This document shows, piece after piece, positions 1 through 64,000 of a stretch of DNA of 64,000 nt. The translations under genes were made by a program, and so were the position numbers. The first letter of the stretch is position 1. Each line of letters opens with the position of its first letter. The stretch is from Candidatus Thorarchaeota archaeon (lineage in GTDB: Archaea; Asgardarchaeota; Thorarchaeia; Thorarchaeales; Thorarchaeaceae), in NCBI GenBank assembly GCA_011364985.1, contig RDOC01000003.1, positions 1 to 64,000 of the forward strand, in the 5' to 3' direction. Under the pieces are notes generated by a model. The model was not told where the DNA came from. It did no database searches and saw only the letters and a program-made list of their open reading frames with translations.

Positions 1-9146: not shown

Positions 9147-10467
9147 AGAGAAGGATGCACTGGATTTGGCAGTCAGTTCCTATGAAACAACAGAGTTCTA
9201 TAGATGGTTCTATGACAAGCACAAGATTGATCCGTATAAGACGACGTATGATGCACTTCCTATTCTCCGTAGAAATGAGATATTCGAGTATCAGGAACTC
9301 ACAGGAAAGCCTTACTATGGTATGGATATCCCAGATACCGATCTAATCAGATTGGAGACTTCCGGATCAACAGGAAGACCTCTTCAAGTAATCTATACGA
9401 AAGAAAGATGGGAAAAGGCGTACGGGATTCTTCGACACGGTTTTGACCAATTTGGAATACATAAGAAGATCTTCACGTACCATTCCATTCCACTCGAAAA
9501 GATGCTTGAACCTCTTATGAGTACATGGGGCTTGGAAACGAAATTCATTTCATCTTCAGATATGCTTGACGTGAAGCTTGTAAGGGATGCCATAAAAGCA
9601 GAGAAGCCCGACGTGATTTACGACGCGACAGGCCGATGGCTTCTCCATCTGCTTGAAGGTGGTTTACCACTAGGAGAAATGGGTGTGAAAGCTTTCCTGA
9701 TAATGAGAGCTGACAATCACGACATACAAACGCTCAGGGAGAAAGGGATGAATCTGCTGTTCTTTCTTCCATCAACAGATCTCGGGTGCATTGCTTGTTC
9801 GTGCCCTCATTCAGTGAGCTTTCATCTCGCTGAAGAGCCACTGTTTCATGTTTCCAGTAATGATAGACTGGATTCAGTGGGAGAAGGAGAGCTGGTAGCT
9901 ACATTCCCATTTTCTATCCTTCCCCTGATTAAGTACACCAACAACGACTATGTTAGACTTGTCAAAAAGGATTGTATATGTGGTTTTTCAGGTCGATTTC
10001 TGCAATTCATCGGTAGGTCAATGCAAGTCAAGGTGCCAGATGTTGAGGGATGGTACGTCGACGTAGACAAGGTGTACCACGAGTTCTTTGACAGATACAA
10101 GAAGCCCATACTAATGATGTTTATGACTGCAAGAATCAAAGGAAGAGGAAAAGCAGTTGATATGCTTGCGACATTCATCGAAAGCCACGAATCCAAAGAC
10201 CCCATCCTAAGATACGACCTTTCTAATGACGTTGTTTCTGTTGGAACTGGGAAATACCTTCCTGATTTGGTCGATGTGCTTCCCGTGATTATTGTTCCCA
10301 GCGGGAGCATTCCCATTATTGATAAGAAAGGGACAAAACCAAGAATGTTCCTCGATATCCGCGCAAGAACTCCTCAACAGGAATACAATGCCTTGATTGA
10401 AACGCTGAATGAACTTGCATCAGCGAAGATTCAATTCGAAGATCAATCCAAAACTAGCAATCTATGA
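9139..10467 (+). CDS. Phenylacetate-CoA ligase (PaaK)-like adenylate-forming enzyme
   Basis: TSGSTGRP, GEGELVAT, PLIKY..ND, CICG motifs; overlaps the rSAM stop. Confidence 0.8.
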   Translation: MFEEKDALDLAVSSYETTEFYRWFYDKHKIDPYKTTYDALPILRRNEIFEYQELTGKPYYGMDIPDTDLIRLETSGSTGRPLQVIYTKERWEKAYGILRHGFDQFGIHKKIFTYHSIPLEKMLEPLMSTWGLETKFISSSDMLDVKLVRDAIKAEKPDVIYDATGRWLLHLLEGGLPLGEMGVKAFLIMRADNHDIQTLREKGMNLLFFLPSTDLGCIACSCPHSVSFHLAEEPLFHVSSNDRLDSVGEGELVATFPFSILPLIKYTNNDYVRLVKKDCICGFSGRFLQFIGRSMQVKVPDVEGWYVDVDKVYHEFFDRYKKPILMMFMTARIKGRGKAVDMLATFIESHESKDPILRYDLSNDVVSVGTGKYLPDLVDVLPVIIVPSGSIPIIDKKGTKPRMFLDIRARTPQQEYNALIETLNELASAKIQFEDQSKTSNL

Positions 10468-10493
10468 GAGGCTCAATATGAGGAGAATGATTA

Positions 10494-10943
10494 ATGATGA
10501 GTAAAATCAAGAAGATCATTTTTGAAGAGAAGTGGAAAGGGCTGGGGAGTATCTACGCCTTCACTTATGCGTGCCTAGTGGCATATTTGGAAGCAATGTA
10601 CGGCAAACAAGATGTTGATAAATTCCTAGATTTTATGGCAGACCAAGCAAAGCCCTTGTACGCTCCTCTGAAAGGGAAAAGTGTTGAAGAGGCATCCGAC
10701 ATGTTGTTCAGTGCTGGACAATCCTTCTTTGATATCCTTGATTCGAAAACAGCTTCTGATAGACATTCCATTGTTACATCATGCCTTATGAGAAACTTAT
10801 TGAAAGAAATGCATCTTCGCTCAGATTTGATATGCACTTTCTGCGAACAAGTCCTAAGACCCGCGATCTATGCAGCCTCAGACTATGAAATGCAGATTGA
10901 TAGGACAGCAGGAGAGTGCAAGATATCCCTGAGTCGATCCTAA
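10494..10943 (+). CDS. V4R / ATC-hydrolase-like small Cys-containing protein
   Basis: TSCLM...ICTFCE...GECKI Cys spacing; last gene of the operon. Confidence 0.5.
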   Translation: MMSKIKKIIFEEKWKGLGSIYAFTYACLVAYLEAMYGKQDVDKFLDFMADQAKPLYAPLKGKSVEEASDMLFSAGQSFFDILDSKTASDRHSIVTSCLMRNLLKEMHLRSDLICTFCEQVLRPAIYAASDYEMQIDRTAGECKISLSRS

Positions 10944-11313
10944 TTGGTATCCCGATAGGTAACTTCGACGACGAGGAACGCGAAGCAAATTAGAACTATC
11001 GTTGGAAGAGAAGATGATCACCAGGAATTGGGAAGAGCATTTGCTCCATCTCTGTTCCATTGTTTCATCCCATTTCTCAAGAAAAAGCATAGAATCTGAT
11101 GCCACAGCTCTTTCTGTTATACATGTTGCAACAATGAGTGAAAAGCGCTTTACGAAGAATCATATTTGGTTTTCTAGATAAAACATAAGTAGTAGAAAGC
11201 ATCAAGGATATTGTTGAAGAGATTCACTAGACTCTACTAGAGTGAGCATTGAATCTTTGATTCTACTCCACAATTCTTTTAACCGTTCACGAGCGAGAGG
11301 CGAAGCACAGCAT

Positions 11314-11450
11314 GGGCCGGTAGATCAGCTCGGTTGTTCCGTTCATTCGTGTGCGGAGCAGGCAGAGATCGCTTCCTTGGCACTTGTCAAGGATTAGCCT
11401 GACTTCCAAAATGGAAGAGGTCGCGTGTTCGAATCACGCCCGGTCCACCA
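11314..11450 (+). tRNA. tRNA-Ala(GGC) with two introns (D-loop ~11335-11365; 37/38 at 11383-11411)
   Basis: GGGCCGG/CCGGTCC acceptor with G3:U70, CTTCC-TTGGCA..T-GGAAG anticodon arm, TTCGAAT loop, ACCA; TTTTTAA upstream. Confidence 0.9.
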
Positions 11451-11677
11451 CTTTTTATTCCTAATCCTCCCATTTCCAGCCAACTTTGGTGTATCTTGGA
11501 AGCTGCCCCGTTTTTCTATAAATTTTCTCACATTTGGCACAAATCTTACGTCCAGACCATCCTGGAGAGAAATCATGGGTTGCGTCTTTCTCTCTAATCT
11601 TTCTTCCACAGCCGTAACAATTAATCCACTTACTCACTAATTATTCCCACAAGTGAGTTGAATTGCCTGATAAAAAG

Positions 11678-11785
11678 CTCTTCGCACTTGTGGCGCACTT
11701 CGCGTGCATCCAAAGTGGAGGAGGTCGCGAAACTCCGTGTATCTTTCGACACGGGGCGCGAATTCGAATCTCGCCCGGTCCACCA
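11678..11785 (+). pseudogene. Decayed 3' portion of a second tRNA-Ala with two introns (37/38 and 53/54)
   Basis: Ends TTCGAATCTCGCCCGGTCCACCA; no 5' half; G53 appears mutated to A. Confidence 0.7.
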
Positions 11786-11894
11786 TTATTTCTCTATTCA
11801 CTTACCGTTGAGTGTTTCGCTAATTTGCAAATATATTTTTATCAAAGGTCTGACTTATCGTGTAAGGTATCGTTTATTTAGGGAGGACTATGCA

Positions 11895-12845
11895 TTGGCT
11901 AAAACCATTAGATTGGGCACCTATAATGTAAATAATCTGTTTGACAGGTTTGACGACCCGTATAACTTCAGTGATGACCCATGGAGGGAAAGGTTCGCAT
12001 CAAAGCCCAAGAAGCTTGAAGACCTCTACAACCTAGGACAGAGGATTCTGAAGAGTGAAGTAGACATCCTAGCACTGCAAGAAATTGAATCACTTGGTGC
12101 ATTAAAGGAATTTGTTGCGGGTCATCTTGGAAAGAAAGATTTCAAGGAATATGGCATTGTGAGTGTTTCGGGCAATGATCCACGGGGAATAGATCTAGGA
12201 GTTATTAGCAAGTATCCATTGGGTGAAGTTACAAGTCACCGATTTCATAGACATGAGGGAACCTGGATCTTCTCACGTGACTGCCTAGAGGTGGAGATTT
12301 TGGACAAAGCAGGAGGACAGCCTTTTCTCACACTTTTTGTTTCGCACCTGAAATCACAATTCTCGGAACATAAAATCGGAACAACTGAGTGGAAGAAGGA
12401 TAAGGAAGAGAACGATGCAAAACGAAAACGGCAGCTGGAAAAGACACTTGACATCGTGAAGCGCTCAGGGAAAGACACCTATGCGATTCTTGGTGACTTT
12501 AATGACTCTCCGGAATCTCCTTCTATCAAGTGGTTTATTGACGCAAATGTAGGTGTTGGCAATGGTATTGAACTATTTGATGCTCTAGCAACAATTCGTT
12601 GTAAGCCTGAATTCGAACCATATACCGGAGAGGATTCTCCAAAAAAGCGGAAACGTGATACGCACAAATGGGAGAAGGACAAAGAGAAAGGACACGAGGA
12701 AACCACGTACAGCCAACTGGATTACATATTCCTCTCGGGAAATCTACAACAAGCATTCAAGTCTGCACAAATCGAACAGAGCTGGTATACGAGCGGTTCT
12801 GACCACTATCTATGTTATGCTGATGTGAAATTCGCCAATCTTTAG
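11895..12845 (+). CDS. Endonuclease/exonuclease/phosphatase (EEP) family protein
   Basis: TYNVNNLF, LQEIE, GDFND, LDYI, SDH motifs; GGAGG RBS before TTG 11895. Confidence 0.88.
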   Translation: MAKTIRLGTYNVNNLFDRFDDPYNFSDDPWRERFASKPKKLEDLYNLGQRILKSEVDILALQEIESLGALKEFVAGHLGKKDFKEYGIVSVSGNDPRGIDLGVISKYPLGEVTSHRFHRHEGTWIFSRDCLEVEILDKAGGQPFLTLFVSHLKSQFSEHKIGTTEWKKDKEENDAKRKRQLEKTLDIVKRSGKDTYAILGDFNDSPESPSIKWFIDANVGVGNGIELFDALATIRCKPEFEPYTGEDSPKKRKRDTHKWEKDKEKGHEETTYSQLDYIFLSGNLQQAFKSAQIEQSWYTSGSDHYLCYADVKFANL

Positions 12846-12997
12846 AGTTCGAACACAGAGGGAGCACTAATGCTGAGCAACAATCCGATGATAGAGTGGT
12901 TGTGGAAAATGGGTATGGTTTTTGATGACTTCGAATGAGAAACTATGCACTCCATTCTCTTCATTCTATTCCTAGTAGTTCATCTCTTGGTCAAATG

Positions 12998-13465
12998 CTA
13001 TATCTCTGAGAGAACCACGCTAGTAACTGTCCTCTCCAGGCCTTCGATGTTTCTCAATGTAAAGATCACAAAGTCATTCAACGTGTCAACATCTTTCACT
13101 GCCGCTTTCACAATCAAGTCATTGTTTCCAGTCACTATGGACACTCCTTCGACTTCTGGCAGCTCCTTTATCATCTGAGCGACTTCAAATTGATTGATTT
13201 TGTCCCCCCTTGTTGAGCGATAAGACACTGTACACAGGATATAGGCAACCAAACCCTTCTCAATCTTCTTTCCATCAGTTTCTATCGTGAATCGCTTGAT
13301 GACTTCTTTTTCAGTCAGTTTCTTGATTCTGTTGTGGACTGTTGTTTGAGGCATTTCGAGTTCTTTAGACATCTCTTTGGTGGTCATTCGAGAGTTCGCT
13401 TTGAGTAGAGCCAAAATTCTGAAGTCCTTGTCATCCAGATCGTTCATGATGGAAGTATTTTCCAT
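12998..13465 (-). CDS. Lrp/AsnC family regulator
   Basis: LDDKDFRILALLKANSR HTH plus RAM domain; divergent from asparagine synthetase. Confidence 0.92.
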   Translation of the reverse strand: MENTSIMNDLDDKDFRILALLKANSRMTTKEMSKELEMPQTTVHNRIKKLTEKEVIKRFTIETDGKKIEKGLVAYILCTVSYRSTRGDKINQFEVAQMIKELPEVEGVSIVTGNNDLIVKAAVKDVDTLNDFVIFTLRNIEGLERTVTSVVLSEI

Positions 13466-13571
13466 CAGACCGTATTTATCTTGCTATTATTGCTATTATT
13501 TCCGATTTTACTTGCAAGACCTTTTCTTTGGCTGTTATTCTTAGTAGCAAAAGACGAGATGTGCTATTAAC

Positions 13572-14504
13572 ATGATTCGTTCATCAATCTTGATGCCAAA
13601 TGCTATACATCTACAAAAGGAGAATTTCATAGAGATATTCAAAATACAGACTGAGGCACTGATTGCGATTCATGAGTTCCTATATCAGCATGGGTTCCTT
13701 CAGCTCATGCCCGTAATAGTGTCTCCAATTACAGATCCACTATGTCATTCTGTATATGAAGCAAATATCGAATATCTCAACCAGAAACTCCAGCTTACAA
13801 AGAGTATGGCTTTGCATAAGCAAATCGCAATTTCCGCCTTGGATACCAAAGGAATCTACATAGTATCCCCAAATGTTCGATTAGAGAAAGACATCCAGAG
13901 TGATAATCATCTTTTAGAGTTCTCACAACTCGATATAGAGTTGAAAGGTGCGTCAGCACGAGAGTTTATGTCATTCATGGAAGAGCTAATTGTCTATACC
14001 TTCTCAAGAGTAAGAGATAGATGCAAAGAAGAAATAACGTTGTTAAGAGTCCCAATCAAGACCCCCAAGACGCCATTTCAGCTCTACTCAAGCTGGGATC
14101 TTAGGAGTGAGTTTGGTACAGAGTTTGGGTTTCAGATTTCTCAACGTGAAGACAATTTGTTCTGGATAACTGATTTCGAGAGAGAGTTCTATGACAAAGA
14201 GAACGAGTCTAGAAAGGGGCACTACTTCAATTATGACTTATACTACCCAGAGGGATATGGCGAAGCGCTCTCTGGTGGAGAACGGGACTATAAATATGAT
14301 GTAATTGTCAGGAAACTTGAGGAGAGAAATCAGAGTCCAGAGGATTTTGCTCCCTATCTCGAATTAGCAAAGGCCGATTTACTGGGTCCTAGTGCCGGTG
14401 GAGGGCTAGGCATTGAAAGGCTCGTTCGCTTCCTTACGAAGAGACCCCATATTAAGGAAATCACATTATTTCCGAAGGTGCCTGGAGAGAAAATATTCCT
14501 GTAG
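13572..14504 (+). CDS. asnA: Archaeal asparagine synthetase A (AsnRS-related, lacks the anticodon domain)
   Basis: SPITDPL, LTKSMALHKQ, SPNVRLE, HLLEFSQLDIE, GEALSGGER, GGGLGIERL. Confidence 0.88.
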   Translation: MIRSSILMPNAIHLQKENFIEIFKIQTEALIAIHEFLYQHGFLQLMPVIVSPITDPLCHSVYEANIEYLNQKLQLTKSMALHKQIAISALDTKGIYIVSPNVRLEKDIQSDNHLLEFSQLDIELKGASAREFMSFMEELIVYTFSRVRDRCKEEITLLRVPIKTPKTPFQLYSSWDLRSEFGTEFGFQISQREDNLFWITDFEREFYDKENESRKGHYFNYDLYYPEGYGEALSGGERDYKYDVIVRKLEERNQSPEDFAPYLELAKADLLGPSAGGGLGIERLVRFLTKRPHIKEITLFPKVPGEKIFL

Positions 14505-14587
14505 AGTCCAACTAACGATCAGTTCCTACATTCTATCTTGGCATTGAAGAGGTTGTATATTCGAATCTAGACTGGTCCTCCAAGAAA

Positions 14588-15346
14588 TCAGCCTTGCTCC
14601 ATTTTTACCATAAGGTCTGCCAAGAATTCAATATTGCGATCAAGCTCCTTCTTCCTGCATAGATTCCCATGTCCAGGACAAATCAATTCGATATCGAGAT
14701 TCTTGAGTCGTTCCAGTTGCGAAATCCAAACCTGCCACTCTTCGGGGCCGCCGAATCTTGTAGTCAATGGTAAACCTTCGTACACTGTATCTCCAGCAAA
14801 TAGTGTCCTTGAAGATGGATGATAGACTGAGATACTACTAGGAACATGACCAGGAGTTACTAGAAGCTGGATTTCAGTACCAATGTGCAAAGTGGTGTCG
14901 ACATCTATCAGTAAATCAGGTACTGAGAGCCAAACATCTCCCAGTATTCTATCCGCCTCTTCAGAGCTCCAGTTCATGAGATTCCTGATAAACTGCTTGT
15001 ATTTGCCATTATCATTCTCGAGAAACTTGCAGGTGGCAGAATGTGCAATTACCTTTGAGCCTTGTTCCTTCATCACACGCATACCGAAGACGTGGTCGGA
15101 GTGATGATGTGTGAGTATAAGATAGAGGGGCCTGTCGCCCCCAATTTTGGACTGCGCTACGTTCCAGATGAATTGGGCTGATGCAATCGTCATACCTGAA
15201 TCAATAAAGGCTATTGCTTCTGGAGACGAGATAATTCCTGCATTTGTTCCCATTCCTCCAGACACATGGTAAAGCCCAGTGATAGCATAGACTCCATCCC
15301 GAATAGTGTGAACCTTTGGATTACTGAGACCTCTGCTGTCTTTCAT
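14588..15346 (-). CDS. MBL-fold metallo-hydrolase
   Basis: THHHSDH, PGH, AGD, PGHG motifs. Confidence 0.9.
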   Translation of the reverse strand: MKDSRGLSNPKVHTIRDGVYAITGLYHVSGGMGTNAGIISSPEAIAFIDSGMTIASAQFIWNVAQSKIGGDRPLYLILTHHHSDHVFGMRVMKEQGSKVIAHSATCKFLENDNGKYKQFIRNLMNWSSEEADRILGDVWLSVPDLLIDVDTTLHIGTEIQLLVTPGHVPSSISVYHPSSRTLFAGDTVYEGLPLTTRFGGPEEWQVWISQLERLKNLDIELICPGHGNLCRKKELDRNIEFLADLMVKMEQG

Positions 15347-15491
15347 TTACCTCGGTATTGAATAGATGGTAAGTGACTTATTGCTATCGATTATAGCAGA
15401 TCCATCCCCGGAATTCCCATTATTCTGTTGTACATTGAGAGTAGTCATCACAGCAAGGGCTTGAGTTGACTAGGGAAAACTCTGGGCGAAC

Positions 15492-16148
15492 CTAGCTGTT
15501 CCCATAAATCTCCCCAGTCTCAAGGAGTTTCATGAATTTCTCCCTTTGTTCCTTGGTGACACAGTTAAGGACGCAGCCGAAATTTGGGCAGCTTGAACAA
15601 CTCCAATGGCGTAGCGTTGTGAGAAATGCCACAGTCACCAGAAAGTAAGCCAATAGCCATTCAATCCGGTCCCAAAGGTAGAGAAAAGGAAACAAAAATG
15701 CGATTCCAATGCCCCACACGAGAAACACAACTCTGCCGGCGGTGTTTACAGGAGTGGCATCATACTTGAAGACTTTTGGGCTGGCCCAGTTGGCAAGACA
15801 GTAGAACCTCTTCTCATTCCCATGTTCTTTGCCTGAATACTCATAGCAGGGGCAATGTCTACACAAGACATACCATTCAATTCCACCTGCAAAGAACAAC
15901 ATCGAAACGAGAAGCAGAATCGGAATCATAATCATGGATTCTGACAGGACAAAGGAATCGAATCCCAAGAAGCTTCCGATGTCAAAGGAGAGACCCAAGT
16001 AGGCAATACTGGACCCGGTCATTCCGATATAAGCTACGATCATTGTTGTAAAAGAAATTGTTCCGAACCAGCGTGCATCTTTACCGTTATATCGTGCATG
16101 AATTCCACAGCAAATCGTTTGTCTTTCTTCAATACCGCTATCAGACAT
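15492..16148 (-). CDS. Cys-rich membrane protein
   Basis: 4 TM segments, CRHCPCY and CSSCPNFGCVLN; start moved to ATG 16148. Confidence 0.65.
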   Translation of the reverse strand: MSDSGIEERQTICCGIHARYNGKDARWFGTISFTTMIVAYIGMTGSSIAYLGLSFDIGSFLGFDSFVLSESMIMIPILLLVSMLFFAGGIEWYVLCRHCPCYEYSGKEHGNEKRFYCLANWASPKVFKYDATPVNTAGRVVFLVWGIGIAFLFPFLYLWDRIEWLLAYFLVTVAFLTTLRHWSCSSCPNFGCVLNCVTKEQREKFMKLLETGEIYGNS

Positions 16149-16328
16149 TTTGTCACTCTTCTGAAAAAGAAATCCTGTCTGAGAAAAAGAAACGCAAGAT
16201 GATATTAAAGACTCTGGGTTTTTGTTGTCAGATTCAATCAGAATAAGCTCAAATCCTTCCAAGAAGAACTTAAGAGTGAATAAGGGAATCAGAACAAAGC
16301 ACTCCCTAATCCGGAGGGACAATATCAA

Positions 16329-16532
16329 TTGCAGTTTGCGCAACCAGAATACATGGATACATTCTTTCAGTACATTTTCGGTTTCTTTGACCAGCTCTTC
16401 TCGACACCACTGCAGCCTTGGATTCCTTGGGGTCCCGGTGATTGGTTCTTTGTCATCTATACACTCTTTTGGATCGTTGTGGTTGTAGCAGTACGAAGAC
16501 GGGGCGGAAGAAGAGCAACCTATCAGGTGTAG
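16329..16532 (+). CDS. Small single-TM protein
   Basis: GGAGGG RBS; TM helix followed by RRRGGRR. Confidence 0.5.
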   Translation: MQFAQPEYMDTFFQYIFGFFDQLFSTPLQPWIPWGPGDWFFVIYTLFWIVVVVAVRRRGGRRATYQV

Positions 16533-16646
16533 CCAGCTGTGCCGCAAGATACTGCGGTACATACAATAGGTGGTTCGAAGCCTTGGAACGCCGTACTTTC
16601 GACCAAAAAGAATCAGACAAAGAATAAGGAAGGCGGCGTATAGTAG

Positions 16647-17240
16647 ATGGAAAAGCTATTGCTTGAGATTCCCTCAGAATTGGAGACAGAGCATCTGATT
16701 CTGAGAAGATACAAGAAAGATGATGGCACTCAACTCCTTGCGTTATTCGAGAGAAATGAGAACCGACAAAACCTCAAGGAAGCCGTAGATGAAGCCAGCG
16801 AAATAACAACTGAAAAAGAGGCTGAGATAAGGATTAGAGATATGCGGGCACAGTGGATAGGTCGGAAGAGATTTGTTATGGGAATTTGGCTGAAGACATC
16901 TCATCTATACATTGGAGAGATTTGGATCGAGCCCAAGAAATGGGAGGTTCCATCCTTCGAGCTTGGGTATTTCTTGGATTCGGGGTATTGGAACATGGGC
17001 TTCGCCAAGGAGGCTTGCCTTCGTTCCATGGAATTCATCTTCAATGATTTGGACGCACATAAGATAATCATCATTACTCGTGACACCAACGAACGAAGTT
17101 ACAGATTAGCAGAGGCACTCGGGTTCACCAAGGAAGGGCATCACCGTGAGGCGAGTTACAAGGATGGAAAGCGCTGGGGATTACTCTATTACGGCATGCT
17201 AAGAATTGAGTTTGATAAGCTGAACCGGAATGGGGAATGA
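16647..17240 (+). CDS. GNAT N-acetyltransferase (RimJ/RimL-like)
   Basis: LETEHLILR, ELGYFL...YWNMGFAKEA, NERSYRLAEALGF. Confidence 0.9.
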   Translation: MEKLLLEIPSELETEHLILRRYKKDDGTQLLALFERNENRQNLKEAVDEASEITTEKEAEIRIRDMRAQWIGRKRFVMGIWLKTSHLYIGEIWIEPKKWEVPSFELGYFLDSGYWNMGFAKEACLRSMEFIFNDLDAHKIIIITRDTNERSYRLAEALGFTKEGHHREASYKDGKRWGLLYYGMLRIEFDKLNRNGE

Positions 17241-17808
17241 CATGAAGGAGAACTCGTCCTTTGTTACTCCAATTCAGTTAATAGATTTAGAACCCATACC
17301 CGGAAGGGAATCCATTCTTGATATAGGTGGAGGAGGAGAGGGACTGGTATCCCGCCTGGAAGGGCAGCGAGTCTTCGCCGTGGACATTCGCTTTGACAAG
17401 ATTCAGGAAGCGCGATTATATGATGTTCACTCACAATGGATTCTTGCTGATGCACGTAGTATCTGTTTTCAGGATGCTTCATTCAATGTAGCATCATTCT
17501 GGTTTTCGTTAGGATATTTCCACAGCTTCAAGTTGAAATTCGCAGCCCTTGCAGAAGCGTTCAGATGCATGAAAGAAGGCGGTTTGCTGTCAATCATTGC
17601 AGCCAAAATCGCTAACAAAGAGGAAAAACACGTCTTCAATGCTCATTTCGTTTTTCCTAATGGATCAATTTCGCAAATCGGGTTTGGAGTCAGAGGAAAG
17701 CAGAATCAAAACGTGGCCATCATTAGCCAATTGGTCAGGAGTGCTGGCTTCAAGGTTATCGGTTCGGAGAGGCATAAGTATTGGTTTAGAATTGAAGCTC
17801 TAAAGTGA
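17230..17808 (+). CDS. Class I SAM-dependent methyltransferase
   Basis: ILDIGGGGEG, ADARSICFQDASF. Confidence 0.85.
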   Translation: MGNDMKENSSFVTPIQLIDLEPIPGRESILDIGGGGEGLVSRLEGQRVFAVDIRFDKIQEARLYDVHSQWILADARSICFQDASFNVASFWFSLGYFHSFKLKFAALAEAFRCMKEGGLLSIIAAKIANKEEKHVFNAHFVFPNGSISQIGFGVRGKQNQNVAIISQLVRSAGFKVIGSERHKYWFRIEALK

Positions 17809-17892
17809 AGACATCTAGGAACTTGGATTCCAAAAGCTTAAAGTGGAGTCAAATTTTCTGAGCGACTAATTCAATAGACAGGATAGAGAACA

Positions 17893-18411
17893 ATGAGCCT
17901 TGCAGTATGGTGGAAACGTGGAAGCAAGCCCGGGCTTATATTGATATTCGTTGGATTAGCTGGACTTGTTCAGATTCCAGTTCTTTGGCATGCACAGACA
18001 TACATTCAAGTATTGAGTGCAGAACTCCAGCTACTGGTTGCTCTTGGAGCCATGGCCGTTCTTGCAGGGTCCTTTGTACTCATGGCGGAGGCAATGTATC
18101 GCTGGGCCCATATTGTGTCAAAAAGAAAGGTCAGGAAAAGAGACAAAGCAAAGAAGAACTGGCTGAAGACCTTGTCGGAGTTTGCAAGGTCCTCGTCAGA
18201 TATGCCTGCCTTCACAGGCGTTGCCCTATTGACCTGCATCTTCCTGATGGTATACTTAGTCCCATTTGGGGTTGCAGATAATGTCAATGTTCCTTCAGTC
18301 CTAGCAACCCTATCATTTCTTGATTCGCTCTTCATCTATCCCATCGCAGTGAACGCATCAGCAATCACCTGTGCAGTCATTGCCAGTTACATGAACTACA
18401 AGATAAAATGA
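17893..18411 (+). CDS. Hypothetical membrane protein
   Basis: 4 TM segments; upstream TTAAA box. Confidence 0.65.
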   Translation: MSLAVWWKRGSKPGLILIFVGLAGLVQIPVLWHAQTYIQVLSAELQLLVALGAMAVLAGSFVLMAEAMYRWAHIVSKRKVRKRDKAKKNWLKTLSEFARSSSDMPAFTGVALLTCIFLMVYLVPFGVADNVNVPSVLATLSFLDSLFIYPIAVNASAITCAVIASYMNYKIK

Positions 18412-18493
18412 AACCTACCTCTTGCCAGTGTACTGCATTTGTTATGGTCGTTATCTTTATATCCAGAGGGCCAAAGTTCGAGAAACAACCTCT

Positions 18494-18600
18494 GCCGCGG
18501 TAGATCAGCCAGGGAGATCGCACGGCTGAAGACCGTGTTGTCGCCGGTTCACATTGATTCAATTCGAATCAGTGGCCGAAAAATCCGGCCCGCGGCACCA
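18494..18600 (+). tRNA. tRNA-Phe(GAA) with a T-loop intron (18551-18580, position 56/57)
   Basis: GCCGCGG/CCGCGGC acceptor, CACGG-CTGAAGA-CCGTG arm, BHB-flanked hairpin in the T-loop, ACCA. Confidence 0.92.
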
Positions 18601-18603
18601 TCT

Positions 18604-19251
18604 TTAATTTGTTTTTGATTCTTCCATAGGTTCTCTTGATTTCCAATTCAGTGCCCTATGGACTGCCACAAAGACAATTCCTAAGAGTGGTGTGGTGGCA
18701 ATGGGTACGTTCACCCACGTGGTCTCGTCACTAAAAACCCAAATCGCTAGGAACCACCAGAAAATGGAAAGCATGCAGCCTATGGCAAGATGCATCAGAA
18801 AGTCAACATAACGCTGTGGGTGCGATAGCATATTCATCTGTAGGAGGATGATACCTATGATAATCCAGAACGGTAGAGAAATGGGGAGGAATCTTAGCCT
18901 AAAGAAGTAATCGAAGTCACCGATGGGGAAGTACCACCATTGAGTAGAGTATCCGGGGGGAGGATATGCAGGAGGCTCATACACGATTGGAGCTGGGTTA
19001 TAGTGGTAGGAATATGGAATCGTGCATGCTATGCTAAGAAACACAATAGGTAACACTGATTGTTTCAAGAATCTGTCCTCCTCGTTGGGCAAAGTGATAA
19101 TGAAACACATAGCAAATAGAAGCAGAAGTGGCAGATTTCGCCAAGTTCTTAGAATCTCATCAATATCCAATAGAATGCCCAAGGAAATAACTAGGAGTAT
19201 TGAAATTATGCATAGTAGCTTGAATCGTCCTACAAGACCGATTTGAATCAT
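18604..19251 (-). CDS. Hypothetical membrane protein
   Basis: About 6 TM segments. Confidence 0.6.
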   Translation of the reverse strand: MIQIGLVGRFKLLCIISILLVISLGILLDIDEILRTWRNLPLLLLFAMCFIITLPNEEDRFLKQSVLPIVFLSIACTIPYSYHYNPAPIVYEPPAYPPPGYSTQWWYFPIGDFDYFFRLRFLPISLPFWIIIGIILLQMNMLSHPQRYVDFLMHLAIGCMLSIFWWFLAIWVFSDETTWVNVPIATTPLLGIVFVAVHRALNWKSREPMEESKTN

Positions 19252-19396
19252 CCTAACCGCATCCTACTTCAAATCCATCACGATATATGGTTTTGCAGGA
19301 CGTGAATGCTTTCAAATCACATCCATGGCACAATCATTACCAATCAGCATAAGTGAGGCCATCAGCATCTGAAACCGTTTCATAATTCGAAGAAAA

Positions 19397-19699
19397 CTAC
19401 GGTTCCGTTTTGCTTCTCCTCTTGGTTGCAGTTATCTTCAGAACCACTCCGGCTGAAGTCGGATCTGGGCATCGAACGAACTCAGTCGTGACGCCATCCT
19501 TGTTAATGATCTTCTCGTATGGTGTCCCCTCGTAGGACCAAGGAAGCTTGCCATCATATTCCAGCACACGAATCATGGTTCTTGCAGAGTCTAGAAGCCA
19601 ATTGCACATGTTTCCAATATCTTCGGGATATCTGAACTTCAAACCCACTTTGTGTCTGTTACATCCACTCTCAAAGATCTCCAATTCAATGTCTCGCAA
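19397..19699 (-). CDS. TIGR04076-like small Cys protein
   Basis: GC..HKVG, MC.W, RCPDP...VVLKI pattern. Confidence 0.6.
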   Translation of the reverse strand: MRDIELEIFESGCNRHKVGLKFRYPEDIGNMCNWLLDSARTMIRVLEYDGKLPWSYEGTPYEKIINKDGVTTEFVRCPDPTSAGVVLKITATKRRSKTEP

Positions 19700-20051
19700 A
19701 GATTCACACCATTCTTGAAATACTCAGGTTCGAACAAAAGTGCTTTCTATGTGAGAATAGAAGTGCATTAATCTCATTGAACTCAGACCATCGGCGAAGG
19801 GAAACAGGAGATGGACTATTACCTCCTGCAACGGATGAAAGCGACGCGATTATGCTGACAATCATGCTGTTCATTCTCGTCGTGTTTATTATCGCGTTAT
19901 TGCTGCATTTCCAGCAGAAGCAGCAGTATTGTTCAGCCCCTTGCTTGTTGCCGAATGCTATATTCTCTCTTTGAGACAGAATGAATTGAAAACTCCACGA
20001 AGAGAAAGTAGGAGGCAGGGGAGTCAAGTCCCCTGCAATTGCCAAACGAAT

Positions 20052-21164
20052 CTAGTTGCCTTGATAGCCGTCCTCGTAGGCTCGCCGTTCTTCATCACGT
20101 CCTTCATAGTGTTTCGAAAGGCGGTGCCTGAAGCCCTTTGCATGTTGCCTCTTTCCCCAGTCACCATGCCACCAGAGATCCCTTCTACTTCGGAAGTACA
20201 TTGCGACCTTTGTAAGATCAACAATAACTCTCCAAGTATTAGTTACAACCAAGACAAAGATGATGAAAATCCATATCCAGTCGAAGGGGAAGAATGGAAT
20301 TCCATTATCAATGAAGAATGCCTCTAAATCAACGAAACCCCAGGTCACACCATCTATGCTACCATAGAAGTAGTCTGTAGGCCAACCAACGTTGATTAGA
20401 GCCATGGCGATGACAATCCAGACTATTCCAATGAGAGCCTCGATGATGAGGTTGAGGCTATTCTCACCGGCAACTAGGAACATTCCACCCTTGATTGCGT
20501 CCACGAAGACAAGTGCAGCAATAATTCCCACAAAGGGGACAAAGGCTGTAGAATAGAGGACCTGTACTGCTGGATGGAGTGCAATGACACCAAAGAGGAT
20601 ACCAAAGATTATTTCACCAGCAGCATCGGTTCTCGCCTTGGGCTTGAAGCCTTCAGTACCAATGCCAAACACTCCTTCCAATCTGGTCTTCTCCTGTGGC
20701 ATCTTGTCCCTGTCGGCCAGAGAGATACCTCCGATTATTAGCAGGACAAAGAGTATGTTGACAATCAACATAATCGGAATGCTTGCTGGGAAGTTCTCAA
20801 TCTCACCTATGATTCCCCAGGGAACGAGAAAAGCGCTGCCGACAACGTAGGCGCCTACTAGGAAAGCAGCACAGACACCAATCAGAACCAGAAGCATTCG
20901 GAACACAGGTTGTGCATATTCAGCAGGCACAGGGCCCACTTTCTTCCCACTGCCAGCGTATTCATTTGCTACTGCCTGCGGCTCGCCCATTCGCTCTATT
21001 GCCATGATAGTAGAGCCTTGGGTCATTGTACCATTTCCGATGGCCTCAGCAGACTCAATAAGATGAGTGCGTATCTCTTCCAGAATCTCACCACTATCAA
21101 TTGGCAGATACACCTTCACACGCTCAAGATACTCGTCTATTAGCTTTAGTGGTTCCTTAGTCAT
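20052..21164 (-). CDS. PadR-associated membrane protein with N-terminal HAAS-like domain
   Basis: IDEYLERVKVYLP...EIRTHL...MGEPQAVANEY, then multiple TMs. Confidence 0.75.
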   Translation of the reverse strand: MTKEPLKLIDEYLERVKVYLPIDSGEILEEIRTHLIESAEAIGNGTMTQGSTIMAIERMGEPQAVANEYAGSGKKVGPVPAEYAQPVFRMLLVLIGVCAAFLVGAYVVGSAFLVPWGIIGEIENFPASIPIMLIVNILFVLLIIGGISLADRDKMPQEKTRLEGVFGIGTEGFKPKARTDAAGEIIFGILFGVIALHPAVQVLYSTAFVPFVGIIAALVFVDAIKGGMFLVAGENSLNLIIEALIGIVWIVIAMALINVGWPTDYFYGSIDGVTWGFVDLEAFFIDNGIPFFPFDWIWIFIIFVLVVTNTWRVIVDLTKVAMYFRSRRDLWWHGDWGKRQHAKGFRHRLSKHYEGRDEERRAYEDGYQGN

Positions 21165-21529
21165 TGATAACCAGCCTCCATAGTGATTTCCTTCATTTCA
21201 CCTGAGAGGATATTCCAAGTCTTTGCCATCATTTGAAGAGCATTTCTCCCTTCAGATGTAAGACCATAGTATTTCTTGGGCTTAGTAGGATCGTCATAGT
21301 CCCATTCTGATACCAGTAAGCCGCGTTTTTCCATCCGTCTAAGCAGAGGATAGACAGTGCCTTGTTCGAGCTGCAGGAAGGACACCTTTTGCTCAAGTCG
21401 CTTGACAAGCTCATAACCATAGGCCGGTTCCTTATCAAGTAGAGATAGTATTGCAAGAGTGACTGCTCCACGCTTCACTTCTTTAGCCCACCTGTCCATT
21501 TCTTTGTCTGCTTTCGACATTGCTTTCAC
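21161..21529 (-). CDS. PadR family regulator
   Basis: AYGYEL, GTVYPLLRRME, KKYYGLT. Confidence 0.92.
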   Translation of the reverse strand: MKAMSKADKEMDRWAKEVKRGAVTLAILSLLDKEPAYGYELVKRLEQKVSFLQLEQGTVYPLLRRMEKRGLLVSEWDYDDPTKPKKYYGLTSEGRNALQMMAKTWNILSGEMKEITMEAGYQ

Positions 21530-21701
21530 CAGAGTTGTATTGCTTTGTATTGTGCATCATTGTGCATCACAATATACTATGTATTATATAGTACTATGCA
21601 TCATGCATATATAAATGTTACTAGGTAGGCAAGTGGAAAAACCGCAAGTATATGTACAGGAAGCAATGGAGTTCTGTAGTCAGGCCAGAAAGGTGAAAGG
21701 A

Positions 21702-22148
21702 ATGAGGGAAGAACCAGTCATCATTGGGGTGAAATTGCTATCTCCAGATGCCCAAGTACCAAGGCTTGCAAAACAGGAAGATGCAGCCTTCGATCTTTTC
21801 TCTGTTGTAGATTATGTCCTAGAACCAGGAGCGAGATATGCAGTGCCCACAGGAATATCGGTCGAGATACCGCGGGGCTTTGAAGGGCAAGTACGACCAA
21901 GGAGCGGCCTAACGTTGGAGCACGGAGTGACTGTTCTAAACACTCCGGGGACAATAGACAGCGGGTATCGTGGAGAGATTAAGACTATCATGATCAACCA
22001 TGGCAAGGAGCCCTTCAAGATAACCAAGGGGATGCGAATAAGTCAACTCGCAATTAGAGCTGTTCCCAAGGCACTCTTTGAGGCTGTGGATGAACTCAAC
22101 GAGTCTGACCGTGGCGAAGGAGGATTTGGCAGTACTGGCGTTGATTAG
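21702..22148 (+). CDS. dut: dUTP diphosphatase
   Basis: AAFDL, RPRSGL, GTIDSGYRGEI, RISQL, RGEGGFGSTG. Confidence 0.95.
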   Translation: MREEPVIIGVKLLSPDAQVPRLAKQEDAAFDLFSVVDYVLEPGARYAVPTGISVEIPRGFEGQVRPRSGLTLEHGVTVLNTPGTIDSGYRGEIKTIMINHGKEPFKITKGMRISQLAIRAVPKALFEAVDELNESDRGEGGFGSTGVD

Positions 22149-22162
22149 GAAGGTAGCTGCTT

Positions 22163-23374
22163 ATGTCAGATTATGATGTAATTGTAGTTGGAGGAGGACC
22201 AGGAGGTTCCACGGCGGCTAGAAGAACAGCTCAAAGGGGTCATACTGTGCTCTTGCTTGACAAGGAGAAATTTCCTAGAGTAAAGCCCTGTGCTGGAGGA
22301 GTTCACCCAACAGGCATAGCTGCGTTGGACTTTGGCATCGACGAGGTGGTGCAGAGAAGGCCCTACGGCTTTAGGATGTATGCACCCTCTGGCATGGTGG
22401 TTGACTGCACACAGCAGGAACCATCTGGAGGCTTAGTGATGCGAACAGACTTCGATCATCTGCTTCTGAAAAAGGCGGAAGAGGCGGGGGCTGACGTCAG
22501 AGAGGGAGAGAAGGTCGTAGGAGCAGAGCAGGACTCCAAAGGAGTCAGTGTGATCACTACTGAAGGGGAGATTTACACTGGGAGCTACCTTGTAGGCGCT
22601 GACGGGATAAACAGCGTTGTGGCAAAATCGCTTGGTTTCTATACAGGGTGGCCTAAAGATACTGCAGCTGTGACAATCGAGGTAGAAGCCGAGGTTGGGA
22701 AGAAGGCAGTTGAGAGAATCTGTGGAGTACCAGAGAAGAAAGATAGTGTAGCTTTCCACATCTATCTTGGAGCCGTTGAGTTCGGATATGCATGGTGCTT
22801 TCCGAAGAAGTCTATTCTGAGTGTTGGACTGGGAGGAAGGCAGGATAGGGTTCAGAACCTCCGAAGTACGTTCGACGCATGGTTTGAGGAATTTAAACAC
22901 GAACATGAGCTGGAGCCTGAGATACTGTCAGACACTGCAGCAAGAGTACCATACTCCGGTGCTGCCCCAAAGACAATATTGGGTAGAACGCTACTTGTTG
23001 GAGATGCTGCAGGCTTTGTAAATCCATTTGACCAAGGGGGCATCTTTCTAGCTATAAGGTCAGGAGTCATTGCAGCCCAGATTATGAATGAAGCTGCCAA
23101 AACAGAAAATGCGGACGGTCTCAAGAGGTATGAAAAGGCCTGTCATGATGATTTTGGGGATGTGCTCAAGATTGGAAAGAAAATTGCCAAGCTACTATTC
23201 AAGAGCAAAAAGAACATGGAAACCGTAAGCAGACTGGGCACAGAAGACCCTGTCATTAGGGACATCATGTTCAGGTTGGTGGACGGTCAGGACTCCTACA
23301 CTAAACTCTACAGGGCACTTGTCAAGAGGTTTCTATTCAAGCATCCAAGAGCAGGGCTGTCACTCTATACGTGA
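22163..23374 (+). CDS. Geranylgeranyl reductase family flavoprotein
   Basis: GGGPGG, KPCAGG, GADG, YAWCFP, GDAAG. Confidence 0.9.
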   Translation: MSDYDVIVVGGGPGGSTAARRTAQRGHTVLLLDKEKFPRVKPCAGGVHPTGIAALDFGIDEVVQRRPYGFRMYAPSGMVVDCTQQEPSGGLVMRTDFDHLLLKKAEEAGADVREGEKVVGAEQDSKGVSVITTEGEIYTGSYLVGADGINSVVAKSLGFYTGWPKDTAAVTIEVEAEVGKKAVERICGVPEKKDSVAFHIYLGAVEFGYAWCFPKKSILSVGLGGRQDRVQNLRSTFDAWFEEFKHEHELEPEILSDTAARVPYSGAAPKTILGRTLLVGDAAGFVNPFDQGGIFLAIRSGVIAAQIMNEAAKTENADGLKRYEKACHDDFGDVLKIGKKIAKLLFKSKKNMETVSRLGTEDPVIRDIMFRLVDGQDSYTKLYRALVKRFLFKHPRAGLSLYT

Positions 23375-23537
23375 TGGGTTATCCCAATGTTTATGCCCAT
23401 TGAAAATATAATGGACTTGAGTAGAATGGCGGTCTAGACATGTTATGACAATGGCTAGACCATGCTCAACCGTTGTAAGTGTCCAGACTGGTAATTAGAG
23501 GTGATAGAACACGAATAATACACCCAGAATAATACTC

Positions 23538-23702
23538 ATGATTCTAATAGCGGCTGTGCTCATTGAATTGCTAACTTTCTCTGTGCTTATTTTCGGATTT
23601 CCACCAGGGATGGAACATGGTGCTGCATTGTATGTCAACTCAATCTTTGCAATGTTCATCATAGTGGCATCTGCGACCTGGCTTTTCGTTCATTGGCGTT
23701 AG
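23538..23702 (+). CDS. Small 2-TM protein (54 aa; not in ORF track)
   Basis: MILIAAVLIELLTFSVLIFGFPPG...WLFVHWR; GAGGTGA RBS precedes an in-frame ACG at 23511. Confidence 0.45.
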   Translation: MILIAAVLIELLTFSVLIFGFPPGMEHGAALYVNSIFAMFIIVASATWLFVHWR

Positions 23703-23822
23703 AAACGCGGGGCTACTTCCTAGATTACACTGAAACATCAAGTATTCTCATGAATCTTCGCAGTCATGTTGGCGTTGTCGTAATGTTTTTAATCGTCAGC
23801 GGTCGTCATGACGAACCTGAAT

Positions 23823-23991
23823 GGGCCGGTGGTCTAGCCCGGCTATGATACTGTCCAATTGGATGGTATCGCCGAGTGATGCCGCATTGACAGAAGTGTT
23901 TGACTTCCATGCACGTTCAAACGTGCGGCGGTCACGTGTTCAAGCGGCTTAGGACTTCCCTGAGCCGGAACAAATCACGTCCGGCCCACCA
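23823..23991 (+). tRNA. tRNA-Val(GAC) with three introns (23846-23876, 23893-23922, 23944-23973)
   Basis: GGGCCGG/CCGGCCC acceptor; each intron has a BHB motif; splices to a canonical cloverleaf. Confidence 0.9.
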
Positions 23992-24295
23992 TTTCATTTT
24001 TTTTTGATATTATCAACTAAATCTGGCCATTCAATCCCTAGAAATTCTAGTGCCTCCCTTATCAGACGGTAACTGCACGGCTACAGCCATGTGAAGTAGG
24101 TCCCTATTGAGGACTTTATCTCCATATAACAGATGGCACATGCCGGACTCCAATCCGCCGCCAAGCAAGGCATCTAGGGTTTCATCTCTATTGGCGAGGA
24201 GAAATCTCTAAGTCAGCTCATCGGTTGTTCAGAATGGGTTGAAAGTTTTATCTGCTCGGTAGTTCTTCTTGCCCATGCTTATTGAAGATTCCAGT

Positions 24296-26608
24296 TCAGA
24301 TTTTCTTAGCATTTCGTATCCAAGTTCTAAATGTTGAATCTCTAGGAATCGGTTTCCGGAATTTACCTGATTTCTTTCTTTTTGTTATACGACTTTTGAG
24401 ACTCTTTGAAGAGGAACGTTTCAATGCTTTTATGTTATGAATTCCAGCAGCAAACAGGATTTCAGCCTCATCTTCTCTTATCCCATGGATTTGCATTAGT
24501 TCAGCAAAGGAACACCATCTTGAGACTGTACTTGGGGTAACGCCACAAAGTGAGGAAACTACAGCAATCTCATTCTCTGTTTTACAGGTGTTCAATAAAT
24601 CTGTGCTAGTAAGAATTCCTTGATCAATGAGCCTGCTCTTAGGGACATCATCGATTGTCTTCATGTCAGCAATCAGATGACTCTGCTGCTTTTTCCCATC
24701 TCCATAACTTTCATAGAATTCATCCAATGAAATCATTCCATCGCGATACAATTCGATAGCTAGGTCTTGTTTGGGTAAAGAACTGACTGTTTCGATTCTG
24801 ACTACTTGTCGAATTGCCTCGTGGTGTTGGCTTGTGACAGATTTGGATATTCTTTCAAACCACGGAGCAAAGTCGAAATTGAGAAGGTCTAGATTAAAAG
24901 CTTTGAATTGTTCGATACGATTCCGAACATCATCGGCAGAGAAACCTTCTCTGAGTGCCTTTTTCTCATCATACACAATCTTCTTTCCTGCAACATCTTT
25001 CTGAATCGATTTTAGTTCTTCAATATCGAGGATTGAAAGTGCCTTCGTCATCTCTTGCTCTGCATGATATAGTAACTCTCTTGTTTCCGAAACAGCTTTG
25101 TTCAGCAGTTCCAATGCTTCTCTAGCTTGCTTGCTTTGTTTATTAGCTGCTCTGATCTTGTTGTCTTTTATAGCACTCATACCGCGAATATATGTACGAT
25201 CAATATACTGCGAATATTGTCTTATTAATTTCAGATGTTCTTCCAATTTTATCAAGTATGCAGGTGCATCTGGATTGCTGATTGAAATAGAGGAATCACT
25301 AACGGCATGTGTTGTTTTCTCGTAGTCAGAGTCATATGGTGTAGGACATTTTTCTACTACATATTCGCAGCTTTCTTCACCAATTTCAGCGGCGCGCTCT
25401 TCAAGCCACTTAAAAAGAAGACTGATAACAGCGCCTGCTGCTCCAGCGCCATACCCAATTATCTCAAGTATGAAGAGTATAGCATCAATACTACCCATGA
25501 TTACGAACAAATTATGCGCCGCAGGAGCTGTTCCAAGTCCCCATTCAGCCATCTTTGCAGCATCTATCTTATTACCTAAAATCCTGATTCGCTGTGTTAC
25601 AGGTGGAACATATGGATAATGAACAGCATCCTCGTTTCCTATCTTAAGAATCGTCAAGGGTACATGATATGTATACGTTTTTTCAGTTGGTCCAAGAAGA
25701 TGGAATTCTTCGCAATCGTGATCAGCTGTATACCAGCTCCATTTCTTCAGTAGAGAATCTGTATAGAAGGATGCATAGTAACCTGGATCCAAATATTGGA
25801 GTTGTTCACTGTTAGGTCCACCTCGCCTGCGCAGAACAATGTCAGTTCGTTTGTCATCTTCGTCTTCTTCAAAACATCCAACTTTGAATGTCAAGGGTTC
25901 CCGATAATAATTTCTGAATCCGAAGAATAGCTCATAATCATGGTTCCAGAAAGGATGTCCTTGGACAAAAAACCTGATATCGTACATGGAGTGAGTTTTC
26001 ACAGATATTTTCAGGGTCTTTCTTTCAGTCAGTGTTCCTAGATGGCGACCAGGTTTATTCTCACCCCTATATTCAACCCATTCCCATTGATCTAGTTTAG
26101 CTTCAATATCGAAAGAAAAGGTTGTATATTCTCCAAGATGAAAGAGATCTTTAGGTGCTGTGAATCTTACTGACTGGTCATCCTTGTCGAAGGTGCAATA
26201 AGTGTCAAATCTTGGTGGTGGTATCTCATCACCTCTTCTCTGTCTTCTCAACTCCTCTTTTTGCTCCCTTGTCATCGGGTCTGAAAAATGCGCCATAACC
26301 TGCCCTGAGTCATCATACATAGTTATCTTAAAACTTGGAATGTCGTAATTGGTCGTTGCTTCTCGATAGGACATAGCGATTTTGAATACAACATCTCCTC
26401 TAAGCACTGGCAACCAGTATTCCCACTGATCTTTCCCAATTAATTTGAATGGGGGATCCTCTGGTACATCATCATGTGCTTCATATTCAGGAAACATAAG
26501 GAACTCGATTTTGGGGTCTTCAAACCGTTCATCACGTGTCCATTCTCCAATACATTGAATCGACACAAATGGGATTATAGTATCCCTAGAAACCATTCGT
26601 AATGCCAT
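24296..26608 (-). CDS. 770-aa protein: beta-rich N-terminus, central hydrophobic hairpin, coiled coil, C-terminal DUF4332 (HhH)
   Basis: WCSFAELMQIHGI..EAEILFAAGI; paralog of 27295-29499. Confidence 0.75.
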   Translation of the reverse strand: MALRMVSRDTIIPFVSIQCIGEWTRDERFEDPKIEFLMFPEYEAHDDVPEDPPFKLIGKDQWEYWLPVLRGDVVFKIAMSYREATTNYDIPSFKITMYDDSGQVMAHFSDPMTREQKEELRRQRRGDEIPPPRFDTYCTFDKDDQSVRFTAPKDLFHLGEYTTFSFDIEAKLDQWEWVEYRGENKPGRHLGTLTERKTLKISVKTHSMYDIRFFVQGHPFWNHDYELFFGFRNYYREPLTFKVGCFEEDEDDKRTDIVLRRRGGPNSEQLQYLDPGYYASFYTDSLLKKWSWYTADHDCEEFHLLGPTEKTYTYHVPLTILKIGNEDAVHYPYVPPVTQRIRILGNKIDAAKMAEWGLGTAPAAHNLFVIMGSIDAILFILEIIGYGAGAAGAVISLLFKWLEERAAEIGEESCEYVVEKCPTPYDSDYEKTTHAVSDSSISISNPDAPAYLIKLEEHLKLIRQYSQYIDRTYIRGMSAIKDNKIRAANKQSKQAREALELLNKAVSETRELLYHAEQEMTKALSILDIEELKSIQKDVAGKKIVYDEKKALREGFSADDVRNRIEQFKAFNLDLLNFDFAPWFERISKSVTSQHHEAIRQVVRIETVSSLPKQDLAIELYRDGMISLDEFYESYGDGKKQQSHLIADMKTIDDVPKSRLIDQGILTSTDLLNTCKTENEIAVVSSLCGVTPSTVSRWCSFAELMQIHGIREDEAEILFAAGIHNIKALKRSSSKSLKSRITKRKKSGKFRKPIPRDSTFRTWIRNAKKI

Positions 26609-27023
26609 TGTGGTATTTTCACCTCATCGTGAATAGTGTCAAGCTCCCAATCAGGCGTGACCTTTGTCATCTATTCCTTGATTGAGTCCCCCACTCAAGT
26701 GCAAGTCCAGAGAAGAATATTAGACAGGTCGTATAATGTAATACGAGCTTAAGTTGCTATTCAATCTTCTCATGTTTCGATCTCGCCCGTACCGCCTATT
26801 TTATTGCTGTAAAACAAAGCTGCATTGCTCAATCCAAAATGACACGGAAAAAGATGGATAGGTAACTGTCGGTGTCATATTCAAACAGCTGCAGAAATAT
26901 GGAGGCGGGTTTATTGCATCCACATTCAGCTTCAGGCATATCAGCTTTCAAGCAGAATCTGGTGTAATTCAACAGCTAGTGACAGTGCGGTGAAGATAGG
27001 TGGATTTCCCATCTGATACCGAT

Positions 27024-27053
27024 TCACGTGTTCAAGTCACCTCAGGCCCATCA
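27024..27053 (+). repeat. Degenerate intron-less copy of the tRNA-Val 3' end (att-like)
   Basis: TCACGTGTTCAAGTCACCTCAGGCCCATCA vs spliced TCACGTGTTCAAATCACGTCCGGCCCACCA (4 mismatches). Confidence 0.75.
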
Positions 27054-27294
27054 CTTCCTCAGAATGTCAGCCGAGGGCAATCAGAGGGCTTTTGATGACC
27101 TAAAAGGTTCCAAAACGGATATTCTAAGTGCGAATCAGAAGCGGAAAATTAACAGGAACATTGATTACAAAGCTCAGGCATGTTCCTATGCGCAACAATT
27201 CTACATCAATTTAGCAGCTAAGTAGAATGGAGGGAGAGAGATAGTTGGTTACGCCTGATAGGTATCAAGATAGAATTAGAAGGAGAAATGAGAG

Positions 27295-29499
27295 ATGGAT
27301 ACAGAAGTAGTGATAGCATCCATAGCCTGTACTGGCGAGCTGGATGAGTCAAATCGCTATGTTAACCCGTATATTGACATAGTATTAGATCCTTTTGAAG
27401 CAGCCAAAGATAAGACAGATGACGAAATGGAATATGCCATCGACATCTTACGTGGTGATGTAATTATAAAGGTCAGCACAAGCTATATCGAGGCGACCGA
27501 ATACCTTGATGAACCTTCTTTCAGGATGACAGTGAAAGATGCCTCTGGGCAAATAATTGATGTCGTAGAGGATGAATATGATCCCTCAATGGTGCGGGAT
27601 AGATTTCTCTATCATGACAAGGATAAGTCTGAACTCTACTATATATCAAAAATAGATAACTTCACTCCTGCAGAACCCTTAACATATCAATTTGACCTCG
27701 AGGCGAATATTGTACTATACGAATGGACGGATGAAGGAGAACGCGGAGATTACGTTGACACAATAACAAAGATGCAGAGTATTATTGTGAAAGTCACAGC
27801 AAATGCAATTGAAAGAATCCTAGTCACCCCATCATTTAGCCCAACTTCAAATATCAAATGGAAAGACTATTACAGACTCATAGTCAAAGTGGAAAACCTC
27901 CATTCAAATCCTATTAATTACAAGCTGCCTTGCCGCGAGGATGATGACAAGGAGATATGGGACTATTCCCTGAATATTCTAGGCGCAAAAGGAACCCAGA
28001 CTCACACCGAAGACTTGCATCAGGATTGGACATGGTACTCGGAGAATCCAGGGCTTTCCTTTATCACAAGTGGCCCCACAACGAAGACCTTCAAGTATAC
28101 TGCTCAGTTGATATTGTGCGAATATCAAGATGGTCAGTTGGTTGAAACAGTATACGGACCCTATGAGCTATCAAAGATCGTATACGTTCCTCAGAATAAA
28201 CTTGATCATGCCTATTGGGCAAATATCTGCTGGGGTTCGGGAGCTGGATGTTTTGGAGCTGCAGCAGGCACAGCGTTTTGGGGAGTTGTGTGCACTGTCA
28301 TTTCGCAATTCCTGCTTGAGATGACATTGCCGTTTTGTCTGTTCTGTTTCCAATTAGCGGGATTCTATTTGACTGCAGGAGGAATTCTTGAAATGATTGG
28401 AGGATGGAATGCGAGTGATGCAAAGGATAAATGCCCCATCTCTTTTGACCGCCAATATAAGGAATTAGCTGAAGAAGACCTTGAGAAATACCTCCGACCA
28501 CTTCCACAAGACGTGTCAACGGAACTTGAAGAATTGCAGGAAGCATTTGCTGGATTGGTTGCATTGAATGAAAGCATCAATAAAACACATGCTAGATTCC
28601 TTAGTGCGAAAAAAGAGAATGATACCAAAGCTGCTAAGAAACAACGTGCTTATGCTGAAGCATCATCTAGTGTTCTTAAGGATCATCTCACCACTATCAA
28701 GAACCTGCTGCCGCGGGTTAGGAAAGACGCCAAGAATGTAGCCGAGAAGATTGATAGGGAGAAACTTGCCGAGCTGGCGGAATACTATTTCGAAAAAGGC
28801 ATTCCCTCTGGTCACGAAACGAAGTTCAAACGGGAACTAAAGCGTTGTGGAGTTGACTCAAAGGATATCTCCAGAATTGAACAAGATTCGAAAAGAGGGA
28901 AACCGACTGATTTTCTAGATTTCAACATTCAAGAAGCTCATAATGTACTAGAGCAAAGTGCCCTTAAGGTAAGGGATGACACAGAAGACCAGATTGAGCG
29001 AATAGAAGAACTAGATGGCTTATCGAAAGAGGATATGAGCATCGAGCTACTTCAAGAGGGACTCATCACTCTTGACGAATACTTTGAACGCCGGAAGAAA
29101 AATGAAAAAGCCAGCAACTACTTATTACTGGAGATTGAAGACATTAGACTCCACGATAGAAAACGACTCGACGAAGCAGATATTCATTCGACCTCAGATT
29201 TTCTCAAAGCCTGTAGAAAGCGTAAAGGTATCAAGCTGCTTTCGACTCGAACCGGTATTGATAGGAAGAAGGTCATCTATTGGTGCCATTTGGCAGAGCT
29301 AATGCAAATTCGGGGTGTTGGCGAGCGAGAAGCCAAACTCTTGATTCTTTCAGGAATAAAGACCAGAAGAGCATTACAGAAAGCATCTAGAAAGAAATTA
29401 CACGAAACAATGCAAAAGATGAAGAAAGAGCATGAAGTTATAGGCAGAATTCCTACCGAAGCAACTATCAAGAAGTGGGTGGAGCGATCCAAGAAATAG
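27295..29499 (+). CDS. 734-aa paralog with C-terminal DUF4332 (HhH)
   Basis: WCHLAELMQIRGVG..EAKLLILSGI; shares LRGDV, GPT.KT..Y and KCP...D motifs with 24296-26608. Confidence 0.75.
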   Translation: MDTEVVIASIACTGELDESNRYVNPYIDIVLDPFEAAKDKTDDEMEYAIDILRGDVIIKVSTSYIEATEYLDEPSFRMTVKDASGQIIDVVEDEYDPSMVRDRFLYHDKDKSELYYISKIDNFTPAEPLTYQFDLEANIVLYEWTDEGERGDYVDTITKMQSIIVKVTANAIERILVTPSFSPTSNIKWKDYYRLIVKVENLHSNPINYKLPCREDDDKEIWDYSLNILGAKGTQTHTEDLHQDWTWYSENPGLSFITSGPTTKTFKYTAQLILCEYQDGQLVETVYGPYELSKIVYVPQNKLDHAYWANICWGSGAGCFGAAAGTAFWGVVCTVISQFLLEMTLPFCLFCFQLAGFYLTAGGILEMIGGWNASDAKDKCPISFDRQYKELAEEDLEKYLRPLPQDVSTELEELQEAFAGLVALNESINKTHARFLSAKKENDTKAAKKQRAYAEASSSVLKDHLTTIKNLLPRVRKDAKNVAEKIDREKLAELAEYYFEKGIPSGHETKFKRELKRCGVDSKDISRIEQDSKRGKPTDFLDFNIQEAHNVLEQSALKVRDDTEDQIERIEELDGLSKEDMSIELLQEGLITLDEYFERRKKNEKASNYLLLEIEDIRLHDRKRLDEADIHSTSDFLKACRKRKGIKLLSTRTGIDRKKVIYWCHLAELMQIRGVGEREAKLLILSGIKTRRALQKASRKKLHETMQKMKKEHEVIGRIPTEATIKKWVERSKK

Positions 29500-29682
29500 G
29501 ATAAAACCAAGGGAAGAAGAACCTAAGGAATTTCGTTCTGAGAAGTTGGGAGTCTACTCCCAACTCCAATTCCTTGAGAGAAGTCTATCTTTCGTCTAGC
29601 ATAGCCTCTGTTTCTTCAAATCATGTTCGTTCTACCATTAGCCACTTTCCCAGGTAAGAGAGGGCAATTGGAACTTGAGATT

Positions 29683-30135
29683 CTACCGATGGCTCTTGCT
29701 GAATAGCTCCTTCCACTTTTGATAGGCCACTCTGAACTCGTCATCCTTTCCGAGTTCATTGTACAGAACATATAGACCATGCCAAGGGCTATGATAATCA
29801 GGATCTAATTCTATGGAGTGTTTGTACGCTTTCTCTGCTTCTTGATATCGATTGATTCCTTGAAGCTTAAACACATTTCCGAGACTGTACCAACCCTCCG
29901 AATGCGTAGAATCGATCTGCAGAGCAGTCCGATATGCCTGCTCGGCCTCGGGAAGCCGCTCTTTTCCTTGTAGTGCAATTGAAGATCCTAAGGACAACCA
30001 ATAAGGCGCGTTCTTGGGGTCTACCAGAATGAGTTCTCTATATGCAAGTTCAGCCTTGGCAAACCGTTCTTGTTGAAAGAGCTTTCGCGCTTTTGCAAGG
30101 AGCTGTTCTGCATTCTCCTTCAAAGTTATCTCCAT
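29683..30135 (-). CDS. TPR-repeat protein
   Basis: Three TPR-like repeats (AE.AY..A..iDP....W..LG). Confidence 0.8.
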   Translation of the reverse strand: MEITLKENAEQLLAKARKLFQQERFAKAELAYRELILVDPKNAPYWLSLGSSIALQGKERLPEAEQAYRTALQIDSTHSEGWYSLGNVFKLQGINRYQEAEKAYKHSIELDPDYHSPWHGLYVLYNELGKDDEFRVAYQKWKELFSKSHR

Positions 30136-30242
30136 CTTCTTTTTATTACATTCATGGGAAATAAAGATAGCTGAGCAATTCATGAATCTGTATTTTGACT
30201 GGTTTGGACTTCGAAGAAAGTATCAGGAGATGCCAACAGAGA

Positions 30243-30276
30243 TCACGTGTTCAAGTCGCGTTCGATCCGCCATTTC
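30243..30276 (+). repeat. Second degenerate intron-less tRNA-Val 3' copy (att-like)
   Basis: TCACGTGTTCAAGTCGCGTTCGATCCGCCATTTC vs spliced tRNA plus its TTTC trailer (6 mismatches in 34 nt). Confidence 0.65.
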
Positions 30277-30429
30277 TTCAGGCCATATTCACGCTAGGTG
30301 AAAGGATTATGTCTCGGATTTTCGTTCAAGTACACAACGTTTCAGTGATTCAAAGATGAGTTCTGTACCTCGCAGGCACTCATCGATGAGCCGCAACGAA
30401 GGCAGTCGAACTTCAGCCAAAACTGCAAC

Positions 30430-30957
30430 TTGTCAAAGCGATGTGTAATAATGAAAGATGAAAAACGCGATATTATGCAAAAGATGGCCGGTGGAGAGAT
30501 ATCAGTAGAAGAAGAGCAGAAGCTCCTAGACAAGATTGGCTCCGAAATAAAATCTCATGATAGCTGGAGAATACGCTATTCTAGGGCAGTAGGAGCTCAA
30601 GAGATGGAACGGATCCTGGGAAATGTATTGCCGAATGAAAATCCAGAGTTCTTGGAGGAATTGGATGCAGTAGGACGAGGCAGTGTTTCCTATAATGAGC
30701 TGGGTGAACTAGTCGCCAAACATGCCACAAATGAGTACCTGTCGCAGATAGCAAGTTTAGGTTATGGTGATTTGAACTCTAGACAATTGGGCCTACTGAT
30801 CATGAATGATGTGGGCCCTGATTTTGTAAGAGGGCTGTTGGATGTCGGGTATGAAGCTTCGCCCAAACATATTGTAGACACGGCAATATATGATGTGACC
30901 TTGGATCACATTGACAAATTGATGTTGCTGAGTCATTCTCATGCCGGAGAATACTGA
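30430..30957 (+). CDS. Hypothetical protein, possibly truncated
   Basis: Open frame with SHOCT-like N-terminus (GEISVEE..KLL). Confidence 0.45.
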   Translation: MSKRCVIMKDEKRDIMQKMAGGEISVEEEQKLLDKIGSEIKSHDSWRIRYSRAVGAQEMERILGNVLPNENPEFLEELDAVGRGSVSYNELGELVAKHATNEYLSQIASLGYGDLNSRQLGLLIMNDVGPDFVRGLLDVGYEASPKHIVDTAIYDVTLDHIDKLMLLSHSHAGEY

Positions 30958-31632
30958 ACCCAATCAGAGCTATCCACTATAATCGGATACCTTCGATACT
31001 CGTTAAGGAATAGGATTGTCCCAAGGATGTCTAGTATTAGTGAGGTTGTTAGCGAAAGGAGATACAATAGATCAGCAGCAAAAGAGGCTGACAGGAAATA
31101 GACCAACGGCCAAAATACCTCAATTAGTCCATACCCCAAAAAAAACTGGTTGGGGTGCTCTTTCACGAAGCCGCAGAAGAACGATTCCAAATACCACCGA
31201 CATAATTACATCAGCAGCGAAGAGTACAGACATCAAAGCCATCAATGTATTGACATCCAGGATAGGACTGAGGAATCGATTCATAGACTGGGTTAGAATA
31301 AGAAGTCCTGTTTCGACTATTGCCACCAGACTCAAAATTGTTGCATTATACTCAATGGAAAGTCCGTATATTCCTAGCACAAAAAGGAAAGAGCCGGCAG
31401 TGCCAACCAGACTAATCACAGCAAGTGTCACTATATTGAATTCCGAGAGAGGTCGCGGGCCAAAGATGATAAATGTCTCAATAATAGTTACAAATAATCC
31501 TATTAAGCTTCCCGCGAGTCCAGCTAGAATAAACCCTACGGGATCTCGGCCTATTTCTAATGTGGCTTCTTCTCCAGATTGGTAATAGCTGTCATTTTCC
31601 ACACTAAAACCTTCTATGAAACTCAATCTCAT
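30939..31632 (-). pseudogene. Membrane protein split by a frameshift in a T8 run
   Basis: ORFs 31120-31632 and 30939-31190 join at the homopolymer 31138-31145. Confidence 0.6.
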
Positions 31633-31724
31633 TCATGCAATTCTGTCAGGAGGAATAAACCTTTTCGACCACTTCGGAGCAACTTCGGTTCAGGCTTGGG
31701 AAACTATATCATTGCTAGAATACA

Positions 31725-32246
31725 TTAGAAGAACATTCCTGCACGCTCGGGGTATTTCCTTCTGAACTCCTTTAGGGCAGACTGCTCAAGAATGTCACTA
31801 GACCTAAGCATCTCAGGACTAAGTGTTCCCAAGTCAGGTCGTGCCAAAACAGGCCCAGTGAGAAGATGGTCCACACTCTCACCAGCTATGTCTGAGAGAC
31901 TCAGAGGCGACCGTGTTAATATCCGTTGCAACTGCATCCTTGTCCTTTCAGGCTCACTCAAGGTGGATACAAGATTCCGTATGTCCGACTCCTGAAGGGG
32001 ACGGAAGCCGTATTCTGGCGTGGATCGTATTCTTTCAAGCACCTCTGAAGGCTCTGAGAGTTCAATCCCTGATCCTGTGAATCTGTTGGGACTAAGGGGA
32101 ATCAATTTGAGCTGAAAGGCAGACTCTGTCCCAACGACTAACATCTCACCCCTAGGAGTAGACATGACTCTCCAGCCTCTAGGCTCCGCTGAGTACTGCT
32201 TCAATATGCGCGGCAGAATGTCGTCTACTGGTTCTATATCAGTCAC
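31725..32246 (-). CDS. Hypothetical protein
   Basis: 173-aa open frame with globular composition. Confidence 0.6.
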   Translation of the reverse strand: MTDIEPVDDILPRILKQYSAEPRGWRVMSTPRGEMLVVGTESAFQLKLIPLSPNRFTGSGIELSEPSEVLERIRSTPEYGFRPLQESDIRNLVSTLSEPERTRMQLQRILTRSPLSLSDIAGESVDHLLTGPVLARPDLGTLSPEMLRSSDILEQSALKEFRRKYPERAGMFF

Positions 32247-32383
32247 GGTTCATCATAGAATATAGGTTCGCTTTCCCCTCATAATCATGTTGCTATAGGA
32301 GTTATCGTGGAAAACAGCTTTTATGAATGTAGTATACCTAGCTCCGAGTGTGGGAAGAATGACCTTGTATCTTTCCTATTACT

Positions 32384-32761
32384 TCATGGACGTATAGTCA
32401 AGGCTTCCCCAAATGAAATACCCATGTCGACAGTACCACGCACCAGAGTACTACCTAGGTCCAATCCGTGTATAATCTCTGAAAGCAGGTCATCGCCTGC
32501 TGTACTAGCATCCTCGTATCCATCCAGTTTGTCATAGTCAAAGACATACTTGAAAGTGAGTGTCACATCCTTAACCTGAACTCCGAGGGCTGTCAGTGTC
32601 AGCCTACGAAGTCGCTTCTGGTCATTCAAGAAAGGGCTTACGAAGAACTCGGGGAAGTACACAATCACAGCCGCATTCTTTGCAAATCCTTTGAAATCGG
32701 CATAATCCTCCAGCACTATCGGAGGAGTAAGAGTTGTTGATTCTTGTTTCATTAAAGCCAT
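32384..32761 (-). CDS. Hypothetical protein
   Basis: 125-aa frame behind a structured leader and AT-rich promoter region. Confidence 0.55.
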   Translation of the reverse strand: MALMKQESTTLTPPIVLEDYADFKGFAKNAAVIVYFPEFFVSPFLNDQKRLRRLTLTALGVQVKDVTLTFKYVFDYDKLDGYEDASTAGDDLLSEIIHGLDLGSTLVRGTVDMGISFGEALTIRP

Positions 32762-33026
32762 CTCACTGTTTCCTGTTCGAATCCCTCCCGCCCCTTCATT
32801 TCCAGTGGAGCAGGGAAGGAATTCGGCGTCAAATTAGGCCTCCCGGCCAACTCTAATATGGTATATGTATAACTACTAATAAATTTATCTCTTCTTTTAT
32901 TTTTTAAACTTATAGTTTGATATTAATACTTAGAACACGTGTTCTAGTTGATTGAGAGATGGATCGCAGAAGAGTTATGAGACTCCAATGTCCAGAGGAC
33001 TACTACACGGCAAAATCTGAAGCCTT

Positions 33027-33506
33027 TTAGGATGGAGAAGCAAAAGACTCGCATACCTTTCTCAGACGCTTCAAGTGCTGATTCTTCAGATATGCAAGAT
33101 ACTCAAAAACCACACCAACAACTTTCGATTTGGCGCGAGACGAGATGGAGAGATAGAATTTGTGAGACTTCAGCCCCCGTTCGAGAACCTGATTGCATAC
33201 TGTCACACGCTGGAATTGCAGAGTTGAACCAAATGGTGATGTGAAATCAAACGGGTCGCTGTTAGGAGGTTCCCATTTGCCGTGAACCACTTGAGCCTCT
33301 TCAATTGCGCTGACAACACCAGTAAACATCATGTCTTCGATCTTAGCAATAAGTTCCTCTTCCGACTCCTGTAGAACCAAGAGAAGTGCTTGAACCTCTG
33401 GTATCTTCGTTTTTTCAAGCTCGTCTGCGTAATACTGCAGGTCATTCAGTGCGGTAGCTAGGGCCAGATTCAGCATGTGTTTAACCGGGTCCTTGAAATC
33501 AGACAT
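33027..33506 (-). CDS. Ferritin/rubrerythrin-like four-helix protein (degenerate ligands)
   Basis: Two-fold helical repeat: LALATAL....YY / ERGLKSHKFY...FEYLA....QHLKRL. Confidence 0.55.
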   Translation of the reverse strand: MSDFKDPVKHMLNLALATALNDLQYYADELEKTKIPEVQALLLVLQESEEELIAKIEDMMFTGVVSAIEEAQVVHGKWEPPNSDPFDFTSPFGSTLQFQRVTVCNQVLERGLKSHKFYLSISSRAKSKVVGVVFEYLAYLKNQHLKRLRKVCESFASPS

Positions 33507-33565
33507 GTGAGATTGCCTTAGTATACATTCGGATAAAAGAGATTATTGTTCGTTGTCGAAATGAA

Positions 33566-34291
33566 CTATCTCTCGGCAGCGAGATAGGTTCTGATTTGTT
33601 CATATTCTTGGATGTTCATCAAGTCCTTTATGTCGGGAAGGCCCTCATCGACGAATCTAATGACTGAATGGAGGTTCAAGCCTAATTCCTGTGCCTTCTT
33701 CAATGCACCTTGTTGCCGGTCGATAACAACCGCGATGTCAGTACACTTGATATCATGTATTTCGCGTCTTTCCGCCTCGGCAAGAACTTGGTCACGAGCT
33801 ACAAGCTTAGTCGTCAATCCAGTCACAAGGTCGTCCACGATGCAGAGGCGATCGCCATCTTCAAGGACCCCTTCAAGAAGCTCATGTTGACCGTAGCTAT
33901 CGATAGCCTTCGCGAAGTCCTCCTGACTCTTGACTCCTAGGATTTTCCGTGTGTGACATGTAGGAAGGCCGGATTCAAGAGAGAGAGCAGTAGCAATTGG
34001 TATTCCAGCAAAGGCAACCCCAACAAGCTTGGTGACATCAGGAGCCTCTTCTCTAAGTAGTATTGCCATTGCTTTTCCGACTCTTCTCAATGTACTGGGA
34101 AAGGAGCTTAGAAGCCTAAGCTGGATGTAGAACGGACTCCAGAGGCCCGAGACTAATGTCCATCCCTCTTGCCTGTCACGATTGGCAGTAAGTAGCATTC
34201 GATTTTGATATATCTCTCTCATGATCTCCTGCTTTAGTAAGTCCACATCTTTAGTCATATGAAATGCCCGAGCACCAAGAACTGCTGACAC
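33566..34291 (-). CDS. pyrE: Orotate phosphoribosyltransferase-like PRTase
   Basis: LVSGLWSPFYIQLR, AGIPIAT, IVDDLVT, VIDRQQG. Confidence 0.8.
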   Translation of the reverse strand: MSAVLGARAFHMTKDVDLLKQEIMREIYQNRMLLTANRDRQEGWTLVSGLWSPFYIQLRLLSSFPSTLRRVGKAMAILLREEAPDVTKLVGVAFAGIPIATALSLESGLPTCHTRKILGVKSQEDFAKAIDSYGQHELLEGVLEDGDRLCIVDDLVTGLTTKLVARDQVLAEAERREIHDIKCTDIAVVIDRQQGALKKAQELGLNLHSVIRFVDEGLPDIKDLMNIQEYEQIRTYLAAER

Positions 34292-34346
34292 TCTTAATCT
34301 TACCGAGAGAAGAAAGCATAAGCAGGAGATGAAAGATTAATGGGCT

Positions 34347-35417
34347 GTGAATATTCCAGAACCTATGCAATGGTTGCTGGCAAATTCAGGCCCAGCAATA
34401 CGCTTTCAGATGATAGTGGACATGCTTCAAGAGCAGGATGTCACGCGAGTTAGCCAGGCGCTTGACGATCTGCATAGGAGCCCGATCGTGTCCGAGTGGA
34501 TGGCACGTGTCGGGCGAGGCTTCGAAATGAAACAGCTTCACTCTTCAAATCCTTTGGCATTTGAGAATGTCATGGGAAAACTGGGGGATCTTGGATTGCG
34601 AGCTGGACTTCAACCCTTCGACACTAAGACCCTTCCATTCAGGGTATGGCTATCTGAGGGGGCAAAGAGGGCTGATGATTCTCCCTTCAGAGTGTTCCTA
34701 CGAACTTTAGTCGCTTCATTCCTATCCTTTGTAGGATATGGTGACACGGAGCCGGTCCATGAAGTGCTTGTTAGACGTCTGAAGAGTCTATACTCCTTCG
34801 CAGTGAGCCCGAGTTTTCAAGATATATACACAGAGAGCTATATCACACATGATGTGAAGCAAGAAAAGAGGAAGCATAGGTTTCTGAACCCAGACCTGTA
34901 CTTTGGGCAGCAGCTTGTACTGCCGTGGGTCCATGACATCAGAGGACTTGCCCATTCCAGAAAGATTCTTGATGACCCGGACCTTCGTCACAAAGCAGAG
35001 ACCGTGGTCTCCATGGTCTTCAGTCCTGAGTATCAAGATCTCCCCCTTGGTTATGGTCTGATCAAACATCAGGAAAGATCGTATGTAATTGGATGGAGCG
35101 TTCATCTTCCGGGCTTTGAGTCCCTCCCTAACGATTCATCGATGCCAAAGATACTCCTTCTTCTCCAATCCTTTGCTTCATTTAGGACTGCCCGAGAGAG
35201 CGATTGGTTTCTCCGGATGATGGAGATTTTAGAAGGATGTTCTACTGAGTATGAAACCTACAGATTTCCAAAAGAATGGCTGCCTGAGAAGAACGCAGGA
35301 TACTGGGTGAATGGTGCGTACATGGCTCTTGAAGATGATCGGCAAAAGAAGTCTGCAATTGAGTGTGAGTCCACCTTTAGAATGCTCAAGATAAAGCACC
35401 TGATGACAAGGCAATGA
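34347..35417 (+). CDS. Conserved hypothetical protein
   Basis: 356-aa frame; WLL....PAIRF N-terminus resembles prenyltransferase-fold hypotheticals. Confidence 0.6.
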   Translation: MNIPEPMQWLLANSGPAIRFQMIVDMLQEQDVTRVSQALDDLHRSPIVSEWMARVGRGFEMKQLHSSNPLAFENVMGKLGDLGLRAGLQPFDTKTLPFRVWLSEGAKRADDSPFRVFLRTLVASFLSFVGYGDTEPVHEVLVRRLKSLYSFAVSPSFQDIYTESYITHDVKQEKRKHRFLNPDLYFGQQLVLPWVHDIRGLAHSRKILDDPDLRHKAETVVSMVFSPEYQDLPLGYGLIKHQERSYVIGWSVHLPGFESLPNDSSMPKILLLLQSFASFRTARESDWFLRMMEILEGCSTEYETYRFPKEWLPEKNAGYWVNGAYMALEDDRQKKSAIECESTFRMLKIKHLMTRQ

Positions 35418-35424
35418 ACTGAAT

Positions 35425-36528
35425 CTAGACTGTCTGTGAGCCCTGAGCAGAAGTAGGGACAATCCTAGGCTGGAATGAACCTCTGAACAGAAAAGAGAGA
35501 AACTTGCTCTGCGTGAGAACGCGACTTGCCAGTGGAACAGATATGGCTATTCCAATGACAAATCTGGCTGGCCATAGATTGTACATCAGAATTGGATCTG
35601 TGATAGGAAATCCAACAAGAAGAGCCACCAGCGGAATCAGATAGAAGGTAACTGGATGAATCTCATACACTTCTTGCGAGTTGGCACCCAATGCCATCAA
35701 TAATCTTCGAGTATCGCTGAATCGAAGAAGCAGGCTAGAGGCTGAGAAAACCAAGATAGTACCAATGGTTCCATTCAAGATATACAGCCACGCATTTACT
35801 CCGTAGTTGTCAACTGCAATATCGGTGAATCCGTTTAGATTCGAAGTGAAGATCAAAAAGACGACTAGTATCACCAGCATTGCTGTTGTCCTAGGGACTG
35901 ACGTTGCCCCCCATGGCTTCAGTTCCCTTACCCTGCGCATCTCATTGCCTAGAAGAACAAATGTTGCAGCAAGAAAGGCACTACTGAGTCGCCATGGCAC
36001 CAAATTAGGCGCAAACAATGATTGAATAAGTACTGCAACGACAGGAAAAGTCACTACCAGTAGCCATCGAGCTGCCATAGGGGCATCCTTCAGGACACGG
36101 TCAGATATGACAAAGAGGACCATTCCAAGAAACAGGACTGGCAAGAACCAGAGATGCATGGCTGAGTTGGGAGGGCCGTTTCCGTAGAGAAACCAGAACA
36201 GGAGCTGGTCTGGAGTTAAGTATGTGTCCACAGTGGATGCCAACGGTACGAACATGGTCATGATGATGACATAAAGTAGAAAATAGGGAATGAGATACTG
36301 CCTAGCTCGAGAGCTGATGAAAGCACCTAGGTTCTTCTGGTGTTTCGTGTTGTTATATGTGAGTCCTGCAAGAATGAAGAACAATGGTATTGTGAAGCTG
36401 CTAAGATGGATGGTAACAGGATTAACAATAGGAATAATAGAATGGACAAGAATGACGAACATGACACCGAGACCCTTGGCCGCCTCGATCCAATGGAGCC
36501 TTGTGATATCATCTGCCCTATTAGACAT
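35425..36528 (-). CDS. Acyltransferase-3 family membrane protein
   Basis: WIEAAKGLGV..VILVH, SFTIPLFFILAG, LWFLPVLF. Confidence 0.88.
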   Translation of the reverse strand: MSNRADDITRLHWIEAAKGLGVMFVILVHSIIPIVNPVTIHLSSFTIPLFFILAGLTYNNTKHQKNLGAFISSRARQYLIPYFLLYVIIMTMFVPLASTVDTYLTPDQLLFWFLYGNGPPNSAMHLWFLPVLFLGMVLFVISDRVLKDAPMAARWLLVVTFPVVAVLIQSLFAPNLVPWRLSSAFLAATFVLLGNEMRRVRELKPWGATSVPRTTAMLVILVVFLIFTSNLNGFTDIAVDNYGVNAWLYILNGTIGTILVFSASSLLLRFSDTRRLLMALGANSQEVYEIHPVTFYLIPLVALLVGFPITDPILMYNLWPARFVIGIAISVPLASRVLTQSKFLSFLFRGSFQPRIVPTSAQGSQTV

Positions 36529-36641
36529 TCTTCGGTCTCATCCTGTTGTCATGTCGCCGCTAGCTTTCAACGAAAATTCGCAGGTTATTTTCACCTCTTG
36601 GCAAACTTTTTTAACACTGTCTATGGCGGAATGCATTGACT

Positions 36642-36807
36642 GCGCTCGTTGTCTAAAGGACATCGGATTCTGAAGTCCTGACAAAGGGGCTATGATGGAT
36701 CCCTGCCACGGATCCGGCAATCACATTCACTATGAATGTGATCGGGAACCGGGAACTGCGTTCAGTTTCGAATGTGGTCGGGAATTCGAGTCCCGGCGAG
36801 CGCACCA
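36642..36807 (+). tRNA. tRNA-Gly(GCC) with three non-canonical introns (36656-36685, 36719-36748, 36754-36784)
   Basis: GCGCTCG/CGAGCGC acceptor, GATCC-CTGCCAC-GGATC arm, BHB motifs, ACCA; TTTTTTAA upstream. Confidence 0.88.
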
Positions 36808-37008
36808 TTCCTTAGTTTCTCAGAAGTGATGATTCTTCGGTAGCGCCATTCGAAATAGGGATTTGGTTCACTGATGATAAAGAGCATTCTGATTTGCTGA
36901 TGATAAGCGAGATGCTGTAAAGGATGCAAGAATCAACTTGGTTTTTTACAGATGTTTGGACGCATGGCATCTTTCTGTTTCAATGGTTATCTCTTCATGG
37001 CCTCTCAC

Positions 37009-37299
37009 TCAGAATTGCTGTTTCTTGTCAAGATGAGGGCTTTCATGGTTTTCTGATAACAATCGTATCGCAAGAACGAGAACCACAATGGGTGCAACTA
37101 TGACAATGAGCGAGAACATATAGTCAAGTGGCGTTCCAGTAACTATGATTTGACCAGTAAGAGCCGAAGGCCAAAAGACGAGGATTATGATGAGCACAAT
37201 AAACGTCACAATGAGTCCAAGAAACGAACATCCGTAGTCTTCCACATGAAGGTCACTCAACGAGCCACCCATGCGAACGGAGCGAATCACAACAGCCAT
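37009..37299 (-). CDS. Small 2-TM protein
   Basis: Two hydrophobic helices. Confidence 0.5.
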   Translation of the reverse strand: MAVVIRSVRMGGSLSDLHVEDYGCSFLGLIVTFIVLIIILVFWPSALTGQIIVTGTPLDYMFSLIVIVAPIVVLVLAIRLLSENHESPHLDKKQQF

Positions 37300-37639
37300 C
37301 CCTACAATTAATGCACACAGATTGAGATAAGGTTGATGTTTCCAAATCGCCTACAACTTCAAGACAGACTCATAGTTTACCACAAAATGCAAGATGCTAG
37401 GCACGGATACTCAGCTATCTTGAAAACGGACTGGTGCTCTATCTTGATGCAATCTTTGGGTAGTGAATGCTCTTTCGATTTTCATCTCAAGGTAAGCATA
37501 TCACTTCTCAATCTTATATCGAGCGCTTTCATTTGCTCTCTGCGCACTATCCAAGCCATAGGATGAAGTTTAGCTCATGCGAAAGGTATCTCCTTATCCA
37601 AGATGGGAAGAGGAAGACAATGGTAGGAACCTTGAACTC

Positions 37640-38575
37640 CTAGGTTCTGTAAATGCGAACAGCGTTGTCCCAATATAGCTTCCGAAGCACCGAAAGCGGA
37701 AGATCAAGTCCGTTGATGAATGTCCCCCCAGAGTCCCTTGTGTCAGCATCTTCGAAGGGAAGGGGCGTATGTTGAGCCCGAGTTTCCCATAGAACTCTTT
37801 GAGCATGATATCTCCCTTGGAAGTAGTCCCTATCAGTCCTATCAGTGGAAAGATCGGTACCAAAGAGAATTCGGTCACTGTGTCTCATTAAGAATTCGCG
37901 TGCATCTTTAACATCCTTGCTGAGCTCTCTTGCCATCCAACGAGAGGAAGCCGTATCAATGATTACATTAGAATACTGATTAAGCCATGTAGATAGATTA
38001 GAGAGTCTGTGTATTTCAGGCTGAGAAGCAAAATGAGGAAGCTGGAAAAGCAGTCTATCATACCGTTCTATTACATTCTTGAGTTGTGCAAGGTGATCTT
38101 CTTTTGTGCCATACTTATCGGTATCAGCATAGTGTAGCTTATAGTAGGTGTCAGGATCTCCAACATGAATAAGCAGAGGTAGGCTATTATCCTCCAAGGC
38201 TTGAAACACCGGTTCTAATCGAGTATCATCGATCCTGAAATCTTTCGGTGCATTCTCATAGTAGTCTCGCCAGCGAGGACCAAACCACATCTTCGTCAAC
38301 ACGTAACCTTCGTCTTTGGTTCTGTAGATATCATCAACAATCTTGTCGGTTTCAAAATGTGCAATGTCATTAAGAAACAGGTATTTTGCAAAAACGAACC
38401 TGTCGGGGTATTTGTTTCTGGCATCCAAGAAGACTTCCTTCGTATGGACTATTGCCAACTGGGCGGTAATCCCGAACTCATCTTCAAACATAATCATCTC
38501 TTCCAGATTCTTGGGGTTGCCGATATGCGTGTGCGCGTCGAAGATTGGTCCATTATACTTCCACATATTGGTCAA
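37640..38575 (-). CDS. Amidohydrolase_2 family metallohydrolase
   Basis: DAHTH, LIHVGDP, PHF, RILFGTD. Confidence 0.88.
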   Translation of the reverse strand: MTNMWKYNGPIFDAHTHIGNPKNLEEMIMFEDEFGITAQLAIVHTKEVFLDARNKYPDRFVFAKYLFLNDIAHFETDKIVDDIYRTKDEGYVLTKMWFGPRWRDYYENAPKDFRIDDTRLEPVFQALEDNSLPLLIHVGDPDTYYKLHYADTDKYGTKEDHLAQLKNVIERYDRLLFQLPHFASQPEIHRLSNLSTWLNQYSNVIIDTASSRWMARELSKDVKDAREFLMRHSDRILFGTDLSTDRTDRDYFQGRYHAQRVLWETRAQHTPLPFEDADTRDSGGTFINGLDLPLSVLRKLYWDNAVRIYRT

Positions 38576-38625
38576 TACGCCTCTACTGAGTTTCCAAGAA
38601 TGCCTACTGAAAAGGAATTCCGTTC

Positions 38626-39726
38626 ATGCCAAATAGAATCAGCGAGTTGGAATGGAGTCTTGACAAACCTTATTATCCGATTATTCGCCAGCTACCTGAG
38701 AGTACCTGTGGTATGTACGAGGAGATTGACAGAAGTGACCAAGGCAAATGGTTTCCCGTTGCTGCCTTTGGCTTTATTGTAGTTGTTGGACTATTGAGCA
38801 TCCGATTACTATCCAACCCAATTGTGGTAGTACCGCTGAATGCAGAAGACCTTGTCGCAATAATAGGATTCTCACCGATGCTGGGATATCTCATAGGAAG
38901 TCTTTTTGGATTCTTGAGAAAGCGTAGTACAAAGATCAATCTGGATATGCTTGAATTCTCCGATGAGGTTCGAGATCTCGAGGATTTTGGGAAGGTCTAT
39001 TTTGAGGGCGAGTTTGAAACCACAAACCTTGGAGGCCATCCAGCATACGGATGCGGGTGGGCGATTGTTTTGATGTTTACCGCATTTGCAGGATTCGCAG
39101 TGCTATTTGGGATGGATGCTATTGGCTATTCACTGGGATCCTACATAGAAATCATCATAGTAGCAGTACTCTATCCAGTCGGATTCCATTTTGCATTTCG
39201 GGGAAGTCCCATAAGCAGTTCGTATGTGAAGAACCCACTGCATTATCGCATTACCAAGTACCTGTCGAAAGAAGATGTCCTTCGCAGTATTCTCCGTTGT
39301 GAAACTGTGGAATCAATCATAGTAAGGTTCAGACTCGGCAAGGGGCAGTCACTCCTAGTCATTGATGATATTCGTGTTTATGCAGTGACCTCAGCAAACC
39401 CACCGCTGGAGATTGAAATCACCATTGAAAACATGGAAGACATAGGACCACAATTCACCTATCATCTAGCAGAAGGAACTCCTCTACATAAGGAAGAGAG
39501 AATAGATGTTGATGAAAAGAATGCCTTTCTCATAATCGATGAAGTTGATTTGGATTCGATAATCCGAGTAAGATACGATGTGGGATCAATACGAGCAAAA
39601 TGGACACTTGGCACTCCTAAGGACCTATGCAGTCTAATGCACACACTTCTCGACGAAGTAAGCAAGTTTACCGATATCTCAGCACCCTTCAAGGACTCCA
39701 CAGATGTTGAATTCGGATTTCAGTAG
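38626..39726 (+). CDS. Hypothetical membrane protein
   Basis: 4 TM segments plus a soluble C-terminal domain. Confidence 0.65.
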   Translation: MPNRISELEWSLDKPYYPIIRQLPESTCGMYEEIDRSDQGKWFPVAAFGFIVVVGLLSIRLLSNPIVVVPLNAEDLVAIIGFSPMLGYLIGSLFGFLRKRSTKINLDMLEFSDEVRDLEDFGKVYFEGEFETTNLGGHPAYGCGWAIVLMFTAFAGFAVLFGMDAIGYSLGSYIEIIIVAVLYPVGFHFAFRGSPISSSYVKNPLHYRITKYLSKEDVLRSILRCETVESIIVRFRLGKGQSLLVIDDIRVYAVTSANPPLEIEITIENMEDIGPQFTYHLAEGTPLHKEERIDVDEKNAFLIIDEVDLDSIIRVRYDVGSIRAKWTLGTPKDLCSLMHTLLDEVSKFTDISAPFKDSTDVEFGFQ

Positions 39727-39815
39727 GCAATTGGACCAACTCCAAGTTTGGGATCAGTGGAATTCAATGTATTTCATGACACAATATTCATTTCATTTCA
39801 ATGTTATATTAGGGA

Positions 39816-40715
39816 TTGCTTCCTCAACTCCATAGGAGGCTGTGGAACGTGGACGAGACATCAAAGAAGAAGATTCTTCAAATTGGAAACTTGCTTACAC
39901 CCATCTTTTGCGCCTTGACAATTGGACTCTCAGGATTGGATTTTAGTTCAACGGTGATTAGTGACTCGGGCTATCCAAAGATTCTAAGTCCAGCACCATT
40001 CACATTTGCAGTCTGGGGACCAATCTTCCTCTTCCAGTTCATGTTCTACTTCTATCAGGCTAGAGACCTATTCAAATCTAGAGAGAACAAGATTGAGATG
40101 CCCTATGTTCACGAAGTCAGTGTCTTCTTCATACTCTCGTGGATATCCACTACTGTGTGGTATGTGCTCTGGGTACTTGGCTTTGTCTGGCCAGCTATTG
40201 GAGCGATGTTTGCATACCTCTTGAGCTCGTTAGGAGCGTATCTAGGACTTGGAATCAACCTTCGCGCTAGGTCCCTAAAGGAACATCTCTTTGTCACAGT
40301 GGCCTGGAGCCTACTTGCAGGGTGGGTGACTGTTGCTGCAATTGTCAATACCACGACCGGATTCGTATATTCTGGGTTTGACCCCGGCGTCATTGGGGAA
40401 GCCGGATGGACAAGTATAATCTTGCTCATGGCTGTAGGAATCTACCTTCTAGTGTTGGTAAGAAGAAATGACTTTGTCTTTGCAGGGGTGGGCTTATGGG
40501 CGATTATCGGACTAATTGCAGATCTACTGGACCCTACCAATGTGCCGCAACCATTAGTCACCCTTGTAGCAATATTAGGAGTAGGGATCCTTTCTGTGGC
40601 GATGATTGTGTGGTTTTATCTTCAGAGTAGGCGGGGAGTAATCTCCTTGCCATCATTTTGTGATTTCAATCAGGAAAGCACTAGTCAAGTCACGATTAGG
40701 ATTATAAGCCAATAA
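39816..40715 (+). CDS. TspO-related multi-TM protein
   Basis: PAPFTFAVWGPIF, GWVTVAAIVN, D..FAGVGLWA. Confidence 0.7.
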   Translation: MLPQLHRRLWNVDETSKKKILQIGNLLTPIFCALTIGLSGLDFSSTVISDSGYPKILSPAPFTFAVWGPIFLFQFMFYFYQARDLFKSRENKIEMPYVHEVSVFFILSWISTTVWYVLWVLGFVWPAIGAMFAYLLSSLGAYLGLGINLRARSLKEHLFVTVAWSLLAGWVTVAAIVNTTTGFVYSGFDPGVIGEAGWTSIILLMAVGIYLLVLVRRNDFVFAGVGLWAIIGLIADLLDPTNVPQPLVTLVAILGVGILSVAMIVWFYLQSRRGVISLPSFCDFNQESTSQVTIRIISQ

Positions 40716-40856
40716 TCTGAGCTGCAATCAAGTGGGAACCATGGGTCTACCAATTGACGATACGCTTGTCGCAGCAGAATACTACTCGGGCAGTAATATT
40801 ATGTATAATTGTGTTTTTTTGAAACAATCATGAGGCCCAAAAGAGCCTAGGTCAAG

Positions 40857-41857
40857 TTGTCAGACTCTTGGGTTTCTAAAGAGGGCAATGTGCTGCTGAT
40901 GACTGTGACAACAATGAATTCCATTAGGAAAGCAAGCCAAACAATAAGGGAACATGTGAAACATACTCCCCTGATTAGATCCGACTATCTTAGCAAGCTC
41001 TGCCGGTGTAGTTCATATCTAAAGCTTGAGAATCAGCAGCATACAAACTCCTTCAAAATTCGAGGCGCACTGAATAAGATGTCGCAGCTGACTTCCGAAC
41101 AGAAGGAGGCTGGTGTTGTCACAGCATCTTCTGGCAATCATGCCCAAGCCGTGGCTCTGGCTGCCCAGATACTCGGTATTCATGTCATCATTGTTGTTCC
41201 AGAACAGGTATCAAAGGCCAAACTTGAAAAAATGCGGGAGTACAGCGTCGAAGTCGTACTTGGTGATGGTTTTGACGAAGTGGAGCCAAAAGCCCGTTCA
41301 ATTGCAGGTGAGCAAGGAAAGTCATACATAAGTCCGTACAATGACTACGAAGTGATCTCTGGCCAAGGTACCATGGGATTGAAGTACTTCAGAACCTTGA
41401 TAGTTTCGACACCATCATCGTGCCAGTTGGTGAAGGAGGACTCATTGTAGGCATAGCAGTCGCCGCAAAAAGCCTCAAACAGGACTGTGAAGTGATTGGG
41501 GTTCAGACAAAGGCCTCCTCTAAAATGTACGAGTCTTGGAAAAAAGGATCCTTTGTTCATGTTGAAGAAACTGACACGCTGGCAGAGGCGTTTCTGGGTG
41601 GTGTTGAAGATGGCTCTGTGACGCTTGATTTGACACTGAAATATGTTGACAAAATGCTTCTTGTTATGGAGAACACGCTGAGAGATGCAATTCGGATTCT
41701 ATGGACAGAGGAGAAACAAGTGGTAGAAGGTGCTGGTGCAACATCCATAGGCCCGCTTCTTGAGAATCCAGAATACTTCAAAGGAAAAGCCATAGTATCG
41801 ATTGTGAGTAGTGGAAATATAGAAAAGACGCTCTTTGAGAACATCACTAAACAATAG
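40857..41857 (+). pseudogene. ilvA: Threonine/serine dehydratase, frameshifted at ~41381
   Basis: SFKIRGA, SSGNHAQA, GQGTMGL then a one-base loss; restored frame reads EVLQNLDSFDTIIVPVGEGGL. Confidence 0.85.
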
Positions 41858-42015
41858 GACGCTGCCACCACTGTATACAAGTTCAGCGAACGATTCGATC
41901 AATACTTCTCATTTATGGCAGAGTTCTTCATCTTTTCAGTAATAGAAGACCTGCTGCCATGACCATCTTGGAAAGGACAGCCAAGTCTGATACATATGCA
42001 ATCTAGCAATGGACG

Positions 42016-44019
42016 CTAATTCTCAACCCAAGCAAACTTTCGCTGCAGAGTCCTAGGATATACTCTTTTCCAATCATAGTCCACTTTCTTACACCACGTA
42101 TAGACAACCTTTGGATGAATGTAAGACTTCAGTGAAGTTCCCAAGTTCCACGTCCTACTGGCTTTCGCCAGTGCAAAATCGGTTTCGATCCTGCTCTTAG
42201 CAATCTCAGCCTTTCTTACCTGCTCCTTCATCCGTTCGAGGGCCTTCTCAGCTTGTGCAATTCGTTCAGTAGATTTCTCCTTGAAATCTGCAAGTACTTG
42301 CTGCTGCTTCTCAAGAGATGTTTTGCTCTTGGTGTAACGATCCCTTGTGCGAGAAAGACCCGTTTCTGCATCATCTAGGCGTGCTCGAGTGCGCTCAATA
42401 CTTGTCTGGGCTTCTTCCAGTCGTTCTTTCTTCGTGGTCTTCGCCTTCCTCTTGCTTGTTCTGGTCCTGCGCTTTCGTTCTCGAGCGTTGTCCCACGTGG
42501 TCTTTGCACGGTTTCTCTTCTCACGCCAAGAGAGGACGACTTGCCAGTTCTGATCCATGGTTTTCTTCTTTTTCGCAAGTGAGCTTTGTTTCTTTTCCTG
42601 CATCTGTTTCTCTTTCTTTTTTCTGGCTCGTAGTTTCTTCTTCTGTTCTTGCAGCTTTGCCTTGGTCTTTGTAATTCGCTGCTCAGCTTTCTTGATTCGG
42701 TCAACGTATCTATCAGCGGTACGACTCCAGCCCTTGGGAGCCTGCTTTGTGTGATTCATTATACGAGCTACCTCAAGATTTGCTCTCTTGACAGCAGCTT
42801 TCTTGATGAAATCAGGGTCTGCTTGCTTAGTCTTGCTCTTACGGAGCTCATCTTGCATTGTAAGGGTGGCATGAAAAGTTCTGAACACTTTTGCTGTGAG
42901 ATTCTTGTCCACTTTGCCAAGGAATCTGTTAACATGAGAGCTATTGATTCTAGGGAATAACTGTGCAGGTTTCTTAGGGTCTATCTTTGTCTTTCCTTTG
43001 CGAGACTTGAAGGATGCAATACGCTCCTCGGTTCTCTCATAAAGCTCTCTGAATACATTATAGACATCAAGCGGCATTTCCAGCTCCTTATGCCAAGGAA
43101 CGCTATCCTTGCCCAAGAAATTGAACACGACTGAATTCTTCTTGAAAGTTAGATGCTCAGCTCGAAGGGTTGTTGCTCCGACGGTGTCAGCCTCGTCTGG
43201 ATCTTTCTCATCACCCACTCTGAGACTCAGAGCATCTATGAGGTAGCATGCCGCAGCAACCATTCTTGTTTTGTAATCCTCAGAATGAATTCCCTCCATG
43301 ATGTGCGCCCGTATAGCATCGATCTTTTTGGCAACCTTCATTGCCTTGTCATATTTCTCTGCCTCACGTTCTTGCTTTATGGGGCTGCTATCATGTAGCC
43401 ACAGGTACTTGACCTTTCCAGTGAGTTCATCAACCCACTTGGCAATCCACATTGAATCAGAAGCCCAAACAATCTCATCCCAATCACCTTCAGGAACGGG
43501 CGCATCAGGACTCAGATTCAACGTTATGTCTTTATGCGTCACGCCCTTCTTCCAGCGGCCTCTCAGGGGGTGCTCGCCTCGCCCCATAAATATCCCTGAT
43601 GGTTCTGTCTGATAGCTTCCAAGCTCCATACGTTCCCCATCAACTATGGCATAGCCGTACTCCTCCTTTAGACGCTCGCGCTCAACCTTTCGAGCCTCTC
43701 TTTGTGCTTTCTTCTCTTCCTTCGTCATTGCCTCCTTCGTAGCACGCTCCTGCTCAACGAATTCAATGATTTCTGAGAAGTCGATTTCATCAACGGACAA
43801 TGGGGAAGTTGTCTCCAGGGCTTTAGAGAAGTCAGTCATGAAGTTCTCACAAAAAATGGGGTCCTCGACGTATGGAGTTCCTAGCTTTCGCACCCAAGCA
43901 ATTGCCATCTCTTCTTGGAGCCGAGTTAATGCTTTCTTCTGACCATGAACAGTAATATGAAACCCCTTGGATTCGGGTGGTTCTAGGACAATGATGCCGC
44001 GGTGTACAAGAGACTCCAT
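42016..44019 (-). CDS. top1: Eukaryote-type DNA topoisomerase IB with a very long linker
   Basis: EPSGIFMGRGEHPLRG, LRVGDEK...ADTVG, FLGKDS, AKVFRTF, NH, TSLKSYIHP (catalytic Tyr). Confidence 0.95.
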   Translation of the reverse strand: MESLVHRGIIVLEPPESKGFHITVHGQKKALTRLQEEMAIAWVRKLGTPYVEDPIFCENFMTDFSKALETTSPLSVDEIDFSEIIEFVEQERATKEAMTKEEKKAQREARKVERERLKEEYGYAIVDGERMELGSYQTEPSGIFMGRGEHPLRGRWKKGVTHKDITLNLSPDAPVPEGDWDEIVWASDSMWIAKWVDELTGKVKYLWLHDSSPIKQEREAEKYDKAMKVAKKIDAIRAHIMEGIHSEDYKTRMVAAACYLIDALSLRVGDEKDPDEADTVGATTLRAEHLTFKKNSVVFNFLGKDSVPWHKELEMPLDVYNVFRELYERTEERIASFKSRKGKTKIDPKKPAQLFPRINSSHVNRFLGKVDKNLTAKVFRTFHATLTMQDELRKSKTKQADPDFIKKAAVKRANLEVARIMNHTKQAPKGWSRTADRYVDRIKKAEQRITKTKAKLQEQKKKLRARKKKEKQMQEKKQSSLAKKKKTMDQNWQVVLSWREKRNRAKTTWDNARERKRRTRTSKRKAKTTKKERLEEAQTSIERTRARLDDAETGLSRTRDRYTKSKTSLEKQQQVLADFKEKSTERIAQAEKALERMKEQVRKAEIAKSRIETDFALAKASRTWNLGTSLKSYIHPKVVYTWCKKVDYDWKRVYPRTLQRKFAWVEN

Positions 44020-44145
44020 TCAGATTCCTCATTGGTTATAGGGAGTGGGATGTCGTTTTGTTACTAACAAAAGGATTGTTGTCGTGGTATCTATGAGAAG
44101 GCAATCGCCAATAATTTCAAGTGGCCAAAATAGAACATCTCATCT

Positions 44146-44430
44146 ATGGTTGATGAAGTATCAGAACTCTTTGACGACCTTCTGAAGGAGCGAAGTTATA
44201 GAAAGACGAGAAAGCCCGATCCATCCAAGAAGAAGGAGTTGGAGAAGTATCATAGAGTACACTATCTGAGCAAGCTAATTGCTGAACTGGAGGCAGTCAA
44301 AGTAAAGGCACGTGCTCTGATATCTTCTGATGAGGAGTACCTCCATGTGTGCGAACTCCTCGATTCTGTGGTCAATCGTCTCACCTATACCAGACTCGAA
44401 ACAAGAATTGGAATTCAGTCTGAACGATGA
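44146..44430 (+). CDS. Hypothetical helical protein
   Basis: 94-aa frame divergent from top1. Confidence 0.5.
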   Translation: MVDEVSELFDDLLKERSYRKTRKPDPSKKKELEKYHRVHYLSKLIAELEAVKVKARALISSDEEYLHVCELLDSVVNRLTYTRLETRIGIQSER

Positions 44431-44513
44431 GTTTAAAACCGCCAATCAAAGAGAGCCGTCTTGATGCAACCGTGGCTTGGATGACACGGCAAATGATTAA
44501 TCCCATCAAAAAT

Positions 44514-44530
44514 GCGGCCATAGTCTAGGG
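44514..44530 (+). repeat. 5' fragment of a tRNA-Gly (left island boundary)
   Basis: GCGGCCATAGTCTAGGG, 15/17 identical to the 5' end of tRNA-Gly(TCC) at 48803; its first 7 nt pair perfectly with TGGCCGC at 58684-58690. Confidence 0.6.
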
Positions 44531-44646
44531 CGCTCGGAGTTACCGTTTTTTGTCTTGGGTATCGTGTCCATTTCCGGCATTCAGCTCGTCCTCTCTGAGC
44601 TAAGGACTTATATCATCACCAGAATATCCATAGTCGGTGGTATGGA

Positions 44647-44901
44647 ATGGCCTCTGTATTGGGTGGCATAGCAAAGGGTCTAGCTAAGCTATTGTCAAAG
44701 GTCGAATTCTGGCTCGCTTTGATAATCTTGGCCGTCATTGTGTTCTTTGGGCTACTGATTTCAAATATTGCCCTCGTTGGAATAGAACATCCCGAAGCAT
44801 TTCCCGTAGTTGCTGGAATTGGTGTGTGGATAATTCAGATTCTATTCCTGTTTGCACTAGTTGCATTCCTATTGTATTTCGCTTGCAAACTCATCAAATA
44901 A
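44647..44901 (+). CDS. Small 2-TM protein
   Basis: Two hydrophobic helices; GGTGGT RBS. Confidence 0.55.
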   Translation: MASVLGGIAKGLAKLLSKVEFWLALIILAVIVFFGLLISNIALVGIEHPEAFPVVAGIGVWIIQILFLFALVAFLLYFACKLIK

Positions 44902-45015
44902 ACCTCTGCCGGTTTCGGGTTGCGTTTCTTCTCGGAGTGAGTTAGGTATAAGTTCAAAAGACTGCCTAACCACACTCAGTATGTAAACAGCATCGCAGAT
45001 GGACTACAGGATTCC

Positions 45016-46332
45016 ATGGAGAAATCAGACATCATGCATGAAACACAGAACGAGAGTTCGGAATCTGAAAAACGAAAAGCAATCATACGGCAGGTTACCC
45101 TAAGGGAGTTCGACAAAGACCAGAACCAGAAAGAGCAAGATGTTTCTCTGCGGGATCTCGTTGATTTTCCGTCCACAACATACAGTACCTTTGGCATCTA
45201 CAACTACCCTGCGAAGTTCATCCCTCATGTTGTCAACTATGTCCTTGAGAACTACGGGGAGGAGGGGATGACAGTCTTCGACCCATTTGCAGGTTGTGGC
45301 ACCGTCGGACTTGCATCTCGTATCTATGGGCATGGCTACGAACTCTGGGATCTAAATCCCATTCTAGAACTGCTGCATCGAGTAGCGATAGCCGCGCCTG
45401 TCAATATCGACATTGTATCCCTTGTGGATCATGTTCTTGAATATGAGGAATCATATATCCCAAAATGGTCAAACTTTGACTACTGGTTTGCAGAAGACCT
45501 TCAGAATCTTCTTGCACAATCTTGGGGATTCTATCACGCACTAGAAGACGAAAGTGTGAGGGATTTCCTTGCTGTCCCGCTCCTTAAGGTAAGTAGACAC
45601 TTCTCGTATGACGATATGGGTCGTATGAAGCTATCGAAGTCCCCGAAGTCAAAGGCCCGTGTGAAAGAGATTTTGAAACAGGACTGGAAATGGTTGTTCC
45701 GTTCGATGCTCATCGATGAGCTCAATGATTTGCACAAGAAGCAGAAGGAATATCAATCACTCAACCCCGTCGATGTAGAGGCAACTATACGTGCAGGTGT
45801 GGACTCTCTCAAGGAGAGCCTTCGAGAAGACCGTGATATTCTCATCACCTCTCCTCCGTATCTTCAGTCACAGGAGTATATGAGGCAGGCAAAGATGGAC
45901 CTGTTCTGGCTTGGATACTCCGATAAGGAAGTAAAACAGCTTAGCAAGATGGAAATACCCTATCGAGATTTGCATGAGATAGACATCAAATCTGAAACAT
46001 ACAGACGAGTGAGGAAAGTCATAGGTGAAGAGCATATTCAGGACGTCTATGACAACTATTTCCGGGGTGTGACTCAGTGTCTTGAGCGACTGTCAACAGA
46101 CATCTCGACTTACCTCTTCTTCTTCGTTGGAAGGTCAAGTATGAGGGGCAGACCTGTCCCCATCGACACGATACTAACTGAACACTTCACCCAATTGGGC
46201 TGGACGCATGAGAGAACACTAGTGGATACTATTGTTTCACGGCGGATGTTCTCATATGGTGTCAATCCCGCCACAAATCAGCGAGATGTGAGGACCAAAA
46301 CAGAGCATCTAATCGTCCTTAAGAGACCTTAA
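45016..46332 (+). CDS. DNA N4-cytosine methyltransferase (alpha motif order)
   Basis: YPAKFIP, DPFAGCGT (motif I) precedes TSPPY (motif IV) with a long intervening region. Confidence 0.85.
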   Translation: MEKSDIMHETQNESSESEKRKAIIRQVTLREFDKDQNQKEQDVSLRDLVDFPSTTYSTFGIYNYPAKFIPHVVNYVLENYGEEGMTVFDPFAGCGTVGLASRIYGHGYELWDLNPILELLHRVAIAAPVNIDIVSLVDHVLEYEESYIPKWSNFDYWFAEDLQNLLAQSWGFYHALEDESVRDFLAVPLLKVSRHFSYDDMGRMKLSKSPKSKARVKEILKQDWKWLFRSMLIDELNDLHKKQKEYQSLNPVDVEATIRAGVDSLKESLREDRDILITSPPYLQSQEYMRQAKMDLFWLGYSDKEVKQLSKMEIPYRDLHEIDIKSETYRRVRKVIGEEHIQDVYDNYFRGVTQCLERLSTDISTYLFFFVGRSSMRGRPVPIDTILTEHFTQLGWTHERTLVDTIVSRRMFSYGVNPATNQRDVRTKTEHLIVLKRP

Positions 46333-46367
46333 GAAGTTGGAGCGCTCCGAATAATCAGAGGATAGTC

Positions 46368-46877
46368 ATGGGCCGGGTGACCGATCTCAATATCACTGGC
46401 AAGGATGAGAGTGCCTTTGCAGCAGACATGGGTATGGCACACGAGTTTCTAGTAACTGCAATACTAATTCGGCTTGGTTTTGAAGTCGGTGTTATGCAAG
46501 TTTCGAGAACCCCGTATGATCTCTGGCTTCTTGCATACGACCGGCCCGATGGCAACAGTGTTTCCTTGCGGGTTCAGATAAAGACAGTTTCTAAGGGTGG
46601 CACCATCAAACTCACAGGTGGAACCCGTGGGGGCATAGACCGCGAGTACAAGAGTGACGTGAAAGAATACAAGTACAGCACCGAGCATAGCGACCTACTC
46701 ATTGGGGTTGACAGGAATACATTCGATTTGTATTTGGTACCGACAAGCTTTCTTGACGATTGGGGGAAGTCCAAGGCTGTGTCACTGCTTAAGCCCTTAA
46801 AGAACAACTGGGACTTGCTGATGAACTGGAATGATGAATTCATTATCTCACTTCGGAATGATTTGATCCAGTCATGA
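46368..46877 (+). CDS. Small PD-(D/E)xK endonuclease (putative restriction partner)
   Basis: G..HE, PYDL, RVQIKT motifs; directly follows the MTase. Confidence 0.75.
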   Translation: MGRVTDLNITGKDESAFAADMGMAHEFLVTAILIRLGFEVGVMQVSRTPYDLWLLAYDRPDGNSVSLRVQIKTVSKGGTIKLTGGTRGGIDREYKSDVKEYKYSTEHSDLLIGVDRNTFDLYLVPTSFLDDWGKSKAVSLLKPLKNNWDLLMNWNDEFIISLRNDLIQS

Positions 46878-46982
46878 AGCAGTTATGGTTGGCAGGTGTT
46901 TTAGCACTATCCAGTCTATCGAAAGCATGAGGGCCCAATATCTTCGGCTTCAGCTTATTGTCGATTTGGCTTACACTTTCTT

Positions 46983-48326
46983 CTATGCTTTCAGGCTTAG
47001 AACGAATTGGTCAAATTGAGCAGGACCAATAATCTTAAAGTCCAATTCTTGAAAGAAGGATGCGAAATCCTCATTGAGAGAACTAGTTGCAGAAGAAACA
47101 TCTTCATCAAGGTTCCAGACCAATATGGCCCGGCTGACGTTGCGGCCGTTAGCAACGCACGAACGAACGTGTTTCTCAATCTGTTGTACAGTCTTCCTTA
47201 GCTCCTGTGTGACTGCAGTCCTATCGTCTATAGTACGCTTTCGGAGGACTTTGCATTCCACAAGCGTGTCCTTCACGAGGAAGTCGATTTCTCTCCCTCC
47301 CGCGTATTGATTGCACTCGAACGGTATTTCCTCACTCTTAAGCATCCATGCCAAGTACACGGAGAGGAAACCATCCTTACACAGAAGCGCCTTCTTGAAG
47401 TTTTCAGAGGGTTCATAGAGGGCCGAGAATGAATAGGGTTGCTTGCAGGTAAGGCAGTGATACTTGGTCATCTTATCAGGGGCAGCCCTACCATGTAGTT
47501 CGACATAGGATGGACTCTCAAGAGCGCAGCTATCACACCATAGGATTGCACCCTCGAGGTCTATGAGTTTGTGCAGATAGAGGGCATTCATCAGATTGAA
47601 GTATTCATCATACTCCATATCGGCATTCTGAAGAACACTGCGATGCCATGCCACAGAAATAAGTAGTAGAGGCAATCTCAGATTTGGCATGATTCTTGAG
47701 AATGATCCGAGTAGCCCCATTTTATCGCTCTCGAAATGTTTTCTTAGGGCCGATGCAACCTTCTCTGCTTTTTCCGCCACAATGCTGGACGTGTCGTCGA
47801 TGTAAGGGGATCCTTCTTTGCCAGCCGATGTCAACGCGGATGTAATGAACTCCTGAATATCTCCGAGTTTCTCCTTCATGAGTTGATAATTGAAATTCGG
47901 GCTGCTGATCAAATCAACGACGTCTTTGTTGGATCTGGCTGCATGAATCAAGATATAGGCAATTATATCAAGGAAGTCCGAATACTGCTTAGTTTCAGGA
48001 CCAAGTCCGAGATTCTCCATTATCCTCCTACTAATATCCTGTTGCATCGTCATTTCAGCAAGATACTCAACAACTCTTGTTCTCTCGGCAGGGACATAAG
48101 TGTCGATATGGAACTCACCCGATAGCGGGAACGCATGCATAAGATGTTCTCCCTCGATTCCAAACATGTCGGTGTGGTGCGTGAAAAGAAGCCGCCTGTA
48201 ACTCTCTTCGCGTCCCACTGATTGCATGAAGACATCCAGCTGTTGATTCCCCTTCAGTATGTTCATTATCTCTTCCACAGTAGGTCTATACATGAGATCA
48301 TATCCTTCGAACAGTGGACCTTGCAT
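46983..48326 (-). CDS. Zn-finger + C-terminal PD-(D/E)xK nuclease-like protein
   Basis: CDSC...CLTC; REIDFLVKDTLVECK..QQI. Confidence 0.6.
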   Translation of the reverse strand: MQGPLFEGYDLMYRPTVEEIMNILKGNQQLDVFMQSVGREESYRRLLFTHHTDMFGIEGEHLMHAFPLSGEFHIDTYVPAERTRVVEYLAEMTMQQDISRRIMENLGLGPETKQYSDFLDIIAYILIHAARSNKDVVDLISSPNFNYQLMKEKLGDIQEFITSALTSAGKEGSPYIDDTSSIVAEKAEKVASALRKHFESDKMGLLGSFSRIMPNLRLPLLLISVAWHRSVLQNADMEYDEYFNLMNALYLHKLIDLEGAILWCDSCALESPSYVELHGRAAPDKMTKYHCLTCKQPYSFSALYEPSENFKKALLCKDGFLSVYLAWMLKSEEIPFECNQYAGGREIDFLVKDTLVECKVLRKRTIDDRTAVTQELRKTVQQIEKHVRSCVANGRNVSRAILVWNLDEDVSSATSSLNEDFASFFQELDFKIIGPAQFDQFVLSLKA

Positions 48327-48802
48327 TATGTGAATTCAAATCTCAAGATTGTTGAGTAATCTTGGACAGGAGTTGGGGTGTGATGAAATTCTTTCTTGGT
48401 ACCCTCAGGAGCTTCGATACAGCGCCTACATCGTTCATGGTATGTAGACTAATCAACCTTCTCGTAGGTCTTTGATGATTGAACCGTTTGCTGGCATTGT
48501 CCTCTCGGAGGCTTTAATTAGAACCTACTCCCGAGAATCCCACCCTTCCACGGACCATCCGATCTGGGTGGTGCAGTTGGCCACTATGAACTGAAGATAG
48601 TGGCCTTCCACAGATTCGTTCGGTTGACCCGGCATCACTGTATCCAACTCATGATACAAGCCTTCCACTAACGGTCCGCATGATGAGGAAACAATATGCT
48701 TAAATTTCCAGCTCGAACAGCCGTAGATTAGAGGCCCGAAATCACTTCCTTGTAAGGAAAGATAATTCGAGCCTTTCGCTAACAGTCTGTGAGTGGACAC
48801 CT

Positions 48803-48877
48803 GCGGCCGTTGTCTAGGGGTTAGGATGCAGCCCTTCCAAGGCTGGGGCCCGGGTTCAAATCCCGGCGGCCGCACCA
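48803..48877 (+). tRNA. tRNA-Gly(TCC), intron-less
   Basis: GCGGCCG/CGGCCGC acceptor, CAGCC-CTTCCAA-GGCTG arm, TTCAAAT, ACCA. Confidence 0.95.
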
Positions 48878-49300
48878 CATCATAGCCCATAGAACATGGC
48901 TGAAGTGAATGAACCCCACCTACGGACTTCTGTGTTCCATCCGTCTTCTGCCCGATGTCGCCATCAACTCCTGGAGCCACCCAGTAGCAAGCAAAAGCAT
49001 TGGCTGCAATCATCGAGACACGGTCCCTCCTACAGCCCTGACTTCTTTCTCCTGCTTTATTCCAGTCGCATCTTTCCTGGGAGCAGTGAGCCTTTCCACA
49101 GCATTTTCCACGGCACGGTCATCATCGCCATCCCCGTCCTCGTCACCGAATTCAAGGACACTCGTCTGAGCTGAGCGAACCACCGCGGACTCCCTCGGGC
49201 TTGATGCACTACCCTTGCGAGGGAGTGAGGACTTCTGTTTAGGGGAACGAGCCCCCCTAACAGCCTTCGGGACTGAGCCCAGCCTCCGCTCGGGAGTGGC
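48878..49300 (-). ncRNA. Candidate omega-RNA region overlapping the TnpB 3' end
   Basis: Clustered hairpins (49207-49227, 49261-49275, ~48885-48902) and a GGGGTTCATTCAC right-end-like motif at 48917-48905; boundaries approximate. Confidence 0.4.
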
Positions 49301-50692
49301 CCACCGCCCTAGTCCATTCTCACTCCAAAGTGAAGGAATGAGCGTGATAAGTCGACGCGCTATGTTCAGGGAACCGTTGCGGTCCGCGTTTGTGCGGAAC
49401 CCACAGGTGTGGCACACGAAGAGAGACTGCCTCGGTCGGATTCCCTGATGCCCGCACTTCCAACAGGTGATGGAGGTCCAGTTCTCCGGGATCACATGGA
49501 AACGACTTTGTTTACCCTCTGTCCGCCAACCGAGTTGTTCGAGGCCGTGCTTCAGCGTGCGCGTCACCCGCCCGAAGCACCATCTGTGCATAAGGCCTCG
49601 AAACCGCTTTCCCTGATAGTTGCCCTTGCGGGCCGTGTTGCGGATGCCCTTGAGTCGACCGATGGCCACATGCACGACATACCGCTCACTGAGCCCCCCT
49701 ATGTATGAGAGAAGCCAACTCACCGTGAGCCTATCATACTCCTTGGACACATTCTCGCGCTTCGACCGAAGCCCCTTAAGTTTCCGAACAACATTGTCAT
49801 ATCGAAGCCCCCGGTCCCTGCGCGTGTCAGCCTCGTGCTGGAGATTAGCCACCTGCCGGTCGTATCGCCGCATGAGTCTGACCTTGTCATGTTGGACGAA
49901 ATAGCGGGTTTCCGAAACACGCGTAGGCGTCAGCAACGTCGTGCACACCGCCCTGTTAATCCCGAGGTCGATACCAAGAATCGCCGGGGGAAGGCCCCGC
50001 TTCTCCACCATGGTTTCAGGAATCCGGATGGCCACAGCGGCCCACCACTTTCCTCGCCTATCGGTGAAGACCTGCACGCTCTTCTCATTCCCGCGTTCAA
50101 GCTGCTGGAGATGGAAGGGCGCCGTCTTCAGGGGCACAGTCAATCTATCATGCACCTGCCTGCCCTCTGCGACCGAGTCCAATGAGTCGCGGAGCTCCAG
50201 CCACCATGTGGCCACGGTATTCTCATGCTTTACAAGCCTAGCGCGATACGGAATGAAGATTCGTCTGGGAATTCGCCTGTCCCGATTGACCTGACTGGGG
50301 CGGGAATGTCTTCCCCCACCCCTCCGAAGAGCCAGATAACTCTCATAGTTCGCTGCAGCCACCCTCCGACACTCGGAGAGTTCGTTAGCCGATATCCTCG
50401 GGAAGCGCGCTTTGAGGTCATGCTCAACAATCAACCTCTGCTTGCCATCTCCAGAGACCCGTTCGGCTGTCATAGTCAGGGTATGCAGCTTGCTCTCATC
50501 GATTCGCTTTCTGTTCACCCCCCTCAAGAGCTGTTCCTCGTTCTCCTCGATAATCCTGAAGAACGCCCTGATGACTCTGGTGTCTCGGCCCACCATCTGG
50601 CGCAGCCGCTGTTGCGCCCTCGTGGTCATCATCTCCCAGTTGATGGGAATTTTGACCGTAATCACTGGTTGCTGGTTTTTCACCATAGCCAT
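49010..50692 (-). CDS. tnpB: TnpB/Fanzor-like RNA-guided nuclease with rearranged RuvC-II
   Basis: GIDLG (D242), VAIGRL (G345 at the canonical Glu position), IPENWTS (E403), CWKC..CHTC, NADRNGSLNI (D437). Confidence 0.88.
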   Translation of the reverse strand: MAMVKNQQPVITVKIPINWEMMTTRAQQRLRQMVGRDTRVIRAFFRIIEENEEQLLRGVNRKRIDESKLHTLTMTAERVSGDGKQRLIVEHDLKARFPRISANELSECRRVAAANYESYLALRRGGGRHSRPSQVNRDRRIPRRIFIPYRARLVKHENTVATWWLELRDSLDSVAEGRQVHDRLTVPLKTAPFHLQQLERGNEKSVQVFTDRRGKWWAAVAIRIPETMVEKRGLPPAILGIDLGINRAVCTTLLTPTRVSETRYFVQHDKVRLMRRYDRQVANLQHEADTRRDRGLRYDNVVRKLKGLRSKRENVSKEYDRLTVSWLLSYIGGLSERYVVHVAIGRLKGIRNTARKGNYQGKRFRGLMHRWCFGRVTRTLKHGLEQLGWRTEGKQSRFHVIPENWTSITCWKCGHQGIRPRQSLFVCHTCGFRTNADRNGSLNIARRLITLIPSLWSENGLGRWATPERRLGSVPKAVRGARSPKQKSSLPRKGSASSPRESAVVRSAQTSVLEFGDEDGDGDDDRAVENAVERLTAPRKDATGIKQEKEVRAVGGTVSR

Positions 50693-50941
50693 CGCTCCTA
50701 CAATATAAAGTTCTGACCTGTTCAGTCAGTGGAGTTCATTCGCAACCTTGTGCTTGCAAGACTGTATTGAACTCCTACAATTAGTAGGTATGAAACAATA
50801 TAAAGTTATGAAGCAATTTAAATAAACGAAAAGTTGAATTAGTCAGTCCATTCCTTCTTTATCAAAATCTAAGTAGAAAAAGATTTAATCTGCTTTTGAT
50901 ATAGTCACAAAAAAGTCTATAGTTTTCTACACGAAAGGAGA

Positions 50942-53900
50942 GTGGCGCGCATGAGAGGGAGCCGCGGCCCTCAGGTGAAACCGTATCCGAAACATCCGAA
51001 CAGGGTGCTGGCACGAGCGATGAGGACAGGCTTATCCACGGCGGTATACCTGCAGCGAACCATCCGGAATAGAATCACCCGCCACCTGTACGATAGCTCC
51101 CGCGATATACTCCACAGGTACACCGAGGCTTACCAAATCGCGAAGGCCTCGGGCGTGCCGGACTTCACCCACATCATAAAAGCGGAACACAACATCAGGA
51201 AGAACGGCTTGGACATGCTGGAGGAGAACGCAGCCCTCTACGGGTGCACAGAAACAGTGCGGGCGCGACGCTGGTACGAGGAAGTGGGCCCCCTGAACCA
51301 GCGGCTCAATGTCGGGGGCGCGGTGCTGCGGGAGATGGGTGCAATCTACTACCCTATGGAGCGGCCGCAGCCGCTCTTCGACGACAACGGCGAACACATC
51401 GGTTACGGCTATCCTGGTGACTCACGCTGGCCTGCCTATCCTCCTGTTCACCGGTTCCTGAGCGAGCTGGACTTCATGGACGCCCTCCGCCAGCACATCC
51501 AAATTCTAAACACCGATGCGTACATCCACGATGTGTCGGTTCGGGACATACGCCGATACAGCAACCTCCTTATCCTCCGTGCACGAACCTACCTTGACTA
51601 CCTGTACACCGAGCACGAGTATGGCTCGGCAGGGTTCAGAAACGGGACGGTCCGCCTGCTGCGGGAAATCCGCAATGATATCTCCAAGCACCATAGTGTC
51701 CGTGTAGGCGAACTGGAATCCGTGTCGTTGCATGGTAGACATACACGTCTAGTCTTCAGCATAGACTTTTTCAAAGAGCAGCTGGCAAAGGCTCGGGAGA
51801 GCGGTATCAATCCAGCTGTGACTGAGGAGCTTTCACGAATCCTGACCGGTGGGTCTGCGGTCTTGGAGGAGGAAGGGAAGGAAGCTCCCTGCCTAACCAG
51901 TGACGATGTGAAACACTTGTGGGAGAGGGCTGTGCGAAGGACAAAGAAGGTGGGAGCCCACGTTCACAGGCGCATTACCGATATGTTCGACCGGTTTCTG
52001 AATGTGCAGAGGGCCATCCGCAACGATGACCGCGATAGTTTTGGAGGTGGTTTCAGGATTGTCGCAGAGATGCCACTGGGAACCGAACTGGGGAAAGGCA
52101 GAGCGGATCTGGTGGTGTTCAGGAGGGAAACCGCGCCCGCAGGTCTACGTACCCTCTGGCGCCCAGTAATGGTGGTGGAGATTAAGAGCCGCTGTGGGTT
52201 CAAGTGGTATATGGTGCCTGAACGAAGGTCTTCTCTATCCAGGAAGAGGTACGGAATGGTGCAGCGGGTGGTCCCACGGTTCAGGCTCTCTCTGCGCCCT
52301 CTCAGTCCCAGCGAGTGGGAGCAGGTCGTCGATGGCATTCCCGAGCCGAACACTGTGATCCAGCTCGATACCTATGCGGAAGCCCTGTCTGAAGCCTTCG
52401 GGTCGATTGCGCATCTTGACAGTCCTCCGAGAGTGATTCGGGCAACACTCGTCATTGACCCCACCGATGAGAACAGAAAGAGCAGGTCTATGATACAGAG
52501 TTTCCTCCTGAGTGCTCTTGAATCTTGCCTGACGGAGGACCTGTCCCAAAGCAGGACCGCCTATAATGTTTCGAGAGATGGACTCAGACCACGCATGGCA
52601 CTCGTGGTCCATAGTCAGGAATACTCTCCAAACTACGGACAACCGCAGGTGCCACAGGAATGGAAACCGCCCTATGACCCACTGATTGGTGCTGGCACCA
52701 GAGCCCGACGCTTCATTCTCTATGTTTCCGCGGCGTCTCCAACGTCAGCAGGGCTTTCGGCCGCTTGGATTGCAAGACACCATCACGGTTTGCAGACAAT
52801 CCATGAGTTTCGAGAGGCGTCTCCTGACCTGCGTGTTTTTTGGCTTGACATGGCCAATGAGTTCCCAACGCCCACTCTCGCGGAGGCGAGGTTGCGGGCT
52901 CGAGGACGGGAGGCTGAGAACAGTCTGTCAGACGCTGTCAAAGTAACTTTCCGCTCCATAGAGTTCAAACAGCTTTTTGCTGATATCCAGACGTATCTCT
53001 ACAGCGACGGCCCGATGGTGGACCTGTCGGCTGTATTGGGAGACCAAGTGAAACAGCCCCGCATGCTTGTTGTGTCAGGCTGGGACATTATTGACAGCTC
53101 AACGCCCTCACCCTACCGAACCCGCATGAACAGACTGCTGGCTGAGATAGTAGACCAATTGCCTGATGATGAGCAAACCATCATCCTGTGGCTTTCAAGG
53201 CCGGTGAAATATGAGAGAAGAACACCAATCTACTCAACCAATTGTTTCATCCCTGTTCGGGACACCTCTCCCCTCCTAGGCGAACTGGATGAAATCATCT
53301 GGAATCTGCCATGCGGACCTGAGCAAGTCATCTATCCTGATTCTTGGCAGCGCCCGTCCACCTCCAAAAGCCCCATGTTTGATGATATCAGGATCGTGGT
53401 TGCCCAGTCTCTTCAAGGGTTCGAAACCTCGCTCATCCATATCCCGGCTCTCAGACATTGGTCTGCCAAATTCAGAACCGAAGAATACAATCACTCCAAG
53501 AAAGAGATACCGGAACCACGGGAACATGCCGTGCCCGGGGCAGGGATACGAGAGAGAATCAGGTCGCTGGCATTGACCCTAATTCCCTGGTTGGTTGACC
53601 TGTGGCCCGATACACATCTTTCACCTGATGTGAACCTTTCCGATTCTCTCCGTAACTCCTTAGATGAGATTCACGACTCTGCAGAAGGCCTGACAGTTAC
53701 AAGACGTTCTCTCTCCCGCGAACCCACAGATGTCCCAAGCCTGTTGAATAGACTACAGTATCGTCCTCCCCGAACAAGAGGAGGCAAGGCATTTGCCGAC
53801 ATCTTTCTCGGACAGATCAATGCTCACCGACTATATCGTGCTCGCCAGCAGAGCAAGTCCAAACCGAGGCCCTCATATCCTAAGACTTTCGAGCCCCCCA

Positions 53901-55519
53901 AGCTTAGGATTGCTAGCTTTGGCCAGATGGTCTGCTCAGAGGACGCTGACCAGCCGCTCTACATAGTGGCATTGGAGGACCCAGAGAATCCTGCCAGAGT
54001 TCTTGTGGGATTCCTAAACAGCTACGTACAGATTCGCACTGACGGACTGCAGTGGGCTGAGAGTCGTATCTCGGAGCAGGTAGATGATATCCAGCAGGTC
54101 ATGAGCTCAGGCCATCGTTTCTCACTGGCTCTTCAGCAAGACGACGAAGGCTGGCTGCTCTGGCAGAAGGACTCAGAGAGATCAGATTGGACTTTTGAAA
54201 GCACTATTGACATCATTAGGGGAAGAACGATTGGCTCGACCGCAATGATTCGGGCAATCAGGTACCTTCCCTCCTCCGACTCCGTGACTCAATATACCAG
54301 TGACATTCGCTTTCCCGCGAATCTGACCGGCCGACTCGACAAGGCTGTCGCTCGCATCTTGAAACATATTCGGCAGCAGAAGGAGGTTTCAGTCAAGCTG
54401 TCGTGGACGGATAATGGCTGCACGGTGGACTTCAAGACCGGGGATGATGTGCTGGACACAGTAGAACATCTCTATACCTCCAATCTTGTCGAAACCTTAA
54501 CTCTCACACGAGGAGGGTTTCCAGTGAACCTCTCATCGGGCCATCTAGTCGTTTGGGATCGGTTTCGTGACATTGACTATGGAGAAGTATCTCTCCTGAT
54601 AGATGTAAGTCAGACTTTTATTCCAGCTACGACCGAGATTGGTTTGCCTGCAAAACTCTCAGATCTGTTGTGCCTTCCCGAGGGAGAGGAGCTTGAGTTC
54701 CAGCTCTCGCACGAGCGAGATGAATGTCCGCTCTTCTCAGGACAAGGAGAAGACCATGGCAGGTGCTGGCGACTCTCTCTTGTGGGTGAGAATGAGGCGG
54801 TATCCAGGATTTTTTGTGGTTTCCTTACAGACCGAGAGGTATTCCTCCGCATCGGCTCCAAGAGTGTGGTGTTCGGGTCGAAGGTTTACCCAATCAAGGT
54901 AGATGTTCCATCAGCACTGCAACAGGAGGGTATGGTTTTTCGGGAGAGTCCACTCATTCGCAAGATACTCCAGAGGAACGGTGTTCGGGCGTCTCCACTG
55001 AAACCAGGAGCGTATCTACAGGCCGCCCAGCAAGAGTGGGAGATATCTGTAACTATCAGGGATGACTGGCTGACGTGGGTTGCAGTATCCACTCTAACAG
55101 GAGAAAATTGGAAGAACCGAGCTTTCACCTACGAACTGCAAGTTGTCCGAGAGCTCTCCGATATCTTGGATGAGCTCTGGGGATATATCATATCGGAGAT
55201 TCCCGAAAAGTTCATTCATAATTCAGAACTCCAAAAAGCCAGATTGAGAGGCATTCTTGAGAAACGAGGCCTGAGTGATGCCTTACTGCAAGTCAGGCTG
55301 GAAGCGACCATGAAACGGAGAATCCTCACTGTGGAAGCGCGACGAACAGGGAATGGTGATGAGATGATTGACAGCATTTCGTGGGAACTCCCACGTAGAG
55401 TCAAGGGGGACCATCTCATAGACAGTATTGTGCAACGCCTGGAGGAGGGTACATGGGCAAGATTCGACGTAGTGAATAAAGAGGAATTCTTCGAAACACT
55501 AGACCGGCTTCTTGATTGA
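50942..55519 (+). CDS. 1525-aa protein with a PD-(D/E)xK nuclease domain and a degenerate RecA-like domain
   Basis: AEMPL...GRADLVVF (D389), VVEIKS (E413/K415), QLDTYA; later VFWLDMANEF and MLVVSGWD. Confidence 0.65.
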   Translation: MARMRGSRGPQVKPYPKHPNRVLARAMRTGLSTAVYLQRTIRNRITRHLYDSSRDILHRYTEAYQIAKASGVPDFTHIIKAEHNIRKNGLDMLEENAALYGCTETVRARRWYEEVGPLNQRLNVGGAVLREMGAIYYPMERPQPLFDDNGEHIGYGYPGDSRWPAYPPVHRFLSELDFMDALRQHIQILNTDAYIHDVSVRDIRRYSNLLILRARTYLDYLYTEHEYGSAGFRNGTVRLLREIRNDISKHHSVRVGELESVSLHGRHTRLVFSIDFFKEQLAKARESGINPAVTEELSRILTGGSAVLEEEGKEAPCLTSDDVKHLWERAVRRTKKVGAHVHRRITDMFDRFLNVQRAIRNDDRDSFGGGFRIVAEMPLGTELGKGRADLVVFRRETAPAGLRTLWRPVMVVEIKSRCGFKWYMVPERRSSLSRKRYGMVQRVVPRFRLSLRPLSPSEWEQVVDGIPEPNTVIQLDTYAEALSEAFGSIAHLDSPPRVIRATLVIDPTDENRKSRSMIQSFLLSALESCLTEDLSQSRTAYNVSRDGLRPRMALVVHSQEYSPNYGQPQVPQEWKPPYDPLIGAGTRARRFILYVSAASPTSAGLSAAWIARHHHGLQTIHEFREASPDLRVFWLDMANEFPTPTLAEARLRARGREAENSLSDAVKVTFRSIEFKQLFADIQTYLYSDGPMVDLSAVLGDQVKQPRMLVVSGWDIIDSSTPSPYRTRMNRLLAEIVDQLPDDEQTIILWLSRPVKYERRTPIYSTNCFIPVRDTSPLLGELDEIIWNLPCGPEQVIYPDSWQRPSTSKSPMFDDIRIVVAQSLQGFETSLIHIPALRHWSAKFRTEEYNHSKKEIPEPREHAVPGAGIRERIRSLALTLIPWLVDLWPDTHLSPDVNLSDSLRNSLDEIHDSAEGLTVTRRSLSREPTDVPSLLNRLQYRPPRTRGGKAFADIFLGQINAHRLYRARQQSKSKPRPSYPKTFEPPKLRIASFGQMVCSEDADQPLYIVALEDPENPARVLVGFLNSYVQIRTDGLQWAESRISEQVDDIQQVMSSGHRFSLALQQDDEGWLLWQKDSERSDWTFESTIDIIRGRTIGSTAMIRAIRYLPSSDSVTQYTSDIRFPANLTGRLDKAVARILKHIRQQKEVSVKLSWTDNGCTVDFKTGDDVLDTVEHLYTSNLVETLTLTRGGFPVNLSSGHLVVWDRFRDIDYGEVSLLIDVSQTFIPATTEIGLPAKLSDLLCLPEGEELEFQLSHERDECPLFSGQGEDHGRCWRLSLVGENEAVSRIFCGFLTDREVFLRIGSKSVVFGSKVYPIKVDVPSALQQEGMVFRESPLIRKILQRNGVRASPLKPGAYLQAAQQEWEISVTIRDDWLTWVAVSTLTGENWKNRAFTYELQVVRELSDILDELWGYIISEIPEKFIHNSELQKARLRGILEKRGLSDALLQVRLEATMKRRILTVEARRTGNGDEMIDSISWELPRRVKGDHLIDSIVQRLEEGTWARFDVVNKEEFFETLDRLLD

Positions 55520-55550
55520 GAGCAGTTCAGGTGGTCGCCTCCAAACCTGC

Positions 55551-55581
55551 GACCCGGGTTCGAATCCTGGTGGCGGCACCA
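55551..55581 (+). repeat. tRNA-Gly 3' direct repeat (att-like)
   Basis: GACCCGGGTTCGAATCCTGGTGGCGGCACCA. Confidence 0.8.
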
Positions 55582-55595
55582 TTCTTAATATCCTG

Positions 55596-58541
55596 TTACA
55601 TGTAGAATCTATAATGTCCTTGAACTTCTTTTCCTTCAGGAATCTCAGAAAGAACAGCTCCTACTTTTTCTGGGAATATTATCGTTATTGGCAACTTATC
55701 TCCAAAACTAGATGTATTCCAATTGATTTTTGTCAGCTTTAAAATCTCACTCGCAACAAAATCCATCTCTGAGTCACAATCGAGATCAAGTAGTAGTGGT
55801 CTCGGAACTCTTGGACCTGGATAAGTCCTCAATCTAGGTATGTAACCTGAAGTGTACAGAAGACATTGTTTCTCATTTATTTTTATCATCGTTCCTCTTA
55901 ACACTGGATATTTACCAGTTCTTACAAAGCGGAAACCATGTACCCGTCCAATACTAATAAAATCAGCAGAAGCTCGACCTATAGCATTGAGAAATCCTTG
56001 ACGTTCATCAGAGTTGAATCTGGATAATTTATGTATGACCACTCTTGCAGGCTTTGTTCTTGATTTGAGCGTATAGGTTTCAATTGCTCTGTTAAGTAGG
56101 TCAAATGCGCTATCCTTTTGAAGATGAACCTCTTTTGATTTTTTGTCAACTTCTACCTTTGCCCCTTGGAGCACAAAACCGTCACCGCTATGGGTAAAGA
56201 CCTGCGCCATTGACGCCTTTAAATTGCCTAAAGGGTCATCTCTCCTCGAATAAAATGCAATTCCAACATAACAAGTATCCTGTTCTAGTTTTGCTAGTCT
56301 CCATGGTTTCCCATTTGCCTTGTAATACATGGCAGTAGAGAAATTCCAACTAAATGTCGCTGGATTTTGAACCAAGTCTGCTCTTCGTGGATAATCTAAT
56401 ATTGCTCTACCATTTCTTTCGATTAGCAATTGCACAGGAATTCCATAATCCATCACAGCTCCCTTAATTGCATCATGCAAATCAAAACTTCGAAGGTCTG
56501 GTTCTGCAAAATCGAAATCAACAAGTGTGGTCTGCCCTTCCTCTTTGGCCTTAGCGAAATCTTTCTCCTCTTTAGTATATCGAGGCCTTTTGGCCCATCT
56601 GGTTTTTTTACTTATTCCACAATAATCATCAATTGCATCTGGAACTATACACAATATCACATCCGGACGGTTATCTTCTATTGCAATTGATTTCACTTTG
56701 TCATGATACAACTCAACTGCAGCATGAATACGTTCGTGAACACTTTGTATTGAAATGATTCTATCGACCTCTGATTGCGTTATTGTTTCGTTCCAAGAAT
56801 TTGAGTACTTGAACTGGCAGTTAACAGGTGAATCAGTATTAAAACCAGGATAACTAGGAAACAAGAATTTATTTTCACTTGGGCAGGCAATTTCCTGACC
56901 TAGCAAATCTATGATGTTTTTTGCAACTTCGCGTCCAGATCCAGTACCAATTATACCTAATCTGACTTGACCAATAGGCTCTTCATCTTTGGCATGATAC
57001 GGTCCAAAATACTTCAGTCCAATTCTCGGGTCTTCCTCTTCCCTCTGCCCTCCAAAAAGTAGTTTTGGTTCTTCGATAAACTGTGACTTGAATTCTGTAC
57101 CTACACTCTCCCTATCAAATGCTAGAGGCCCTTCTTTTTGTTCCTTTGCAGGTGTATCTCCATCAATCCCTATATCCATATACGCACGAATGAATTCTGA
57201 AGAGATGGTGATTCGATTTTCAGTGAGAATCTCACCATTTTCATCTTCAGTTATTACTTGACCAAATACAATATGTCCGAATTCATCTTTAGGTAGTTTT
57301 GACCTCCAGAATTTCAAATCGTTATGATAGCTACTGTTGTATCTAAGTCTAAGGAGTCTGGTTATTGCAGTCCCGTCAATTAGATTATGTACAGGAGTTA
57401 CACCATCATTTGTTAGTACAATACTAGGTTCGACTTTCAGATAATATTGATTATTTATCCATTGAAACTGCAGTGACACTGACCAATGCCGCCATCTATA
57501 TGATGTCACTTGACTCACGTAGAATTTCCTTACAACTTTGCGGGGCTTTCGGGAACTTCCATCTCCCCACCCTTCGTAGCATACCTCGTCCTTACAGGTA
57601 TAGAAAAGAGCACGAGGTCGTGATTCTGAATCAAGAACCATTCTTTTCTTCTTCATTGCTGCAGTTGCTTCAATGTTAAGAAGATGGGTTATTAGGTTCC
57701 TCCCATCATCACTTTGAACTAGTATTTCAGTATCTATCTTTTCTTGGCTATCTGGAACAATGTAGTCTTGAAGCTTATGCTCATCAAACCTACAAAATGA
57801 ATGAAGACGCCTACCCTGTTTTGTAAATGGTTTATCACCTGTTCTAGAAAGTGGAAAATCATCAGTTTCAATTCGGACGGTATAGACAGTTTTTGGTATT
57901 TCTAAAACTTTCAGTAAATTGCCAAAAATGACCTCTTCTACTTGGTCGGGCCTACCAGTTAACAAGGACATTCGATGTTGATCTAGCTTTATTCTTTTCT
58001 CAATCTCTCTATGCTCTTTATCATTGGCTACAATACTTTGAGTGCCTCGTCTTGTCAGAACATCGTTCCTTCTGAAAGCATACTTTCTCTTTCCATCTTT
58101 TATGTAAATTCCATCCTTAATCGGTTTTAGAACTGACGTTGAAGGGGGAACATAAACTACAGCAAATTGTTTTGCTAATATCACACCCTTTTCTTCAACA
58201 TGTCTTTCAAATAATCTAAAACCTAATTCGATCTTTTCAGAACTAAAGGAATTGAATTTTTCTTGGAGCTGTGCTTGATCAATCTGTATCCTTTCATCTA
58301 AGCCGACAGGAATGATTTTCTTTTTCTTATCCAAAAATCCAAAGAGAATCCAACCTGAGCCTTTGTTTGCCATAGCAAAGATGTGTTTCGCAAGTTTCGC
58401 AAAATCGGATTGCTGAGATATATCTATGGTGAGTTTGAAATCAATGTGTGGTTCCTCAGACATTTTATCCCAGATTAGATCTAACATTAAATCTCCTAAT
58501 GGATCAGGATGAATCTCATTATCTCCATGAATAACTACCAT
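55596..58541 (-). CDS. Schlafen/AlbA_2 - APAZ-like - short Argonaute (MID-PIWI, inactive) fusion
   Basis: EEPHIDFK..IFAMANKGSGWILFG (AlbA_2); FIEEPKLLFG at ~aa 488; YYKANGKPW, YVGIAFY, VVIHK, RGT, YPGPRVPRP, LTKINWN, LPITI, C-terminal RFYM. Confidence 0.9.
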   Translation of the reverse strand: MVVIHGDNEIHPDPLGDLMLDLIWDKMSEEPHIDFKLTIDISQQSDFAKLAKHIFAMANKGSGWILFGFLDKKKKIIPVGLDERIQIDQAQLQEKFNSFSSEKIELGFRLFERHVEEKGVILAKQFAVVYVPPSTSVLKPIKDGIYIKDGKRKYAFRRNDVLTRRGTQSIVANDKEHREIEKRIKLDQHRMSLLTGRPDQVEEVIFGNLLKVLEIPKTVYTVRIETDDFPLSRTGDKPFTKQGRRLHSFCRFDEHKLQDYIVPDSQEKIDTEILVQSDDGRNLITHLLNIEATAAMKKKRMVLDSESRPRALFYTCKDEVCYEGWGDGSSRKPRKVVRKFYVSQVTSYRWRHWSVSLQFQWINNQYYLKVEPSIVLTNDGVTPVHNLIDGTAITRLLRLRYNSSYHNDLKFWRSKLPKDEFGHIVFGQVITEDENGEILTENRITISSEFIRAYMDIGIDGDTPAKEQKEGPLAFDRESVGTEFKSQFIEEPKLLFGGQREEEDPRIGLKYFGPYHAKDEEPIGQVRLGIIGTGSGREVAKNIIDLLGQEIACPSENKFLFPSYPGFNTDSPVNCQFKYSNSWNETITQSEVDRIISIQSVHERIHAAVELYHDKVKSIAIEDNRPDVILCIVPDAIDDYCGISKKTRWAKRPRYTKEEKDFAKAKEEGQTTLVDFDFAEPDLRSFDLHDAIKGAVMDYGIPVQLLIERNGRAILDYPRRADLVQNPATFSWNFSTAMYYKANGKPWRLAKLEQDTCYVGIAFYSRRDDPLGNLKASMAQVFTHSGDGFVLQGAKVEVDKKSKEVHLQKDSAFDLLNRAIETYTLKSRTKPARVVIHKLSRFNSDERQGFLNAIGRASADFISIGRVHGFRFVRTGKYPVLRGTMIKINEKQCLLYTSGYIPRLRTYPGPRVPRPLLLDLDCDSEMDFVASEILKLTKINWNTSSFGDKLPITIIFPEKVGAVLSEIPEGKEVQGHYRFYM

Positions 58542-58663
58542 AATATCTCAACTATCTTCTTTGTATAATGCATCCCCCTCAAGCGCGCAATGCAAATACA
58601 GAACTACTTCATGTATATAGCCTAATCAAGTTTATTCTAATTCTAAGTATTAATTGGAATCAT

Positions 58664-58694
58664 GACCCGGGTTCGAATCCCGGTGGCCGCACCA
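58664..58694 (+). repeat. tRNA-Gly 3' direct repeat (right island boundary)
   Basis: GACCCGGGTTCGAATCCCGGTGGCCGCACCA; housekeeping genes resume immediately afterwards. Confidence 0.85.
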
Positions 58695-58701
58695 CTATCT
58701 T

Positions 58702-59430
58702 CTAGACACTGTGGTATCTCTTGTCAATTACATGGGATTTCCAAGAATAGGTCCATATCACTTCCGCGCAGACATGCCAAGCCATCATAACCTCCCTATC
58801 TAGCTCTATGCGTTCATCGAAGAACTGAGCGATTTCTTTGTCAAATTCGCCGTGTGGAAAGGCTCCAACACCAACAATCATTGGTGTTGCATTACTGTCA
58901 GGAAGAAGCCTGCAGAGATCGTTCATCGTGGTATGTCTGCCCCCCTCCACGAAAAGGACAGTTTGTGGCGTTGGACCAGAGGCTTTGAGCTCGTGCAGTA
59001 AGTCAGGTAACCGTTTTGATGTGATACGCATCAAAGGCTTGCTGTCCACCGGGACTTGTCTCTTTTCCAGAAGCTGCTCAAAGAGACCAATGAATCTATC
59101 ATAGCTTCTGGGCAGTCTGGTCTCAGGTGAAACCTCCACTATTCGCCCATCCTGTAGATGTAGATGAATGGTGAGAAGACCTTCCTTGCAGAGGGGAGTT
59201 TCGAGCATCGAGAGCATGCTTAGATATGTAATGTCGGGTCGGCCTCGTCTCGAGTGATTATCTAACCTAACCATCACCTGGCCATGCTGGGTCTGGTCCA
59301 GAAGCAATTGATTGGGCTTTTTCTTCTTCTTAGCTGCATATCTTTGAATGGCCTTGGTTGCGGTCAGCTCTTTTGGAATGAGTTCTATTGCACAGTCTAG
59401 AAGAATGACATGAAGCACGGAATTCACCAT
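58702..59430 (-). CDS. nep1: SSU rRNA pseudouridine N1-methyltransferase Nep1/Emg1
   Basis: RGRPDI, RLPRSYDRFIGLFEQL, VGAFPHGEF. Confidence 0.93.
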   Translation of the reverse strand: MVNSVLHVILLDCAIELIPKELTATKAIQRYAAKKKKKPNQLLLDQTQHGQVMVRLDNHSRRGRPDITYLSMLSMLETPLCKEGLLTIHLHLQDGRIVEVSPETRLPRSYDRFIGLFEQLLEKRQVPVDSKPLMRITSKRLPDLLHELKASGPTPQTVLFVEGGRHTTMNDLCRLLPDSNATPMIVGVGAFPHGEFDKEIAQFFDERIELDREVMMAWHVCAEVIWTYSWKSHVIDKRYHSV

Positions 59431-59493
59431 GGAAAGACAAAACACGAACGATTTAAGGTATATCACACATCCATGCTTTAGCGAGGATTGCAT

Positions 59494-59811
59494 GTGCCTA
59501 GACGAAGATCTCCACGAACACAGGTACGAAATCTGGCCAAGGCAAGAATCAGTCTGCTTTGGAAGCAGGCCTCAGGAGATGCTCGGACAAGTCCTGAGCT
59601 TGCAAGACGGCAAATGGAAATCGCAAGCAAGGTGGCACAGAAGGCAAGAATAAAGATACCCCGCCACATTAAGCGTCAGCTCTGCAAGAGATGTGGACGC
59701 GTTCTCATTCCAGGAAGAAATTGTCGCGTTAGGGTGCGAAACAAAAGAGAGAGGCATGTCGTGGTGACATGTTTAGATTGTGGCGCAGTCAGAAGATTTC
59801 CGGTCAGATAA
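59494..59811 (+). CDS. rnp4: RNase P subunit Rpp21
   Basis: CKRC...PGRN..VR...TCLDCG.VRRFP. Confidence 0.93.
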   Translation: MPRRRSPRTQVRNLAKARISLLWKQASGDARTSPELARRQMEIASKVAQKARIKIPRHIKRQLCKRCGRVLIPGRNCRVRVRNKRERHVVVTCLDCGAVRRFPVR

Positions 59812-59859
59812 GAAGCTTAATGTGCATTACTTGGGAATCTCACTTGAAGGCTAGTATCG

Positions 59860-60132
59860 ATGCCCAAGAAACCGGACCCAACAAGAATAGGGATTGTCTG
59901 GCAAGAACCAGCAATGATGCAGATAGGAAAAGGAGGTATATCTGAAGGTGTCATTAAGGAAGCAACAAGGTTGCTTAAGAAACATAGATACATCAAGATT
60001 CGTCTACTCCGCACAGGAGGAGGCAGTACTCCATCCAGACAAGAGATCTTCGAGAAAATCTCTGCATCACTCGGAGCCAGGCTAGCGGGCGTAAGAGGAA
60101 ATACTGCTGTCATTTACAGACTGCGTGGATGA
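59860..60132 (+). CDS. YhbY/CRM RNA-binding protein
   Basis: QIGKGGI...IKIRLL...VRGNTAVIYR. Confidence 0.88.
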   Translation: MPKKPDPTRIGIVWQEPAMMQIGKGGISEGVIKEATRLLKKHRYIKIRLLRTGGGSTPSRQEIFEKISASLGARLAGVRGNTAVIYRLRG

Positions 60133-60255
60133 AAACCATTAGACCCATGAAAATCCTTTTATGCGGTCCCAAATTGTCGAGTCCAGCCTTCTGAGGTGGG
60201 CCATCGGCTTAGTCTAGATACGGTGACTCTCCTCTGCCTATATGGTGAAGTGCAA

Positions 60256-60708
60256 ATGCCTACAGTTTACGATATTCCACCAAGCGTTCTAATAAGACGA
60301 CTTGCACAGGACCTGAAGTCCAGAAACGAAATCATTGCCCCTGACTGGGCCGATTACGTGAAGACTGGTGCACATAAGGAAAGGGCTCCGGACGATTCGG
60401 ACTGGTGGTACATGAGATGCGCAAGTATTCTGAGAAAGGTCTACCTGAACGGGCCGATTGGCACGGAAAGGCTGCGAATTGCTTACGGTGGAAAACAAAA
60501 ACGTGGCTCTAAGCCAGCACATTTCAAAAAAGGAAGTGGAGCTATTGTCAGAACTGCTCTCCAGCAGCTTGAAAGGGCCGGATTCATCAAGAAACGTGGC
60601 AGCAAGGGCCGTGAAATGACAGATATTGGGCGATCCTACATGGACAAGCTGGCTGCTGGATTGAAAGACGAACTTGTACGAGCCATACCAGAGTTAGAGA
60701 AGTACTGA
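60256..60708 (+). CDS. rps19e: Ribosomal protein eS19
   Basis: VKTGAHKERAP, WWYMRCASILRK, GSGAIVRTALQQLE. Confidence 0.96.
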   Translation: MPTVYDIPPSVLIRRLAQDLKSRNEIIAPDWADYVKTGAHKERAPDDSDWWYMRCASILRKVYLNGPIGTERLRIAYGGKQKRGSKPAHFKKGSGAIVRTALQQLERAGFIKKRGSKGREMTDIGRSYMDKLAAGLKDELVRAIPELEKY

Positions 60709-60738
60709 TTGCTAGTCAAGCGTGGCGGGTGAGGTATT

Positions 60739-61068
60739 ATGAGCGACGAAGAACTTGATGAGATTCGGCAACGTAAACTTGCTGCGATACGCAATCAAGC
60801 TCTCGATGAACAGGCACAAGAGCAAGCATCTGCTGAGGCACAAGCGCAAAAAGAAGCGATCCTTCGGCAGATACTGACTCCCGAAGCCAGGTCAAGACTT
60901 ACTAACATCAGAATGGTACGACCCCAGCTGGCTGAGCAAGTTGAGATGCAGCTCATTCAGCTAGCAGGAGCCGGAAGACTCCGAGCAAGGGTCACTGATC
61001 AACAACTCAAGGCGCTCCTTCAGCAACTTCAGGGGAAGGAACGGGAACGAAAGATCTCATTTAGATAG
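60739..61068 (+). CDS. PDCD5-family dsDNA-binding protein
   Basis: ELDEIRQRKL, ILRQILTPEARSRL. Confidence 0.93.
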   Translation: MSDEELDEIRQRKLAAIRNQALDEQAQEQASAEAQAQKEAILRQILTPEARSRLTNIRMVRPQLAEQVEMQLIQLAGAGRLRARVTDQQLKALLQQLQGKERERKISFR

Positions 61069-61088
61069 AGATGCTATAGGTGATAATA

Positions 61089-61244
61089 ATGGCACGAAAT
61101 AAGCCTCTCGCAAAGAAGCTCCGGATGGCACGGGCAATGAAGAGTAACTCCTCTGTACCCACATGGGCAATTGTGAAGACCGGCGGCAAAGTCAGAAGGA
61201 CTCCAAAGCAGCGGAACTGGCGTCAGTCCAAACTCAAACCATAA
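61089..61244 (+). CDS. rpl39e: Ribosomal protein eL39 (51 aa; not in ORF track)
   Basis: [31 protein letters not shown]...[10 protein letters not shown]. Confidence 0.95.
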
Positions 61245-61260
61245 TCAGGTGTGCTGTGCA

Positions 61261-61665
61261 ATGAAGGAAGAGAATGAATTGGAGGAAATCCAAGAGACCG
61301 AAGAGGTAGAGGAAGAGCTCGTGGAGATGGAAGACATCGAAGCTCTTGATGAAAAGAGGTTACCAGCCGAAGAGGTCGCTCCAGCAGAGGTCATTCCCGA
61401 GGAGGAAATTGTTGATGAGAGAATCTACACTGTTCCACTTAGGAAAGCATATTGGACTGGTAGTAGACTGAGAAGAGCCAATAGATCTGTCAGAATAGTC
61501 AGACAATTCGTGGAAAGGCATATGAAACCTGAAGAGATTGTACTTCAATCAGAAGTAAACGAACGAATTTGGTCACGAGGCATCCAAAAGCCGCCCCGCA
61601 GAATACGCATTCGTGCCACTAAAAACTCTGATAATCTTGTCCGGGTGTATTTGGCGGAGGGATAG
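61261..61665 (+). CDS. rpl31e: Ribosomal protein eL31 with an acidic N-terminal extension
   Basis: ERIYTVPLR, VNERIWSRGIQKPPRRIRI. Confidence 0.95.
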   Translation: MKEENELEEIQETEEVEEELVEMEDIEALDEKRLPAEEVAPAEVIPEEEIVDERIYTVPLRKAYWTGSRLRRANRSVRIVRQFVERHMKPEEIVLQSEVNERIWSRGIQKPPRRIRIRATKNSDNLVRVYLAEG

Positions 61666-61671
61666 TCCCAT

Positions 61672-62337
61672 ATGATCGCCCGAACGGACTTCGAGGGCGA
61701 TTCTAATGTAGGAGCCTTTGGAATTGCCACAGACAAGTTTGTGTTCATATCACCGAATATGTCAAAGAAGTCTATTGAATCAATAGAACGGGTTTTCAAT
61801 TTACCACTCGTACAAACCACCATAGCTACACTGGATGTTGTGGGACTAGTTTGTGTTGCCAACTCCAATGGAATACTTGTTCCGTACACTACCGGTGACG
61901 AGGAGCTTGCAGAACTCAAGAAGTACTCAGAGTTTGAAGTCGATTGGATAGACAGCAAAATGACAGCCCTTGGAAACATTGTGACCACCAATGACAAGGG
62001 AGCAATATGCCATCCTGATTTTGACGTCAAAGCGCGCAAAAGAATGGCGGATGTACTAGACGTTGAAATCCTTCCTGGTAGCGTGGCCGGACTTCCCATT
62101 GTTGGTGCAAGCACAATCATTACGAATAATGGAGCTGTTGTTCATCCATTGGCACGGGATGAAGAGATTGAACAGATATCACAGCTGTTAAAAGTACATG
62201 TTGAAGTGGGCACTGTGAACAGAGGCAGTCCGTACACCAGTCTTGGTGTCATGGCCAACATTGATGGTATGATTGCTGGAACGGACACGACAGGTGTGGA
62301 ATTAGCACACATTAGTCAGGTTCTAGGATTTGTATGA
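61672..62337 (+). CDS. eif6: Translation initiation factor aIF-6
   Basis: ANSNGILVP, ALGNIV..ND.GA, GTVNRG. Confidence 0.95.
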   Translation: MIARTDFEGDSNVGAFGIATDKFVFISPNMSKKSIESIERVFNLPLVQTTIATLDVVGLVCVANSNGILVPYTTGDEELAELKKYSEFEVDWIDSKMTALGNIVTTNDKGAICHPDFDVKARKRMADVLDVEILPGSVAGLPIVGASTIITNNGAVVHPLARDEEIEQISQLLKVHVEVGTVNRGSPYTSLGVMANIDGMIAGTDTTGVELAHISQVLGFV

Positions 62338-62348
62338 GGTGTTTGAAT

Positions 62349-62591
62349 ATGAGCTCAAAGATATGGAGAGCAACTGGCGAATACGGTAAGAAACGGAGAA
62401 GATTCAGATTCATGAAAGAAATGATTGCCATGAAGGAGGCTCATGTTCGTGAGCGATTGTACTCGGAGATTGGCAGTCGTCATCGTGTGAAGAGAAAGGA
62501 TATCACAATTGAAGAAGTTGTTGAGATACAGCCAGAGGAGCTTCGTGACCTAGACCTGAGAAGGATTCTTGGTGTGGAGAGCGAACTATAA
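62349..62591 (+). CDS. rpl18a: Ribosomal protein eL20 (LX/L18a)
   Basis: LYSEIGSRHRVKR..I.I; operon position. Confidence 0.92.
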   Translation: MSSKIWRATGEYGKKRRRFRFMKEMIAMKEAHVRERLYSEIGSRHRVKRKDITIEEVVEIQPEELRDLDLRRILGVESEL

Positions 62592-63031
62592 TGAGCCAAG
62601 AACAGCAGAAGGCTCTTGAATCACTCTATGTAGAAAGACAACTTACGGAATCGAACATCAGCTTGCTACAACAACGCCTTGAATTCTCACAAGTCCTACT
62701 AAATAGCTACAGAACAGGGTTCATGGTTCTTGAAGAACTTGAAGCTAAGAAGAAGGATGAAGAGATGCTGATGAACGTCGGAGGCGGCATCTTTGTTCCA
62801 GCTCGGCTAGTCAATCCCGAGAGGATTATGCGGACACTAGGTAGTGGGATAAGGATCGAACAAGGGTTGGAAGAGGCCAAGAAAGGAATCGAAACGGCTA
62901 TCACTTCCCTTGAAAACCAGTATAAGCAGCTTGCAGAAGAGCATGACAAAATGGTGGCTCATCTAAATCGAGTAAACGCTCAGATGAACCAACTAGTGGA
63001 AGCGATTCAAGGACAGAGCAGGGAGGGATAA
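62591..63031 (+). CDS. pfdA: Prefoldin alpha subunit
   Basis: Coiled coil - VGGGIFV..LGSGIRIE - coiled coil. Confidence 0.92.
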   Translation: MSQEQQKALESLYVERQLTESNISLLQQRLEFSQVLLNSYRTGFMVLEELEAKKKDEEMLMNVGGGIFVPARLVNPERIMRTLGSGIRIEQGLEEAKKGIETAITSLENQYKQLAEEHDKMVAHLNRVNAQMNQLVEAIQGQSREG

Positions 63032-63034
63032 CCC

Positions 63035-63943
63035 TTGTTCGACAATCTTCGAACAGCGGTTGATTCTGCCGTAACCAAAGCAACAACAAAGGAACTGAAT
63101 GAAAAGAACCTCTCGGATGCTATCTGGGCACTTCAAATGGTTCTAATTCAGAATGATGTTGCTGTAGAGGTTGCAGAGTGTATTTGCAGCCTGACGAAAG
63201 AGAAGTTGATAGGTACTAGAGCAGGCCGGCTTGAGAATTTGAAACGGCTTTTCAAGACAGCAATATACGAGTCTGTACTTGAGGTTTTGACTCCAGAGCA
63301 TCCGTTAGACCCTGTTGAGATTGTGTCACAGAAAAAGAGCAAGGGCGAGCCAACAGTGATTCTCTTTGTTGGGGTTAATGGAACAGGGAAGACAACCACG
63401 CTAGCAAAGATGGCGAATATGTACAAACAGAAGGGCTTCTCGGTTGTCCTAGCCGCTGGAGATACTTTTAGGGCAGGCAGCATTGAGCAATTGCAAAGGC
63501 ATGCCGATGTACTGAATTTGAAACTCATTAAGCAGGATTATGGATCCGATGCTGCTGCTATTGCATACGATGCGATATCTCATGCACGTGCCAAGCATGT
63601 AGATGTGGTACTGATCGATTCCGCAGGAAGAATGCAAAGCAACAGGAACTTGATAGAAGAAATGAAGAAAATTGCTCGTGTGGCTGAACCGGACTTGAAG
63701 ATTTTTGTCGGAGACTCCCTGGCGGGGAATGACGCTCTTTCACAGGCAAGGGAGTTCAATGATGCTATCGGGATTGACGGAACCATACTTACGAAGGTTG
63801 ATGCGGACCCATCTGGCGGAGCAGCTCTTTCAGTAGCATTTGTCACAGGCAAACCAGTCATCTATGTCGGAGTTGGTCAGAAATACGATGACCTTCAACG
63901 TTTTGAACCGAAATGGTTTGCACAAAGACTTGTCGGCGAGTAG
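63035..63943 (+). CDS. ftsY: SRP receptor FtsY
   Basis: GVNGTGKTTT, DTFRAG, DSAGR, TKVD. Confidence 0.96.
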   Translation: MFDNLRTAVDSAVTKATTKELNEKNLSDAIWALQMVLIQNDVAVEVAECICSLTKEKLIGTRAGRLENLKRLFKTAIYESVLEVLTPEHPLDPVEIVSQKKSKGEPTVILFVGVNGTGKTTTLAKMANMYKQKGFSVVLAAGDTFRAGSIEQLQRHADVLNLKLIKQDYGSDAAAIAYDAISHARAKHVDVVLIDSAGRMQSNRNLIEEMKKIARVAEPDLKIFVGDSLAGNDALSQAREFNDAIGIDGTILTKVDADPSGGAALSVAFVTGKPVIYVGVGQKYDDLQRFEPKWFAQRLVGE

Positions 63944-64000
63944 TAGTAACAGTGGGCAGTTTTATTACAGAGCGCATTTTTATCCCCTTTAACCATTCAT

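What the first reader, a model, noticed from the sequence alone, without database searches (positions are those of the whole stretch)
49010..50692. TnpB with the Fanzor-type rearranged catalytic site in a probable Asgard archaeon
Seen: RuvC-I D242 and RuvC-III D437 are intact. The canonical RuvC-II Glu is Gly (VAIG345RL), and a Glu appears 58 residues later (IPE403NWTS), seven residues before the CxxC zinc finger. No TnpA (Y1 or serine) gene is nearby. Established: this Gly substitution plus relocated Glu is the signature of eukaryotic Fanzors and a minority of prokaryotic TnpBs. Inference: an active, large (560-aa) Fanzor-like nuclease, relevant to Fanzor origins or to convergent rearrangement, and possibly domesticated.
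Basis: partly seen in the sequence, partly recalled or inferred. Interest (0 to 1): 0.8.

Follow-up and report, generated by a model that had tools for sequence, protein, structure and literature searches.

The report
TnpB nuclease of Asgard Cas1-TnpB element
The gene is a real, probably active RNA-guided DNA cutter (TnpB) of an already known subclass with a shifted catalytic glutamate. It is not a special link to eukaryotic Fanzors but one half of a catalogued, untested two-gene mobile element of Thorarchaeota that sits in a glycine-tRNA gene.

Summary
The 560-aa ORF at 49010-50692 has D242, G345 (in place of the RuvC-II Glu), E403, two CxxC pairs and D437, and all are invariant in 50 relatives.

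The Gly plus relocated Glu is the published signature of a large prokaryotic TnpB class (TnpB2 / RIIr-5, with the NADxN motif). Almost all of the nearest 50%-identity clusters listed carry it, so it is inherited, not a local or convergent event. By profile and by fold the protein is no nearer to Fanzor than to Cas12f or TnpB.

The gene is not domesticated. It lies head-to-head with a 1525-aa protein whose N-terminus folds like the Cas1 catalytic domain, followed by a Cas4/NucS-like nuclease. That pairing recurs in 37 of 52 Thorarchaeota loci. The pair is bracketed by copies of the tRNA-Gly 3' part, and three congeners have the site empty.

A roughly 420-nt structured RNA with strong covariation overlaps the 3' end of the gene and ends in GTTCATTCAC. 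This matches the aCas1-TnpB loci catalogued by Altae-Tran et al. 2023.

The scan has already reported the same two-gene unit on other genomes. Catalytic geometry could not be measured, and the guide was not identified.

The parts
49010..50692 (-). tnpB coding sequence, 560 aa. Catalytic candidates are D242, E403 and D437; G345 occupies the canonical RuvC-II Glu position; the zinc finger is C410/C413/C427/C430. Residues about 469-560 are predicted disordered.
48905..49325 (-). Conserved structured RNA (candidate omega-RNA scaffold, about 420 nt). It overlaps the last ~105 codons of tnpB and runs ~105 nt past the stop codon. It has 19 helices and 105 predicted pairs.
   Evidence: Synonymous-codon identity rises from ~0.40 to 0.64-0.76 in codons 451-540. 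Conservation continues after the stop across paralogs only ~50% identical. RNAalifold plus pair counts give 95.8% of cells paired and 58 pairs changed on both sides, against 27.8 +/- 3.1 in shuffles (0 of 500) and at most 16 in slid controls.
48905..48914 (-). Terminal motif GTTCATTCAC, where conservation ends. It is one mismatch from the GTTCACTCA motif reported downstream of aCas1-linked tnpB genes.
   Evidence: (48 of 54 loci have the motif 80-125 nt after the stop)
48915..48925 (-). Variable segment V1 (11 nt), between the conserved GGAACACAGAAGT and the motif. It differs between copies.
   Evidence: it corresponds in position to the 'hypervariable region' described in PMC10691335
48878..48904 (-). 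Variable segment V2 (27 nt), between the motif and the tRNA 3' end. This is the candidate guide position by analogy with classical TnpB. No target was found.
48803..48877 (+). Intact tRNA-Gly(TCC), convergent with tnpB. It forms the left boundary of the unit.
   Evidence: the same arrangement is seen in L006/L034, L035, L036, L043 and L106
50693..50941 (.). 249-nt AT-rich divergent spacer between tnpB and the giant gene, with a TATA-like 17-nt direct repeat at 50700-50716 and 50795-50811.
   Evidence: the spacer is 220-307 nt in 35 of 37 paired loci
50942..55519 (+). Giant partner gene (1525 aa). Residues ~9-240 have the fold of the Cas1 catalytic alpha-helical domain. Residues ~340-500 form a PD-(D/E)xK nuclease (Cas4/NucS-like; E376, D389, K415, Q474, Y478 conserved). 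The remaining ~1000 aa are uncharacterised.
55521..55581 (+). Decayed copy of tRNA-Gly positions 14-75. Its last 31 nt are a direct repeat of 48847-48877. It forms the right boundary of the 6.7-kb tnpB/giant unit.
58664..58694 (+). Third copy of the tRNA-Gly 3' end (31 nt), 8 nt from the EMG1 gene. It marks the outer boundary of the whole island.
44514..44530 (+). 5' fragment of a tRNA-Gly next to the topoisomerase IB gene. It marks the other outer boundary of the island.
   Evidence: empty sites are shown

Best explanation
The ORF encodes the RNA-guided nuclease (TnpB) of a two-gene Thorarchaeota element of the catalogued 'aCas1-TnpB' type. The protein belongs to the large prokaryotic TnpB class in which the RuvC-II glutamate on strand beta-4 is replaced by glycine and a glutamate at the end of beta-5 takes its place. 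This class is called TnpB2 or RIIr and carries the NADxN RuvC-III motif. The catalytic triad is therefore most likely D242/E403/D437.

The protein most likely binds a guide RNA of about 420 nt. That RNA would be transcribed from the last third of its own gene through the conserved end GTTCATTCAC, and would direct cutting of DNA matching a short variable 3' segment.

The divergent neighbour is a 1525-aa protein with a Cas1-like domain and a Cas4-like nuclease. It is the only candidate for moving the element. The 6.7-kb unit lies in a tRNA-Gly(TCC) gene between copies of the tRNA 3' part.

By analogy with IS200/IS605 TnpB, the nuclease probably serves the element's retention or homing rather than the host.

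Shown here: family membership, residue conservation, fold, the structured RNA, the pairing with the giant gene, and the insertion with its empty sites. Inferred: nuclease activity, which segment is the guide, what is cut, and that the Cas1-like protein is the integrase.
For: Identity. PF07282 and guided_TnpB match. The AF2 model has a core pLDDT of 80-93. It matches Cas12f and TnpB over its whole core: Foldseek gives 2.6e-14 for 8dzj. VIA-align gives Z 18.0 (rmsd 6.9 A, 367 aligned) for Cas12f, 16.2 (6.9 A, 346) for ISDra2 TnpB and 15.3 (6.4 A, 369) for Fanzor2.

Catalytic site. D242, G345, E403, D437 and the four Cys are invariant in 50 sequences. G345 lies in strand 339-347, E403 ends strand 398-403, and D437 starts helix 436-451. 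That is the beta-4 to beta-5 shift described for RIIr-5. E403 and D437 map onto Fanzor2 E467 and D501, and E467A abolishes Fanzor2 cleavage. In one listed cluster that keeps the canonical Glu (P0272), the alternative position is Ala.

Class. Nearly every listed cluster that covers both sites has D-G-E-C4-D; the two exceptions are P0161 (Ser) and P0272.

RNA. Evidence comes from excess synonymous-site conservation and covariation.

Element. The giant's N-terminus matches 12 Cas1/casposase clusters at Z 13.3-9.1 (rmsd 3.6-4.1 A, 153-193 aligned), and the next unrelated hit is Z 6.4. Foldseek's top ten rows, and most rows down to rank 18, are Cas1. The head-to-head pairing occurs in 10 of 13 loci from relatives and 37 of 52 loci from Thorarchaeota genomes, with a 220-307 nt spacer in 35 of those 37.

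Insertion. There are direct repeats of the tRNA 3' part. In three congeners EMG1, tRNA-Gly and topo IB are direct neighbours. The genome holds a second copy plus three decayed fragments. Copy number is 0-10 among congeners. The motif and variable region match the published description.
Against: No activity data exist for any aCas1-linked TnpB. The distance of E403 from D242/D437 was not measured, and pLDDT around 401-410 is only 67. No guide target was found.

The Cas1 assignment of the partner rests on fold only. The Pfam Cas1 model finds nothing and hhalign gives probability 0.9, E 0.059. In that hhalign alignment the position of the Cas1 catalytic His is Tyr in the giant.

The unit has imperfect direct repeats of unequal extent and no inverted repeats. 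That is unlike casposons and unlike IS200/IS605.

The two full-length copies in this genome are only 53% identical, so there is no sign of recent transposition. The closest relatives all sit at tRNA-Gly, which could partly reflect old vertical inheritance.
Confidence: 0.72

Rival explanations
1. Defence or CRISPR-like reading. The TnpB, its RNA and the Cas1-like/Cas4-like giant form a host-beneficial RNA-guided immunity module, not a selfish transposon. The Cas1-like protein would renew the short variable segment of the guide RNA, as in a one-spacer proto-CRISPR.
For: The unit lies in an island of defence genes: a type II methyltransferase, a weak PD-(D/E)xK hit and a Schlafen-APAZ-short Argonaute. 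Cas1 and Cas4 are the CRISPR adaptation enzymes. Two short segments next to a repeat-like motif vary between otherwise conserved copies. The published note compares the motif with a CRISPR repeat start.
Against: There is no repeat array and no Cas2. V1 is only 10-12 nt. Copies decay into fragments, and the giant is truncated in the second copy, as expected for a selfish element. PADLOC finds no defence family for the giant. Defence islands at tRNA genes also collect mobile elements.
Confidence: 0.12
2. This is a Fanzor-like nuclease that bears on Fanzor origins or arose by convergent rearrangement, and it may be a domesticated host gene.
For: It has the same Gly/Glu arrangement as Fanzors, with the same Glu-to-Asp spacing as Fanzor2. 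The host is an Asgard archaeon. An orthologous-looking copy (74% identity) sits at the same tRNA-Gly in another genus.
Against: The rearrangement is shared by nearly all listed nearest clusters, so it was inherited from a large prokaryotic clade. That clade is already published, with an active archaeal member. Profile E-values and fold ranks favour Cas12f/TnpB over Fanzor2. Published work ties Fanzor2 to IS607 TnpBs. Empty sites in congeners, fragments and patchiness argue against domestication.
Confidence: 0.07
3. Catalytically dead, RNA-guided DNA binder (TldR-like regulator). E403 would be structural, and the protein would only bind DNA.
For: The canonical RuvC-II Glu is missing. Geometry of the alternative Glu was not measured here. 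Inactivated TnpB lineages are known.
Against: Both Asp and the alternative Glu are invariant. The same arrangement is active in Fanzor2 and in the archaeal TvTnpB. A listed cluster that keeps the canonical Glu lacks the alternative one. The protein is not linked to a host operon.
Confidence: 0.06

Closest known systems
aCas1-associated TnpB loci of Asgard archaea (groups Cas1H-Asgard-1 and -2; Altae-Tran et al. 2023, PMC10691335; Cas1 diversity from Makarova et al. 2020, cited there)
   Same: The host is an Asgard (Thorarchaeota) archaeon. The tnpB lies next to a Cas1-like gene and the locus is flanked by repeats. A variable stretch downstream of tnpB is followed by a GTTCACTCA-type motif, here GTTCATTCA. 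Two TnpB size groups (about 558 aa and 588-612 aa) are both paired with giants.
   Different: No defining feature tested here failed. This report adds the tRNA-Gly insertion with empty sites, the extent and covariation of the RNA, and the Cas4-like nuclease after the Cas1-like domain. The published description is computational only, and its figures and supplements could not be read here.
TnpB2 / RIIr-5 class of prokaryotic TnpBs with rearranged RuvC-II, including Thermoplasma volcanium TvTnpB (Jiang et al. 2023, PMC10530073)
   Same: It has Gly at the canonical Glu position, an alternative conserved Glu before the zinc finger, and the NADxN RuvC-III motif. TvTnpB is an archaeal member shown to cleave in a TAM-dependent way.
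   Different: TvTnpB sits in an IS605 element with a Y1 TnpA, whereas this gene has a Cas1-like partner and no TnpA. The shift here is 58 residues, against about 45-50. This protein is larger because of a ~90-aa tail that overlaps the RNA gene.
Fanzor2 of Acanthamoeba polyphaga mimivirus (PDB 9b0l; triad D324/E467/D501)
   Same: It shares the rearranged triad, with an identical 34-residue Glu-to-Asp spacing. The folds are similar: Z 15.3, rmsd 6.4 A, 369 residues aligned.
   Different: Fanzor2 has a eukaryotic-virus host, an IS607 context and an N-terminal extension with an NLS. The profile match is only E 1.7e-4. Cas12f chains and ISDra2 TnpB score higher on Z, although ISDra2 (Z 16.2) is within 1 unit and so effectively tied.
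Cas12f and ISDra2 TnpB (PDB 8dzj, 7wju, 9nzq, 8h1j)
   Same: These are the best overall fold and profile matches. They share the WED/REC/RuvC/zinc-finger layout.
   Different: They carry the canonical RuvC-II Glu. Cas12f works with CRISPR arrays, and ISDra2 works with a Y1 TnpA.
Casposons (Cas1/casposase-driven elements, some of which target tRNA genes; from general knowledge)
   Same: The candidate integrase is Cas1-like; casposase 6opm matches at Z 10.9, rmsd 4.1 A, 188 aligned. The insertion is at a tRNA gene.
   Different: There is no polymerase B and no inverted terminal repeats. The repeats are 31-62 nt and imperfect, not a short exact target duplication. The giant lacks the Cas1 N-terminal beta domain, since the aligned range covers only the Cas1 C-terminal domain.

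Membership tests
TnpB (OMEGA RNA-guided nuclease) | Split RuvC-like nuclease domain with an acidic triad plus a C4 zinc finger | tested here: met
   D242, E403 (relocated), D437, and C410/C413/C427/C430 are all invariant. PF07282 scores above its cut-off. NCBIfam guided_TnpB scores 91.6 bits, just under its cut-off of 100.
TnpB (OMEGA RNA-guided nuclease) | TnpB/Cas12f overall fold (WED, REC, RuvC, TNB) | tested here: met
   Foldseek gives 2.6e-14 to Cas12f and 3.9e-9 to ISDra2 TnpB. VIA-align Z is 18.0 to 15.3 over model residues ~8-452.
TnpB (OMEGA RNA-guided nuclease) | Conserved structured RNA overlapping the 3' end of the gene and ending at the element end | tested here: met
   Expression and processing of the RNA were not tested.
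TnpB (OMEGA RNA-guided nuclease) | RNA-guided, TAM-dependent DNA cleavage | not testable with these tools
   Requires biochemistry.
IS200/IS605 or IS607 element | Y1 or serine TnpA in or near the element, with subterminal hairpin ends | tested here: not met
   No TnpA-type Pfam family was found in the neighbours. No Y1_Tnp was found in the 74%-complete genome. The only resolvase is on contig C21.
TnpB2 / RIIr-5 (rearranged RuvC-II) | Canonical RuvC-II Glu replaced by Gly, with an alternative conserved Glu downstream | tested here: met
   G345 and E403 are invariant. The same pattern is present in nearly all listed nearest clusters that cover both sites.
TnpB2 / RIIr-5 (rearranged RuvC-II) | [quoted passage not shown] | tested here: inconclusive
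   Secondary structure places E403 at the end of beta-5. By coordinates it maps to Fanzor2 E467. No model coordinates were available to measure distances.
TnpB2 / RIIr-5 (rearranged RuvC-II) | NADxN motif in RuvC-III ('derived' TnpBs) | tested here: met
   NADRN at 435-439; the motif definition is.
Fanzor | Encoded in a eukaryote or a eukaryotic virus, with an NLS, introns and eukaryotic transposon contexts | tested here: not met
   The host is a Thorarchaeota genome. The gene is uninterrupted and sits in an archaeal context of tRNA, topo IB and EMG1.
Fanzor | Specific phylogenetic affinity to Fanzor1 or Fanzor2 | tested here: inconclusive
Proxies do not favour it: the profile E-value to Fanzor2 is 1.7e-4, against 2e-14 to a TnpB.
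aCas1-TnpB element (Cas1H-Asgard groups) | Adjacent Cas1 homolog | tested here: met
   By fold, the top 12 VIA-align rows are all Cas1 or casposase, Z 13.3-9.1 (rmsd 3.6-4.1 A, 153-193 aligned), followed by a drop to 6.4. Foldseek's top ten rows are Cas1. By sequence it is not detected: Pfam Cas1 gives E > 1, the profile finds nothing in the PDB, and hhalign gives E 0.059.
aCas1-TnpB element (Cas1H-Asgard groups) | Variable region downstream of tnpB followed by a GTTCACTCA motif, with the locus flanked by repeats | tested here: met
   GTTCATTCA at 48914-48906 is preceded by a variable 11 nt. Direct repeats lie at 48847-48877 and 55551-55581.
Cas1 (for the partner protein) | Conserved Glu/His/Asp metal-binding triad | tested here: inconclusive
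   The weak hhalign alignment puts E82, D177 and D180 on the Cas1 Glu and Asp/Glu positions, but Tyr157 on the His position. A nearly invariant H170 lies nearby.
Inactivated TnpB (TldR-like) | Loss of catalytic residues and linkage to a host regulon | tested here: not met
   All triad residues are invariant, and there is no host operon context.

The most novel reading that the evidence does not exclude
The Cas1-like/Cas4-like giant and the TnpB form a minimal adaptive or homing system. In one version, the giant installs or renews the short variable segment of the TnpB guide RNA, making a single-spacer proto-CRISPR caught between transposon and immunity. In the other, TnpB cuts empty tRNA-Gly sites, and a circular form of the element carrying one tRNA copy then enters by recombination. 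The second version would explain the long, imperfect direct repeats and the lack of inverted repeats.
Probability: 0.1. Interest if true: 0.85.

Novelty: new member of a known kind. Interest (0 to 1): 0.3.

Why it matters
The catalytic rearrangement itself is textbook for this TnpB class and adds nothing to the question of Fanzor origins. What makes the locus useful is its cleanliness as a test case. It is an intact example of the untested aCas1-TnpB element. Both genes are whole, the boundaries at a tRNA gene are defined, and empty sites exist in congeners. It also has a well-supported guide-RNA scaffold of about 420 nt. If the Cas1-like protein proves to be the integrase, or if it edits the guide, the element would bear on how CRISPR adaptation and RNA-guided nucleases first came together. 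It could also supply a compact archaeal nuclease for engineering.

Tried and rejected

No Fanzor phylogeny could be built. No Fanzor sequence could be obtained, phmmer of the protein against PDB sequences finds no Fanzor at E <= 1, and SpuFz1 (8gkh) appears in none of the lists.

The viral-contig scan with the family profile found no relatives.

GTTCACTCA is not enriched in the window as a whole: 23 matches against 19.9 expected. Only its position after tnpB matters.

The 162-aa ORF overlapping the tnpB stop was rejected as a gene. It overlaps the tRNA on the other strand, and its counterpart in the paralog is unrelated.

For the giant protein, Pfam, PADLOC, PDB sequence and profile searches gave nothing. 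The Pfam Cas1 model gave nothing in the genome. hhalign against nine Asgard Cas1 sequences was not significant.

The search for a guide target failed. V2 has no second match in the genome and does not match the host flank at empty sites.

No inverted terminal repeats were found between the unit's ends.

Rfam found no family other than the tRNA.

Full report
OBSERVATION

The ORF at 49010-50692 is open only on the minus strand (560 aa). Pfam PF07282 scores above its cut-off. NCBIfam guided_TnpB reaches 91.6 bits against a cut-off of 100. More than 590 homologs, mostly about 555-560 aa, were found, and those that are named are Thorarchaeota or Lokiarchaeota. In 50 of them, down to 42% identity, D242, G345, E403, D437 and all four cysteines are invariant.

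FOLD AND ACTIVE SITE

An AlphaFold2 model has mean pLDDT 72, with the core at 80-93 and residues 469-560 disordered. It places D242 in strand 236-243 and G345 in strand 339-347. E403 is the last residue of strand 398-403, and D437 is at the start of helix 436-451. This is the beta-4 to beta-5 relocation described for the RIIr-5 clade of TnpB (PMC10691335).

The best structural matches are Cas12f (Foldseek 2.6e-14; VIA-align Z 18.0, rmsd 6.9 A, 367 aligned). ISDra2 TnpB follows (Z 16.2, rmsd 6.9 A, 346 aligned), then mimivirus Fanzor2 (Z 15.3, rmsd 6.4 A, 369 aligned).

The Fanzor2 structure has the triad D324/E467/D501 (PMC11832414), and E467A abolishes cleavage (PMC10530073). The family profile aligns its positions 286-443 with Fanzor2 residues 349-509, and the structural alignment ends at 453 against 518. 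With the identical 34-residue Glu-to-Asp spacing, E403 and D437 fall on E467 and D501. I could not measure distances, because coordinates are not provided. Placement of E403 in the active site is therefore inferred, not shown.

HOW SPECIAL IS THE REARRANGEMENT?

It is not special. A profile search of 1.84 billion cluster representatives gave 93 clusters at E <= 1e-30 and 434 at E <= 1e-10. Among the listed hits of at least 350 aa that cover both sites, essentially all show D-G-E-C4-D. One cluster has Ser at the Gly position. One (P0272) keeps the canonical Glu and has Ala at the alternative site, which serves as an internal control.

The class is published as TnpB2 / RIIr-5, and the archaeal TvTnpB of that class cleaves DNA. 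The family profile scores a TnpB chain at 2e-14, AsCas12f at about 1e-11, Fanzor2 at 1.7e-4 and ISDra2 at 0.018. Nothing singles out Fanzor. The rearrangement was inherited from a broad prokaryotic clade rather than arising in this lineage.

CONTEXT

The 162-aa ORF that overlaps the stop codon is spurious, because it lies on top of tRNA-Gly(TCC) at 48803-48877 on the other strand.

Upstream and divergent, 249 nt away, is a 1525-aa ORF with no Pfam, PADLOC or PDB sequence match. A model of its first 500 residues (pLDDT 84) matches Cas1 and casposase in the top 12 rows of a Foldseek-independent search. Those rows have Z 13.3-9.1 (rmsd 3.6-4.1 A, 153-193 aligned), and model residues ~9-240 align with the Cas1 C-terminal catalytic domain. 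The next unrelated fold scores Z 6.4. Foldseek's top ten rows, and most rows down to rank 18, are also Cas1. Residues ~340-500 resemble NucS, Cas4 and MGME1 nucleases (Z 5.9-5.1), and E376, D389, K415, Q474 and Y478 are conserved.

Sequence methods do not see the Cas1 relationship. In the weak hhalign alignment the Cas1 His position is Tyr. The Cas1 fold is therefore supported, but catalytic competence is open.

THE PAIR IS A UNIT

Both full-length tnpB copies of this genome have a giant homolog head-to-head, although the second giant is truncated to 585 aa. The pairing holds in 10 of 13 full-length loci from relatives. It also holds in 37 of 52 full-length loci with enough flank from Thorarchaeota assemblies, and the spacer is 220-307 nt in 35 of those 37.

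Copy number among 16 congeners ranges from 0 to 10. This genome also holds three decayed fragments with stop codons.

INSERTION

The 31-nt 3' end of the tRNA (48847-48877) recurs at 55551-55581 and 58664-58694. The middle copy extends to tRNA positions 14-75 and starts two bases after the giant's stop codon. The tnpB/giant unit is therefore a 6.7-kb segment between tRNA copies. The next 3.1-kb segment carries a Schlafen-APAZ-short Argonaute.

In three congeners EMG1, tRNA-Gly and topoisomerase IB are immediate neighbours. In the window they are 14.6 kb apart. Five other loci, including the closest relatives (63-76% identity), have a convergent tRNA-Gly(TCC) starting 121-139 nt after the stop codon. 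One of these (L034, the same locus as L006) is in another genus, and the flanking genes examined there differ from those in the window. This favours site-specific insertion over simple vertical descent. No inverted repeats were found, and the direct repeats are imperfect. The integration chemistry is therefore unknown.

GUIDE RNA

Identical-codon frequency among same-residue pairs is about 0.40 over codons 1-450 and 0.64-0.76 over codons 451-540. This is the stretch that encodes the disordered tail.

Nucleotide conservation continues for about 105 nt past the stop codon and ends at GTTCAYTCAC. The motif is present in 48 of 54 loci.

RNAalifold predicts 105 pairs in 19 helices on 13 copies. Of the cells, 95.8% pair. 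58 pairs change on both sides, against 27.8 +/- 3.1 in shuffles (0 of 500 reach it) and at most 16 when partners are slid.

A variable 10-12 nt segment precedes the motif and a variable 16-36 nt segment follows it. The first fits the 'hypervariable region ... GTTCACTCA' noted for aCas1-TnpB loci. The second has no match elsewhere in the genome or at empty sites. Which segment is the guide remains unknown.

VERDICT

The gene is a probably active member of a known TnpB class. It belongs to the catalogued but experimentally untested aCas1-TnpB element of Asgard archaea. It is neither a Fanzor relative of special standing nor a domesticated gene.

Earlier notes of this scan reached the aCas1-TnpB reading for look-alike units on other genomes. 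I re-tested the Cas1 fold, the pairing and the tRNA insertion here.

Noticed in passing
window 44514-58694: This 14-kb island is inserted into a tRNA-Gly(TCC) gene. A 5' tRNA fragment lies at 44514, an intact tRNA at 48803-48877, and 3' copies at 55521-55581 and 58664-58694. In three congeners topo IB, tRNA-Gly and EMG1 are adjacent.
   Followed up: partly
window 55596-58541 (-): A 981-aa single-chain protein fuses Schlafen/AlbA_2, an APAZ-like region and a short Argonaute (PADLOC pAgo_I 1e-141; Pfam SLFN_AlbA_2). It forms its own 3.1-kb unit between two tRNA 3' copies.
   Followed up: no
window 45016-46877 (+) and 46983-48326 (-): A type II DNA methyltransferase (PADLOC 8e-31) is followed by a 169-aa ORF with a weak PD-(D/E)xK hit (E 0.018), probably a restriction-modification pair. 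Next to them is a 447-aa ORF with no family match.
   Followed up: no
G000:C21:46998-47390 (+) and G000:C21:49927-52020 (-): The only serine resolvase found in the genome lies about 2.5 kb from another paralog of the giant protein that has no TnpB match next to it.
   Followed up: no
window 50700-50716 and 50795-50811: A 17-nt direct repeat, ACAATATAAAGTT(C/A)TGA, with a TATA-like core lies in the tnpB/giant divergent spacer. These may be archaeal promoter elements.
   Followed up: no
G000:C15:185012-188705: In the second copy of the unit, tnpB is intact (558 aa, 53% identity) but the giant is cut down to 585 aa. A tRNA-Lys lies about 500 nt downstream, co-directional with tnpB.
   Followed up: partly
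L106 (CAZLEV010000002.1) about 2040-2160 and 8754-8880; L033 about 10640-10770: These loci hold extra solitary guide-RNA 3' ends, each abutting a tRNA-Gly copy. One has the same variable 11 nt as the window copy. This suggests tandem accretion or decay of elements at this tRNA.
   Followed up: no
window 42016-44019 (-): A eukaryote-type topoisomerase IB (three Pfam domains, E 1e-60) lies next to the island, conserved at ~70% identity in congeners.
   Followed up: no

Follow-up and report, generated by a model that had tools for sequence, protein, structure and literature searches.

What do the two divergent genes lodged beside a glycine tRNA gene of a Candidatus Thorarchaeota archaeon represent, and how did they get there? 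In the window (the whole stretch of 64,000 nucleotides analysed), a GC-rich block of 6.7 kb (48878-55539) has tRNA-Gly(TCC) on one side and a 42-nt copy of the tRNA's 3' part on the other, and carries tnpB (49010-50692, minus strand; 560 aa) together with a giant gene (50942-55519, plus strand; 1525 aa counted from a GTG). An earlier reading made from the letters without database searches (the sequence-only reading) had described an att-bounded block holding only these two genes, which the tRNA and its copy bear out; the exception is an apparently spurious 162-aa ORF (48525-49013) overlapping the tRNA. The compositional contrast that it reported also holds: the block has a GC content of 0.52-0.60, compared with 0.37-0.48 for the flanking DNA and 0.42 for the spacer between the genes. 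Upstream neighbours of the block are a DNA methylase gene and a PD-(D/E)xK-like ORF, and another neighbour is a Schlafen/AlbA_2-Argonaute-like gene of 981 aa.

Linkage of tnpB and the giant gene

The proposal of a two-gene module called for a survey of co-occurrence and orientation. Instead of usually occurring without TnpB, giant homologues have a divergent TnpB gene beside them in 12 of 12 cases, down to about 25% identity; these are the giant-first loci with readable upstream DNA, comprising six of the close subfamily (31-74% identity), three paralogues in the window's own genome and three distant members. Many more distant giants are partnered by a larger TnpB type of 650-720 aa. The reverse association is looser, the giant being found in 45 of 67 TnpB-clade loci and a solo TnpB in 21 (about 30%). 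The gap between the genes measures 232-304 nt in 42 of the 45 paired loci, with a conserved spacer, and the pairwise identities of the two proteins correlate (Mantel r 0.46, 0/2000). TnpB and the giant form a genuine, conserved two-gene mobile-element module of Asgard archaea. The abundance of TnpB genes, their frequent insertion near tRNAs and the 21 loci devoid of the giant could have pointed to an IS-borne TnpB inserted by chance beside an unrelated large gene; however, this explanation, to which we assign a negligible probability, is refuted by the co-occurrence data, that is, by the divergent TnpB kept at every giant locus, the narrow gap range and the co-divergence of the partners.

The AT-rich divergent spacer (50693-50950), delimited by repeat search and alignment of loci, extends over 249 nt to the GTG, as first reported, and 258 nt to an ATG. 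Its two TATA-like boxes, in direct orientation (50700-50716 and 50795-50811), enclose a palindromic module made of a CTGACC..GTCAG hairpin, GAGTTCATTC (50732-50741) and its inverted partner TTGAACTC (50769-50777). The word common to both boxes is locus-specific, with a median of 13 nt versus 6 across loci (0/2000 permutations).

Domains of the giant protein

Since homologues start with MRGSRG, the true start of the giant is probably the ATG at 50951. Its domains were mapped with AlphaFold2 models and fold searches (Foldseek, VIA-align). The N-terminus (residues ~4-260; 50951-51730, plus strand; pLDDT 88.9), a domain overlooked in the first reading, appears to fold as the alpha-helical catalytic domain of a Cas1 integrase (aCas1, reportedly described by Makarova and colleagues in 2020). 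The top VIA-align match for residues ~9-240 is Cas1 8flj_A (Z 13.1, 177 aa, 3.4 A), a Z value that in a helical domain can be reached by arrangement alone; next come 4n06_B (12.2), 4w8k (12.1), 7kft (11.2), the casposase 6opm_A (10.7) and four more Cas1 chains, so that Cas1/casposase chains make up nine of the best 50 matches over residues 9-240 (Z 10.1-13.1). Residues E82, H170 and D177xxD180xxR183 are invariant or nearly so in 39-54 family sequences, and in hhalign the Cas1 motifs fall opposite E82 and D177xxD180, at a probability of only 2% against Asgard Cas1. Pfam Cas_Cas1 is matched by one family member (E 0.004), its cut-off is not reached, and the N-terminal beta domain of Cas1 is absent. 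Of the two roles initially offered for the giant, the Cas1 fold makes a non-canonical recombinase replacing TnpA plausible and an effector less likely.

The nuclease-like domain that follows (residues ~355-530; 52000-52540, plus strand) carries the complete PD-(D/E)xK signature announced by the sequence-only reading: E376, D389, E413-x-K415 and Q474xxxY478. All 54 members share D389, K415, Q474 and Y478; conservation of E376 is at least 90%, and position 413 is E or D. Profile matches are weak (VRR_NUC and HSDR_N_2), and language-model neighbours all belong to PD-(D/E)xK or Cas4 clusters (best 0.90); structure search gave no confirmation of the fold. Residues ~585-843 (52694-53470, plus strand) adopt a RecA fold, in agreement with the sequence-only reading, and resemble Rad51 paralogues as well as KaiC and DnaB (Foldseek match 9svy_B, E 1.9e-5, with 30 others at E<=1e-3; VIA, 8faz_X at Z 12.7 over 193 aa). 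The broken Walker A noticed initially proved to be a family trait: the P-loop is degenerate (SPTSAGLS, without Lys), and the consensus, SxTSSGxS, lacks GK[ST]. The per-domain profile and structure searches recommended earlier thus yielded Cas1 and RecA folds, but none for the C-terminal half of ~670 aa (residues ~856-1525; 53507-55519, plus strand), for which no Foldseek match at E<=1e-3 was obtained and the best VIA Z was 5.7. This half is fast-evolving and is modelled (pLDDT 82.6, pTM 0.62) as small alpha/beta modules, with an invariant H1257/C1262/H1272/C1275 cluster.

TnpB and its omega-RNA

The tnpB product matches the Pfam TNB domain (PF07282, 9e-12), NCBIfam guided_TnpB (NF040570, 6e-26) and TnpB and Cas12f structures in the PDB. 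In the family alignment, D242 corresponds to RuvC-I and D437 to RuvC-III, whereas the canonical RuvC-II Glu position is occupied by G345 and an alternative Glu, E403, is present; C410/C413/C427/C430 form the zinc finger. D242, E403 and D437 are invariant, and the protein would act as an RNA-guided DNA nuclease whose RuvC site is rearranged. The epithet “Fanzor-like” was correct regarding this rearrangement, but such sites occur widely across the prokaryotic branches of TnpB; the likeness to Fanzor concerns the site only, and this TnpB is prokaryotic (Asgard), with no eukaryotic features seen. RIIr-5 TnpBs also have Gly at the canonical position and an alternative conserved Glu (PMC10691335).

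A structured, omega-RNA-like RNA of ~350 nt (48906-49252, minus strand) covers the final ~80 tnpB codons and ~100 nt beyond the stop, as indicated by covariation, codon constraint and conservation. Compensatory changes occur at 50 of the 81 pairs in the RNAalifold consensus of 42 loci, third-codon-position conservation climbs from ~0.52 to 0.82 toward the tnpB 3' end, and the non-coding part is kept in seven loci. The RNA ends in GGTTCATTCA (48916-48906; family form GGTTCAYTCA), and its 3' tail is unpaired in the consensus. The GTTCACTCA motif lies at 48914-48906 with one mismatch, recurs without mismatch in 6 of 6 homologous loci and is found in most of 79 TnpB-clade loci.

The tail, CAGTTGAG-GTTCACTCAC, repeats in inverted orientation a site of the divergent promoter region, where the complex would bind if TnpB were a TldR-like RNA-guided regulator of tnpB and/or the giant gene. 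This site, an inverted GTTCAYTC that precedes tnpB by 50-58 nt in most loci, paired and solo, sits between the co-varying TATA-like boxes, and the unpaired tail would suit the same role. We regard such regulation as quite improbable, as the invariant D242, E403 and D437 fit a dead repressor poorly, within-locus covariation of the stretch ahead of the motif is not significant (331/5000) and transposon ends are an equally good reading of the repeats.

The 28 nt that separate GGTTCATTCA from the tRNA (48878-48905, minus strand) cannot be aligned among the window and the homologous loci L001 and L003, although the segments on either side are conserved; a variable stretch past the conserved RNA end recurs at each locus. 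The 28-nt segment may correspond either to the guide/flank position of the omega-RNA or to a neutral spacer. Such variability would suit a two-gene defence system in a tRNA-linked defence island, in which TnpB-omega-RNA would recognise the invader and the giant act as effector or sensor; the defence-like neighbours and the nuclease plus dead-NTPase layout of the giant, which resembles defence proteins, agree with this possibility. Yet a search of the rest of the window's own genome gave no match to the stretch, the repeat scan revealed no spacer-array-like repeat in the block and the Cas1-type domain has the fold of an integrase. In addition, the module behaves as a transposon, with up to eight copies per genome, TnpB fragments carrying stop codons in the window's own genome, solo TnpBs and integration in tRNA genes. 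On these grounds, of the “defence or mobility” suggested at first, mobility is retained and defence seems unlikely.

Integration at tRNA-Gly and relation to described systems

The tnpB end of the element directly meets the 3' end of tRNA-Gly(TCC) (48803-48877, plus strand; ARAGORN, Rfam tRNA 63 bits), which acts as the attachment site. Repeat search paired the 3' part of this tRNA (48836-48877) with a displaced fragment (55540-55581) of 42 nt in the same direction (plus strand), 81% identical and starting 20 nt past the giant stop; a third fragment lies at 58666-58694. The same tRNA is found at the equivalent end in L001, L003, L043, L044, L045, L052 and L108. In L001, which has a second, decayed copy adjoining the element, a perfect 32-nt tRNA repeat exactly bounds the two genes; the fragment right behind the giant stop is degenerate in L003. 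Copies were also located at tRNA-His and at one additional tRNA. In only 6 of 56 TnpB-clade loci is the element next to an intact tRNA. No terminal inverted repeat was found at the giant-gene end (0/29 loci), and inverted GTTCAYTC repeats flank tnpB only, leaving the giant gene outside the sole repeat-bounded unit.

Repeats of 27-42 nt from a tRNA 3' end resemble classic att sites and would also be left by trans-acting tyrosine integrases; the block could then be a passive cassette placed by a recombinase in trans, the giant serving, for example, in repair or replication of the element. The neighbouring Schlafen-Argonaute cassette indeed uses the same tRNA array fragments without an integrase, and L003 has an extra cassette within the outer repeat. 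This scenario has a modest probability at best, given that profile annotation found no tyrosine or serine recombinase in the block or homologous loci, that the giant has the only integrase-type fold and that many of the sites carrying the pair are not at tRNAs.

We therefore favour, with moderate confidence, the reading of the block as an integrated copy of an Asgard aCas1-TnpB element, with the giant as integrase and TnpB-omega-RNA assisting in retention or homing. The catalytic activities and the division of labour that we infer are as follows. The giant would be the integrase/transposase, its Cas1-type domain joining the element ends to target DNA and its PD-(D/E)xK nuclease possibly performing excision, or second-strand and end processing; the ATPase-dead RecA-fold domain is probably a DNA-binding or oligomerisation scaffold, and the variable C-terminal half may select the target. 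Elements of this sublineage would enter the tRNA-Gly(TCC) 3' end, leaving a direct repeat of ~27-42 nt. In IS200/IS605 elements, cutting of element-free sites by TnpB keeps the element or copies it back; by analogy, TnpB bound to the ~350-nt omega-RNA overlapping its own 3' end would do the same here.

The description of the pair as an undescribed system did not survive: in Altae-Tran et al. 2023 (PMC10691335), Asgard Cas1 homologues (aCas1) are linked to two TnpB groups, named Cas1H-Asgard-1/-2, with flanking repeats and GTTCACTCA downstream of tnpB. That description is computational only and putative in function. Judged by its sequence, the block belongs to this kind, since it agrees in the GTTCACTCA motif, in its Asgard hosts and in the presence of flanking repeats, and nothing contradicts it; shared traits also include a TnpB beside a very diverged Cas1 homologue, a variable stretch preceding GTTCACTCA and two TnpB types, which measure 560 aa and ~650-720 aa in the present loci. 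Several traits were not found in the accessible text of PMC10691335: the order of domains in the giant (Cas1 restricted to its catalytic domain, PD-(D/E)xK, dead RecA fold, 670 aa without a recognised fold), repeats of ~30 nt accompanying insertion at tRNA-Gly, GTTCAYTC repeats inverted around tnpB only, co-varying TATA-like boxes and the share of ~30% solo TnpBs.

Like casposons, the element has a Cas1-family integrase as presumed transposase (casposase 6opm_A, Z 10.7) and enters tRNA 3' ends, as seen in some casposon families; unlike them, it carries TnpB, lacks a family B DNA polymerase, terminal inverted repeats at both ends and the Cas1 N-terminal domain, and has repeats of 27-42 nt instead of the 14-15-bp casposon target duplications. 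As in IS200/IS605 and IS607 elements, the omega-RNA overlaps the tnpB 3' end and stops at the element end, and many solo tnpB copies accompany autonomous ones; however, Y1 or serine TnpA is replaced by a divergently encoded multidomain partner of 1500-1900 aa, and RuvC-II is rearranged (Gly345, alternative Glu403). CRISPR adaptation differs in its Cas2, its array, its separate polypeptides and its Cas1 beta domain, but Cas1-Cas2(-Cas4) shares the Cas1 catalytic fold and, after it, a Cas4-like PD-(D/E)xK with QxxxY, and the duplicated target segment approximates a CRISPR repeat in length.

The two-gene block and the linkage of its genes

A GC-rich block, with a GC content of 0.52-0.60 against 0.37-0.48 in the flanks, starts directly downstream of the tRNA-Gly(TCC) gene (48803-48877) and is closed by a 42-nt direct copy of the tRNA 3' part (55540-55581, 81% identical). 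Only two substantial genes lie between the two repeats and they are divergently oriented: a tnpB ORF of 560 aa (49010-50692, minus strand) and an ORF of 1525 aa (50942-55519, plus strand). The true start of the latter, whose product is referred to here as the giant protein, is probably the ATG at 50951, because its homologues begin with MRGSRG. ORF, repeat and GC analyses therefore bear out the sequence-only reading of this region as a GC-rich, repeat-bounded two-gene module. A 162-aa ORF (48525-49013, minus strand) running antisense over the tRNA-Gly and the omega-RNA end lacks a credible family match and is probably not a gene.

A divergent TnpB was found at 12 of the 12 giant loci with readable upstream DNA, which comprise six members of the close subfamily (31-74% identity), three paralogues from the genome to which the window belongs and three distant members; many distant giants are paired with a TnpB of a larger type (650-720 aa). 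In the reciprocal search, the TnpB clade was recovered at 79 loci, mostly from Thorarchaeota MAGs and with up to eight loci per genome. Pairing was counted among the 67 that have at least 1 kb of upstream sequence. The giant is present at 45 of these, 42 times with a gap of 232-304 nt, and TnpB stands alone at 21, where absence of the giant was checked with HMMs of both giant halves; the one remaining locus is rearranged. In addition, identity between two giants tends to rise with identity between their TnpB partners (Mantel r 0.46, 0/2000 permutations). The linkage is genuine, though looser when viewed from the TnpB side, and the mixture of paired and solo loci matches an autonomous element that has given rise to non-autonomous derivatives. 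A chance IS insertion would have been indicated if homologues of the large gene usually occurred without this TnpB clade; the complete pairing at giant loci, the 45/67 pairing at TnpB loci and the co-divergence therefore refute it, and the probability of mere juxtaposition is negligible. At a related locus of the same genome (L024, contig C15), a giant-family gene shortened to 585 aa (9013-10770) ends after the nuclease domain; it forms a divergent pair with an intact 558-aa TnpB, adjoins rpoB and tRNA-Lys, and may be a copy in decay or a minimal one.

For non-coding DNA, the spacer separating the two genes is unusually well conserved. Two directly oriented TATA-like boxes (50700-50716 and 50795-50811) occupy the same positions in about 50 related loci and flank a palindromic module of about 90 nt that contains GAGTTCAYTC and TTGAACTC. 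The exact word common to both boxes has a median length of 13 nt within a locus versus 6 nt between loci (0/2000 permutations). This covariation could reflect concerted promoter evolution, a duplication made in an insertion event, or a small GUUCACUC-hairpin RNA transcribed from the first box. An autoregulatory TnpB, as an account of the module as a whole, is very unlikely.

Domain composition of the giant protein

The giant family is closed, with 184 representatives at 50% clustering, all of them unnamed or "hypothetical" and all with Asgard source names. Pfam and NCBIfam searches of the 1525-aa protein gave no match, and the family, searched as a sequence profile against the PDB, returned nothing. 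AlphaFold2 models built with 50-54 homologues reached a pLDDT of 88.9 and a pTM of 0.88 for the N-terminal half, and were fairly confident for the C-terminal half (82.6, pTM 0.62). In an exhaustive structural comparison of the model, residues 9-240 matched the catalytic, alpha-helical domain of Cas1 proteins. The best match was 8flj_A (Z 13.1, rmsd 3.4 over 177 aa, to be read with the caveat that the domain is helical), accompanied by 4n06_B (12.2), 4w8k_A (12.1), the RT-Cas1 7kft_D (11.2), the casposase 6opm_A (10.7) and four more chains. The N-terminal beta domain of Cas1 is absent, since the match starts at about residue 9 and covers only residues ~90-340 of the Cas1 chains. Pfam Cas_Cas1 had no match in the giant and detected one of 54 family members at E 0.004. 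Among the candidate Cas1-type residues, E82 and H170 are invariant in the family, and D177, D180 and R183 (L-D177-F-x-D180-x-x-R183) show 90% conservation or better, up to invariance. A profile-profile alignment with eight Cas1 sequences from Asgard archaea placed E82 on the catalytic Glu and the LD177FxD180xxR motif on the Cas1 LDxAExF(K/R) motif, in both cases at 2% probability, so that the residue correspondence is only suggestive.

Downstream of the Cas1-like part, the E..D..ExK..QxxxY nuclease signature noticed earlier is confirmed as a family feature, with E376, D389, E/D413-x-K415 and Q474xxxY478 conserved across 54 sequences. Residues 371-530 are modelled with confidence as a beta-sheet/helix unit, for which the fold-search lists were filled by RecA and Cas1 domains, and the language-model neighbours of this region were PDDEXK_9, PDDEXK_3, PDDEXK_1 and Cas4 clusters (best 0.90). 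Beyond the motifs, these data lend soft support to a putative PD-(D/E)xK domain placed between the Cas1-like and RecA-fold parts. Residues 585-840 adopt a RecA/Rad51/KaiC/DnaB fold (31 chains with Foldseek E values of 1.9e-5 to 1e-3; Z 12.7-10 by VIA structural alignment). The Walker A motif GxxxxGK[ST] is absent, being replaced by SPTSAGLS in the giant and by the consensus SxTSSGxS, without Lys, in the family; the broken Walker A recognized in the sequence-only reading thus extends to the family. Foldseek and VIA gave no convincing structural match for the last ~670 residues. Two loci of other Asgard genomes, L040 (9035-13126) and L041 (4970-8941), encode DEAD/Helicase_C-Cas1 fusions of 1320-1360 aa adjoining RAMP genes (ARAMP-like). 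Their Cas1 domain is detectable by Pfam, and they were rejected as relatives of the giant, to which they are unrelated.

TnpB, its predicted omega-RNA and the relation to reported systems

TnpB carries the Cas12f1-like TNB domain with its zinc finger (PF07282, 45.4 bits for a cut-off of 26.3) and scores just below the cut-off of NF040570 (guided_TnpB, 91.6 bits versus 100). Solved TnpB and Cas12f structures align with it from RuvC-I to RuvC-III. Six orthologues all retain D242 of RuvC-I (LGIDLG), D437 of RuvC-III (NADRNG) and the four cysteines of the zinc finger. In the same six sequences the canonical RuvC-II Glu is absent, an invariant G345 (AIGRLK) being found at its position, and an alternative E403 (PExWTS) is invariant. 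As judged from the sequences, G345 and E403 would fit the rearranged RuvC-II type RIIr, an arrangement described by Altae-Tran et al. (PMC10691335).

The region extending about 100 nt past the tnpB stop, which ends in GGTTCAYTCA, is conserved although the proteins of the loci are only about 50% identical. A consensus RNA structure derived from 42 non-identical loci spans from about 210 nt inside the tnpB ORF to about 70 nt past the stop and contains 81 pairs, 50 of them with compensatory changes. Conservation at third codon positions is about 0.52 in the gene body and rises to 0.69, 0.73 and 0.82 over the final three blocks of 40 codons. The predicted structured omega-RNA overlaps the tnpB 3' end, and the conserved acidic C-terminal tail of TnpB is therefore largely a product of RNA constraint, given this structure and the third-codon rise. 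An Rfam search for the predicted RNA found no family, a tRNA being the sole match, and the 28-nt spacer that follows the motif matched nothing in the window's own genome, which is 74% complete.

The Asgard Cas1 homologues known as aCas1 reportedly go back to Makarova et al. 2020. TnpBs linked to them, in two groups, were described by Altae-Tran et al. in 2023 (PMC10691335), who noted repeats around the locus and, downstream of tnpB, a variable region followed by a conserved GTTCACTCA, and who proposed aCas1 as the transposase. A variable stretch followed by GTTCACTCA, flanking repeats and an Asgard host are also features of the element studied here. In the window GTTCATTCA is found at 48914-48906, about 100 nt past the tnpB stop, and the motif is exact in six homologous loci. 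The GTTCACTCA motif is present in most of the 79 TnpB-clade loci and absent with the larger TnpB type, and the hosts are, by source name, Thor-, Loki- and Promethearchaeota. Because of this motif, the Asgard hosts, the two TnpB types and the Cas1-fold neighbour, the module is filed as aCas1-TnpB. The module is genuine and now more sharply defined, yet its kind has already been reported (PMC10691335), so that the earlier designation of the system as possibly undescribed does not stand. Casposons differ in possessing a family B polymerase and in having each end marked by a terminal inverted repeat, whereas the present element has neither. Aloposons were rejected as well, as they consist of tandem genes for proteins of 3000-6000 aa with their own, different accessory genes (PMC8813620).

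Proposed mechanism and the ends of the element

In the best-supported reading, the module is probably a mobile element in which the giant would supply Cas1-type integration and nuclease processing, and the TnpB-omega-RNA complex would, by analogy with IS200/IS605, perform RNA-guided cutting for retention or homing. A defence system is quite unlikely. A bolder reading, highly improbable when taken whole with its variants, would make the giant aCas1 and TnpB a single RNA-programmed integration machine, intermediate between transposons and CRISPR. The Cas1-type domain would make a staggered insertion of CRISPR-repeat size (~30 bp) and write or renew the short variable segment beside the repeat-like GTTCACTCA motif; the TnpB RNA would then take the renewed segment as its guide, amounting to a one-spacer proto-CRISPR. 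Alternatively, the TnpB-omega-RNA complex would direct the integration site of the giant, in the way that Cas12k directs it in CAST.

Knowledge of the aCas1-TnpB elements, found in the archaeal lineage closest to eukaryotes, has so far been confined to short computational accounts. Should the giant prove to be an active integrase of the Cas1 type, fused to its own nuclease, it would represent a second, independent Cas1 transposase besides that of casposons, physically coupled to an RNA-guided nuclease, which would bear on the mobile-element origin of CRISPR adaptation and of type V effectors. The element is compact, with two genes and defined ends at a tRNA gene. Together with the related locus L001, the window offers clean substrates for biochemistry (element ends, tRNA-Gly target and an RNA of ~350 nt), and the domain map and conserved spacer architecture provide concrete mutational targets.

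In L001 the 3' end of tRNA-Gly is repeated perfectly over 32 nt, exactly flanking the two genes. In another related locus, L003, the giant is followed by a degenerate tRNA fragment and then by an extra cassette, past which comes a perfect 27-nt repeat. Further copies of the element adjoin tRNA-His or another tRNA. Adjacency to a tRNA was rejected as a general rule, an intact tRNA occurring at the RNA end in only 6/56 TnpB-clade loci. An inverted copy of CAGTYGA-GTTCACTC is located 50-58 nt upstream of tnpB in paired and solo loci alike, and a tnpB unit of about 1.95 kb is therefore bracketed by inverted repeats. No inverted repeat of this type was found at the far end of the giant, and a terminal inverted repeat joining the tnpB end to the giant end was rejected (0/29 loci at p<=0.01). 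For the stretch preceding the two inverted GTTCAYTC motifs, no significant covariation within loci was seen (331/5000). Mobilization of the cassette in trans by another recombinase is unlikely.

The tRNA-Gly site itself holds further insertions. A third tRNA-Gly fragment (58666-58694) closes a second, AT-rich cassette, and this fragment and that at 55540-55581 therefore mark a tandem array of insertions at the tRNA. The second cassette carries, between the tRNA-Gly 3' fragments, an AT-rich gene of 981 aa (55596-58541, minus strand) with an N-terminal Schlafen/AlbA_2 domain (2e-11) and an Argonaute-like C-terminal end (NF052569, 7e-8). Just past the right repeat of L001 lie the inverted remnant of a second omega-RNA end (12650-12710) and a 95-aa ORF corresponding to a tnpB tail (12794-13081), which points to elements having inserted in tandem at one tRNA-Gly, with subsequent decay. 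The extra cassette of L003 (12741-17871), placed between the degenerate and the perfect tRNA-Gly repeats, encodes a metallophosphatase, an SMC/AAA_23 pair (SbcCD-like) and an aldehyde:ferredoxin oxidoreductase; the tRNA-Gly site gathers varied cargo. Upstream of the tRNA in the window (45016-46877), a 438-aa ORF weakly matching N6_N4 DNA methylases and a 169-aa ORF weakly matching PD-(D/E)xK_5 may be what is left of a restriction-modification system, on the side of the tRNA opposite to the element.
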